IMG/VR virus record: IMGVR_UViG_3300045988_155865
Span: 60,944 to 124,943 of that record
Strand: one strand, 5' to 3'
Source of the DNA: a virus
Length of the DNA stretch: 64,000 nt
Part shown: positions 1 through 64,000 of the stretch, in pieces
Layout: each line of letters opens with the position of its first letter
Numbering within the stretch: the first letter of the stretch is position 1
Made by a program: the position numbers and the translations under genes
Notes under the pieces: generated by a model
Databases searched by the model: none
Told to the model about the DNA's origin: nothing
What the model saw: only the letters and a program-made list of their open reading frames with translations

Positions 1-479
1 ATTTTATAATAATTTTTTATAATGCCTTGACCTATTTTATCACCTTTGCAAAGTTTAATAGGATAAGGAGAAAGATTTATAAGCTGAAAAAAAATTTCTC
101 CTTCGTTATTTTTATTATCCACATAGTCTCCATCAATTATTCCTACTCCATTAGCAAGCATAAGCCAATGTTTTAATGGGCAAGAACTACGCACTGATAG
201 TTCAAGATATTTACCCGGCTCAAGATAAGCTTTCATCCCAGTAGAAACTAATGTTGGTTTTGCGGAAGTAGCTTTACTAAAGCCAGCAATTTCATTAAGA
301 GTTACTGGAGTTGTAACATCTGGACCGCCTTTCTCGATTAAAAGCTGCCAGTTTAAATCATATGGAGGGATAACTGTATCCTCTGCAACTTCAAAATCAT
401 ATCCAGCCGCTTCTTTAGTTGCCCTTGTAGGCAACTTTATATCAACATTCGCGAATCGCTTAACTTTCTCAAAATGCAC
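1..479 (-). CDS. dut: dUTP diphosphatase (dUTPase); 3' end runs off the window start
   Basis: Manual minus-strand translation gives dUTPase motifs (KLPTRATKEAAGYDF; RSSCPLKHWLMLANGVGIIDGDYVDN; GDKIGQGII). GTG start 8 nt after GGAGG. Absent from ORF track because it has a GTG start and is truncated at the window edge. Confidence 0.7.
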   Translation of the reverse strand, partial: MHFEKVKRFANVDIKLPTRATKEAAGYDFEVAEDTVIPPYDLNWQLLIEKGGPDVTTPVTLNEIAGFSKATSAKPTLVSTGMKAYLEPGKYLELSVRSSCPLKHWLMLANGVGIIDGDYVDNKNNEGEIFFQLINLSPYPIKLCKGDKIGQGIIKNYYK

Positions 480-741
480 TATGAGGACCTCCTGTCTCTT
501 GATTATCATAAGATATATTTACTTGTCTATCAGGTTCTTTTTCATCTGTAAAAGTTTTTGTTAAACTAACTTTATACCAAGAATCAATGACTTCACCTTT
601 TTGTTTCTTTTCTTTAAAGGTGCTTGTATATTTACTTAATATAAAAGTATTATCATTTTTTGCTTCTTCAAGCATTGTTTCTACTTCTGGTTCGCTATCT
701 ACACGATAATTTTCTGTTACACTTACTAAATATTTACTCAT
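469..741 (-). CDS. hypothetical protein
   Basis: ORF track; start/stop overlaps with neighbours typical of a phage operon; ends with TGA. Confidence 0.5.
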   Translation of the reverse strand: MSKYLVSVTENYRVDSEPEVETMLEEAKNDNTFILSKYTSTFKEKKQKGEVIDSWYKVSLTKTFTDEKEPDRQVNISYDNQETGGPHSAF

Positions 742-1007
742 TAAACAACCTCCACATTTATTGGTTCATAATCTGAAAAAAGCATTTCTTCATGATGCTT
801 TATTTGGTTACGTACCATTTCATTATATTCTTTGTTTCCAGTTAATTTTACTGTTGAAATATTATTTTTATGACAATACGAAGGAATAAAACTATATAAA
901 CTAACCAGTTTCATTTTTCCTATGTCGTCAACTATATCTCCATTGTCTTGTATTAAAAATATGCTTTGATCATATTTAAAAGGTTCTATATCACAAACTA
1001 AAATCAT
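741..1007 (-). CDS. hypothetical protein
   Basis: ORF track; ATGA-type overlap with upstream gene; TAA stop. Confidence 0.5.
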   Translation of the reverse strand: MILVCDIEPFKYDQSIFLIQDNGDIVDDIGKMKLVSLYSFIPSYCHKNNISTVKLTGNKEYNEMVRNQIKHHEEMLFSDYEPINVEVV

Positions 1008-1009
1008 AA

Positions 1010-1552
1010 TTATTCTCCTATCGTTACGATGCCAGTGTCATAAGGAAATAAATACATAACAATTGGCTCATCCTCATATTGTACCCAAATTTCAATCGCA
1101 TCTCCAGTTTCTGTTTCTTCAATAAGATAAATATCTCCAACATTTTGCAAACATTGAAGAACGCCCTCTCCAAGGTTTGGTAACTCATGTATTACTCCAG
1201 TTCTGAAAATAGTGTAGTAATTGTTTTCTTTACCTATCATAGCATAATAAGTAGCTTCAATTTTCTTTTGCCAATTATTAATTAATTTATACTTTTCACT
1301 TTTCTCTTCTGGAGTTAAATAATTTAATTGTCTAATAGTCATTTTATTTATTTCATATTGAGTCATTGAAAGAGATGGAGTTGGATGTGTATATTCAACC
1401 CATTTCGTTCCATTGTATATATGAAATTTATCTTCCTTTTTGGTGTATGCTATTTCACCTTTTCTAGACTGAAGAACATTTAATGTTTTCTCATCTTTTG
1501 TTTCTACAACTTTAATATCATTGTCTTTTAACTCTTTTAAAATTTGATTCAA
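1010..1552 (-). CDS. hypothetical protein
   Basis: ORF track; TTG start preceded by AAAGGAG; promoter motif just upstream. Confidence 0.5.
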   Translation of the reverse strand: MNQILKELKDNDIKVVETKDEKTLNVLQSRKGEIAYTKKEDKFHIYNGTKWVEYTHPTPSLSMTQYEINKMTIRQLNYLTPEEKSEKYKLINNWQKKIEATYYAMIGKENNYYTIFRTGVIHELPNLGEGVLQCLQNVGDIYLIEETETGDAIEIWVQYEDEPIVMYLFPYDTGIVTIGE

Positions 1553-1569
1553 TCTTTATCACTCCTTTT

Positions 1570-1604
1570 ATTATATTATATCATATTTTTTATAATTTTT
1601 CAAC
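1570..1604 (-). promoter_or_regulatory. sigma70-like promoter (TTGAAA - 17 nt - TATAAT with TG extension), member of the repeated promoter family
   Basis: Minus-sense TTGAAAAATTATAAAAAATATGATATAATATAATAAAAGGAG directly upstream of the 1010..1552 start. Confidence 0.45.
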
Positions 1605-1709
1605 TTTATTTATAATAATTACATTAATAGTGTTACCTAAGATATTTGATTGCTCACTGACAAAAAGTAAGGGTGGAAACTCTGATAAGAATCTCCGCTC
1701 AGACTGATT

Positions 1710-2168
1710 TTAAAAATGTAAAATATTCTGATTTATGCTTCCTCTAAAAGCCAACTCATCAGTTTTTAGAGCTTCAATAAAAGGACCTTCTACTAGAGCA
1801 TCACATTGAGAATATAATTTTTTTTGCCATTTTTTATTAAAATCTGTTACTAAATGACCTGTCCATATCCAGACATTTTTTTTATATCTTTTTGCATATT
1901 TGCAAAGTTTATACATCTATTTTAAACTCTTATTATCTTGATCAAAAGGCTCTCCACCTAAAATAGAAAATCCATCATATCTTGAATCTCGTAATAACTT
2001 TTTAATTGCTTTTATCTCTTTATTGCCGAACGGCTTACCTGAGCAAAAATCCCAAGCTTCTTTGTTAAAACACCCGGGGCAATGAATTTCGCAACCCGAA
2101 ACGAATAAACTTATTCTTACTCCTGGCCCATTCGCTAAATCAAATTCATAAATTTTTTGATAATTCAT
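1710..2168 (-). CDS. nrdG: anaerobic ribonucleotide reductase activating protein NrdG (radical SAM), one in-frame TAG at 1917-1919
   Basis: ORFs 1917..2168 (CEIHCPGCFN radical-SAM cysteines, GPGVRISLFVSGC) and 1710..1916 (NVWIWTGH) are in the same frame, separated only by TAG. The combined 152 aa aligns gap-free with E. coli NrdG over GGDPL...IWVWTG. Confidence 0.85.
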
Positions 2169-2653
2169 TAAACTTTTAACTCCTTTTGACCATGTTTTAT
2201 TCTATGCTCGACCTCATTTTGTTTTCCTAAATTAAAAGCAGTTTTATAATTACCTGTTAAATAACCAGTAACTCTTCTTAAACGTTCTATCGCATTACTG
2301 CCGCATTTTGGGCAAACATCTTTAATTTCTCCTTGATATCCACATTCTAAACAAGTGTCTGCTGGTACATTAATTGCAAAATATGGTATATCTTTATCCA
2401 TCGCATAATTTACAATACTTTCTAAGCCATCTATATTAAAACGAACTATTGAATCTAATTCTACATAAGTAATACAACCAGCAGAAGAATATCCAGTAAG
2501 TTCACTTTCAATATCAATTTTTTCATATGGGGTCATGTGTTTCCAAACTGGTACATGCATACTATTGGTAAAAAATTCTTTGTCTGATACATTTTCTATA
2601 ATTCCATATTTATCTTGGAATTTTTTCATTGCTGTATAGCATAAATTTTCGGC
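2168..2653 (-). CDS. nrdD: anaerobic ribonucleotide reductase NrdD, exon 2 (C-terminal glycine-radical domain)
   Basis: ORF 2168..2656: TNSMHVPV, Zn ribbon CLECGYQ...CPKCG, glycine radical motif RRVTGYLTG. True exon start approximate; upstream in-frame sequence hits TGA within 9 codons. Confidence 0.8.
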   Translation of the reverse strand, partial: AENLCYTAMKKFQDKYGIIENVSDKEFFTNSMHVPVWKHMTPYEKIDIESELTGYSSAGCITYVELDSIVRFNIDGLESIVNYAMDKDIPYFAINVPADTCLECGYQGEIKDVCPKCGSNAIERLRRVTGYLTGNYKTAFNLGKQNEVEHRIKHGQKELKV

Positions 2654-3623
2654 CATTCGAACCCTCGGTTTCCCGATATTTCAAAAAGGGGATTAGACTA
2701 TATTATCATCTTATTATTCTGTTACCAAATAATAAGAGCTCTGTCTTTCGGATATAAAATCCTACTCTACTCACTTCTTCATTATAAATGTTTCTTTTAT
2801 AACTATGTTTTCGATAGTCGTTAGAGAACAAATCCATTGGTTTTATATTCAGTCAAGTATCTAAACCAATATCCACAACGAGGTTTTGTTTTAACATTAT
2901 GGCTACATTGATTTAATATTATTGTTTTTGTAATGTGTAATTCTCTTGAAGCTTCTCCTACAGAGCCATACATTTTTAATAAATTACCCTGTAAATCAAA
3001 ACTACAAACATGAATTGATTGATTATCATCCCAACTTTTATCATTTTTAGCAAGACCATCTTTATAAGCATCTTTAGTATTTTTTGAATTAGTTCCCCAC
3101 TCAAGATTAGATACTTCAGGGTTTGTCTTATTGTTGTCTTTATGCATCACCACTGCATAATTATTTGGATTAGGCAAAAAAGTTTCTGCAACTAAAATAT
3201 GCACTCTTCTTTGCTTTTGTCCTTCTGGATAAGTTATACTAGAATATAAATATCCATTATTTTTATTTACAAAATTTGCTTTGGGATAAAATAAATCATT
3301 TCCATAATCTTTATAAATATTGCCTTTTGAAGAAATATAATCAGTTTCACTTCCATTGATTAATCGTATTTCTTCATTAATTTGACTTCTTTTAATTAAT
3401 TTATCTGTCATTTTTCTACGCGCCATAAAAAATTCACTCTCCTTTTATATTATATGAATTTTTTTATTATACACGACTGAAAACTTATGTCCAATAAATT
3501 TACCCTACGGGATTAACATGCCTATTATAGGTTTAGTCTCTCTTATCATCTTATTACGATTGCCCGTTTAACAGAGTTGTTTTTTCACATAATCACTTAT
3601 GCGACTCCCAATCCGAAAAGTTT
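2654..3623 (-). mobile_element. group I intron interrupting nrdD, carrying an HNH homing endonuclease ORF (boundaries approximate)
   Basis: nrdD exon 1 (frame ending ...GVYYTP) and exon 2 (AENLCYTA...) are in different frames. They are separated by ~1 kb that contains a free-standing HNH ORF. The join TP|AENLC matches E. coli NrdD YSTPSENLC. Exon 1 ends on U and the proposed intron ends on G, as expected for group I splice sites. Confidence 0.6.
2821..3426 (-). CDS. HNH homing endonuclease (intron-encoded)
   Basis: ORF track; HNH motif HKDNNKTNPEVSNLEWGT; located inside the nrdD intron; RBS AAAGGAGAGTG upstream. Confidence 0.75.
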   Translation of the reverse strand: MARRKMTDKLIKRSQINEEIRLINGSETDYISSKGNIYKDYGNDLFYPKANFVNKNNGYLYSSITYPEGQKQRRVHILVAETFLPNPNNYAVVMHKDNNKTNPEVSNLEWGTNSKNTKDAYKDGLAKNDKSWDDNQSIHVCSFDLQGNLLKMYGSVGEASRELHITKTIILNQCSHNVKTKPRCGYWFRYLTEYKTNGFVL

Positions 3624-5388
3624 AGGAGTATAATAAACTCCAAAATTTAATTTATATCTTTCTTTAAACTCCGCACATTTATCTTTAAATATTTGTTCAA
3701 TTTTTTTAGCAAGTTTCATTCCCTCTGGAGAAGTATGATCTTTTCCAATTAAAATTTGAAGAGTCTCAGCAAGACCTAACTAACCCACTGCGAGAGTTCC
3801 ATGCTTGAGCGCACTTCTAATCCCCTCTTCTGGAACATAACCAGCCATGACTCCATTTTGATACATAAAGCTTGCGGATGCAGGGTCTTGTGCGCAAATC
3901 CACTCAAAACGTTCAATAAGCATGTCTTTTGCTTCATGGATTTTTTCATCCAGAAGTTTCAAGAATTTATCAACAGCTAGACCTTCTAGATCCTCTTCAA
4001 AGGGTTCTGAATCTTTAAGAGCTGATTCCTTTGCTATCATTGCTAATGTAGGCATAATAATAGTTACAGGACAAATATTTCCGCGTCCATCTTTCTGCTG
4101 ACCTAGTCCATTTACATCCCAGCTATTAGCCGTGCGGCATCCCATCGTCGAGAAGTAAGTTGTCGGATCATTTAGATCATAACCTGCATTGCCTGTCCAA
4201 TCTACATTCGCATAATTAGGATATAGACGGGTTGCAGTAGACTTAAGTGCTAACCGGAATAGATCATAATTAGGGTCACCGGGCGCACGATTTACGCCTT
4301 TCATACACTGAAAAATTCCACATGGGAAAATTGAAGTTTTATGTAATTTACCAAGACCTTCAATAGATACTTCAAGAAGTGCTTGTATTATCATTCTTCC
4401 TTCTGGCAGAGTACAAGTACCATAATTGATTGATGTGAAGGGTAATTGATTTCCACTTCTGGATTGGAGTGTATTAAGATTATGGTATAGTCCTTCTACT
4501 GCCTGATGCACTTCTTTTATTGTCATATCCATAGCGTATTTATAAACTTCAGGGAACTTTTCAGAAAAATGTCTGCTATCAATAGAGAATGTTTTTAAAT
4601 ATTCCCAATCTAATTCATCAGCTGCTCTTGCAATATAATGATAACCATCGCGCCAATGCTTTACAAAACTTTTGCGAACATATGGAACCATAGTCCAATC
4701 AAGATGCGTAGCACTTACTCCGCCAAATTGCTGAAGGGATTGAAGCTAAAAAATGACAGCAACTAATTGAAATGCGGTATTAACTGAACCAGCTGGTCGC
4801 ACACTTGTTTGTCTTGTATTAAATCCTTTTGCTAATAAATCATCAAAAGGAATAGATAAACAATTATGACTTCCAACTGCATAAGCAGATAAGTCATGAA
4901 TATAGATTTCATTATTTAAATGATTAGCTTTTGCCATTGGTGTTATTAAATAATCTAAAGCATATTTTTTTGCTACTAAGTCAGAAGCTTCTCCAGCCCT
5001 ACCGCCGAAAGATTTTTCATCAACATTAGCATTTTGATTCTAAACATTACTTGCATTTAATTTTTCAGAAACCATATTCATAAGTTCTTTATAATCATTT
5101 CTTGCGATACCATGTAAATATCTATATCTGATATAAGCTTTTGCTACATCCTTTCGTTCAGCACTCATAAGATAATCTTCAATTCGGTCTTGAATTTCTT
5201 CTACTGATATTGCTCTATTCTACTTTGAAAAATCTTTTTCAATATCATTGGCAATATCTTTAGCAGTATCTGTTTCATATAGCGCACCGTCTATATCTAT
5301 AAAGGCTTTGTTTATAGCATTAATAATTTTATTTTTATCAAATTCTACTATTGAGCCATTTCTTTTTTGTATAAACATATAATATTTA
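3624..5388 (-). CDS. nrdD: anaerobic ribonucleotide reductase NrdD, exon 1 (ATP-cone + catalytic barrel). At least 6 in-frame TAG codons (3780, 4746, 5040, 5220 ...); a 10-nt tandem duplication near codon 16 shifts the frame by +1
   Basis: ORFs 3780..4691 and 4746..4937 plus untracked upstream pieces are all in one frame and interrupted only by TAG. N-terminus MFIQKRNGSIVEFDKN|KIINAINKAF is a canonical ATP cone. After TAG 3780 the reading continues LGLAETLQILIGKDHTSPEGMKLAKKIEQIFKDKCAEFKERYKLNFGVYYTP, matching E. coli NrdD. Confidence 0.8.
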
Positions 5389-5400
5389 ACCTCCTGATAA

Positions 5401-5442
5401 CTAAATATAGTAGAAATTAAAAGTCATTTCTACTATATTTAG
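5401..5442. promoter_or_regulatory. perfect 16-bp-stem hairpin (CTAAATATAGTAGAAA...TTTCTACTATATTTAG) between gmk-like stop and nrdD RBS
   Basis: Seen directly in sequence; no U-tract follows on the minus strand, so it is more likely an RNA processing or regulatory hairpin than an intrinsic terminator. Confidence 0.4.
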
Positions 5443-5452
5443 ATTTTCATTT

Positions 5453-6013
5453 TTATTGATTATTTATTTTTGCCCAAATATGCGCACAATTAGAGTTTAA
5501 ATCTAATTCAGTTTCATTCTTAAGAATTTCAACTTCTAAATTATAAAAACGATTAATGTGTTCAAATTCCTAAAAATCTTTTTTATCTGCTATATATCTA
5601 CGAGCTATTTCATCTACATTGGGGTTTTCTTCTCTGTTTAACTATCTTAGTAATCTTTCTTTATCATTTGCTTGTATTTCAAAAGCTCCAACTATATCTA
5701 TTTTATTATTAAAGGCTAAAGTAATAAAACCATCAGGATTTATTACAATTACATTTATTTTATCTTTTGACAAAGCTGATATTGGAGTGCCATAATGCCA
5801 ACCATTAAAGCTAACCTCTTCAATTTTCTCTGCTTTCCTAAATTCTTCCTCGGTCATAAAAATGTAATCAATACCATTTACTTCATAGTCACGTTTAGGT
5901 CTTGTGGTAGCAGTTACCACAAGACTAAATCTATTATCAGTTACTATTCGCTAAGCTAAAGTATCTTTTCCACTTCCAGCTTTCCCCAAAATAACTATAA
6001 CTTTAGGTAACAT
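5453..6013 (-). CDS. gmk: guanylate kinase-like dNMP kinase, 3 in-frame TAG codons (5951, 5642, ~5563)
   Basis: P-loop ILGKAGSGKDTLA, then TAG, then RIV...VTATTRPKRDYEVNGIDYIFMTEEEF...NGWHYGT (guanylate kinase signature). ORF track shows only the middle piece 5642..5920. Confidence 0.75.
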
Positions 6014-9000
6014 CTTCTTCCTCCTCTCCTTTAAAACGAGAATTTCTTAATATTAAATCTCCATTAGATTCTATTGAATCTATTTTATATAAAGTATGTC
6101 CTGGAGTTGAGTTATACCTTTTCGCCATAAAAGTATCTCCATTGCGAATGCCTTGCACTACCAGCATACTACCTCGATTAAACCAACTACGCTCCATAAT
6201 TTTTTTACTTCCATCTGGTTGCTTTTGCGAAATTTGTTTATCAAACAGTGCGAAATATTCTTTTCTAAATTTAACTTCAACAACACCTGACGGAGTTAGA
6301 AGTGAGATAGTGGATTTAGTTTTATTTTTTGCGATACAAGTACCACAAATTTTATAAATTTTATATAAATTAATAGTTTTATTACCCTTTTCAAAAGTTC
6401 TATCTACAACAGGTTCTTCCATTAAACTATTAAAATCTACAATACCATATTTTCCTTTATTTACATCTTGGAGTTCATGGTTATGAAAATAGAAACATAA
6501 TACTTCCATTTCCCAAGAGGATAAATTTCCGCAAGCATATTTATCCCAATCTTCTTTAAAAATTTTCTCATTTAATTGATGTAAAATTTCTTGTTGATTA
6601 GTTTTCATCCAATCTCTAAATATGTCCATATATGTTTGATAAATCTTATCCCAATCTTTTGCTTGCATAAATAATTCCGATTGAATCAAATCTTCTTGTC
6701 CAATTTCAATTAAAAATGCTATTGCTCTATCATCAATTTTATATACTTCTTTATTTACTTTGCACATAGTTTTTAGATAACGAGTAAATTCATATATTCT
6801 TTTTGGCATAATAAATTTTTCCTCATCTGGAATTAAATTCCTTTGCATTAAACCATTCATATTTTGAAGAGTTATTCTTTTCTTTTTATCACAAGTATTC
6901 CATATATACCAAGCCATAGCAAATTTGCGATCATGCATATTGTCAAATGCGCCACCTTTAATTAAAGAAATCATAGATTGTCTTTTTACAGAAACTCTAT
7001 CACAAAAATCTTTAATTGATTTATAAGGACGATTCTTTATAATCTCATAAACCACATCATCACCAACATTTAATAAACCCTTTAAGCCAAATAATATCTA
7101 ATTATTTACTACATCAGGTTTGAATCCAAATCCAGAATTATTAATATCTGCTAAAGATACCTTAATTCCAGCAGAGCGAATACTTCCTATAGCTTTTGCT
7201 ACTTTTGCATAATCAGTGGAATCATCTTCTAATAATGCACCACTATTAACAATCAAACAAGCAGTATTCCAATATATTGGATTAAAATGAGTTGCTAAAT
7301 AAAGAGTTTGCATTCCTACAAAAGAATAAGCAAGCGCATGTATTAGAGAAAATGAATATCCAACCTAGGGCCCTATTCCACATTTCCAGACATATTTGCC
7401 GAGATTCTCAGATTTAGCTTGCGTAAGCACTTTTTTATGCAAATCTGGAATTTTATCCATTTGTTTTTTACCAACTATTTTTCTTGCAGTATTTGCTTCT
7501 GCAAGACTAAAACCGCATATATTTTCATCTTGAAGCATCATCATCATTTGCTCTTGACTAGGGGGTACCCCATATGACTGTAAGAAGTATGGCTCTAATA
7601 TCTTTTGTTCTTCAATTGTTAAACCGGCCTCGCGCATTTCTTTATACCATAATTGGATATTATTTTTAAATCTTACGTATTTATCTATTGGATTTTCTCC
7701 ACCTTCTTCACTAGTCATTAATCTCATTAGTCCATTTGCATCGCTCATCTCTAAAGGAGTACGAGGTTTAATTCTTTTTGCTGCTTGTGCGCCAACAGAT
7801 GAATCAAACTGAAAACAATTCACAACACTATTATTTGCAAGAGCATCCCACATTTTTTGATCGTCTCTTGGAAGAACAGAAGGATGTAAATATTTATTAT
7901 AAACTTGCCTTAAAGTTAAATCTTTTTCAATAACATTATCTTCTTGCAATAAATTTATTGTTTGAATGATAATATCTTGAACAGATGTTAATAAGAAGTC
8001 ATATTTTACTGAGCCAGCGGCCTCCTGCATATGAAGGTCCCATTGTGTAACTAAGGCTCCACTTGGAGTTCTCATAATCGCTGCATCATCATAAATATTT
8101 TCATCAAAAAAGATAACTCCAGAAGCATGACTTCCTCTGCGACAGACTAAAGATTCAATACCTTTCATAATCTTTAAAAGACCAGGATATTGTTGTACTG
8201 TATTAATAAATATTTTAGAAGGTTTTCGCCCTTTTTCTTCATTACCTTCTGTTAAATCTTTTAAGCTCCATAAGAATCCTCTTTCTACTGGTACTAAAGA
8301 AGATATATATAACGCTTCATCATTATCAATCCCATTTGGATATTCCTCTGACCTATAGCCTCTACAAGCAGTAAGGATTGTACTCTTTGTACCTTCTGTT
8401 CCAAAAGTACAAACTTGAACTAAACCTAATTCTCCTCTTTCCTCACGGATTGCACTAAATATTTTCTGAAGTCTAGATGGAGCAAGATCAATGTCCACAT
8501 CTCCAAGTTCGGTTCTCTCGTCATTAAGATATCTCCAGAAAGGTAAATTCCACTCTATAGGATCAAGTTGTGTAATGCCAAGAAGATAATGGTTAAGCGC
8601 TGCACAGGCTGAACCTCTTCCAGCACCAACCGTACTTCCGCAGTCCCAAAATAGGTCAATATAGTGCTTTAAAGTATTTGGATAAGCAAACATACAAGTT
8701 TGCAATTTTTCTCCTATAATTCTTTTTACTCTTGCTTCTTCTTCTAATCGAGCAACATAATCTAGATTATCAATCCATAATCCTTTTTTGTCCTCTAAAG
8801 ATTTCCAACATTCATTTATCCAGTATCGCTCTTGAATATTATCTGAAGTAAATAAAGATTTTAAAATAGGATAATTATTCATTTCATCAGCATAATCATT
8901 ATTAACTCCCCACCAAGCATTTTTAGAATAATCAGTTACAGGCACCTCTGGAATACTTTGATGTTTTTCTAAACTATAAAATTCTATTTTGTTTTTTATT

Positions 9001-9872
9001 TCTAAAGTATTGTTTAAAATTATATCAATTTCATTTTCTTCAAAACTTAATAATAATAATTCTCTTACTTCTTGCTCATCCATTAGTCGAGAAAATTCAT
9101 AAAAACTATCGACTTCTCTTTCTCCACCCTTTGAGTTTAAATAAGCTTTATGAATAAATCTATCTTCTTTATCTATATAATGTGTATCAGTCGCTGTAGT
9201 CATTTTTATATCGAATATCTTTGCTATCTCTAATAATTTTTTATTAACTCTTATTTGGTCTTCATTATTAGCTGGAGCGCATTCTATATAAAAATCATCT
9301 TTACCAAAAACATTAGTACAATATTGTAAGAAATGAATAATTTGTTGTTTATAACTATTTGCGGTCTGCATATCTTTTACCTCTTCACATAAAGACATAT
9401 TCAAAGCGCAAGAGGAGAGCTCCCCTCCTAAACAAGCAGTAGTTCCTATAACATGGCCTTTATATCTTTCCAGGACTTCTGCTAGTTCACTCTTTAAAAG
9501 AGGAACTCTTTCCATTCTTCTATCTTCATACATATTATACCAAGCAATAGAGCTTAATTCTTTTAATGCTCGATAACCAATTTTATCTTTTGCAATTAAA
9601 ATAAAATGATAATATTTTTGCCCTTTTTCTCTTGTATCTGTTAAATAAATTTCATTGCCTAAAGCAATTGTAAAATTTGGATTGGTTTCACGAATCTTTT
9701 TTGCATATTGATTCACTATCATATGGCTACATAAAGCTTCATGATCTGTTATAGCAATACCATCCAAACCTTTTTCTATAGCTTTATCTATAAGATATTT
9801 TGGTTTTACTATACAATCAAGTAAACGAAGATTAGAATATTCTGTGTGGTTGTGTCCATTAAAAAATCCCAT
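6003..9872 (-). CDS. dnaE: DNA polymerase III alpha subunit (DnaE-type, N-terminal PHP domain), 2 in-frame TAG codons (7365-7367, 7098-7100)
   Basis: Three ORFs (7365..9872, 7098..7313, 6003..7055) share one frame and are separated only by TAG. Motifs GHNHTEYS (PHP); ...CGIGP[TAG]VGYSFSLIHALAYSFVGMQTLYLATHFNPIYW matches DnaE [29 protein letters not shown]; HhH and OB regions follow. Confidence 0.85.
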
Positions 9873-9914
9873 ACTATATTTTAAACTCCTTTATCTTTTA
9901 TTTTTTTATTTCAT

Positions 9915-9950
9915 ATATATAATATCATATTTTTATTAAAAAATCAATCT
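9915..9950 (-). promoter_or_regulatory. sigma70-like promoter of the repeated family (TTGATT - 18 nt - TGATATTAT), upstream of dnaE
   Basis: Minus-sense TTGATTTTTTAATAAAAATATGATATTATATATATGAAATAAAAAAATAAAAGATAAAGGAG then ATG. Confidence 0.5.
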
Positions 9951-10636
9951 TGTTTATCTACGCGTCTAAGCCATCTATGTATTGTCTCTTTGTTTACCTT
10001 AGATTTATCCCATATGAACCATGAATATCCTTGTGCGCTGCTCCCGGTCGGTTTCTAACCATTTTTCCAACATTGAATACGATCTACATAAGTGTATACA
10101 TAAGCAGGAGGATTCTCCATAAAAACATTTTCATATCGACCTTCACCCTCAAGGCACTAAATGCGACCAAGCATAATAACACCTTTTTGCGCAATATCCA
10201 AAGCTCTTATCATAAAAGGTTCAATTGTTGCATATGGAGGATTCATTATTATCCAATCTATTCTATCTTCTGGCATCCAATAGTCATCTGAAAGAAAATC
10301 AAATTCCTCTCCATAAGCTATCTTTACTTCATCCTTAAATTTATTTTCTCTTTCTTGAAAGTCAGTGCATATTAAAGTGCTGTTATTAAAATTATTCTCT
10401 TTTATATATTCCTAAATAGCACTAGCCATATGGCCTTCACCAGCGCAAGGTTCAAGGATAATATCACCAGTAAAATCTGGCTTATAAGTACGCAATATAT
10501 TTAGCATCTCATTTGGAGGGGTTGAATAATAATCAAATTTATCGCGTTCTTTATGTTTTTTATCATAATTATTATATAATCCTTTTCTTGTATAATGCCC
10601 TGTTCCTGCCATTATTCTACCTCCTCTATCGGCCAT
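9944..10636 (-). CDS. DNA N6-adenine methyltransferase (motif I LEPCAGEG, motif IV NPPY), 3 in-frame TAG codons
   Basis: ORF 10412..10636 ends at TAG; continuing in frame gives ...IIMNPPYATIEPFMIRALDIAQKG...[TAG]...[TAG]... to a TGA stop. Total 231 codons. Confidence 0.7.
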
Positions 10637-11376
10637 TTTAATCCTTTACTATATCTATAAAGTCTTTCAACTGCCTTAAAATTATTTTCTTTATTTGTAG
10701 TTCTTTTTACTTCTTGTTCCCAAACTATTTCAAAATCATCTGGGGCATTTTGCTCTGAAATAAATACATAATTATTTTTTGATAATTCTCTAACCCAATT
10801 CCAAAAATGCTCATAGTCCATTTTTGGTTGATTAGCATATCCATAAGTTTTAGTTCCTTGATAAGGAGGATCTAAATAAATAACTGCTCCACTTATATTT
10901 TCATCTAATTCCCAATAATTTTGACAAGCGAATTGAATACCTTTTAAATCTGTGGCTTGTGCTTCTGCATTTCTATAAGCTTCGTTATAATAATTTCTAG
11001 TCGCAGTGTTTTTAGCATAGCCTCTAGGGAAACCACCATTACAATAGCTGGCAAAAAATTCCATAGCACCTATTTCCGCAAGTGACATATCTTCTGGCAT
11101 TACACCATTTTTGACATATTCTTTTCCTTTGTCCCAAAGTTCTCTATTACCATCTTTAAGAACTCCATTAAAATCTTTTTCCATTTGTTGAAGTAAAGCA
11201 ATTAAAGTATCACTTCTATCATATCCATATCTATTTTCACACTTTATTTTATCAATAATATTTGCTCCACCGACAAAACATTCAATATAAGTATTTATAT
11301 TATATTTATCAATTACTTCCTAAAGAATAGGCACGATATATTTTGCATATCTATTCTTTGAACCCATATATACCAT
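10612..11376 (-). CDS. dam: Dam-like DNA adenine methyltransferase (T4 Dam-like), 1 in-frame TAG at 11320-11322
   Basis: ORF 10612..11184 has DPPY and the C-terminal half. The upstream in-frame extension MVYMGSKNRYAKYIVPIL[TAG]EVIDKYNINTYIECFVGGANII matches T4 Dam N-terminus (GNKQSLLPELK...DLFCGGLSVS). 255 codons. Confidence 0.8.
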
Positions 11377-11534
11377 TAATTTTCACCTTCTGTTACTCTA
11401 TCAATTTCATTTAATACAGCTTGAAGAATAAATCCCATTGCACCAACACTATAACCTTTATCATTTAATGTCTGTGTAATAATTCCACTATCTAAAATTT
11501 TTCTTACTTCATCAACATTTACTGTAAATTGCAT
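11376..11534 (-). CDS. hypothetical small protein (53 aa)
   Basis: Manual translation MQFTVNVDEVRKILDSGIITQ...; GGAG RBS; TAATG overlap with dam start. Confidence 0.4.
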   Translation of the reverse strand: MQFTVNVDEVRKILDSGIITQTLNDKGYSVGAMGFILQAVLNEIDRVTEGEN

Positions 11535-11618
11535 ATTTTATTCTCCTTACTTATAATTTCTTATAATTACTAATTTTTTTGCTGCTCTAGTTGCTGCAGT
11601 ATATAACCAACGTTCATG

Positions 11619-12699
11619 CTATCCACCCCGCAAAAATTCTTCCAGTACTAGAACATTATCATATTCACTACCTTGTGCTTTATGGCAAGTAATTGCATAC
11701 CCATAATCAAATTCTTTGGGTTTCATTGGTTTAGGTACTTTTTTAAAATTATTTTTATTTATAAAAGGCTCTCCTTCTGTAAATATTTTTAAATCCATAT
11801 TTAAGCCCTCAAATTTATCTTCTCCTAAGTTAAAAGTTCCTTTCATCCCAGTTCCTAAGAAAGGATAGTTTGGAATAAATTTTACTTCTGTTAAAGTACC
11901 AACCATTCCATTGATTAAAGGATCTTCCCCAGAATCTGAAATAACATCATAATCATTTCGTAAACAAATTATTTTATCTCCGACTAAAGGAGTAGATTCT
12001 TCTGTGCTAAACAGTTGTTTTCTTCGAAGATGGTTTAAATATTTTCTAGTTATATTTTTTCCACATAAGATTTGATCTGCCCAATCTAACATACCATCAC
12101 ATAAAGCATTTGGGTCGTATATTTGAACTTCGTTCCCTTGATATAAATGCAATGGCTTTTTATCTCTTATATCCATTGTTAAACGTATAATCTCGCTTTC
12201 TTGCGCCTGCCGCATTATTTCATCTAAGAAGATATGTGGATGCTTTAATACGCCATTGTCTTCCCCTATTGGCTCTAATTGCCCAGGGTCTCCTAATGCT
12301 ATTACTGGAATTTTATGACTTAATAGTAGATCCCATAATTCTTTTGGTAACATAGATACTTCATCTACTACAATTAATTTATAAGGATGATCTAATGGTC
12401 TTTTTATTTTATGGAAAAAAGTTCCATCATTTCTTGGATATGATTCATAAAGTAATCTATGTGATGTCATCGCATTAGGGCAACCTTTTTCTTTTAATAT
12501 GAGAGCAGCTTTTCCTGTGTAAGCAATATATGTTACATCTTTTGGATCTAAATTTAAAGCTTGTATAATAAATTTTACAAGTGTTGATTTACCAGTTCCA
12601 GTTTTAAGCGTAGCCAGCAATACATGTCCAAGGTTCATTAGACTTGTATCTGGCTACGGCGATTTTCAAACCTTCTTCTTGTTTATGAGTTAGAATCAA
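11619..12699 (-). CDS. dda: Dda-like SF1B DNA helicase; N-terminal ~20 codons are in a +1 frame relative to the body
   Basis: Body ORF 11619..12638: GTGKSTL Walker A, LIVVDEVSML, GDPGQLEPI. The RBS-proximal TTG-started segment MILTHKQEEGLKIAVARYKSN matches T4 Dda LTEGQKNAFNIVMKAIKEKK but lies in the other frame. Confidence 0.7.
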
Positions 12700-12760
12700 G
12701 TTTTACTTCCTCCTTTCTTTCTTTTAAAAATCTTCTATATTTCATAAATTATCATTTCAA

Positions 12761-13096
12761 TTAAAATAAATTAAAATCTGTGTCTATTTTAAAATAATCA
12801 TCATTAATTGTCAAATCAATTCCACCATAATCCTCAAACAGTCCTAATTCTGCTCTTTTCCCACGTTCTACTTTTGGTTCAAAAAATTCTAAATCGCCCT
12901 TTGAATCCTCGTCTCCGGCCCTATGAGGCTCTGCGATTTTTTTATCCAAAGATATATCTTCTGATATATCACATGTATTAATGTCTACTCCTATGGTTGA
13001 TAATATTTTTAAACTCTCGCTTATTTGTTCTGCACTACGAGTAGTGAATTCAATTAACGCCTTTAAAGCTTCGCCTAAGGCTTCTATACTTCGGTC
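12761..13096 (-). CDS. hypothetical acidic protein
   Basis: ORF 12761..12949 extends upstream in frame (no ATG; TTG/ATA/ATT start); ends shortly before a terminator. Confidence 0.4.
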   Translation of the reverse strand, partial: DRSIEALGEALKALIEFTTRSAEQISESLKILSTIGVDINTCDISEDISLDKKIAEPHRAGDEDSKGDLEFFEPKVERGKRAELGLFEDYGGIDLTINDDYFKIDTDFNLF

Positions 13097-13111
13097 TATA
13101 ATTTACACCCC

Positions 13112-13150
13112 CCCTAAAAAAAATAAAAAGGAGCGTTTATTGCGCTCCTT
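13112..13150 (-). terminator. rho-independent terminator (AAAGGAGCGC...GCGCTCCTTT + T-run on the minus strand)
   Basis: Hairpin plus U-tract immediately downstream of the 13155..13772 gene. Confidence 0.6.
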
Positions 13151-13154
13151 TGAT

Positions 13155-13772
13155 TTATCTTACTCTATACACCTTTCGAGTGCCATTCATCCAATCAGAA
13201 GCGTTACAATTCCATACTAATATGTCAATTTTATTTCCTTTTATTGCTCCTCCGCAATCACGAGCAACTCTATATCCAATTCCTTCAATATATACTCGTG
13301 TATTATATGGAATTACTCTTGGGTCTACTGCAATAGCATAATCAACAACATCAACAAGATTGTCTCCCAAAGCAGTTTTAGTAGAGCCACCATTTTCTTC
13401 TGCTGAAGTATTATATACCGTACATCTAAAATCCCCTATATATTCTAAATTACCATTTACTTCTGGAGTAGAAGTTAATTCTTCTTCAGTTTCTACTAAA
13501 TATGAAGCATCACAATATCCTTGCGTTTCTCCATTCCAAACTTCCCACCATTTACCACTAGGATCAGTTCCTATAATTTGAAGTTGAGATCCTTTTTCAA
13601 AGGTTGTAAGAATATTATCTTCATTTGCGTTTGGAGTTTTTCTACAATTTAAACCTGCGTTAGCGTTTACATACCAAGTTGGAAATGTATTTTCTGTTGC
13701 AGAAGCAATAGTAGCTACTCCACCAATTGTTAAATTTAATGATACCAATATTGAAATTATTTTCTTTAGCAT
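13155..13772 (-). CDS. secreted SH3 + 3D-domain cell-wall protein (possible lytic transglycosylase-like)
   Basis: Signal peptide MLKKIISILVSLNLTIGGVATIASA; SH3_3-like WYVNANAGLNCRKTPN; 3D-domain signature DPRVIPYNTRVYIEGIGYRVARDCGGAIKGNKIDI. Confidence 0.6.
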   Translation of the reverse strand: MLKKIISILVSLNLTIGGVATIASATENTFPTWYVNANAGLNCRKTPNANEDNILTTFEKGSQLQIIGTDPSGKWWEVWNGETQGYCDASYLVETEEELTSTPEVNGNLEYIGDFRCTVYNTSAEENGGSTKTALGDNLVDVVDYAIAVDPRVIPYNTRVYIEGIGYRVARDCGGAIKGNKIDILVWNCNASDWMNGTRKVYRVR

Positions 13773-13790
13773 AAATTTTCTCCTTTAATT

Positions 13791-15548
13791 TTAAAAATAA
13801 TATTTTTTATTTGAAACTATTTCATAGTCATCTATTAAGATTTGTGGGGTAATGTTACCTCCCCACTCATTTTTTTCACATCTGCCTACTATATTAATAA
13901 CAGTACAGCCATTTCCGAATTCTGGATTTAACTTATCAAATTCTTCTTGTGAGGATTTAAATTTAATGCAACTAATTCCAGAAGGCAATGTTATTTTGAT
14001 AGTAGGACTTTTATCTGGTGACATAAGCGTTAAATTATTAGAAGTAATATTTATATTTTCAAAAGCTATTTTTGGCTCTTCTACTCCTTGTCCCCATAAA
14101 GATTTCAAATTAGCTATTTCAAGAATATCTTTTGCTTGACAATCTCGCATGCCATAAATAAAATCTACCTTATAATTTGGTGAGAACTCAAAATCTTTTA
14201 ATCTATTTTCAACTATTTCAAAAAATAAGTCAAACTTTTCTTCGCTTATACTAAAACCGAATGCATTTGCATGTCCTTGTGCATAGCCGCCATCGTCCTA
14301 GAGACCACAATCATATAGAAACTATTTAAAATCTTGTAACTTTGATTTATCATAACCTCGGCCAGAGCCTTCCCACCAAACCTTATTATCTCTTTCAGTC
14401 TAATTTAATAATAAGACTGGTCTTTTATATCTATCCATTAAAACATTAGCAATTAAACCAGTAAGATTTTTATTACATTTTGCCTCTTTTGGAAGTTGAA
14501 TTACAAGAATTTTATTTTGTAATAAATCATTTTCACGAATAATGGTTTCTGCTATTTCTATACTATTATCTCTTTCTCTTGTTTGTCTATTTTTTATATT
14601 ATTACAATTTCTACAAGCTTGTTCTACTTTGCTTTCTAACTAACCCTTACAGCCACGTTTTGTCGATGGAATTTGTTGATAAGCTTTATATTCAAGCATA
14701 GATTCAAATAAAAGCATTTTTTCATCTAAATCTCCTACTCTAATGGTAGCATTCACGTATGGTGCTATATAAAATGCAATTCCAGTTGGCGTTAATTCAT
14801 TTCCAATAGAAAATGAATTTCTTTGAATCATAGTTCTTATAAAAGGATTTCTAATATTAGCGATGCCTTTCTCTATAATTCTTTTTGTCTCAAAATCTTT
14901 TAAACTCATAACGTCAGCTATGATACCTAAAGCAGCTAAATCTAAAAATTCATCTGCATAATGTACATCCATTATCTAATCTATATAACTACAAAATTTA
15001 TAAACCATACCAGCGCCAGATAAAGACTTTGTAGGATAATTACATAACTGATTATTAATGACACAAGCATATTCACTTATACTTTCAGCTTCATGATGAT
15101 CAATAACTAAAACATCTATACCTTTTTCTTTTAAAATTTTATGTTGTTCATAATCATTACTTGCGCTGTCTGCTGCAATAACAAGACCAACGTCATCTGG
15201 AAGCTCGTCTAAAATAATACCATGCTATTTCCCGGGGTGCATAATATGAGTTATTGAAGTCGCATATTTTGGAAACAAGCGATATAAGTAATTCGTCAAA
15301 ATTGCTGAACTTGTAAAACCATCACAGTCTGGATCTACAATCATAACTGTTTTAGAAAAATTTTGAATATGACTAGTAAGTAATTTAACTCCTGCTTTCA
15401 TATTTTCTATTTGGGTAGGATTTAAAATATCATCATCTGTTGTGTTTAGATAATGCTATATATCAGAAAAATTAAATCCTCTATTTGTTAACACCTATTC
15501 GACCACTGTGTACTATGGGATCCTTGGTGCTATTAATTGATAGTTCAA
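13791..15548 (-). CDS. recJ: ssDNA exonuclease RecJ (DHH, DHHA1, OB), at least 8 in-frame TAG codons
   Basis: ORFs 13791..14150 (RecJ OB domain) and 14640..14972 (DHH region) share a frame. Manual translation of the gaps and upstream gives VDPDCDGFTSS, VLVIDHH, WEGSGRGYDKS, GGYAQGHANAFG interrupted only by TAG. TTG start after AGGAGG. Confidence 0.8.
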
Positions 15549-15587
15549 GGTTATCAGCCTCCTTTCATAATCACAACCTCCTTAATA

Positions 15588-15887
15588 AAAATTAACAGCT
15601 TGATATGGAAATCTTTTTATACAAGGATATGCTACTGCCATTACTTCTTTACTTTTTCTTTTACAAAAAGGAATATAACCTATATTACAACTTTTCCCTC
15701 TGCTACAATTTCTTAATGGTGCTACGCTCCAAATATCGTCATTTTTAAACGTTACTTCATACTATTTATGATTTTTTGATTTAGATATATGCTCTGGTTC
15801 TATTCCAATAAATTTATAATTAGCAATGATTTCATCTAATTTATTGCAACCTTTCTAAAAATTTTCATACCAAATTATACCTGTCAT
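15588..15887 (-). CDS. hypothetical Cys-rich protein, 2 in-frame TAG codons
   Basis: Manual translation MTGIIWYENF[TAG]KGCNKLDEII...CSRGKSC...; start overlaps primase stop. Confidence 0.4.
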
Positions 15888-16990
15888 AATATTATCCTCT
15901 CTTTATATAATTGTAAAAACTTTTCTTTTCCTTCGTCGGTAGGAGATGACTTATAATCAGTAATCATATGTTTATCAAATAGACAAGATATAATTACGTA
16001 TTTATTATATCTTTTTCCTAAATTAGTTAAATTTTTTGTAAGATGTTTAAATTCTTTATCTCCTATTTCTTGGAATTGTCTATCTAAAGCAATTATAATT
16101 TCTTTTGCGCCAGCATTAATTAAACTATTTATTTGAAAAGCAGACACATTACTTCCGCAACAAGCTACTGCTATATCGCTATCAATACCAAACATTGAAA
16201 TATATTGTAAAACTGATTTTTCTGATTCAAATATAATTGCTTTACCAATAATTTTTATAGCTTTCCTTGCCCAATTTAACCCATATAAATTCATTCCAAG
16301 AGGATGGTTATATTGAATACCATTTACTTTTAATGGCCTATATTTACCAAAACGCTCTGCTTCTTCTAAACAAAGACTACGTCCACGTAATCCAACTAGC
16401 CTTGAATTTTCATCGAAATGAGGAATTGTGATTTGGTCTCCACCTGGATAAAATCCAATAGAAGCCAAATCTAAGGCATATTGATCAATTCCATCATTTA
16501 ACCATGGAGTTAATTTTATATTATAATTAAATTTATTTAAAATTGATTTATCATATTCTTTTAATATAATATCAAAACTTTTTGTAGATATTTCTTCTAT
16601 TTTATTATAATTTGATAAATACTTCCAATCGTCTAATTGCGGAAGTCCATCTTCAAGCTCTTCTGTGCCAGCTATTCCAAACCGTTGAGCGACAAACCGC
16701 ACAGCATCATTTAGATCCCAGTCAGTATTATTTTGAACGCTCATTATTTTTATCATAAGCTCAAAAATATCAAAACTAGGTTCATCACAACCAGTATAGC
16801 AATGAAATAGAGTGCTATTTTCATAAAAATATAATTTACGACTTCCGTCTCCTGGCTTATTATGACAAATAGTGGAAGAGAGAATTCCAAAGCTTGTATA
16901 CTCTGGATCTCCTCCAAATTCTGATAAAAGCTCAAAGACGTCATATATAGTTAAATTATTTCTAATTTCGCTTTTATCATATGTTATCAT
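15884..16990 (-). CDS. dnaG: DNA primase (CHC2 zinc finger + TOPRIM)
   Basis: ORF track; CHNKPGDGSRKLYFYENSTLFHCYTGC zinc finger; TOPRIM-like IIFESEKSVLQ / IALDRQ; no TAG. Confidence 0.7.
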   Translation of the reverse strand: MITYDKSEIRNNLTIYDVFELLSEFGGDPEYTSFGILSSTICHNKPGDGSRKLYFYENSTLFHCYTGCDEPSFDIFELMIKIMSVQNNTDWDLNDAVRFVAQRFGIAGTEELEDGLPQLDDWKYLSNYNKIEEISTKSFDIILKEYDKSILNKFNYNIKLTPWLNDGIDQYALDLASIGFYPGGDQITIPHFDENSRLVGLRGRSLCLEEAERFGKYRPLKVNGIQYNHPLGMNLYGLNWARKAIKIIGKAIIFESEKSVLQYISMFGIDSDIAVACCGSNVSAFQINSLINAGAKEIIIALDRQFQEIGDKEFKHLTKNLTNLGKRYNKYVIISCLFDKHMITDYKSSPTDEGKEKFLQLYKERIIL

Positions 16991-17178
16991 AATTATTCTC
17001 CTATTACTTTTGTTACAGTTCCTAATATTCCATAATTATTTTTTACATAATCGCATAAGTATTTTTGATTGTTACCCTTTTTTTCTTTGTTTTTTCTTGT
17101 TTTTAAAATAGCCTTTATTTGTTCTATTGGCATTTTGTATTCTACATAACCCTTCATATTTACTTATCTCCTTTTTTT

Positions 17179-18708
17179 TTATTCAAACGCAGATTCATCA
17201 ACCTTAATTGTTGTATTGTCTATTTCTTTAAATATAAAATCATAACCAGTACAAAATAAAGGTGTTATTCTACAAGTAGATAAATCTGCTTTACACCATA
17301 AATATACTCCTTTATATGAACCTCGTCTATTTTTATAGATTGATATTTTCATATTAGGATATTCAAACCCTCTATTTTTTATGATTGGATCCAATTTAGC
17401 TAAGTCTTCTGGGGAGACTCCTAGTATAATCATACCTAAGTCGATCTTATCAGCGATTGATTTAGCTCCTCTTAATAAATTCTAATCTGGAGTTTCTGCG
17501 TCTACATAACTACCATTTAACTAAGTAGCTGACATAATAAAAATACCTAATTGATTACATATATCTTTTAATTTTATAGACATCATAAATAAGATATTAT
17601 CTTCTCTTAATTTAACTCCACCAGAACGTCTAGTTATTTCTTCTAATATCTTAATACTTGTGTGCATATAGTCCAGAAAAACGTACTTTACGTCTAGGTC
17701 GCGGACACCTTTTTTTATATGATTTTCAACATCTTGCAAAGAAAAATCTGGAAGTTCGTCTATATAAATAGGACTATTAGATAAAATCTCAGCGGCTTTT
17801 AAAACTCGCTCTTTTTCATCTCCCTAATAAGTTCCATTTAAGATATGTTCTTCGTCTACATTAGATAAAAAAGCTAACATCATTGTCTGCACTTCATCTG
17901 CTTTTTGTTCTGTTGAAATAAATAAAGTAGGTTCAGCAGTACCATTATGTATCCAACCAAAATCTTCGTGATAAATCATATTACAACCAATATAACAAGC
18001 ATCAGCTATCATTGATCTAGATTTACCACAGCCAGTTGGTGCTGACCGCAAATAAAACTTAGTTAATCTTGCCCCTCGAGTAACAGTATTAATTAACGGA
18101 CCATATAAAGGAATTCCTACTTCTGGATTTTTTTCTAAGCTATCTATTAAATTAAAAATATTATCTCCAGCCGATGTTATTTCATCAAATTCATTATCAA
18201 CATATCTATATCTAATTTCTTCAATTTTATCCACTACTTTTTGAGCGATAGATGTTAATGAAGCATTATCCAAATTATCTTCCTATAATTGTTTCTTTTT
18301 TGTATCAAGGATATTATCTGGATCATAAATAAAAGTTACATCTATCCCATGACTATCGAATTCTCTTAATAAAGTCATTTTTTTCATACGATTATAATAA
18401 TAATCAAAAGTTGCTGGCATACTTTTTTCAGAAACTTCAAGCAACCATTCCTCACCTTTATATTGCTTATAAATAGCCTACGCCTTTGGACGTGTTGACA
18501 AAAAATCTGATATTGTTTCTAAAGTTATTTCCTTTGCTCCTAATTCATATATCTTATAAATCGCACCAAATACTATTTTATGAAATTCATTACAAAAATC
18601 TTCATCTGTTATAGTATATTTATCAGATAAATCTAATAAACCTACATTGTTAAATACAGAACCAATTACCTACATAATTGCGGTTGTATCTACATATTTA
18701 CTATTCAT
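17179..18708 (-). CDS. dnaB: DnaB-like replicative helicase, about 5 in-frame TAG codons
   Basis: ORFs 17824..18273, 17521..17739 and 17179..17433 are all in one frame; upstream in-frame piece starts MNSKYVDTTAIM after AGGAGG. Walker A RSAPTGCGKS; DnaB N-domain-like region. Confidence 0.75.
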
Positions 18709-19222
18709 TTACTTCCTCCTCATCTAAAAACGAAAATAATTTACGTTTTTTTATTTTTCTTTCTGGAGGCTTTATATAAATTACAACTTCTTTTGGTTTA
18801 TACGCATTTTTTATTTTTTCTTCATTTTGTTCTTGTACTTCTAATAATGATTGATAGTATAATCTTGCTTGCTCATAAACATATGGAACTAAACCAACTC
18901 CGCCATTGGCCTTTTCTATCTTATTATGTTTTATTTCAAAGGCATATACTAAAGCTCCATGAATACCTGAATAAGTATAATTATAATCTTTTCTATATGT
19001 TTTAATTTGTTTCTAAATTTTAGGAGTTATACAATCTATATTAAACAATTTTTTTATATATTGTTCAAGTTTTTCTTTGTCCTATTCCTCCTAACTCTTT
19101 GGAGGGTCTATGCCAGTAGCACATTTATAATGAGCATACCTTCTGGCTGAAGTATTGATAAAAGGTTCTTTATCTCTATCAAAAATTTGACCACAAATTG
19201 AACATTTAACCCTGTGTGCCAT
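18698..19222 (-). CDS. hypothetical Zn-ribbon protein, 3 in-frame TAG codons
   Basis: Manual translation MAHRVKCSICGQIFD...YKCATGIDPPKS[TAG]EE[TAG]...; 175 codons (divisible by 3); overlaps dnaB start. Confidence 0.45.
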
Positions 19223-19244
19223 AGATTTACTCCTTTCTTTTATT

Positions 19245-19303
19245 ATATAATTATAATATCATATTTTAATAAAAAAATCAACCCTAAGATGCTTAGGGTT
19301 GAT
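19245..19303 (-). promoter_or_regulatory. hairpin terminator (CAACCCTAAG...CTTAGGGTTG) immediately followed by a family promoter (TTGATTTTTTTATTAAAATATGATATTATAATTATATAAT)
   Basis: Seen in sequence between the Sak4-like gene end and the 18698..19222 start. Confidence 0.5.
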
Positions 19304-19308
19304 ACCTA

Positions 19309-20298
19309 TTATAAAAGATTCTTTAAATCAAAAAGAATTAAATCTATTTGCGGTGCTTGCTCTTCAGTGCAATCACCAACTTTTTTTCCTTTTCCAAGAT
19401 GATTGTCTACTATTGTGGTAATCTTCGTACTCATGCCTTGATCTTTTGCCATAAGTTTACTTACAATTTCAGAAAATTCTTTCATCATAGCTTCAAAGTC
19501 ATAGGTTGTATCTTCGCTATGAAGATTTATTGTATCTTCTGTTACAAATTGATTATTTGTTTCTGCAGCTTCTTTATCTACTGCATTCTCAATTGCTTTT
19601 ACAAGATTATCATAATTAAAATCAATAACTGGTTCAATATACTTGAAACGAGAACCAGCTACAAATCTTGGAGTACCTCTTAAAAACAATTTTGTTTTTG
19701 CTCCTTCTTCTGTATCAACAATTCTTGAATAACCAATAATGTCACAAGTTCTTTCACAAACTAATCTTGCTTTATTTTCAAGGGTTGGAATAATTTGATT
19801 ATATTCTTGTCCTTGTTCATCTTTAAATGTTTTATCTTGCGCATGAGAAATCAATACAAGACCATAATCCATTTGAAGAATTTTTCTTATACATTCATCA
19901 AATTCTAACTAAGCCATTTTAAAGCCTTTTCCAAAAGGAATATCACTTATTGCTTCATATGAATGTGTAGCATCACTTTCTCTATTGCAAATAAACTTTT
20001 CACAATATTGATAAGCAATATCAGCAGTATCAATTACTACAGTCTAAAATATTTTTTTAACTTCTTCATCTTTTAATTCGATAAGAGCTTTTTTAAAATC
20101 ATTCCAAGAGTTCATAGGTTTTGCCATAATACCTGGAATAGCATTATAACCTTTTTCAAAAGCTAATACTAAAGCACCTGGAAACTTTGATGCTGTTGTT
20201 GTTTTTCCACTTTTTGGCTCACCATACATTAACACTGAATATCCACGCAAATTACGACTTACTACATGCGGTTTTATACTTAATAAACTATTTGCCAT
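19309..20298 (-). CDS. Sak4-like AAA_24 recombination ATPase, 2 in-frame TAG codons
   Basis: ORFs 20044..20298 (VLMYGEPKSGKTT) and 19309..19872 are in the same frame; the joining segment has VVIDTADIAYQYC. Confidence 0.7.
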
Positions 20299-20354
20299 TT
20301 ATAACATCCTTTCTTTTAACTTTTAGAATAGAATAACCCTTAAAGGGTTATTCA

Positions 20355-21311
20355 TTAAAAGTTAAATTCTCCAGGTTTTACCGCATTTGTAGGGGTTTGA
20401 CCTATCGCGCCAGCAGCCTTTTTAGCTTTATATTCATCATTTCTTTCCTTTAAAGTAGCTAGATAAGTTTCTCTGTCTTGAATAGCTTTTGTAAACTCTG
20501 CTATAGTAATACTATCATCATCATCCCAAATATAAGGTTCTTTTGCTGCTCCTGTGATAACAAAGTCTTTTCTTGTAGATTTTACTTCTCTGACAGAAGG
20601 TTCGCCAAACGCAGATTCTGTAGTAATAGTATTAACTATTGTAGTAGATAATTGTCTTCCCCAAACTTGAGTAAATACTGGTTCTGAATTTGATGCTCCA
20701 AGACTTTCAAAATAATCCATAGCATTTTCGGCAATAGCTGAAAACTCTACTGGAAGTAGACTATTTCTAAAATCAAAAATTGCACCTTTTACTATTACTT
20801 TTTCTGGAATTTGTTTTTCTTCATCGGCTTCTTTTCTTATACAATTTGTAATTACCATATCAACCTTGAAAGTATTACGAACTTTTTCATTAACATCAAG
20901 AGCATTTGTTACTAAATGTATAAAGCCACCCTCATTTCTTTTAACAGAAACAAGCTCTTCTTGACCATTTCTATCAGAATAAAATTCATTTAATCCAATA
21001 GCTGAATCAATTCTTAGTTTTGCTGCGTTTTCTTTTCCTTCTTGCATAATGCTCTTAAAATTACCATTTAAAATATCTAACAATGTACCATAAGAAGCAT
21101 TTGTTTTACCCGTGCTTGTTTTTTCTGTTACATATGTATAATGAACAGGAACAATATTTAAACATTGGTCATCTGTTGCAATCTCAACAACACCAGTGAT
21201 ATATTGTGTACCAGGCTTCTTTGAGTCAGGACCACTTACCTTCAACTCAAGTGAATGCTAATAAAGTAAGCCTTCTATATGTGTTCTATTTATAAAATTC
21301 TTTTTTGCCAT
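20355..21311 (-). CDS. hypothetical protein (possible ssDNA-binding protein), 1 in-frame TAG
   Basis: ORF 20355..21245 extends in frame to MAKKNFINRTHIEGLLY[TAG]HSLELKVSGPD after GGAG; sits directly downstream of Sak4; ends in F. Confidence 0.4.
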
Positions 21312-21330
21312 AATTTTATTCTCCTTTTAT

Positions 21331-21681
21331 TTATATAATTTCTATCTCTTTACCTTTTTCAGTGATTGTATATATTACTGGGTCTTGACCTACCTTTTCT
21401 ACAAAACCATCAGATACAAGCTTTCTCATAGCTCCAGATACAGTACGAGAAGAAATAAACAACCCCTCTGCAATATCTTTTGCTTTAAATAAAGGCGTAT
21501 CTAAATTATCTTTCATATATTGTAAAACCAATTTTCCATTTTCAGTAAACATAGGTTTTTCAATCTCTTCTTTATTTCGTAAAGCTTCTAAATAAATTTT
21601 CGCCCCTTCTGTTATTTCAACTTGCGGAGCCGCATCCATAAGTTTTTTAATAAAATCTAAAAATTCTTGTTTCTTATTCAT
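21331..21681 (-). CDS. winged-helix transcriptional regulator
   Basis: ORF track; wHTH-like SSRTVSGAMRKLVSDGFVEK. Confidence 0.5.
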   Translation of the reverse strand: MNKKQEFLDFIKKLMDAAPQVEITEGAKIYLEALRNKEEIEKPMFTENGKLVLQYMKDNLDTPLFKAKDIAEGLFISSRTVSGAMRKLVSDGFVEKVGQDPVIYTITEKGKEIEII

Positions 21682-21704
21682 TAAACATATTTCCTTTCTT
21701 TTTA

Positions 21705-21745
21705 TTTATATAAATATAATATCATATTTAATAAATAAAATCAAC
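21705..21745 (-). promoter_or_regulatory. family promoter (TTGATT - 17 nt - TGATATTAT - ATTTATATAAATAAAAAGAAAGGA)
   Basis: Upstream of the 21331..21681 start. Confidence 0.5.
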
Positions 21746-22420
21746 TTATGATTTTAGAGGCGGCATTCTACCACAACTTTTACTTTCCGGACAACCTCCT
21801 AAAACTTCACATTTAGGTTTAAAATAATTATCAATTATATATTTCCATTCTTCTGAATAATTTCTTAATGCGTTACATACATCATTAAATAATTGTCTAT
21901 ATTCCCAGTATGCTCTATTGCACATACGTTGTCTTGACATATCCATAAGATTGCGTAGATTATGTTTACAAACTATTTTTGTTGCCATTCCAAGAGGTAA
22001 CAATAAAGCACAATCCTCTTTTGGAACTCCTAATAAAGAAAGATTCACTAGTCCATCTTTTATTTTTTGAATAGTTTTTTCATAATCTTTTTTTGCTATT
22101 TCATTATTTGCAATCGAAGGAGGAATGATATAATCGAATGTTTCATAATTTATATATCGAGTGCTAGCTTGTAGTCTTGTTGGTGAACCTCCTATATGAG
22201 TGTACCATTCTCTAATAACTCTAGCTGAATATCCATTTATAGTTAAATAAACATCGGGGAACTCAAATGTTCGTCCATGCTAATCATTTAGACAATTAAT
22301 TCCTCGCTTATAGTTTCGAATAGGATCATCTGTTGGAGCACCCCAACATTCGCCAGCATATTTTCCTATCATAGTAATAGGGTTTTTTGTAGTATCTGAG
22401 TTTATTAATATTGTTCCCAT
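21746..22420 (-). CDS. thyX: flavin-dependent thymidylate synthase ThyX, 1 in-frame TAG
   Basis: ORF 21746..22048 has SRQRMCNRAYWEYRQL. Upstream in frame: MGTILINSD...CLND[TAG]HGRTFEFPDVYLTINGYSARVIREWYTHIGGSPTRLQASTRY, aligning with ThyX GHESPFEH ... RHR...SxRY. 225 codons. Confidence 0.7.
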
Positions 22421-22479
22421 AATTTAATTTCCTCATCTTTATTATACTAAATAAGTTTTGTTTCATGAGGTTTTTCATT

Positions 22480-22704
22480 CTATCTTTCTATATACTCACA
22501 ATTTTCTGGTAATAGTATTATATCTGGAAGTTTTCTAATAATTTGATTTTTAAAATGACTAATACTTACTTCAAACATTGGAGTAGTTATAGTTGATTCA
22601 TACTCATGATACAGTCTGTAATATTTTTTTATAGAATTATAAATTTCAAAAGCTTTTTCTTTTTCATCTTCATCGTATATTATCAATATTACAAGGGGTT
22701 TCAT
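22480..22704 (-). CDS. hypothetical protein
   Basis: ORF track 22480..22752; second Met at 22704 is preceded by GGGAGGG and avoids overlap with GIY-YIG. Confidence 0.4.
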   Translation of the reverse strand: MKPLVILIIYDEDEKEKAFEIYNSIKKYYRLYHEYESTITTPMFEVSISHFKNQIIRKLPDIILLPENCEYIER

Positions 22705-22705
22705 T

Positions 22706-23149
22706 TTAAGACCCTCCCTTAGTTTCATTATATCCAAAATTTTGAGATTCAAAATAGTCTATCCAATAGCATTCTTTTTCATTAAGCTATTCTCTTGGAC
22801 ACTCCTCAATAATTTCATAAGAAAAATTTTCCACCCCGACTTTATTCATAACTGTATAAAGTTTATTGCGCGTTGGTGTTTCTGCTCCTAAACCACGTTT
22901 AATATGTGTACGCAATCTTTCTTTAATATTTACTGATTGTCCGATATAAACTTTTTGATTTTCAAGATTTGTAATTTTATATATTCCGCATACGACTTTT
23001 GACCCTATAAGTCGTCCTACTAAATCTGTAAAAGGCTTTTCATAATAGCTTTTCCAAATAACTTTATTTAATGGTTCTACATTTCTCAAATAAGGAACAA
23101 CTTCACGCAATTTATTAATCTCTCTCAAATCTTCATTGGATAATTGCAA
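22706..23149 (-). CDS. GIY-YIG endonuclease, 1 in-frame TAG at 22787
   Basis: GIYKITNLENQKVYIGQSVNIKERLRTH; after TAG continues LNEKECYWIDYFESQNFGYNETKGGS to a TAA stop. Confidence 0.7.
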
Positions 23150-23698
23150 TGTATAAAAATTGATGTTATCCTATTTTTCTTCTTCTCTTTTTAAGAGGTT
23201 TATAATTGCTGATTGTTTTTCTTTAGCCTATTTTAACTTTTTTGTTATTTGTAACAATTCTTGTTGTTGTTCATTAATTTTATTAGCTCCAGTAGTAATC
23301 ATATCTTCAAGAACAGTTAAATATTCTTGCTTATATTCTTCTTCCGCGTTTTGATATTTTTTACTAAGTTCTTCACTTGCTCTATCAATTTTTTCATTAG
23401 CTAATGCAATTTTTTCATCATATAAAGTTTTTGCAAACTATTCAGCCTGAATTCTCTATTCTTCTATTGAAGTATTTAAAGTATCTTTTTGCGCTTGGAG
23501 GTATATAACTTCTTGATTAAGTTTTTCTCGCTCTCCATTAAGATCTTGTATTCTTTTCTCAAGACTATCATTAATTGATTCTGTTTCTCGATTTTTCTCA
23601 TATATCTCTAATCGAGAAGGTCTAAGAAAATAATAACTAAGTCCTACGCCAATAAGAATACAAAAAATACTAATAATAATAATAAATAAAATATTCAT
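23150..23698 (-). CDS. TM helix + long coiled coil; same frame as and contiguous with GIY-YIG (only TAG codons between), possible fusion
   Basis: ORF 23456..23698 (MNILFIIIISIFCILIGVGL... then coiled coil) ends at TAG 23456. No TAA/TGA occurs before the GIY-YIG stop at 22706. Confidence 0.4.
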
Positions 23699-23710
23699 TT
23701 TATAAGAAAA

Positions 23711-23731
23711 TGCGGGCGGAAAGACCGCCCG
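23711..23731 (-). terminator. GC-rich hairpin terminator (GCGGGCGG AAAG ACCGCCCG)
   Basis: Seen in sequence; T-rich tail on the minus strand; follows the 23751..24017 gene. Confidence 0.55.
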
Positions 23732-23750
23732 TTATATATTCTTATTAAAA

Positions 23751-24017
23751 TTATTCAGCTTCTTTATCAGGGTCAAAAGCCATACCTTCTGGTGTTAGCT
23801 GAAGGAATTTAACCTGCTTATGAGTGCCATCTGCAAGCTCAATTTCAGCCGGAACTCTTATACCAAGACCCTTTCTTTGAATTGCTGAAGTGAAGATGCC
23901 ATCTACTTGTCTCTTAGCAAGACCAATTATGTTAGCTACATCTTCAGAAGTTACATCCTAACCATTAATTTCCTTTAAATAATTTAATACTTTCTTTGAA
24001 TTTTCTTTCATTGCCAT
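23751..24017 (-). CDS. small HTH DNA-binding protein, 1 in-frame TAG
   Basis: Manual translation MAMKENSKKVLNYLKEING[TAG]DVTSEDVANIIGLAKRQVDGIF...; GGAG RBS; 89 codons. Confidence 0.5.
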
Positions 24018-24049
24018 GATACGTTTCTCCTTTTTATTTTAATATTTTT

Positions 24050-24095
24050 ATTTATGATTTTTAATCACTTATTGTGATTATGTAAACATAATATC
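24050..24095 (-). promoter_or_regulatory. sigma70-like promoter (TTTACA - 17 nt - TAAAAT) whose spacer is an inverted repeat AATCAC-N5-GTGATT (candidate operator)
   Basis: Minus-sense TTTACATAATCACAATAAGTGATTAAAATCAT upstream of the small HTH gene. Confidence 0.4.
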
Positions 24096-24303
24096 AAAAA
24101 TTTTTCTTAGAGTCAAATTTTTCTAAAATTTCTTGAATCATAGCATCTAAAAGGAATAGGTCATTAGGATTATCTATCTGTCCAGAAAGCTCTATTATCT
24201 AATCTTGATAATGCTTAATGTCTTTTTTATTCTACGCAGAAGATAACTTCATCTCTGTGGATGCTATTTTTTTAGCTAAATTCTTTAGTTCTTTTTTCTT
24301 CAT
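24094..24303 (-). CDS. hypothetical small protein, 2 in-frame TAG codons (coordinates approximate)
   Basis: Manual translation MKKKELKNLAKKIASTEMKLSSA[TAG]NKKDIKHYQD[TAG]IIELSGQ... Confidence 0.3.
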
Positions 24304-24377
24304 TTTTAAAATTTTCCTCTCATTGTTTACATTTATATAATAACAAAATTTTTTAATTTTGTCAATACCTATATCAA

Positions 24378-25592
24378 TTATCCAAATATAGATCCAATAG
24401 TACATTCGCTTGTATCTTTATCGTCTCTAAATCCTTTGAAGAAAGCGTGTCTAAGTGTATGCTCTTTTTTATCAAGTTCCATACATTGTAACATCACTGT
24501 TTTATTCAAATACTTATTTGGATTTGCTACAAAATCTTGACGTAATTCATCTGTTAATCCAGAAGCAACAGTACCTATTTCAATAAGTTTGCCATTTGAG
24601 TCATATGCTCCTATTTTTATAGCAGTTTTCCATCCATAAAAATATCCTTTAGTAACTGGGGTATAATATCTTTCATTATCCTTTACTAATTGAGAATACC
24701 AATTAGTATTACCACGGTTTTGAATATATTTATGATAATAATTACCGTTTACTAATTTAGGATTAACCCAGCCAGCAAAACAATGATCTTTTTCAAAACA
24801 ATCATAAAAACTTGGCTCTTTTACTTCCCAATATTGCCAACTTTCAATTTCTTTACCAGTATAATCTTTTGTTGCATCACAAAATCCAATACAAATAGCG
24901 TCAAGATAGTCTACTTTTTTAATTTTTAGATTGTGCCAAGCAGGTCGTTTCCCCGGGCTATATGGACAATCTTTCTTTTTAAGAACCATTCCTTCTTCTC
25001 CTCGCGCAAGCGCTTCTGATACAGCCTCTTGGATATTTTCAGTTATTGCTTCTGCTAATTCTAAGAAATCATATTGACTTAAATTATATTCTTGCCAGAG
25101 TTCTTTTAAAGTTTGATATCGATCCCAAGCTCCAGTAGAAATAAGGTCTTCGCCTTTATATCTAATAATATCATGCACATAATAATGAATTAGACCTTTT
25201 TCTTTTTGTCTTTCAATTGCTTTAGGAGCAAGACAACCCATAATAGTTGTTACTGTTTTAGAAGTTTCTCCTGGATAGTAAATTTCTCCAACGAGGATAG
25301 TTCCAGCTGGTAATGTATCTAATGCTTCCATAATATGAGGAACATTATTACCTTTTTCAGTTAAGATTCCAGTAGTTTTACTAATAGTTCTACTAAAAAG
25401 ATAACATTGTTTGGTATCAGTTTTTTCAAATTGGTACCAATATCCATCTTTTTTTAATTCCGCGAAATAATCTCCAGAATTTGCCACTTCCGCAAATTTA
25501 TATTCTTTTCCTTCTGGAATTTTCCAGACTTTCATTGGTTCGATGCATAATGCGCCAGGTGCCGTTTTATCTATTAATTCTTGTGAAAGCAT
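24378..25592 (-). CDS. ATP-dependent DNA ligase
   Basis: ORF track; motif I KKDGYWYQ; full length 404 aa with no TAG. Confidence 0.8.
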   Translation of the reverse strand: MLSQELIDKTAPGALCIEPMKVWKIPEGKEYKFAEVANSGDYFAELKKDGYWYQFEKTDTKQCYLFSRTISKTTGILTEKGNNVPHIMEALDTLPAGTILVGEIYYPGETSKTVTTIMGCLAPKAIERQKEKGLIHYYVHDIIRYKGEDLISTGAWDRYQTLKELWQEYNLSQYDFLELAEAITENIQEAVSEALARGEEGMVLKKKDCPYSPGKRPAWHNLKIKKVDYLDAICIGFCDATKDYTGKEIESWQYWEVKEPSFYDCFEKDHCFAGWVNPKLVNGNYYHKYIQNRGNTNWYSQLVKDNERYYTPVTKGYFYGWKTAIKIGAYDSNGKLIEIGTVASGLTDELRQDFVANPNKYLNKTVMLQCMELDKKEHTLRHAFFKGFRDDKDTSECTIGSIFG

Positions 25593-25799
25593 CTTATTTT
25601 CCTCCTCTTATAGTTGTTATGCTTTTAATAGAATTATTACCAAATATTAATTGATTATTAGGTAACAATGGTTTAAATATTTTCGCATACTATTCTAATT
25701 CATCAATAGTTATATCTTTATTGAATTCAAATATAACTATAGTATCAGGAGGAATATTTATTATATTATGTTTAATCATTCTTTATTTATATCTCCTTA

Positions 25800-25832
25800 T
25801 TTATTATATAGAAAAATTTTTATTTTGTCAAA
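25800..25832 (-). promoter_or_regulatory. sigma70-like promoter TTGACA - 17 nt - TATAAT
   Basis: Minus-sense TTGACAAAATAAAAATTTTTCTATATAATAAATAAGGAG upstream of a small ORF and the ligase. Confidence 0.5.
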
Positions 25833-25845
25833 TTTTATATAAGAA

Positions 25846-25873
25846 AATTAATTGGGCAAAAGCCCAATTAATT
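25846..25873 (-). terminator. hairpin terminator AATTAATTGGGC AAAA GCCCAATTAATT
   Basis: Downstream of the topoisomerase subunit A gene; T-rich tail on the minus strand. Confidence 0.5.
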
Positions 25874-26004
25874 TTCTATAAAAGAAGATTGCATATTTTT
25901 TTTAAACTTTCTAAATTTCCAGATAATTTAAACTAATACTTAATTCATTTTTATAAAATCTTTATCCGAAAATAATATCTAAGAATCTTATCATAATATC
26001 CTCC

Positions 26005-28362
26005 TTAAACCTTGCTTACACTTTTAACAATATTTCCTTTAAGGATAATATTTCCCATGCTTGTTCTTCCAAGAGCAGGAATTTCTTTCGCGGAAATGCA
26101 TATAGAGGATTTATTTCCTACTACAAGAATATTATCTTCATCAGAAACTAAACAAGCTGCCACTATAGGGCCACTCTCAGCAGTAGGCTTATAACATATA
26201 ACGCCTCTACCGCCACGCTTTTGGATAGTTAATTCTTCAGAAGTAATTTTTTTACCAAGGCCAGTTTTTGAGAATAGTGCTAATGAATCTTCTTTATGTC
26301 TAATTGGAAGAGCAGTAACTACAAAATCGTCTTTTCCTAAATTGATTCCTCTTACTCCTTGTGTCATTCTTGATGAAGCTCCTATTTCTTCAGAATTAAA
26401 AGTTAAAGAATAACCTTTGTTAGTTATAAGAGTTAATGGTTCATCTTTAATCAAACATACAGTAACTAACTCATCATCTTCTGTGATAGTAATAGCTCCA
26501 ATACCAGACTTTTTCTTTGTTTTTATGTATTCATCTAAAGCAGTCTTTTTGACTTTACCATTTTTAGTTACGAATAAAACATATTTAGCGTCTGTGTCTC
26601 GATAGATTGAGTAAATAACTGTTGGTTCTTCTGTTGGTTCTAAACTTATAAGACTACGAATTGGAGTGCCTTTAGAAGCGTTTGTTCCAGCAGGAATATC
26701 ATCAACAAGAAGTCTATACATTTTACCTTTATTCGTAAATATCATTAATGAATCTATAGTATTAGTTCGTAGCACCATAGATGTTATATCTTCTTGCGTT
26801 TTTATTCCTTTACCATTTCGCTTTTGCGCACGGAATGATGTTGAAGGTATTCTTTTTATAGTTCCTCCCTCAGTAAGAATAACTACGCACTTTTCTGGAG
26901 TTACAAACTCAATTTCTTTCTCTTCTTTTGAGATTGAAATCTGGGTTAATTGCGTTTTTCTTGGAGTAGAATATTTTTTACCAAAATTTGATAACCTATT
27001 TAAAAACTCATTTCTTTGACTATCTTTATTCTGAAGAATATTATTGCAGTTTTGAATTGTTTTTAATAATTCTTCTTTCTCTTTATTTAATTCAACATAC
27101 TCTAAATGAGCTAATCTACCAAGTTTCATATCTACAATGGCTTTGGCCTGATTTTCAGTGAACTTATAAGTTAACTTTAAATTCTCTCGAGCTGCGGCAG
27201 AAGATTCAGACTTTTTAATTAAAGCAATAATATTGTCAATATTTTCTAAAGCTTTTAATAAGCCTTCTGTAACTTCTAATTTTGCTTGAGCTTTATTATA
27301 ATCAAATTGATATTCTTTAATTATGCATTCAATATTATGAGCAACATAAATATCAATATATTCTTTTAAAGTTAATAATTTAGGTGTTTTGCCTACTAAA
27401 GCGAATTGATTTGCATTATAAGATTTTTGTAGACTTGTTGAAGCATATAGCTTATTTAAAATAGAAGATATATTTCCACTGCATTCTATTTCAATAAGCA
27501 GTCGTTTCTTATCTGTTTTATTGTAAATATTATCTATACCCGTTAATTCTTCTTTTTGAATTAGAGTTTTTATTTCGTCAATAAAAGGCTCAACATATAC
27601 TTGATAAGGAAGCTCTGTTATTTTGATAATATTATCTTCTACTTCAACTTTTGCTCTTACAATAGCCTTTCCTTTTCCTGTCTTATATATAGCGCCTAAG
27701 TCTTTTTTGTTTATAATAATTCCACCTGTTGGAAAATCTGGTGCTATATTGTCATAATCAATTTCTCCATTGTCTAAATATTTTTTGATTATGTCAATAA
27801 TTTCTCCTAAATTATGAGGAATCCAAGTTTGAGCTACTGTTACACCAATACCTTGACTACCATTTACTATTAGCCTAGGAAATAATGCTGGAAGAACTTC
27901 TGGCCACTCCTCATCTTCAGAGAAATTAAGAATCATAGGAACATTCTTCTTTTTTATTCCAGAGAACATACCTTCTTCTATTGGCTTATTTAGTCTTGCT
28001 TCAGTATATCTGTCCGCGGCTGGCGCACTACCTATTACAATATTACCATTTGAACCATGAAAGTCTACTTCTGGGATATTATTTACCCAAGGTTGACTCA
28101 TACGAGCAAAAGTTTCATAAATAGCTACTGTTCCATGCGGCCACCATGTTGCTGCAACACCACCATCTATTTTTGCTGATTTTACATGAGGCTTATTTGA
28201 AGAATAACCTTTTTGAAACATTTCCCATAAGCATGCTCTTTGACCTGGCTTCAAACCATCCCTTGCGTCTGGAAACGCTCTTTGTGAGTTAGCTTCATAT
28301 GCAAAATCTATAAAATTTTGTTTTAATTCATCACAAATATCTATTGTCTTATTTCCTATCAT
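26005..28362 (-). CDS. gyrA: type IIA DNA topoisomerase subunit A (GyrA/ParC-like)
   Basis: ORF track, 785 aa; active-site region AADRYTEARL; no in-frame TAG. Confidence 0.85.
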   Translation of the reverse strand: MIGNKTIDICDELKQNFIDFAYEANSQRAFPDARDGLKPGQRACLWEMFQKGYSSNKPHVKSAKIDGGVAATWWPHGTVAIYETFARMSQPWVNNIPEVDFHGSNGNIVIGSAPAADRYTEARLNKPIEEGMFSGIKKKNVPMILNFSEDEEWPEVLPALFPRLIVNGSQGIGVTVAQTWIPHNLGEIIDIIKKYLDNGEIDYDNIAPDFPTGGIIINKKDLGAIYKTGKGKAIVRAKVEVEDNIIKITELPYQVYVEPFIDEIKTLIQKEELTGIDNIYNKTDKKRLLIEIECSGNISSILNKLYASTSLQKSYNANQFALVGKTPKLLTLKEYIDIYVAHNIECIIKEYQFDYNKAQAKLEVTEGLLKALENIDNIIALIKKSESSAAARENLKLTYKFTENQAKAIVDMKLGRLAHLEYVELNKEKEELLKTIQNCNNILQNKDSQRNEFLNRLSNFGKKYSTPRKTQLTQISISKEEKEIEFVTPEKCVVILTEGGTIKRIPSTSFRAQKRNGKGIKTQEDITSMVLRTNTIDSLMIFTNKGKMYRLLVDDIPAGTNASKGTPIRSLISLEPTEEPTVIYSIYRDTDAKYVLFVTKNGKVKKTALDEYIKTKKKSGIGAITITEDDELVTVCLIKDEPLTLITNKGYSLTFNSEEIGASSRMTQGVRGINLGKDDFVVTALPIRHKEDSLALFSKTGLGKKITSEELTIQKRGGRGVICYKPTAESGPIVAACLVSDEDNILVVGNKSSICISAKEIPALGRTSMGNIILKGNIVKSVSKV

Positions 28363-30296
28363 ATTTCATTAGCCTCCTCACTATGTTTCATAATCCAATC
28401 TCTACGAGGTCCTACGCTTGGCCCCATAAAAACTTCAAATAACTCTGCTGCTTTAGCAACATCTTGAACAGTTATTTGAGCAATATTACGAGTTTCTGGA
28501 TTTAATAAACATTCTTCCAATTCTTCAGGATCTTGTTCACCAAGACCTTTATTTCGATTTATTAAATATTTTTCACCTTGATGTTTAATTTTATATTCTT
28601 CAAGAGCATCTGCATCTCTTAGATAGATATATTCATTTTTCTTTGTAGTAATTCTAAAAAGAGGAGGGATAGTAGCATATATATGACCATTTACAACAAG
28701 ATCTGGGCATAATGACCAAAAGCAAGTAAGTAAAAGATTTTTTATAGCTTCTCCATCTGGGTCTGCATCTGCGCATAAAAGAATTTTCCCATAACGCATT
28801 TTATTCTTATCATAAATTATTTTATGAGTTTTTGAATCTAAATCTAAGCCTAAAGCTTTTATAATGTTTATAACTTCTTGATTGGCAAAAATTTTTTCAG
28901 AGCTATTTTTATAAAGATTAATTATTTTACCTCTAATTGGAAAAACAGCTTGTTTTTCTCCATCTCTTGCTCCAATCAATCCACTTGCAGCACTATCTCC
29001 TTCTGCAATTAATAGTTCACAATCTGTACGTTTTTTACCCCAGGCATCAACTAATTTTGTTGGAAGATTTAATAATTTATTTTTGCCCTTTGTTTCTACG
29101 TTGCGGATTGCTTCTTTTGCCTTTTTAGCTTTTTCTTTCGCTTGACGAGCTAGTAAAGCTTTTTCAACTATTATTTTTGCATCTTTTGGATTGCTTTGTA
29201 ACCAATTTGTTATTTCCGTAGAAACAAGTTGCTGTACCATAGTTCTGGCTTCGCTAGAACTAAGAACATCTTTAGTTTGCCCAGAGAATACCGGATCTGG
29301 CATAATGAACGAAAGAACAAGAACCAATCCTTCTTTTAATTCATCTCCAATAAGATTTGAATCTTTTTCTTTTAAAAGTTTATTCTCTCTTGCATATTTA
29401 TTAACTGATTGAGTTAGAGCTGTTCTAAAACCTGTAAGATGTGTTCCTGCTGAATTAGGAATCGAATTTGTAAAAAGCTTATAATTATCACTATAAGAAT
29501 TATTATATTGCATAGCAACTTTAACACCAATTCTATCTTCCATTTTTTCAGCATAAAATACTGACGTTAAAGTATCTTTTTTCTCATTCAAATCTTTTAT
29601 GTAATCAAGGATTCCATTTTTAGAAGTAATTATCTCTGTTGGTTTATCTTTGTAAGTAAATTCAAATATTAAGCCAGGAGATAAGTATGCTAATTCTTGA
29701 ATTTGTTTATGTAATTTATCATAGTCAAGTTCAGTTGTTTCTTTAAAGATCTTCGAATCTGGTTTAAACTGAATTGAAGTTCCATGTTTTCGTGTTTTAC
29801 TAGTGTTTTCACGCTCTTTATAAGAAATAAGTTTTCCTTCTTTAAAGCAAGCTTCAGCAGCTTTTCCATCTCGAACCGAGCACACAGAAAATGTCTCACT
29901 TAATGCATTAGTTGCCTTTGCTCCCACACCATTCATACCACCTGATGTATTATATCCAGTTTTACCAGATGAATCAAACTTTGCGCCAGTATGAAGTTTA
30001 GTAAATACATTAACTAATGTTTCACTTCCATCTTCTGCTTTTCCGAAAGGAACTCCACGTCCATCATCCGCTACTGTTATATAATTTCCTACTCCAATCT
30101 TGCATTTAGTACAATATCCATTTAGATATTCATCTACAACATTTGAAATAATTTCAAGAGTTATATGCTGAACTCCTTCTGGACCAGTTGAGCCGATGTA
30201 CATGCCTGGGCGTAATCGAATAGCTTCTATTCCTTCAAGAGTTTTTATATCTTTTACTCCATAATTACTTTGAAGCATTTTTAATTCCTCCTCCAT
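28359..30296 (-). CDS. gyrB: type IIA DNA topoisomerase subunit B (GyrB/ParE-like)
   Basis: ORF track, 645 aa; GHKL ATPase, TOPRIM IAEGDSAASG, PIRGKIINL; no TAG. Confidence 0.85.
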   Translation of the reverse strand: MEEELKMLQSNYGVKDIKTLEGIEAIRLRPGMYIGSTGPEGVQHITLEIISNVVDEYLNGYCTKCKIGVGNYITVADDGRGVPFGKAEDGSETLVNVFTKLHTGAKFDSSGKTGYNTSGGMNGVGAKATNALSETFSVCSVRDGKAAEACFKEGKLISYKERENTSKTRKHGTSIQFKPDSKIFKETTELDYDKLHKQIQELAYLSPGLIFEFTYKDKPTEIITSKNGILDYIKDLNEKKDTLTSVFYAEKMEDRIGVKVAMQYNNSYSDNYKLFTNSIPNSAGTHLTGFRTALTQSVNKYARENKLLKEKDSNLIGDELKEGLVLVLSFIMPDPVFSGQTKDVLSSSEARTMVQQLVSTEITNWLQSNPKDAKIIVEKALLARQAKEKAKKAKEAIRNVETKGKNKLLNLPTKLVDAWGKKRTDCELLIAEGDSAASGLIGARDGEKQAVFPIRGKIINLYKNSSEKIFANQEVINIIKALGLDLDSKTHKIIYDKNKMRYGKILLCADADPDGEAIKNLLLTCFWSLCPDLVVNGHIYATIPPLFRITTKKNEYIYLRDADALEEYKIKHQGEKYLINRNKGLGEQDPEELEECLLNPETRNIAQITVQDVAKAAELFEVFMGPSVGPRRDWIMKHSEEANEI

Positions 30297-30484
30297 ATAA
30301 CTTTTTGCTTGGCGCCATCCATTCTATATAGCTAAATGGCACTATAACTAAAGATTCTTCATGTCCATTTAATTCAAAATATGCATGAGAACAAGAGTAA
30401 TTTACTAATTTTCCACAAAACTTATAACCACAAGTTGTTAGTGATACAAAATCATAATCTATTTTAGGATTATCTTTTTTTATT

Positions 30485-30958
30485 TTAACAATATACATTA
30501 ATTCTTTTGTTGGCATGATAGTAATGCTCTTCTCCTTTCGCAATTTTATCAGCGAGTTCATTAAATTTATTTCCTGCATGTCCTTTTACTTTTATTAAAT
30601 TTATACGACAACCCATTTGATAAAAAGTATAATAAGATTTTATTAAATCTAAATTTTCTGGAGGCTTATTATCACTTTTTAACCAATTATTTTTTTCCCA
30701 ATTAAACATCCAATTTGTTAAAGTGTTTATCGCATAAGCGGAATCACTATATACATTAGGTGGTGGTAATGGCGCTTTTTGACCATAATTAAACATAACA
30801 GATAATATCGCTGTAAGTTCCATTCTATTATTAGTAGTCATTTCTTCTTTACCGCCTAAAGTATCTATTATTTCATTATTTTCGACAGCTACAATTCCCC
30901 AGCCTCCAGGTCCTGGATTTCCTTTACTTGAGCCGTCTGTATAAAATTCTACTGCCAT
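30485..30958 (-). CDS. rnhA: ribonuclease H
   Basis: ORF track; MAVEFYTDGSSKGNPGPGGWGIVA matches RNase HI. Confidence 0.8.
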   Translation of the reverse strand: MAVEFYTDGSSKGNPGPGGWGIVAVENNEIIDTLGGKEEMTTNNRMELTAILSVMFNYGQKAPLPPPNVYSDSAYAINTLTNWMFNWEKNNWLKSDNKPPENLDLIKSYYTFYQMGCRINLIKVKGHAGNKFNELADKIAKGEEHYYHANKRINVYC

Positions 30959-30984
30959 ACTTTCTTCCTTTCTTTTTTATTATA

Positions 30985-31018
30985 TAAATATAATATCATA
31001 AAAAAATAAAAATGTCAA
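30985..31018 (-). promoter_or_regulatory. family promoter TTGACA - 17 nt - TGATATTAT
   Basis: Minus-sense TTGACATTTTTATTTTTTTATGATATTATATTTATATAATAAAAAAGAAAGGAAG upstream of rnhA. Confidence 0.55.
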
Positions 31019-31117
31019 ATTTCATGTGGTGGGATATGAATAAAATAAAAAAAAATGGAAGTATGAAGAACAAATCTTCATACTTCCATAAGATTATATT
31101 GGACCGTTTATATCAAT

Positions 31118-31384
31118 CTATGCAGCTTGTTGCGCAAGAGAATGTTTAACTTGCTCATAAACGACTCCACCTTGTGTTTTTTCTGCTTTTGATTTACTAT
31201 AATAACATGCTTGACTTACTCCATAGGCAGCCCAAGGAAGACCTACCATTGCGGAAATCCAAGGCAATGATGCTGTAAAACCAACAAAAACGCATACAAA
31301 AGCAAGTACAAAAGCCAAGGTAGTAACTATCCAAATTAGAATAGATTCTTGTATTAATAATGTTTTTGAAAATTCTCTTTTCAT
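31118..31384 (-). CDS. two-TM membrane protein, holin candidate (lysis cassette with upstream lysin)
   Basis: ORF track; two hydrophobic helices; ATGA overlap with the lysin gene immediately upstream. Confidence 0.45.
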   Translation of the reverse strand: MKREFSKTLLIQESILIWIVTTLAFVLAFVCVFVGFTASLPWISAMVGLPWAAYGVSQACYYSKSKAEKTQGGVVYEQVKHSLAQQAA

Positions 31385-32349
31385 TTTTCGATTTCTCCTT
31401 TATAGAAATTAAAAAGTAATACCGCCAACTCTTCTCTAGTTAAATAGGCTCTATATTTTTTATTACCATTCTCATCGCCTTTGAAAATATTATGAGATTC
31501 GCAATAATTGCGCGCTTCCACTGACCAAGGACTAGGTTGCTTATTACCGAGCTCGCGCACATAGTTATCTACAAAATTATTAAATTCTTCTTGTGTAATA
31601 GTTTCTTCTGTTGGAGCATTCCAAGCTTTTACATATTGACTATAAATATATCCTGTCCCAAAAGGATAGTCAACTCTATACCAACCATTATCAGTTTTTG
31701 CACTTATAATAACATTATCTCCTGCGACATGTTCTGCTATAATATCAGATTCAGTTGTTGGTCGTTGTCTGACATTTAATTCTCCAGCTGTAATAATTCC
31801 TTCCATTTGAACTGGGGTTTCAGTAAATTTAAACTCATCTTCTTTTACCAAATCCCAATTTACAGTAATAAATTTAGTTCCAGGCAGTTGAGAATTATAA
31901 TAGCCCTTTGCGCATACTCCACCACCATTTGGAATTATGCCACTTGCCCCAGAAGTGTTGCCCTCATAAGTGGTAAAATAATCACCATTTACGCCATTAA
32001 CAATACCCGTATGTGTAAATTCACCATTGTGTTTAAAAATAACAATATCTCCAACTTTTGGATTTGCATTTAATTTAAATAGCTAAGCCATAGTTGGACA
32101 ATATACATATGGATAGTGTTTTAATAATTTTCTTGTCATTTCAACTCCAAAAGCCTATACAAAAACCCATGTAACATAGCAAGCACACCAAGGCTATCCC
32201 TAATATTCTGGCTTTATTTCTGCCCAATACTTAGTATAATTTCCACTGCCAGCATTCGCGGTTTTATCATATAAATAAGCATTGCTCTTTTTTTCTAAAT
32301 ATCCTAATTCTTGTTTAGCAATATTTAAAACTCTATCTATTGGTAACAT
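31381..32349 (-). CDS. cell-wall hydrolase: CHAP-like peptidase + SH3 + SLH-like C-terminal domain, 5 in-frame TAG codons
   Basis: ORF 31381..31851 is the C-terminal third. In-frame upstream translation after AGGAGG: MLPIDRVLNIAKQELGYLEK...[TAG]G[TAG]PWCACYVTW...GDIVIFKHNGEFTHTGIV...TYEGNTSG, paralogous to 32892..33674. Confidence 0.7.
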
Positions 32350-32380
32350 TATTATTTCCTCCTTTCTGGATATAAAAAAA

Positions 32381-32404
32381 GCGTGGTTAAATATTTAACC
32401 ACGC
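32381..32404 (-). terminator. perfect 12-bp palindrome hairpin with T7 tail on the minus strand
   Basis: GCGTGGTTAAAT|ATTTAACCACGC flanked by A7/T7; overlaps the stop of the 32395..32616 gene. Confidence 0.55.
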
Positions 32405-32616
32405 TTAATAATCTGTGATGAAAATCTATTTAAAACTTGAGCAATTTCTTCTCTTGTAACAAATTTTTTATACATCTTATTACCATTCCCATCACCTTCA
32501 ATTAACCCCATCTTTTCGCACCAATCTCGAGCTTCTTTAGACCACTAACTAGGCTCCTAAGAGGCTAATTGTTGGAGGTAATTATTCATCATTTCGTTAA
32601 ATTTTTCTTGTGTCAT
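32395..32616 (-). CDS. small stand-alone SLH-like cell-wall-binding domain protein, 2 in-frame TAG codons
   Basis: MTQEKFNEMMNNYLQQLAS[TAG]EPS[TAG]WSKEARDWCEKMGLIEGDGNGNKMYKKFVTREEIAQVL is paralogous to the C-terminus of the 31381..32349 lysin; AGGAGG RBS. Confidence 0.5.
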
Positions 32617-32891
32617 TTAATAATCCTCCTTTATAACTGTTCTAAAACATTAATATATATATGTTGAATAAATAAAAAAATAATTGTCTTCGCTTCAAAC
32701 TTTGTCCAACAATTAATGTAAAACCTTTCGATTCGATAAATCTCGAACCCCAGGGCCGCATTTTTCTAGGGTAAGTTTGAACAGTTTTATTAAAATGTAA
32801 TTGTTATACTAAACACTTTCTTTTTTCTTTATTAGATTGTATTTAAGTAAACTATATTAGTTCTTGCTATTTTCTGTTAATTATTATAGTG

Positions 32892-33674
32892 TTATTGCAT
32901 AAACCCAAAATCTTTATTAAGCATTTGTTCTCTTATCTTTTCTTTTTGAACTTCTTCATTATGCTTTTTTACTTCTTCGTTATGCTTTTTTACCAATTCA
33001 TCATGTGTTGTTTTTCTTTTTTGTGCGATTTGAGTGTAATTTGGACGACCATATCCAGCAATCCTACTTGAGTTAATGTCATAACTCTTCGCTTTTACAG
33101 CTCCTCCATTTGCAACAACACCATTATCAGAATTCGTATTTCCTTCAATAGTGTATACAGTATTACCATCTACTTTGTATACTAAACCAGTATGATTAGA
33201 ACCTTCTCCTCTTGTAAAGAAGATTTGGTCTCCTGGCTGAGGTGTTTTATAGAATTGTCCTACTGCTTGAAAATATCCCATAGAAGATACACATGCTGCA
33301 CTACCGTATGGATTTTGATAAGTTATTGTTTTTGCGTCTGCTACACCAAAAGCCGCACAAAAACACCAATCAACAAAGATATCACACCAAGGCTGACCTT
33401 GCATACTTCCTTGATAAAACCCCCAATTTGCTAAATCATTAGCATATTTAGTATAGTTTGCACTTCCTGCATTTGTAGTTTTATCATATAATGAATCATT
33501 TGAATTTTTTTCAAGGTATCCAATTTCAGCATTGGCTATATTTATGATATCCGAAATAGTTTCTGTTATATGTGTATCTAAGGATTTTTCTTCCATACTT
33601 TCTTGCGGCGCTGCGAAGACCGGTGATATTGTACATGATATTACGAGTAATAATGAAATTATTATTTTCTTCAT
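32892..33674 (-). CDS. secreted CHAP-domain peptidoglycan hydrolase
   Basis: ORF track; signal peptide; QGQPWCDIFVDWCFCAAFG (Cys motif); GDQIFFTRGEGSNHTGLV...TIEGNTNSDNG (His motif); no TAG. Confidence 0.7.
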   Translation of the reverse strand: MKKIIISLLLVISCTISPVFAAPQESMEEKSLDTHITETISDIINIANAEIGYLEKNSNDSLYDKTTNAGSANYTKYANDLANWGFYQGSMQGQPWCDIFVDWCFCAAFGVADAKTITYQNPYGSAACVSSMGYFQAVGQFYKTPQPGDQIFFTRGEGSNHTGLVYKVDGNTVYTIEGNTNSDNGVVANGGAVKAKSYDINSSRIAGYGRPNYTQIAQKRKTTHDELVKKHNEEVKKHNEEVQKEKIREQMLNKDFGFMQ

Positions 33675-33875
33675 ATTATGACCTCCCTTGATCTCGTTAG
33701 CAACTTAAATCAAAAGAAAGTATTTAGATATTAAATTTACATTTTAATTCGTGTTTCATCTAACAATAAGTTTGTTAGAACTAATTTATTATAATGAGTA
33801 TATTGAATCCTGGTCAAAGGATACATTTCTTCATTATTTAAAAAATAATTAATTATAATAAATTTGCGTTGCTCA

Positions 33876-35207
33876 TCACATATTATTAGCGATTGTCGCT
33901 ATGCGACTTCTATGTATTTGGCCAAGTTCTATTTCACCATATAAATCTTGACCTCGAAATACTTCTGACATTCTCTTCATGCCATTATTAGCACCAGAAA
34001 ATGCTTGTGAGTCAACTTGAGCTTCACAGTCGCCATCTATTATAACAAGACTATCTTCCCCAATGCGCTGAAGCGCAAGTTTCATTAAAGATATATCCAT
34101 GTTTTGAGCTTCTGTGATATAAATGCCAGCGTTCATTCCTGAAGTATCATATCCTCTGACATCACTCATAGGAAGTAAAATTAAAGTCCCCTCTTTTATT
34201 AATTGTTCTACTACGATTTTACTTCCTAGTTTGCTACTTAAAAAATTTCCTATTTGAGAATCAAGAAGTTTCTCATCTCGACTACCAGGATAAAATCCTA
34301 ATCGTGCAGAATTTTTAGTAGCCACTGTATTACAAAATATAATGATTTTATCAATTTTATGTTTTTCTAATTGATAAAACAAATAACTTAGCGCTATCAT
34401 TGATTTTCCAGAGCCAGCTGGCCCCTTAAGCATTGTTATTTGATTATTTAATAAACTATCAAACGCGCAACGTTGATATTTATCATCTTTTATAGGCTTA
34501 ATTTCGCCAAACATTGAAGATTCAAAATTTCCAAATGTAAGATGCCTATATTCATTTCCAGTCCAGCAAAGAGTATCAACAAGTTCTCCTTGTAAATTTT
34601 CTATAAACACGTATTCATTAATATAATGATTCTCTATTGGAACATCAAGATGTTGATAAAGATTACTCATTTCTTCATCTGACATATTTAAAGTGGTATA
34701 ACCTTTATAAAAATCTACCTCATTAGGGTTAACAGAATAAATAGAATCTTCCCCAAAAAATAAATTAGCAATATTAGCTAAAGATAAATCATTTGTAAAA
34801 AAGACTGTTGCGTCTGAAGCAACATTTTCATCATACCAAATAGCGGCTGCTAATATTTTTAAATCTGGAGTAATTGTTTGAATACCCTTTTCATAAATAG
34901 GATTCAACATTTCATCTTTAAAGCAAATTATTTCAATTTTTGTCGGAAAATCATTCAAAAAATGTATAATTTTTCTTGCAGTTTGTTTAATATTATCATC
35001 TTTTTTAAATGAAGTTTTTATATTTTCTAATTCTTCTAATACTGTTGTAGAAATAACAATATTTTCTTCACAAGTTAATAAATAATTTGCTTTTTCTAAT
35101 AAAGCACTTGTATCATAAAAATGATAATTATTCATCATCTTCGTCATAAAATTCCTCCTCAGCTGGCATTTGGAAACCAATAGAATGAGATACTGTATTT
35201 TCATCAA
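33876..35207 (-). CDS. phoH: PhoH-like ATPase with N-terminal PIN domain
   Basis: ORF track; GPAGSGKS Walker A; PIN-like N-terminus. Confidence 0.75.
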   Translation of the reverse strand: MMKIQYLILLVSKCQLRRNFMTKMMNNYHFYDTSALLEKANYLLTCEENIVISTTVLEELENIKTSFKKDDNIKQTARKIIHFLNDFPTKIEIICFKDEMLNPIYEKGIQTITPDLKILAAAIWYDENVASDATVFFTNDLSLANIANLFFGEDSIYSVNPNEVDFYKGYTTLNMSDEEMSNLYQHLDVPIENHYINEYVFIENLQGELVDTLCWTGNEYRHLTFGNFESSMFGEIKPIKDDKYQRCAFDSLLNNQITMLKGPAGSGKSMIALSYLFYQLEKHKIDKIIIFCNTVATKNSARLGFYPGSRDEKLLDSQIGNFLSSKLGSKIVVEQLIKEGTLILLPMSDVRGYDTSGMNAGIYITEAQNMDISLMKLALQRIGEDSLVIIDGDCEAQVDSQAFSGANNGMKRMSEVFRGQDLYGEIELGQIHRSRIATIANNM

Positions 35208-35361
35208 CTGATAACTGTTCTATTTCTTTTTGCGATCTTGCAATATTACAATGTAATTTCAGTTTTAAGCAATCAATAGCGGTACAAATTAGTTCTACTA
35301 TTTGATTTGCTATTGGTATTGCAACAGCATATATCGCCATACCAATGATTATTAAAAACAA
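35128..35361 (-). CDS. small membrane/acidic protein
   Basis: ORF track; overlaps phoH start. Confidence 0.3.
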   Translation of the reverse strand: MFLIIIGMAIYAVAIPIANQIVELICTAIDCLKLKLHCNIARSQKEIEQLSVDENTVSHSIGFQMPAEEEFYDEDDE

Positions 35362-35408
35362 AGAGTATCACTCTCCTCTCGTTTTTCCTAATTTTTTATT
35401 AAATTAAA

Positions 35409-35858
35409 TTATTTATTTTCGCCCTCAGCACGCATTTCTCTAATTTTTGTTCGAAGATTATCTTTTGAGATAATATATTCTTTAAGCTCTTCTTCAGTGT
35501 TTTTTATCATTTCTTGAAAGGTATTAATTTCTTCTTCAATATCCTTTATAGTTCTATAAATGCGTTTTGCTTCATACGATTTATAATTAAAATGTTTACT
35601 TTGTCTCATTGAATCATATAAATGGTTAAAAGTTTTTAAAGTTGGTTTTAATTCATTTTTTACATGATGTTTTAAAATACGTAATACTGCTCGCTTTGAA
35701 GCAATTGAGTATCCAACTAATTCGCTTTCTAAATCTTGATCATCAGGATGGCATTTAGCTTCACCGATAAAAATATTACCAATATCATCTACAATGCCAC
35801 ATAAATAAGTGTGATCTTGTTTTTCAAAATAAGGTTCTTTTACTATTCTTATACCCAT
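35409..35858 (-). CDS. hypothetical protein
   Basis: ORF track; family promoter upstream. Confidence 0.45.
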   Translation of the reverse strand: MGIRIVKEPYFEKQDHTYLCGIVDDIGNIFIGEAKCHPDDQDLESELVGYSIASKRAVLRILKHHVKNELKPTLKTFNHLYDSMRQSKHFNYKSYEAKRIYRTIKDIEEEINTFQEMIKNTEEELKEYIISKDNLRTKIREMRAEGENK

Positions 35859-35886
35859 ATTTTTAACTCCTTTTTATTTTTTTATA

Positions 35887-35945
35887 TAAATATAATATCA
35901 TAAAATATAAAAAAAATCAAACACTCTTCAATAAAGAGTGTTTGA
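35887..35945 (-). promoter_or_regulatory. hairpin terminator (AAACACTCTT...AAGAGTGTTT) followed by a family promoter (TTGATT - 17 nt - TGATATTAT)
   Basis: Seen in sequence between the SLH-protein gene end and the 35409..35858 start. Confidence 0.55.
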
Positions 35946-35950
35946 AAAAA

Positions 35951-37766
35951 TTAATATTCTATTTGACCATTAAATTGATCTAGTTTATTTCTGATATTAT
36001 TTTGTCTAAGCTGTAAATCTACAAAGCCATCTTTATCATAAGCGCTTGTTGCTCTTAAACAAGTTTCATAAGCCCAATGATTAGGATTCATATCAACAAT
36101 AGAATAAATTTCTGGAGTAATTTTAATACCATCTGTGGTCACAAGTGAAGCTTCAGTTCTTCCAATGATATTATTAAATAATTGACAAAATTCCGCTCTA
36201 GTCATATAAGAATCTGGATTAAATATTTTGTCTTCAATACCTTCCATATATCCATAGGCTGTAATTGTATTAATTTCATTTTTATAGATATTATTTTCAA
36301 TATCGTTATAATAGTTAAAATTTCCAGTAGCATTTAAATCAAGACTTTTAACAATTAAATTTGCAACTTCAGCTCGTGTAATGTTACCTAATTGCACTGG
36401 TTTTGAAAATCCACCTTTGCTATCAACATAAGTTAGACCTCTTATGAACCAAGTATCAGTGTAAGCATTCGTTTTGTCTGTAATAGGATAAATTTTGTTA
36501 TAAGAATTATACTTTTGATCTACCATACGAGTAATCATTGCAGATACTTGCTCAATTGTTACATAATCATCTAGACCCATATAAATAGAAGTTTTATCTT
36601 CTGTAATTTCTGGTTCATAACCAAAAATATAAGCATATGTAATACCAGTTAAATCTATACCTTTTTCTATTTTAATATCATTGTTTTTTGTGATAGCGTC
36701 ATCTTTTTGATATATAATTCTGCCACAACCATTTAATAATAAAGAATCAGTATATAATTGACCATATAAAGCAGAACTTCCAGTTATCTTTGTACTTGCG
36801 GTTGGCGCATATAAAGTGCCATATAAATCAGATCTATTATCAATTAATACTTCATTGGCTTTAGTATTAATATTACTATGAATATTTGAGCTTCCTAATA
36901 TTTTTATATTATTATTGGTATTAATTTCTTTAGCTGATATTTGAGCATTTGAGAAATTTACATCGTTATCAATATAAATATAAGTATTGTCAATACTACC
37001 TTTATCTTCTATTGGCCATTTAGTATTATCTTTATTCACTAAAAATGGAATATTGTCTGGGAGTTTCTTTATATAAATGTAAGCTTTATTGTCTCCTATA
37101 ACTCTTATATTAATATTTTGTGAATTTGAAGTAATTTCATCAATAACAACAGTTACATCTTTATTTGTCGTATCAATTGTTAATGCTGGACCATATGAAC
37201 CATTCATAGTAACCATTTTCATATAGGTATCTTCATTTATAGTTTTTGCAGAATTATTATAAACATTTAATTCTATTTCATCTATAACATTAGCAATCTC
37301 AGGTATAATAAAACCATCATAAGAATAGTTAAAAGAAGTATTTTTATCATTAATACTACCTTTATATTCTGGCTTTACACTATAATAAGTAATGTTATCT
37401 CTTGTTTCAGAGGTGTTTGTATGAATATATCCTTCACAAACATGAGATAAATTATTTATTTCATCTACGTCAATAGAACTTTCAGTTCCAGAAATAAGTA
37501 ATCCATTTACTACGTTGCCATACCCATCTGCAAAATAAATGTTACCATTAGAATAAATACTACCATCAATTAAAGTAGAAGTTTCCATAACTTTAACGTT
37601 GTTATTTGCAATAACTGCTAAGTTCATTTCTCCATCTGGATCTATTGACGTATATCCAATAGATTCATACGTTTGGTTATCATAATATTGTGGGGGTTGC
37701 GCAAAAGCGTTAATTGAACCAAATATCAGCGCACAAGCACATATGATGCTAATTATTTTTTTTCAT
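35951..37766 (-). CDS. secreted large protein with three C-terminal SLH domains; ATG-A8 homopolymer puts signal-peptide codons 1-3 one nt out of frame
   Basis: ORF 35951..37627 extends upstream in frame to KKIISIICACALIFGSINAFA (signal peptide), but the ATG sits before an A8 run in the +1 frame. SLH motifs: GFSKPVQLGNITRAEVANLIV, FNPDSYMTRAEFCQLFNNII. Confidence 0.6.
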
Positions 37767-37915
37767 AATATACATATCTCCTTTTTTTAATTATTTTATT
37801 CCTTAATTATAATATACCAAAAATTTTAGAAAAAGTCAAATTTAGACAATTTGCTCAAAAATTTTGTGTACGCGATTTTTTACCAAGAACGGTCGCTATC
37901 TGCAACAGCGATAAT

Positions 37916-37950
37916 AAAAAAGAGTAGAGATTTCTCTCTACTCTTTTTTA
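37916..37950 (-). terminator. hairpin terminator AGAGTAGAGA TTTC TCTCTACTCT flanked by A6/T6
   Basis: Directly downstream of the flotillin-like gene. Confidence 0.6.
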
Positions 37951-39429
37951 TTACTGAGCAGCCTTACCACCAACATAGCCAGCGATAATTTGACTAATAT
38001 CAATGCCTGTAGATTCTTTTAGACCTTCAAGAATTTGATTTGAAGTCTTCATTACATCTCCTACAAGTTTTGCTTGATTACCTTCACCATAAAGAGTAAT
38101 CTTATCAACATTTGTAAGAGGTGCCGCAGCATTAGCTACAATCTCAGGAAGGGCTCCAAGATACATCTCAAGAATTGAAGCTTCACCCATTTTCTTTTGC
38201 GCTTCTGCCATTTTCTCAGTAGCTTCAGCTTTCGCAAGACCAACAGCCGCAATACCAGCAGCTTCCTGTTCTTTTGCATATCTACTTGCGTCAGCCTTAG
38301 CTTTAGCTGCTTTAGCTTCCATTTCAACTTCATATGCCTTAGCTTCAGCAGCCTTTTGTCTGCTTACAAGATCAGCTTCAGCTTCCTTTTCTGCTGCGTA
38401 CTTATCAGCATCTGCTTGCTTACGAACAAGAGCATCAAGTTCATACTCCTTAAGCTCGATTTGCTTTTGCTTAAGTTCAGCTTCACGTTCTGCCTTTGCA
38501 ATATTTGCATTTGTAGAGGCTACTTCTTGTAGCTTTCTCTGATTCTCAGCTTCAATTGCGCTCGCCGCATTTGCCTGAGCGTTTTGAGTATCTACTTCTT
38601 TCTTTAGAGAAGCCTTTTTCTGTGCAAGTTCAGCCTGTTTAGCTGCGATTTCAGCTTCAGCTGCAACTTTAGCATCATTAGCTACCATTGCGGCATTTGC
38701 TTTTTCAACAGCGACATCCTTGTCAGCGTTTGCTTTTGCAATAGCTGCATCTTTCTGAATTTGAGACATATTATCTTGACCTAGTGCATTGATTAGACCA
38801 TTTTCATCAAGAAGTTTTTGGATATTACAAGATTCAATCCAGATACCAAGCGCATTCATATCTTTCTGCGCCTTAGCTTGTACTTCATCACCAAAAGCTT
38901 TTCTGTCTTGACAAAGTTTTCTTAGTGTTTGAGTACCAATGATTTCTCTCATATTACCCTGAAGAGATTCTGTTAGTTGGTCTCTAATCCTTTTCTCATC
39001 AAGATTTAAGAAGTTTCTTAAAGCTGCATCAACCATTCTTCGAGTGATAATCTTTGTACCTTTCTTATTGTCTACTCCTGGTAGGAATTTAACATTTCCT
39101 TCGTTGTCAATTTCAGCAGTTATATCTGCCTCTGTTAACACTCTAACTTTCGCAATAGCATCAATATCTACTCCGATAAAATCTTCCGTAGGAATGTAAC
39201 CATTCGTTTTAATATCAACACTTAACTGTTTAAGGATTAATTTATCCAATCTTTCAAAGAAAGGAATCTTAATACCGGCTTTACCAATAATTACCCTTGG
39301 TTTTTTCTTAATACCAGAAATAATATAGGCTGTATCCGGCGGAGCCTTAATGTAACCAGTTACTGCAATAATAATCACAAAAAGTACAATTATTGCTGGA
39401 ATAGCAATAGATAGAATTGAAGATAACAT
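37951..39429 (-). CDS. flotillin-like SPFH/band-7 membrane protein with Ala/Glu/Lys-rich coiled coil
   Basis: ORF track; N-terminal TM helix; SPFH region; long EA-repeat coiled coil typical of FloT/YuaG; no TAG. Confidence 0.7.
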   Translation of the reverse strand: MLSSILSIAIPAIIVLFVIIIAVTGYIKAPPDTAYIISGIKKKPRVIIGKAGIKIPFFERLDKLILKQLSVDIKTNGYIPTEDFIGVDIDAIAKVRVLTEADITAEIDNEGNVKFLPGVDNKKGTKIITRRMVDAALRNFLNLDEKRIRDQLTESLQGNMREIIGTQTLRKLCQDRKAFGDEVQAKAQKDMNALGIWIESCNIQKLLDENGLINALGQDNMSQIQKDAAIAKANADKDVAVEKANAAMVANDAKVAAEAEIAAKQAELAQKKASLKKEVDTQNAQANAASAIEAENQRKLQEVASTNANIAKAEREAELKQKQIELKEYELDALVRKQADADKYAAEKEAEADLVSRQKAAEAKAYEVEMEAKAAKAKADASRYAKEQEAAGIAAVGLAKAEATEKMAEAQKKMGEASILEMYLGALPEIVANAAAPLTNVDKITLYGEGNQAKLVGDVMKTSNQILEGLKESTGIDISQIIAGYVGGKAAQ

Positions 39430-39624
39430 ATAATCTTACTCCTTTTTTTAATAATATATTTTAATTTTTTAAAAAAAATTAACAATGTAATTTAATATTA
39501 TAATTTTTACCTATAATATAAGCTGTTAAATACTTCTAAGTATATTTTTCATAAAAGCGTTTAAGCCATTTTGTTCATACTTTTTATAAAATATTTCTAA
39601 GACATAATTTTATAATACTTCCTT

Positions 39625-40182
39625 TCAACAAAATATAAAAGAAGGATCATTCTTGACCGTAGAAATTTCAGTGATAATGTCATCTAAAAGAATAGGATAA
39701 CAGTCATGACTATCTACTCCTACGTGATACATTTTATAATTATGTTCATAAAAATTAGTTATTTGATGTGTATGACCAAATAATCCATACACAGGCTGTG
39801 AGTTGTCTCCATTGGCAACAATTGTAGGATAATGAGTGAGTATAAATCCCATTTTTTTATATTTTATTCGATAACCCATTTGAATATCTTCAAAAATGCC
39901 AGCGTCTTCATAAGCTTTCAGTTTAGTTGAACTATCGTGATTCCCAAAAGCTAAATATTTATGACCATTAAACTTGTTAAGAAAATCAATTACTTCTGCG
40001 GTTACTGGTCCACCAACCGCGCAATCACCAAGTATATAAACCGTATCTTCTGGACTAACTACCTCATTATGTCGCTTAAGAATTTCACTATTCATTTCAT
40101 CAACAGTTTTAAAACCTCTTGACTCGAATATAAAGTCTTTATTGTGACCTACATGCCAATCTGATGTCAGCCAAATTTTCAT
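39625..40182 (-). CDS. calcineurin-like metallophosphoesterase
   Basis: ORF track; DWHVGH, GDCAVGG, GNHD, GHTH motifs. Confidence 0.7.
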   Translation of the reverse strand: MKIWLTSDWHVGHNKDFIFESRGFKTVDEMNSEILKRHNEVVSPEDTVYILGDCAVGGPVTAEVIDFLNKFNGHKYLAFGNHDSSTKLKAYEDAGIFEDIQMGYRIKYKKMGFILTHYPTIVANGDNSQPVYGLFGHTHQITNFYEHNYKMYHVGVDSHDCYPILLDDIITEISTVKNDPSFIFC

Positions 40183-40360
40183 TTTATATCATCTCCTTTT
40201 TTGAGTTGTTACACTCATATCATAAATTTTAATTATTTTGTTATGTTATGTTTCTCTTTATTAACAGGAAACTCGATATTAACTTTATATCTATATACGG
40301 AAAATATTTTTATTTTATTATTATTAAAAAAATAAAATAATGAATTTGTTTAAAATTGAC

Positions 40361-40960
40361 TTATATTTTTATAATATGCCAATCGGAATAAAGCCATGCT
40401 TTAGGCATTTCAACCACAGCCCTTTCCATAAGTATTGCTTCAAATTCATCGACAAAAATAATTTGCTTTGTATGATAAGTATTTAGCTCATCTTCTGTTG
40501 GAGGTGTAAAACTATTATACATAGATTTCAGCGCCTCTTCTGGAACATACTCTCTTCCGTCTCTTTGAGAATTTCTATTTAAACAAACGTCTAAAGAAGT
40601 AGAACAAACTATAAAATTTACATTGATATTCGACAAATCAAAATTATGAAGTAATTTATGTCTTGATTTAGGAGAAAGATGAGTTGCGTCGGCAATAACA
40701 TCAGTAAGCTTTGGATTTTCTAAATCCTCTTTTATTGATAAGACAAAATTATTCCATACAGTATCTTCGTGGTCAAAATATTCTCCACCAAGAGTATCAA
40801 GTATATTAAATCTTATAGCATCTCTTGAAATAATTTCAGTATTTTTAGCCTTTGTCAATTCATTAAATTTATTTCTGACGAACCAGCTTTTGCCCGAGCC
40901 GGGCGTTCCTACTGTAAGCCAAAGATTCTTCTGCTTCATCTTTAAAGTCTCCCCTTTCAA
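40361..40960 (-). CDS. polynucleotide 5'-kinase-like P-loop kinase (T4 Pnk kinase-domain-like)
   Basis: ORF track; LTVGTPGSGKSWFVRNKF matches T4 Pnk LTIGCPGSGKSTWAREF; downstream D/R motifs. Confidence 0.6.
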   Translation of the reverse strand: MKGETLKMKQKNLWLTVGTPGSGKSWFVRNKFNELTKAKNTEIISRDAIRFNILDTLGGEYFDHEDTVWNNFVLSIKEDLENPKLTDVIADATHLSPKSRHKLLHNFDLSNINVNFIVCSTSLDVCLNRNSQRDGREYVPEEALKSMYNSFTPPTEDELNTYHTKQIIFVDEFEAILMERAVVEMPKAWLYSDWHIIKI

Positions 40961-41150
40961 ATTGTTCTTTAAATATTTTCACTTCTTCTTCATTTTTACA
41001 TTCAACGCAATTAATTTCTTCTTTACAATGGTAACAATACAATCTTTTTCTATGAAATTTTTCGTGCATTTTTCCATCTTTACGGGGAATAGAAAAATTT
41101 TTTTGACCACATTTTATACAATAAAAATCATTTAAAACATAATTAGCCAT
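40869..41150 (-). CDS. zinc-ribbon protein
   Basis: ORF track; CxxC...CxxC pairs; C-terminus overlaps the kinase start so the true end is uncertain. Confidence 0.35.
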   Translation of the reverse strand: MANYVLNDFYCIKCGQKNFSIPRKDGKMHEKFHRKRLYCYHCKEEINCVECKNEEEVKIFKEQFERGDFKDEAEESLAYSRNARLGQKLVRQK

Positions 41151-41388
41151 TCTGTGTATAACCTCCTGATGACATTGGGATTAGCCATCCAAGCAAAAGT
41201 TTTAATCCAAGCATCTGCCAGAAACTTAGTGCAGGAAGTCCAAAAACTCCTACCGCAACGATTCCCCAAAGCCAAATAGCAATTGCGTTAAAAATTACAA
41301 ACAAAATAGCAATCACCAGTACTGCTCCTATAATGACAAGACAACTGCAATCATCCTCTGTAATTCTTTTATAAATTTTACTAAACAT
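41143..41388 (-). CDS. small two-TM membrane protein
   Basis: ORF track; hydrophobic. Confidence 0.4.
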   Translation of the reverse strand: MFSKIYKRITEDDCSCLVIIGAVLVIAILFVIFNAIAIWLWGIVAVGVFGLPALSFWQMLGLKLLLGWLIPMSSGGYTQNG

Positions 41389-41466
41389 ATTTTATCAATT
41401 CCTTTCTTTTTTTTATTTTCTTTATATAATTATTATAATATATTTTTTAAAAATAATCAATAAAGA

Positions 41467-42144
41467 TTATTGAATTATAACTTTTTCAAAAGTATCAAGA
41501 TTTAAAAGAACTGCGATATTAGTCCAAACACTTCCGCAATCTATACATATCTTTTGATTATTGTTGTAGTAGAAAGGAATATATTCTTCTGTCTTTTTAA
41601 TATTTTTATTAAAGCCACGCTCTTCCATTAAACAAGGAATTGGAGTATGACCATGAACTATGATTATATTTTTCTCTACCTTTTCATCTCTTACATAATG
41701 AGTTCTGTTCCAAAGAGGATCTGTTAAACTGCCAGAGTGTGTTAGTATGATATTTTTACCAGAAGTATTTGTATAACAGACAAGCTTATCAAGTTTGGCA
41801 ATTTGATTTATAAAATTCATATTTGAACCATCTGATCTCCAACAGTTAAAAGTTGTTCGGCCTCCATTCGCCTTGTGTAAAGACTGATTTTCATTTTCCA
41901 TATTGGCTGGATCTTTATATTCTCTTGCGGCTTTCACAAATAAATCTTCATGATTTCCCTTTAAATACAAAATATTATCTCTTGATAAAGCATCTTTCAT
42001 CATCTCATAGCCATACTTACCTCTATCACATAAGTCACCAAGTATTACTAATGTATCTTCTGGCTTAATAGTTTCTAATATTTTATCATACAAATTCTTT
42101 TGACCGTGTAAATCAGAACAACACCATATGCTCATATTTATCAA
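41467..42144 (-). CDS. PPP-family Ser/Thr phosphatase / metallophosphoesterase (lambda-PPase-like)
   Basis: ORF track; CSDLHGQ, GDLCDRG, GNHE, HGHT motifs. Confidence 0.7.
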   Translation of the reverse strand: MINMSIWCCSDLHGQKNLYDKILETIKPEDTLVILGDLCDRGKYGYEMMKDALSRDNILYLKGNHEDLFVKAAREYKDPANMENENQSLHKANGGRTTFNCWRSDGSNMNFINQIAKLDKLVCYTNTSGKNIILTHSGSLTDPLWNRTHYVRDEKVEKNIIIVHGHTPIPCLMEERGFNKNIKKTEEYIPFYYNNNQKICIDCGSVWTNIAVLLNLDTFEKVIIQ

Positions 42145-42207
42145 CCCTTTCTATAATTTTTTATTTATTTTTATATAAATATATTATCATATTTTTATAT
42201 AAAAATA

Positions 42208-42232
42208 AAGGAAGATTTTTAATCTTCCTTTA
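42208..42232 (-). terminator. hairpin terminator AAAGGAAGATT TTTA AATCTTCCTTT
   Basis: Overlaps the NADAR gene stop; T-rich tail on the minus strand. Confidence 0.5.
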
Positions 42233-42698
42233 TTTCTTTTCTTATTTGAATTAAAAGCTGACCTAAATTATTGTAACCTATTTTGTTTTTGCATTTATTA
42301 CAATAACAGTCACCCCAGAAATTATCATGCCAAATATTTCCTTCCACAAGGATAGTACCTTCAGTTGCCAAGAGACGTTCGCGCAATTCAGGGATAGAAA
42401 ATTTTTCTTTTAAGTAATACTTCATAATATCAAGCTTTACATCTTCCCAATCTTCTCTTACCTTGATGTGTCTTCCAGTAAATTTAGCTTCCGCAGGAGT
42501 AGCAAGTTCAGAGAGTTGCTTGCGTTCCGAACGACTTAATGTTTTAGCTGCTTGAAAGGCATGCTCTACCGTTGGATATTTTATATCTGGATAATCAATA
42601 TCTGCAATTAAATTGTGTTTATAAAAGTTGCTTAAAAAAGCATAATTATCAGCAAAACTTATTATTGTTCCTTGCATATCATTTCCTCCTACACGCAA
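42219..42698 (-). CDS. NADAR (YbiA-like/DUF1768) domain protein
   Basis: ORF track; FLSNFY...VEHAFQAAK signature. Confidence 0.6.
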   Translation of the reverse strand: MRVGGNDMQGTIISFADNYAFLSNFYKHNLIADIDYPDIKYPTVEHAFQAAKTLSRSERKQLSELATPAEAKFTGRHIKVREDWEDVKLDIMKYYLKEKFSIPELRERLLATEGTILVEGNIWHDNFWGDCYCNKCKNKIGYNNLGQLLIQIRKEIKED

Positions 42699-42887
42699 TC
42701 TTGTGAAAAATAAGAACTAAGACCAATTATTTTGCCCGTATAGTTCCATCATTATAAACTCTAAATCGAAGAATATCTCCTCCCATAGAGACTGTGAACT
42801 CATAAAAATCTGGGGTTTCATGAGCTTCTATTATATAATCATAACCAATCTCTTCATCAAGTATTTTTTGAGCTTCTTGAAAAATCA

Positions 42888-64000: not shown

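What the first reader, a model, noticed from the sequence alone, without database searches (positions are those of the whole stretch)
5330..5352. Four genes need a +1 frame correction within their first ~20 codons
nrdD (5330-5352): a 10-nt tandem duplication (GATAAAAAT T GATAAAAAT) breaks the ATP-cone sequence MFIQKRNGSIVEFDKN|KIINAINKAF; the zero frame hits TGA immediately. Metallophosphoesterase (~47190): a 4-nt duplication GACT GACT creates GAC TGA and splits WLITGD|CHGQ. Dda-like helicase (~12636): the RBS-proximal MILTHKQEEGLKIAVARYKSN is +1 relative to the Walker-A body. SLH protein (~37760): ATG followed by A8 puts MKK one nt out of frame with IISIICACALIFGSINAFA. All four require +1, never -1. 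Three sit at or next to a stop codon in the zero frame. Conserved N-terminal residues are encoded on both sides of each shift. The long internal ORFs show no comparable breaks. Candidate explanations: assembly/homopolymer errors, recent inactivating mutations, or programmed +1 frameshifting or transcriptional slippage used as translational regulation.
Basis: seen in the sequence. Interest (0 to 1): 0.65.

Follow-up and report, generated by a model that had tools for sequence, protein, structure and literature searches.

The report
Tiny stop-led gaps interrupting two phage genes
Two genes of this phage (a helicase and a phosphoesterase) are each broken, inside a catalytic motif, by a 4-7 base insert that starts with a stop codon. 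The inserts are conserved and under selection. In relatives the helicase insert travels with a selfish homing-endonuclease gene, so the ribosome must skip them, much like a miniature of the phage T4 gene 60 bypass. The other two reported sites are a misreading and a one-base homopolymer difference.

Summary
Only part of the finding holds. All four genes lie on the minus strand.

- **nrdD (5330-5352):** the claimed 10-nt duplication does not exist and the frame is continuous. The gene looked broken because it carries four in-frame TAG codons. This phage reads TAG as glutamine.
- **SLH gene:** ATG+A8 is truly out of frame. A 96%-identical relative has A7 and is in frame, so this is an unconserved homopolymer indel or an assembly error.
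- **Helicase and metallophosphoesterase:** both breaks are real and not errors.
  - Helicase: GCT|TAAAACT|GGA splits the Walker A motif GYA|GTGKS.
  - Phosphoesterase: GAC|TGAC|TGT splits motif I GD|CHG.
  - Both are present in a diverged relative. The downstream bodies are under strong purifying selection (dN/dS 0.03 and 0.12).

About 25 helicase junction variants occur in 50 other contigs. All sit at the same spot and all begin with TAA or TGA. They are 5, 6, 7 or 8 nt long and end in GCN, ACY or GTN. In many of these contigs the gap is the 3' end of a mobile cassette made of an HNH endonuclease gene plus a replacement helicase 5' end. The window keeps only a remnant of that endonuclease gene.

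Best reading: these are homing-endonuclease-linked micro coding gaps decoded by a stop-triggered ribosomal hop. This is a new variant of the T4 gene 60/mobA theme. The decoding step is inferred, not shown.

The parts
12607..12699 (-). Helicase 5' segment: TTG start plus 31 codons, LILTHKQEEGLKIAVARYKSNEPWTCIAGYA. It ends in the take-off codon GCT (12609..12607).
   Evidence: The RBS AAAGGAGGAAG lies at 12716..12706. The segment aligns to residues 1-31 of intact Dda/RecD-like helicases. Across cassette lineages pN is 0.17 against pS 0.54.
12600..12606 (-). Helicase micro coding gap TAAAACT: stop TAA at 12606..12604 and final triplet ACT at 12602..12600.
   Evidence: Intact relatives read GYAGTGKS with nothing between. 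The closest relative has TAAAGCT. About 25 variants, 5-8 nt long, occur at the same spot.
11547..12599 (-). Helicase body from GGA ACT GGT AAA TCA (GTGKST) to the stop codon. It contains one in-frame TAG.
   Evidence: dN/dS is 0.03 against the relative, from 24 synonymous and 3 nonsynonymous changes. Pfam families AAA_30, AAA_19 and UvrD_C_2 match.
12683..12730 (-). Remnant of the C-terminal end of the cassette's HNH endonuclease gene (FLKERKEEVKLDSNS*), overlapping the helicase RBS and start.
   Evidence: Compare L024 ...LNLKEKEEVKPDGIN*, which is followed by the same AAAGGAGGAAGTAAAAC string. A full HNH gene stands at this position in L013, L022, L024, L043, L049 and L069.
47196..47234 (-). 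Phosphoesterase 5' segment MLSVIKNWLITGD. The start is ATG 47234 or, matching homologues, GTG 47225. It ends in the take-off codon GAC (47198..47196).
   Evidence: Intact relatives read M-I-N-R-W-L-I-T-G-D-[CT]-H-G.
47192..47195 (-). Phosphoesterase micro coding gap TGAC: stop TGA at 47195..47193. The triplet GAC at 47194..47192 repeats the take-off codon.
   Evidence: The gap is identical in the 95% relative L081, which differs at the next codon (TGC for TGT).
46481..47191 (-). Phosphoesterase body from TGT CAT GGT (CHG) to the stop codon.
   Evidence: dN/dS is 0.12, from 19 synonymous and 11 nonsynonymous changes. Pfam Metallophos scores 47.1 bits only when the 5' segment is joined.
37756..37766 (-). 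SLH-protein start ATG followed by A8. One A too many puts the signal peptide (KK)IISIICACALIFGSINAFA out of frame.
   Evidence: The 96% relative L090 has ATG+A7 and is in frame. This is the only indel inside that ORF between the two genomes.
35951..37755 (-). SLH-protein body, open from 37762.
   Evidence: dN/dS is 0.14 against the relative.
5330..5352 (-). nrdD codons 10-17 (the coordinates given in the finding). There is no duplication, no frameshift and no stop here.
3780..5222 (-). The stretch of nrdD holding four in-frame TAG codons (5222..5220, 5042..5040, 4748..4746, 3782..3780), read as sense.

Best explanation
The four sites are three different things.

(a) nrdD is intact at the reported site. 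It only looks fragmented because this phage reads TAG as glutamine.

(b) The SLH gene carries a one-base homopolymer difference (A8 against A7 in the nearest relative). This is a recent mutation or an assembly error.

(c) The helicase and the metallophosphoesterase each carry a conserved 'micro coding gap'. Each gap is a few non-coding bases that start with a true stop codon (TAA or TGA) and sit inside a catalytic motif.
- Helicase: 7 nt between GYA and GTGKS of Walker A.
- Phosphoesterase: 4 nt between GD and CHG of motif I.

Shown for the helicase:
- The gap is the 3' end of a mobile cassette. The cassette consists of an HNH homing-endonuclease gene, a ribosome-binding site, a replacement copy of the first 31 helicase codons, and the gap.
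- The cassette has moved between diverged helicase genes.
- In this window the endonuclease gene has been deleted. Its last codons, the replacement 5' end and the gap remain.

Inferred:
- By analogy with T4 mobA/gene 60, the gap disrupts the endonuclease's target in the conserved motif, so the carrier genome is not cut.
- The protein is still made as one chain. A ribosome holding peptidyl-tRNA(Ala or Asp) on the last sense codon meets the stop in its A site. It then slides 4-8 nt and re-pairs the peptidyl-tRNA with the identical or near-cognate triplet at the end of the gap.
- In the window that means GAC to GAC for the phosphoesterase and GCT to ACT for the helicase. Relatives show GCY to GCN, ACY or GTN.
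- Decoding resumes at the next codon and restores the canonical GYAGTGKS and TGDCHG.

The confidence of 0.6 is for the whole statement. That the two gaps are real, selected recoding sites, with the helicase gap endonuclease-linked, is about 0.85. The specific hop mechanism is about 0.5.
For: Real, and not errors or pseudogenes:
- Both gaps are present in the 155.7-kb relative IMGVR_UViG_3300045988_163776, which differs from the window at dS 0.11-0.16.
- Helicase body: 24 synonymous, 3 nonsynonymous changes, dN/dS 0.03. Phosphoesterase body: 19 and 11, dN/dS 0.12.
- The 31 helicase codons upstream of the gap are also under purifying selection across 9 lineages (pS 0.54, pN 0.17). GYA is kept right up to the stop.
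- One gap variant is identical in five separate metagenomes (L049-L053).

One protein, with no alternative start:
- The joined helicase aligns from residue 1 to 376 with phage Dda-like helicases. It aligns without a gap across the junction with PDB 9kwf_B.
- Neither body frame has a start codon with an RBS. No start codon is conserved among the interrupted loci.

Stop-led and frame-independent:
- About 25 junction types in 50 contigs all start with TAA or TGA directly after GCY. Lengths are 5, 6, 7 and 8 nt. The last triplet is always GCN, ACY or GTN.
- TAA and TGA are exchanged between close relatives (L093 and L094).
- L111 (8 nt) and L112 (7 nt) are about 95% identical on both flanks, yet their gaps need different frames.

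Cassette mobility:
- Relative to its 97%-identical intact relative L035, L024 carries a 714-bp insertion exactly at GYA|GTGKS. The insertion holds the HNH gene, the RBS and a new 5' segment. The old 5' segment lies decayed upstream.
- The cassette ORF matches HNH endonuclease phrog_2255 at E 8.5e-26.
- L128 and L130 are 100% identical upstream of the gap, 64% downstream, and share the same gap. L105 and L106 are 96% and 56%.
- L022 and L069 have 92% identical bodies but different cassettes.
- Interrupted genes are scattered among intact ones in the tree.

The canonical product fits best:
- Intact homologues read GYAGTGKS and TGD[CT]HG.
- Helicase Pfam AAA_30 scores: hop product 71.8 bits, +1 product 63.5, internal ATG 60.9.
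- Phosphoesterase Metallophos scores: hop product 47.1 bits, +1 product 40.3, internal ATG no match.

TAG reassignment:
- The window has CAA where the relative has TAG, twice.
- The invariant Q of LTxKQ is encoded by TAG in L002, L017 and L041.
Against: - No protein or ribosome data exist. The decoding step is inference.
- In the window's own helicase the landing triplet is ACT, not an Ala codon. The relative has GCT. Roughly half of the junction types end in ACY or GTN, which are near-cognate only.
- Those triplets encode small residues (Thr, Val, Ala). They could equally be translated, giving GYA-X-GTGKS.
- The L084/L144 phosphoesterase gap is GGT TAGC GAY. Its triplet AGC mismatches GGT. 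Its stop is TAG, in genomes that otherwise read TAG as sense.
- No significant RNA structure flanks the sites (z from -1.5 to +0.6). No nascent-peptide signal could be tested.
- No endonuclease gene or remnant adjoins the phosphoesterase in this window. Its cassette origin rests only on L084, which has a homing-endonuclease-like ORF directly upstream. L086 has that ORF with an intact gene.
- The later pattern scans fixed GGCTACGCY and TRA. Only the 10 variants from the protein-based search are an unbiased sample for those two features.
Confidence: 0.6

Rival explanations
1. Classical programmed frameshifting rather than hopping. At the stop codon the ribosome shifts +1 without moving the P-site tRNA to a new non-overlapping codon. 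That would be Ty3-like (out-of-frame A-site binding) or prfB-like. The products would be GYA-KT-GTGKS and GD-D-CHG. Relatives with 5- or 8-nt gaps would use -1 or +2 shifts, and those with 6-nt gaps would use stop read-through.
For: - Both window sites need exactly +1 and have a stop in the A site.
- AGGAG lies immediately 5' of the phosphoesterase shift codon (ACAGGAGAC TGA), recalling the Shine-Dalgarno stimulator of prfB.
- The last triplet of every gap encodes a small residue (Ala, Thr or Val) that would be tolerated before GTGKS.
- The window's ACT is not cognate for tRNA-Ala.
- In L084/L144 a +1 product, ITG-S-D-x-H, resembles the common SDxH form of motif I.
Against: - GCU-U and GAC-U offer no +1 re-pairing.
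- One homologous site would need three or four different mechanisms for the 5-, 6-, 7- and 8-nt gaps. Close relatives switch between 7 and 8 nt.
- The products would carry 1-3 extra residues inside the P-loop or motif I, which no intact homologue has.
- Profile scores are 7-8 bits lower than for the hop products.
Confidence: 0.2
2. Genes in pieces. The stop codon simply terminates a short N-terminal peptide of 31 or 13 residues. The body is made separately by re-initiation, and the pieces assemble. This is the situation in endonuclease-split nrdA of phage Aeh1 and in T4 gp60/gp39.
For: - A stop codon directly after the 5' segment is the one invariant feature.
- Endonuclease insertions that split genes into two functional ORFs are known (Manning and Atkins, bioRxiv 10.1101/2022.08.31.505936).
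- nrdD in this same window may be such a case.
Against: - No ATG, GTG or TTG and no RBS lies near the junction in the body frame, in the window or consistently among variants.
- The split would fall inside the P-loop and inside DxH, separating a 13-31-residue peptide from the catalytic core.
- The window's only in-frame ATG (12638) is absent in other lineages and gives a poorer domain match.
Confidence: 0.07
3. Dead genes. The gaps are scars of selfish endonuclease cassette invasion that inactivated non-essential genes, and nothing decodes them.
For: - The cassettes are selfish and recently mobile.
- Dda-type helicases are dispensable in T4 (general knowledge).
- The L084/L144 phosphoesterases have lost the Gly of DxHG.
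Against: - Purifying selection has acted on both sides of both gaps since the window and its relative diverged, and both carry the gaps (dN/dS 0.03 and 0.12).
- The 5' segments are conserved across lineages whose synonymous sites are half saturated.
- In contrast, the displaced old 5' segment in L024 has already decayed.
- The 372- and 241-codon bodies contain no stops.
- The stop codon and the final triplet of the gap are themselves conserved.
Confidence: 0.05
4. Sequencing or assembly artefacts.
For: For the SLH site only: an A8 homopolymer, A7 in the nearest relative, and several intergenic homopolymer length differences between the two assemblies.
Against: For the helicase and phosphoesterase:
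- The inserts are 7 nt and 4 nt and are not homopolymers.
- They are identical or near-identical in an independent assembly.
- They recur in 50 contigs from many samples.

For nrdD there is nothing to explain.
Confidence: 0.02

Closest known systems
Phage T4 gene 60 translational bypass within the mobA homing-endonuclease cassette (Bonocora et al. 2011 as cited in, and Manning and Atkins 2022, bioRxiv 10.1101/2022.08.31.505936)
   Same: - A non-coding gap lies inside a conserved enzyme-coding sequence and begins with a stop codon directly after the take-off codon.
- In many variants a matched or near-matched triplet sits at the end of the gap.
- The gap is physically linked to an HNH-type homing endonuclease gene, and the two move together as one cassette.
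- The cassette carries a replacement copy of target-gene sequence.
- The endonuclease is lost in some lineages while the gap persists.
- The cassette has inserted repeatedly and independently at the same site.
   Different: - The gap is 4-8 nt, not 50 nt.
- There is no take-off stem-loop or other significant structure.
- The target genes differ: a Dda/RecD-like helicase P-loop and metallophosphoesterase motif I, not topoisomerase II.
- There is no sequence homology to gene 60.
- The host phages are low-GC, TAG-recoded phages from gut and rumen metagenomes.
- The landing triplet is often only near-cognate.
- Bypassing here is inferred, not demonstrated.
Synthetic 'stop-hops' and hungry-codon bypassing in E. 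coli (Weiss/Atkins/Gesteland; Gallant and Lindsley), as reviewed in Atkins et al. 2016, PMC5009743
   Same: Peptidyl-tRNA detaches when the A site holds a stop or a slow codon, then re-pairs a few nucleotides downstream at a matching codon. Landing can be in any frame.
   Different: Those cases are engineered constructs with low efficiency. The review states that no natural in-frame stop-hops are known. Here the sites are natural, conserved, and located in genes under selection. They include in-frame 6-nt versions such as GCC TAA GTT GGT (L047).
prfB (RF2) +1 programmed frameshift, and Listeria phage PSA +1 frameshifts at CCC UGA
   Same: An in-frame stop codon in the A site triggers the event. 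The window's two sites need a net +1. An SD-like AGGAG precedes the phosphoesterase site.
   Different: There is no slippery P-site codon that re-pairs in the +1 frame. Homologous sites in relatives need +2 or 0. The role here is tolerance of an insertion, not autoregulation or production of a second product.
'Byps' translational bypass elements of Magnusiomyces capitatus mitochondria (Lang et al. 2014, via PMC5009743)
   Same: Many short mobile inserts lie inside protein-coding genes and are skipped by the ribosome. Take-off and landing codons are matched.
   Different: Byps are 27-55 nt, GC-rich and mitochondrial, with no linked endonuclease gene.
Stop-codon reassignment TAG to Gln in phages (genetic code 15; Ivanova 2014 and Borges 2022, from my own knowledge)
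   Same: In-frame TAG codons occur in conserved genes and align with Gln. This explains the apparent fragmentation of nrdD and many other ORFs.
   Different: This does not explain the frame breaks. No suppressor tRNA lies in the window.

Membership tests
T4 gene 60-type programmed translational bypass cassette | Two parts of one ORF separated by a non-coding gap, both parts encoding conserved protein sequence | tested here: met
   Both sides align to intact homologues. Both sides are under purifying selection.
T4 gene 60-type programmed translational bypass cassette | Stop (or hungry) codon immediately 3' of the take-off codon | tested here: met
   GCT TAA and GAC TGA in the window. TAA or TGA follows in all 10 unbiased helicase variants.
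T4 gene 60-type programmed translational bypass cassette | Matched take-off and landing codons | tested here: inconclusive
   Phosphoesterase GAC/GAC is matched. The window helicase GCT/ACT is not, while the relative has GCT/GCT. Among roughly 25 junction types, about half end in GCN and the rest in ACY or GTN.
T4 gene 60-type programmed translational bypass cassette | ~50-nt gap with a take-off stem-loop and an internal SD | tested here: not met
   Gaps are 4-8 nt. Folding z-scores range from -1.5 to +0.6.
T4 gene 60-type programmed translational bypass cassette | Nascent-peptide signal required for take-off | not testable with these tools
   Only 13 or 31 residues precede the sites, and they are the native N-termini.
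T4 gene 60-type programmed translational bypass cassette | Linkage to a homing endonuclease gene as one mobile unit | tested here: met
   Helicase: an HNH gene lies directly upstream in L013, L022, L024, L043, L049, L069 and others. The same cassette and gap occur in different helicase backgrounds. The window keeps only a remnant. The phosphoesterase is not shown to be linked in the window.
T4 gene 60-type programmed translational bypass cassette | Homology to the gene 60/topoisomerase element | tested here: not met
   The target genes are different ones: AAA_30/UvrD_C_2 helicase and Metallophos.
prfB-type +1 programmed ribosomal frameshift | P-site codon that can re-pair in the +1 frame (such as CUU U) | tested here: not met
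   GCU U would give CUU and GAC U would give ACU. Neither re-pairs.
prfB-type +1 programmed ribosomal frameshift | In-frame stop at the shift site and an SD-like stimulator a few nt upstream | tested here: inconclusive
   The stop is present at both sites. AGGAG abuts the phosphoesterase site only, and nothing comparable is seen at the helicase.
prfB-type +1 programmed ribosomal frameshift | Same frame change conserved among homologous sites | tested here: not met
   Gaps of 5, 6, 7 and 8 nt occur at the same helicase position.
TAG-to-Gln recoded phage (code 15) | In-frame TAG codons in conserved genes, aligned with Gln | tested here: met
   In-frame TAG counts: nrdD 4, the 1289-codon ORF 2, ORF 13791..15548 9. 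CAA in the window pairs with TAG in the relative twice. The invariant Q is encoded by TAG in L002, L017 and L041.
TAG-to-Gln recoded phage (code 15) | Phage-encoded suppressor tRNA(CUA) | tested here: not met
   The window holds only tRNA-Leu(TAA). The rest of the genome was not available.
Free-standing HNH homing endonuclease | HNH catalytic motif | tested here: met
   L024 ORF: EFHHLDP...KCILLCSNCHKELH. It matches phrog_2255 at E 8.5e-26. The Pfam HNH_2 match is only weak (E 1.2e-3, below cut-off).
Free-standing HNH homing endonuclease | Cleaves the cassette-free allele and spares its own | not testable with these tools
   Inferred from the insertion position and from the analogy with MobA.
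Transcriptional slippage / phase-variable homopolymer (SLH site) | Out-of-frame homopolymer conserved in relatives | tested here: not met
   The relative has A7 and is in frame.

The most novel reading that the evidence does not exclude
These are natural, selected 'stop-hop' elements, forming a second and much smaller family of homing-endonuclease-borne translational bypass cassettes. A gap of 4-8 nt that begins with a stop codon is planted in a catalytic motif to immunise the carrier against its own endonuclease. Ribosomes skip it in a frame-independent way, and some variants (the 6-nt gaps) are in-frame stop-hops. The elements are widespread in TAG-recoded gut and rumen phages and have spread to at least two different enzyme genes.
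Probability: 0.45. Interest if true: 0.85.

Novelty: new variant of a known kind. Interest (0 to 1): 0.72.

Why it matters
Programmed translational bypassing has essentially two natural examples: T4 gene 60 and the Magnusiomyces mitochondrial byps. The gene 60 cassette has been called unique. Natural in-frame stop-hops are stated to be unknown (PMC5009743).

A family of minimal, 4-8-nt, stop-led gaps would offer three things:
- **A simple natural system.** About 25 natural sequence variants exist, all under selection and tied to a homing endonuclease. They allow direct tests of what makes a ribosome take off and land, for example near-cognate landing, gap length and stop identity.
- **A general strategy.** It would show that 'insert a gap in your own target and let the ribosome skip it' is used by selfish endonucleases more widely than in T4.
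- **An annotation warning.** These genes are called as truncated or split ORFs by standard gene callers. In-frame TAG sense codons in the same genomes add to the problem.

Tried and rejected
- Megablast of two window segments against GenBank phages found no close relative.
- Rfam, at gathering thresholds on the whole window and at permissive thresholds on 2500-3750, found only the tRNA. No group I intron model matches the nrdD interruption.
- RNA folding around both sites and around two relatives' sites gave no significant structure.
- An alternative start at ATG 12638 for the helicase was rejected. It has no RBS, is not conserved in other interrupted lineages, and gives a lower domain score.
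- An alternative start at ATG 46876 for the phosphoesterase was rejected, because it loses the Metallophos match entirely.
- A suspected additional frameshift between ORFs 22706..23698 and 22405..22818 was rejected. They are two normal adjacent genes: the first ends in a GIY-YIG-like domain and the second has its own RBS and ATG.
- A second scan with an alignment, looking for more interrupted phosphoesterases, added only one (L144).
- A genome-contig scan gave five more helicase junctions on ruminant-gut MAG contigs but no host assignment. The other six hits were chance matches.
- Four literature searches found no earlier description of these elements. The library is incomplete, so this is not proof of novelty.
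Full report
**1. Checking the observation**

All four genes lie on the minus strand.

*nrdD (5330-5352).* The description at the finding's own coordinates is wrong.
- The sequence is TTT GAT AAA AAT AAA ATT ATT AAT GCT, and there is no tandem duplication.
- The claimed 19-mer is absent from the window even with two mismatches.
- The ORF from ATG 5378 reads MFIQKRNGSIVEFDKNKIINAINKAF without interruption.
- The protein aligns to a solved NrdD (8p23) from residue 3 to 622 with no gap at this place.
- What does interrupt nrdD is four in-frame TAG codons.

*The other three breaks are real in the sequence*.
- **Helicase.** RBS and TTG at 12699 are followed by 31 codons ending ...CIAGYA. Then comes TAA (12606..12604). 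The body, GTGKSTLV..., is in the +1 frame.
- **Metallophosphoesterase.** The sequence is ...WLITGD (GAC 47198..47196), then TGA, then C, then TGT CAT GGT (CHG) in the +1 frame.
- **SLH protein.** ATG 37766 is followed by A8, and the signal peptide is in the +1 frame.

A scan of every open frame of at least 90 codons for a start codon with an RBS flags only these three genes, apart from one small ORF. A suspected fourth case at 22706/22845 turned out to be two ordinary genes.

**2. A reassigned stop codon explains the 'fragmented' genes**

With TAG read as sense, many adjacent ORFs fuse:
- nrdD, 593 codons with 4 TAG;
- a 1289-codon ORF at 6003..9872 with 2 TAG;
- ORF 13791..15548 with 9 TAG;
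- ORF 17179..18708 with 6 TAG.

TAG stands for glutamine. The window has CAA where its close relative has TAG, twice. The invariant Gln of the helicase LTxKQ motif is encoded by TAG in three relatives. No suppressor tRNA lies in the window, which holds only tRNA-Leu(TAA).

**3. The SLH site is a homopolymer difference**

The only relative found is a 155.7-kb IMG/VR contig with 96% protein identity. It has ATG + A7 and reads MKKIISIICACAL... in frame.
- This is the only indel inside the ORF between the two genomes. Intergenic homopolymers differ in several places.
- The ORF is under purifying selection (dN/dS 0.14).
- The site is therefore a recent one-base expansion or an assembly error. It is not a conserved recoding site. 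Only read pile-ups can tell which.

**4. The helicase and phosphoesterase breaks are conserved and selected**

The same relative carries both breaks: GCT TAAAGCT GGA in the helicase and GAC TGAC TGC in the phosphoesterase. Since the two genomes diverged:
- the helicase body accumulated 24 synonymous and 3 nonsynonymous changes (dN/dS 0.03);
- the phosphoesterase body accumulated 19 and 11 (dN/dS 0.12).

Neither gene is a pseudogene, and neither break is an error.

Intact relatives read ...CIAGYAGTGKST... and ...WLITGD[CT]HG.... So the window carries 7 extra bases (TAAAACT) inside Walker A and 4 extra bases (TGAC) inside motif I of the metallophosphoesterase fold.

The joined helicase aligns from residue 1 with phage Dda/RecD-like helicases. 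It aligns across the junction without a gap with PDB 9kwf_B.

**5. The helicase gap is a widespread, variable, stop-led element**

- Among the 80 best helicase loci from IMG/VR, 15 loci are interrupted at exactly this position, giving 10 distinct variants. The others are intact.
- A pattern scan found 45 viral contigs, and a further scan found 5 MAG contigs from ruminant guts.
- Together these give about 25 junction types. All begin with TAA or TGA directly after the Ala codon GCY. They are 5, 6, 7 or 8 nt long. All end in GCN, ACY or GTN.
- TAA and TGA are exchanged between close relatives (L093/L094).
- L111 (TAAATGCA) and L112 (TAAGGTA) are about 95% identical on both flanks, yet need different frames.
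- One variant is identical in five metagenomes (L049-L053).
- The 31 upstream codons are under purifying selection across nine lineages (pS 0.54, pN 0.17). GYA is retained up to the stop.
- Caveat: the two pattern scans fixed GGCTACGCY and TRA. Only the first ten variants are unbiased for those features.

**6. The gap belongs to a mobile homing-endonuclease cassette**

Interrupted genes are scattered through the helicase tree next to intact ones.

*The L024 insertion.* L024 differs from its 97%-identical intact relative L035 by a 714-bp insertion exactly at GYA|GTGKS. The insertion contains:
- an HNH endonuclease gene with in-frame TAGs (phrog_2255, E 8.5e-26);
- the RBS string AAAGGAGGAAGTAAAAC;
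- a new copy of the first 31 helicase codons;
- TGAAA.

The displaced original 5' segment lies upstream of the HNH gene and has already lost a base.

*Distribution and mobility.*
- The same HNH gene precedes the helicase in L013, L022, L043, L049, L069 and many of L091-L135.
- L128 and L130 are 100% identical upstream of the gap, 64% downstream, and share the same gap. L105 and L106 are 96% and 56%.
- L022 and L069 have 92% identical bodies but different cassettes and gaps.
- So the gap travels with the cassette, and the cassette moves between helicase genes.

*The window.* It has no HNH gene. It keeps the same RBS string and a remnant of the HNH C-terminus (FLKERKEEVKLDSNS*, 12730..12683). 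The endonuclease gene has been lost and the gap retained, as also described for gene 60 elements.

**7. The phosphoesterase gap**

Fewer relatives exist for this gene.
- Two diverged phages, L084 and L144, share a different 4-nt insert one codon upstream (GGT TAGC GAY).
- L084 has a homing-endonuclease-like ORF directly upstream (phrog_374/9084). That ORF belongs to the same family as two ORFs in this window (49763..50680 on the plus strand and 42888..43814 on the minus strand).
- L086 has that ORF with an intact phosphoesterase.
- In the window no endonuclease gene adjoins the phosphoesterase.
- The cassette origin of this gap is therefore an inference by analogy.

**8. Mechanism**

Shown: two parts of each gene, in different frames, are both under selection. 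They are separated by a short insert that starts with a stop. There is no start codon for the second part.

Inferred: the ribosome joins the two parts. A short hop explains all variants with a single mechanism. Peptidyl-tRNA leaves the take-off codon when the A site holds the stop. It then re-pairs with the triplet at the end of the gap, 4-8 nt downstream.

A hop is consistent with these points:
- It is indifferent to frame.
- It accounts for the invariant stop.
- It accounts for the restriction of the final triplet to the Ala codon or its single-transition neighbours.
- It accounts for the exact GAC...GAC repeat in the phosphoesterase.
- It restores the canonical motifs. Those products score 7-8 bits better against Pfam than the +1 products.

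Against a hop:
- The window's own helicase landing triplet is ACT.
- ACY and GTN triplets could instead be translated as small residues.
- The L084/L144 gap fits poorly.
- No stimulatory RNA structure is detectable.

The main rival is classical +1 frameshifting at the stop, with -1 or +2 shifts and read-through in relatives. It cannot be excluded without protein data. Split-gene and dead-gene readings are unlikely, for the reasons given under the rival explanations.

The immunity role of the gap, meaning disruption of the endonuclease's target, rests on the analogy with T4 MobA.

**9. Comparison with what is known, and novelty**

The architecture parallels the T4 mobA/gene 60 cassette in four ways:
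- an endonuclease gene together with replacement target sequence;
- a stop-led coding gap;
- repeated insertions at one site;
- loss of the endonuclease with retention of the gap.

It differs in gap size (4-8 nt against 50 nt), in the lack of a stem-loop, in the target genes, and in the phage group.

The 2016 recoding review notes that natural bypassing is rare and that no natural in-frame stop-hops are known. Manning and Atkins call the gene 60 cassette unique. Four literature searches found no description of these elements.

I rate this as a new variant of a known kind. The decoding mechanism is still to be demonstrated.

**10. Verdict**

The finding as written is only partly right.
- One of its four sites, the one at its own coordinates, does not exist.
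- One is an unconserved homopolymer indel.
- The two remaining sites led to something more interesting than proposed: conserved, endonuclease-associated micro coding gaps that very probably require ribosomal bypassing.

Noticed in passing
window, whole; for example 3780..5222, 6003..9872, 13791..15548, 17179..18708 (minus strand): TAG is a sense codon (Gln) in this phage. In-frame TAGs are very unevenly spread. Many long ORFs have none (26005..28362, 50709..53186, 53823..56633, 35951..37762, 37951..39429). Others have 4-9, and the endonuclease-like ORFs 49763..50680 and 42888..43814 have 9 and 5. No suppressor tRNA lies in the window.
   Followed up: partly
window 2168..3600 (minus strand): nrdD is interrupted after ...GVYYTP (followed by KLFGLGVA and TAA at 3599..3597) by about 940 nt that contain an HNH_3 endonuclease ORF (2821..3426). 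It resumes at 2656 with its own RBS and ATG (M-AENLCYTAMKKF...). Joining YYTP|AENLCY gives a continuous alignment to solved NrdD. No Rfam intron model matches. This is either an unrecognised intron or an endonuclease-split gene in pieces.
   Followed up: partly
window 49763..50680 (+) and 42888..43814 (-): Two paralogous homing-endonuclease-like ORFs have three N-terminal GxxxGxLxV...WxCxCDCGN...SCGC repeats and a C-terminal nuclease domain (phrog_374/559/9084, and a weak Pfam DUF2726 match). The same family sits directly upstream of the interrupted phosphoesterase in L084.
   Followed up: partly
window 12761..13102 (minus strand): An acidic ORF of about 110 codons lies just upstream of the helicase and has no ATG, GTG or TTG start. 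It follows a terminator-like hairpin and a G7 run, so ATT or ATA after GGGGGGG-TGTAA may serve as the start. The relative has G5 at the run and a 24-nt tandem duplication near the 3' end.
   Followed up: no
window 22706..23698 (minus strand): An ORF with an N-terminal membrane anchor and a long coiled-coil-like region ends in a GIY-YIG-like motif (VCGIYKITN...VYIGQS...). This is an unusual fusion for that nuclease domain, and it was judged by eye only.
   Followed up: no
L047, L097, L117, L125, L132 (helicase junctions): Five lineages have a 6-nt gap (TAAGTT, TAAGCT, TGAGTT, TAAACT, TGAACT). This is an in-frame TAA or TGA inside Walker A. It would need either stop read-through or an in-frame stop-hop, which the 2016 review says is not known in nature.
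   Followed up: partly
L024 2200..2322; L013 1877..2074: Displaced original helicase 5' segments persist upstream of the inserted HNH gene. They are fused to unrelated sequence and are decaying (a 1-nt deletion in L024). In L024 the 4 nt GCAG flank both ends of the insertion.
   Followed up: partly
All interrupted helicase loci from the protein-based search: The three codons before the gap are always GGC TAC GCY. Synonymous sites elsewhere in the 31-codon segment are about half saturated, and intact genes use many synonymous codons at these positions. This could reflect descent of the cassette or a nucleotide-level requirement of the take-off context.
   Followed up: no
GenBank KT895374.1 (Bacillus phage vB_BpuM-BpSp) 49560..51075: The homologous helicase matches in two pieces spread over about 1.5 kb that are annotated as two hypothetical proteins. 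This may be another interrupted copy of this gene.
   Followed up: no
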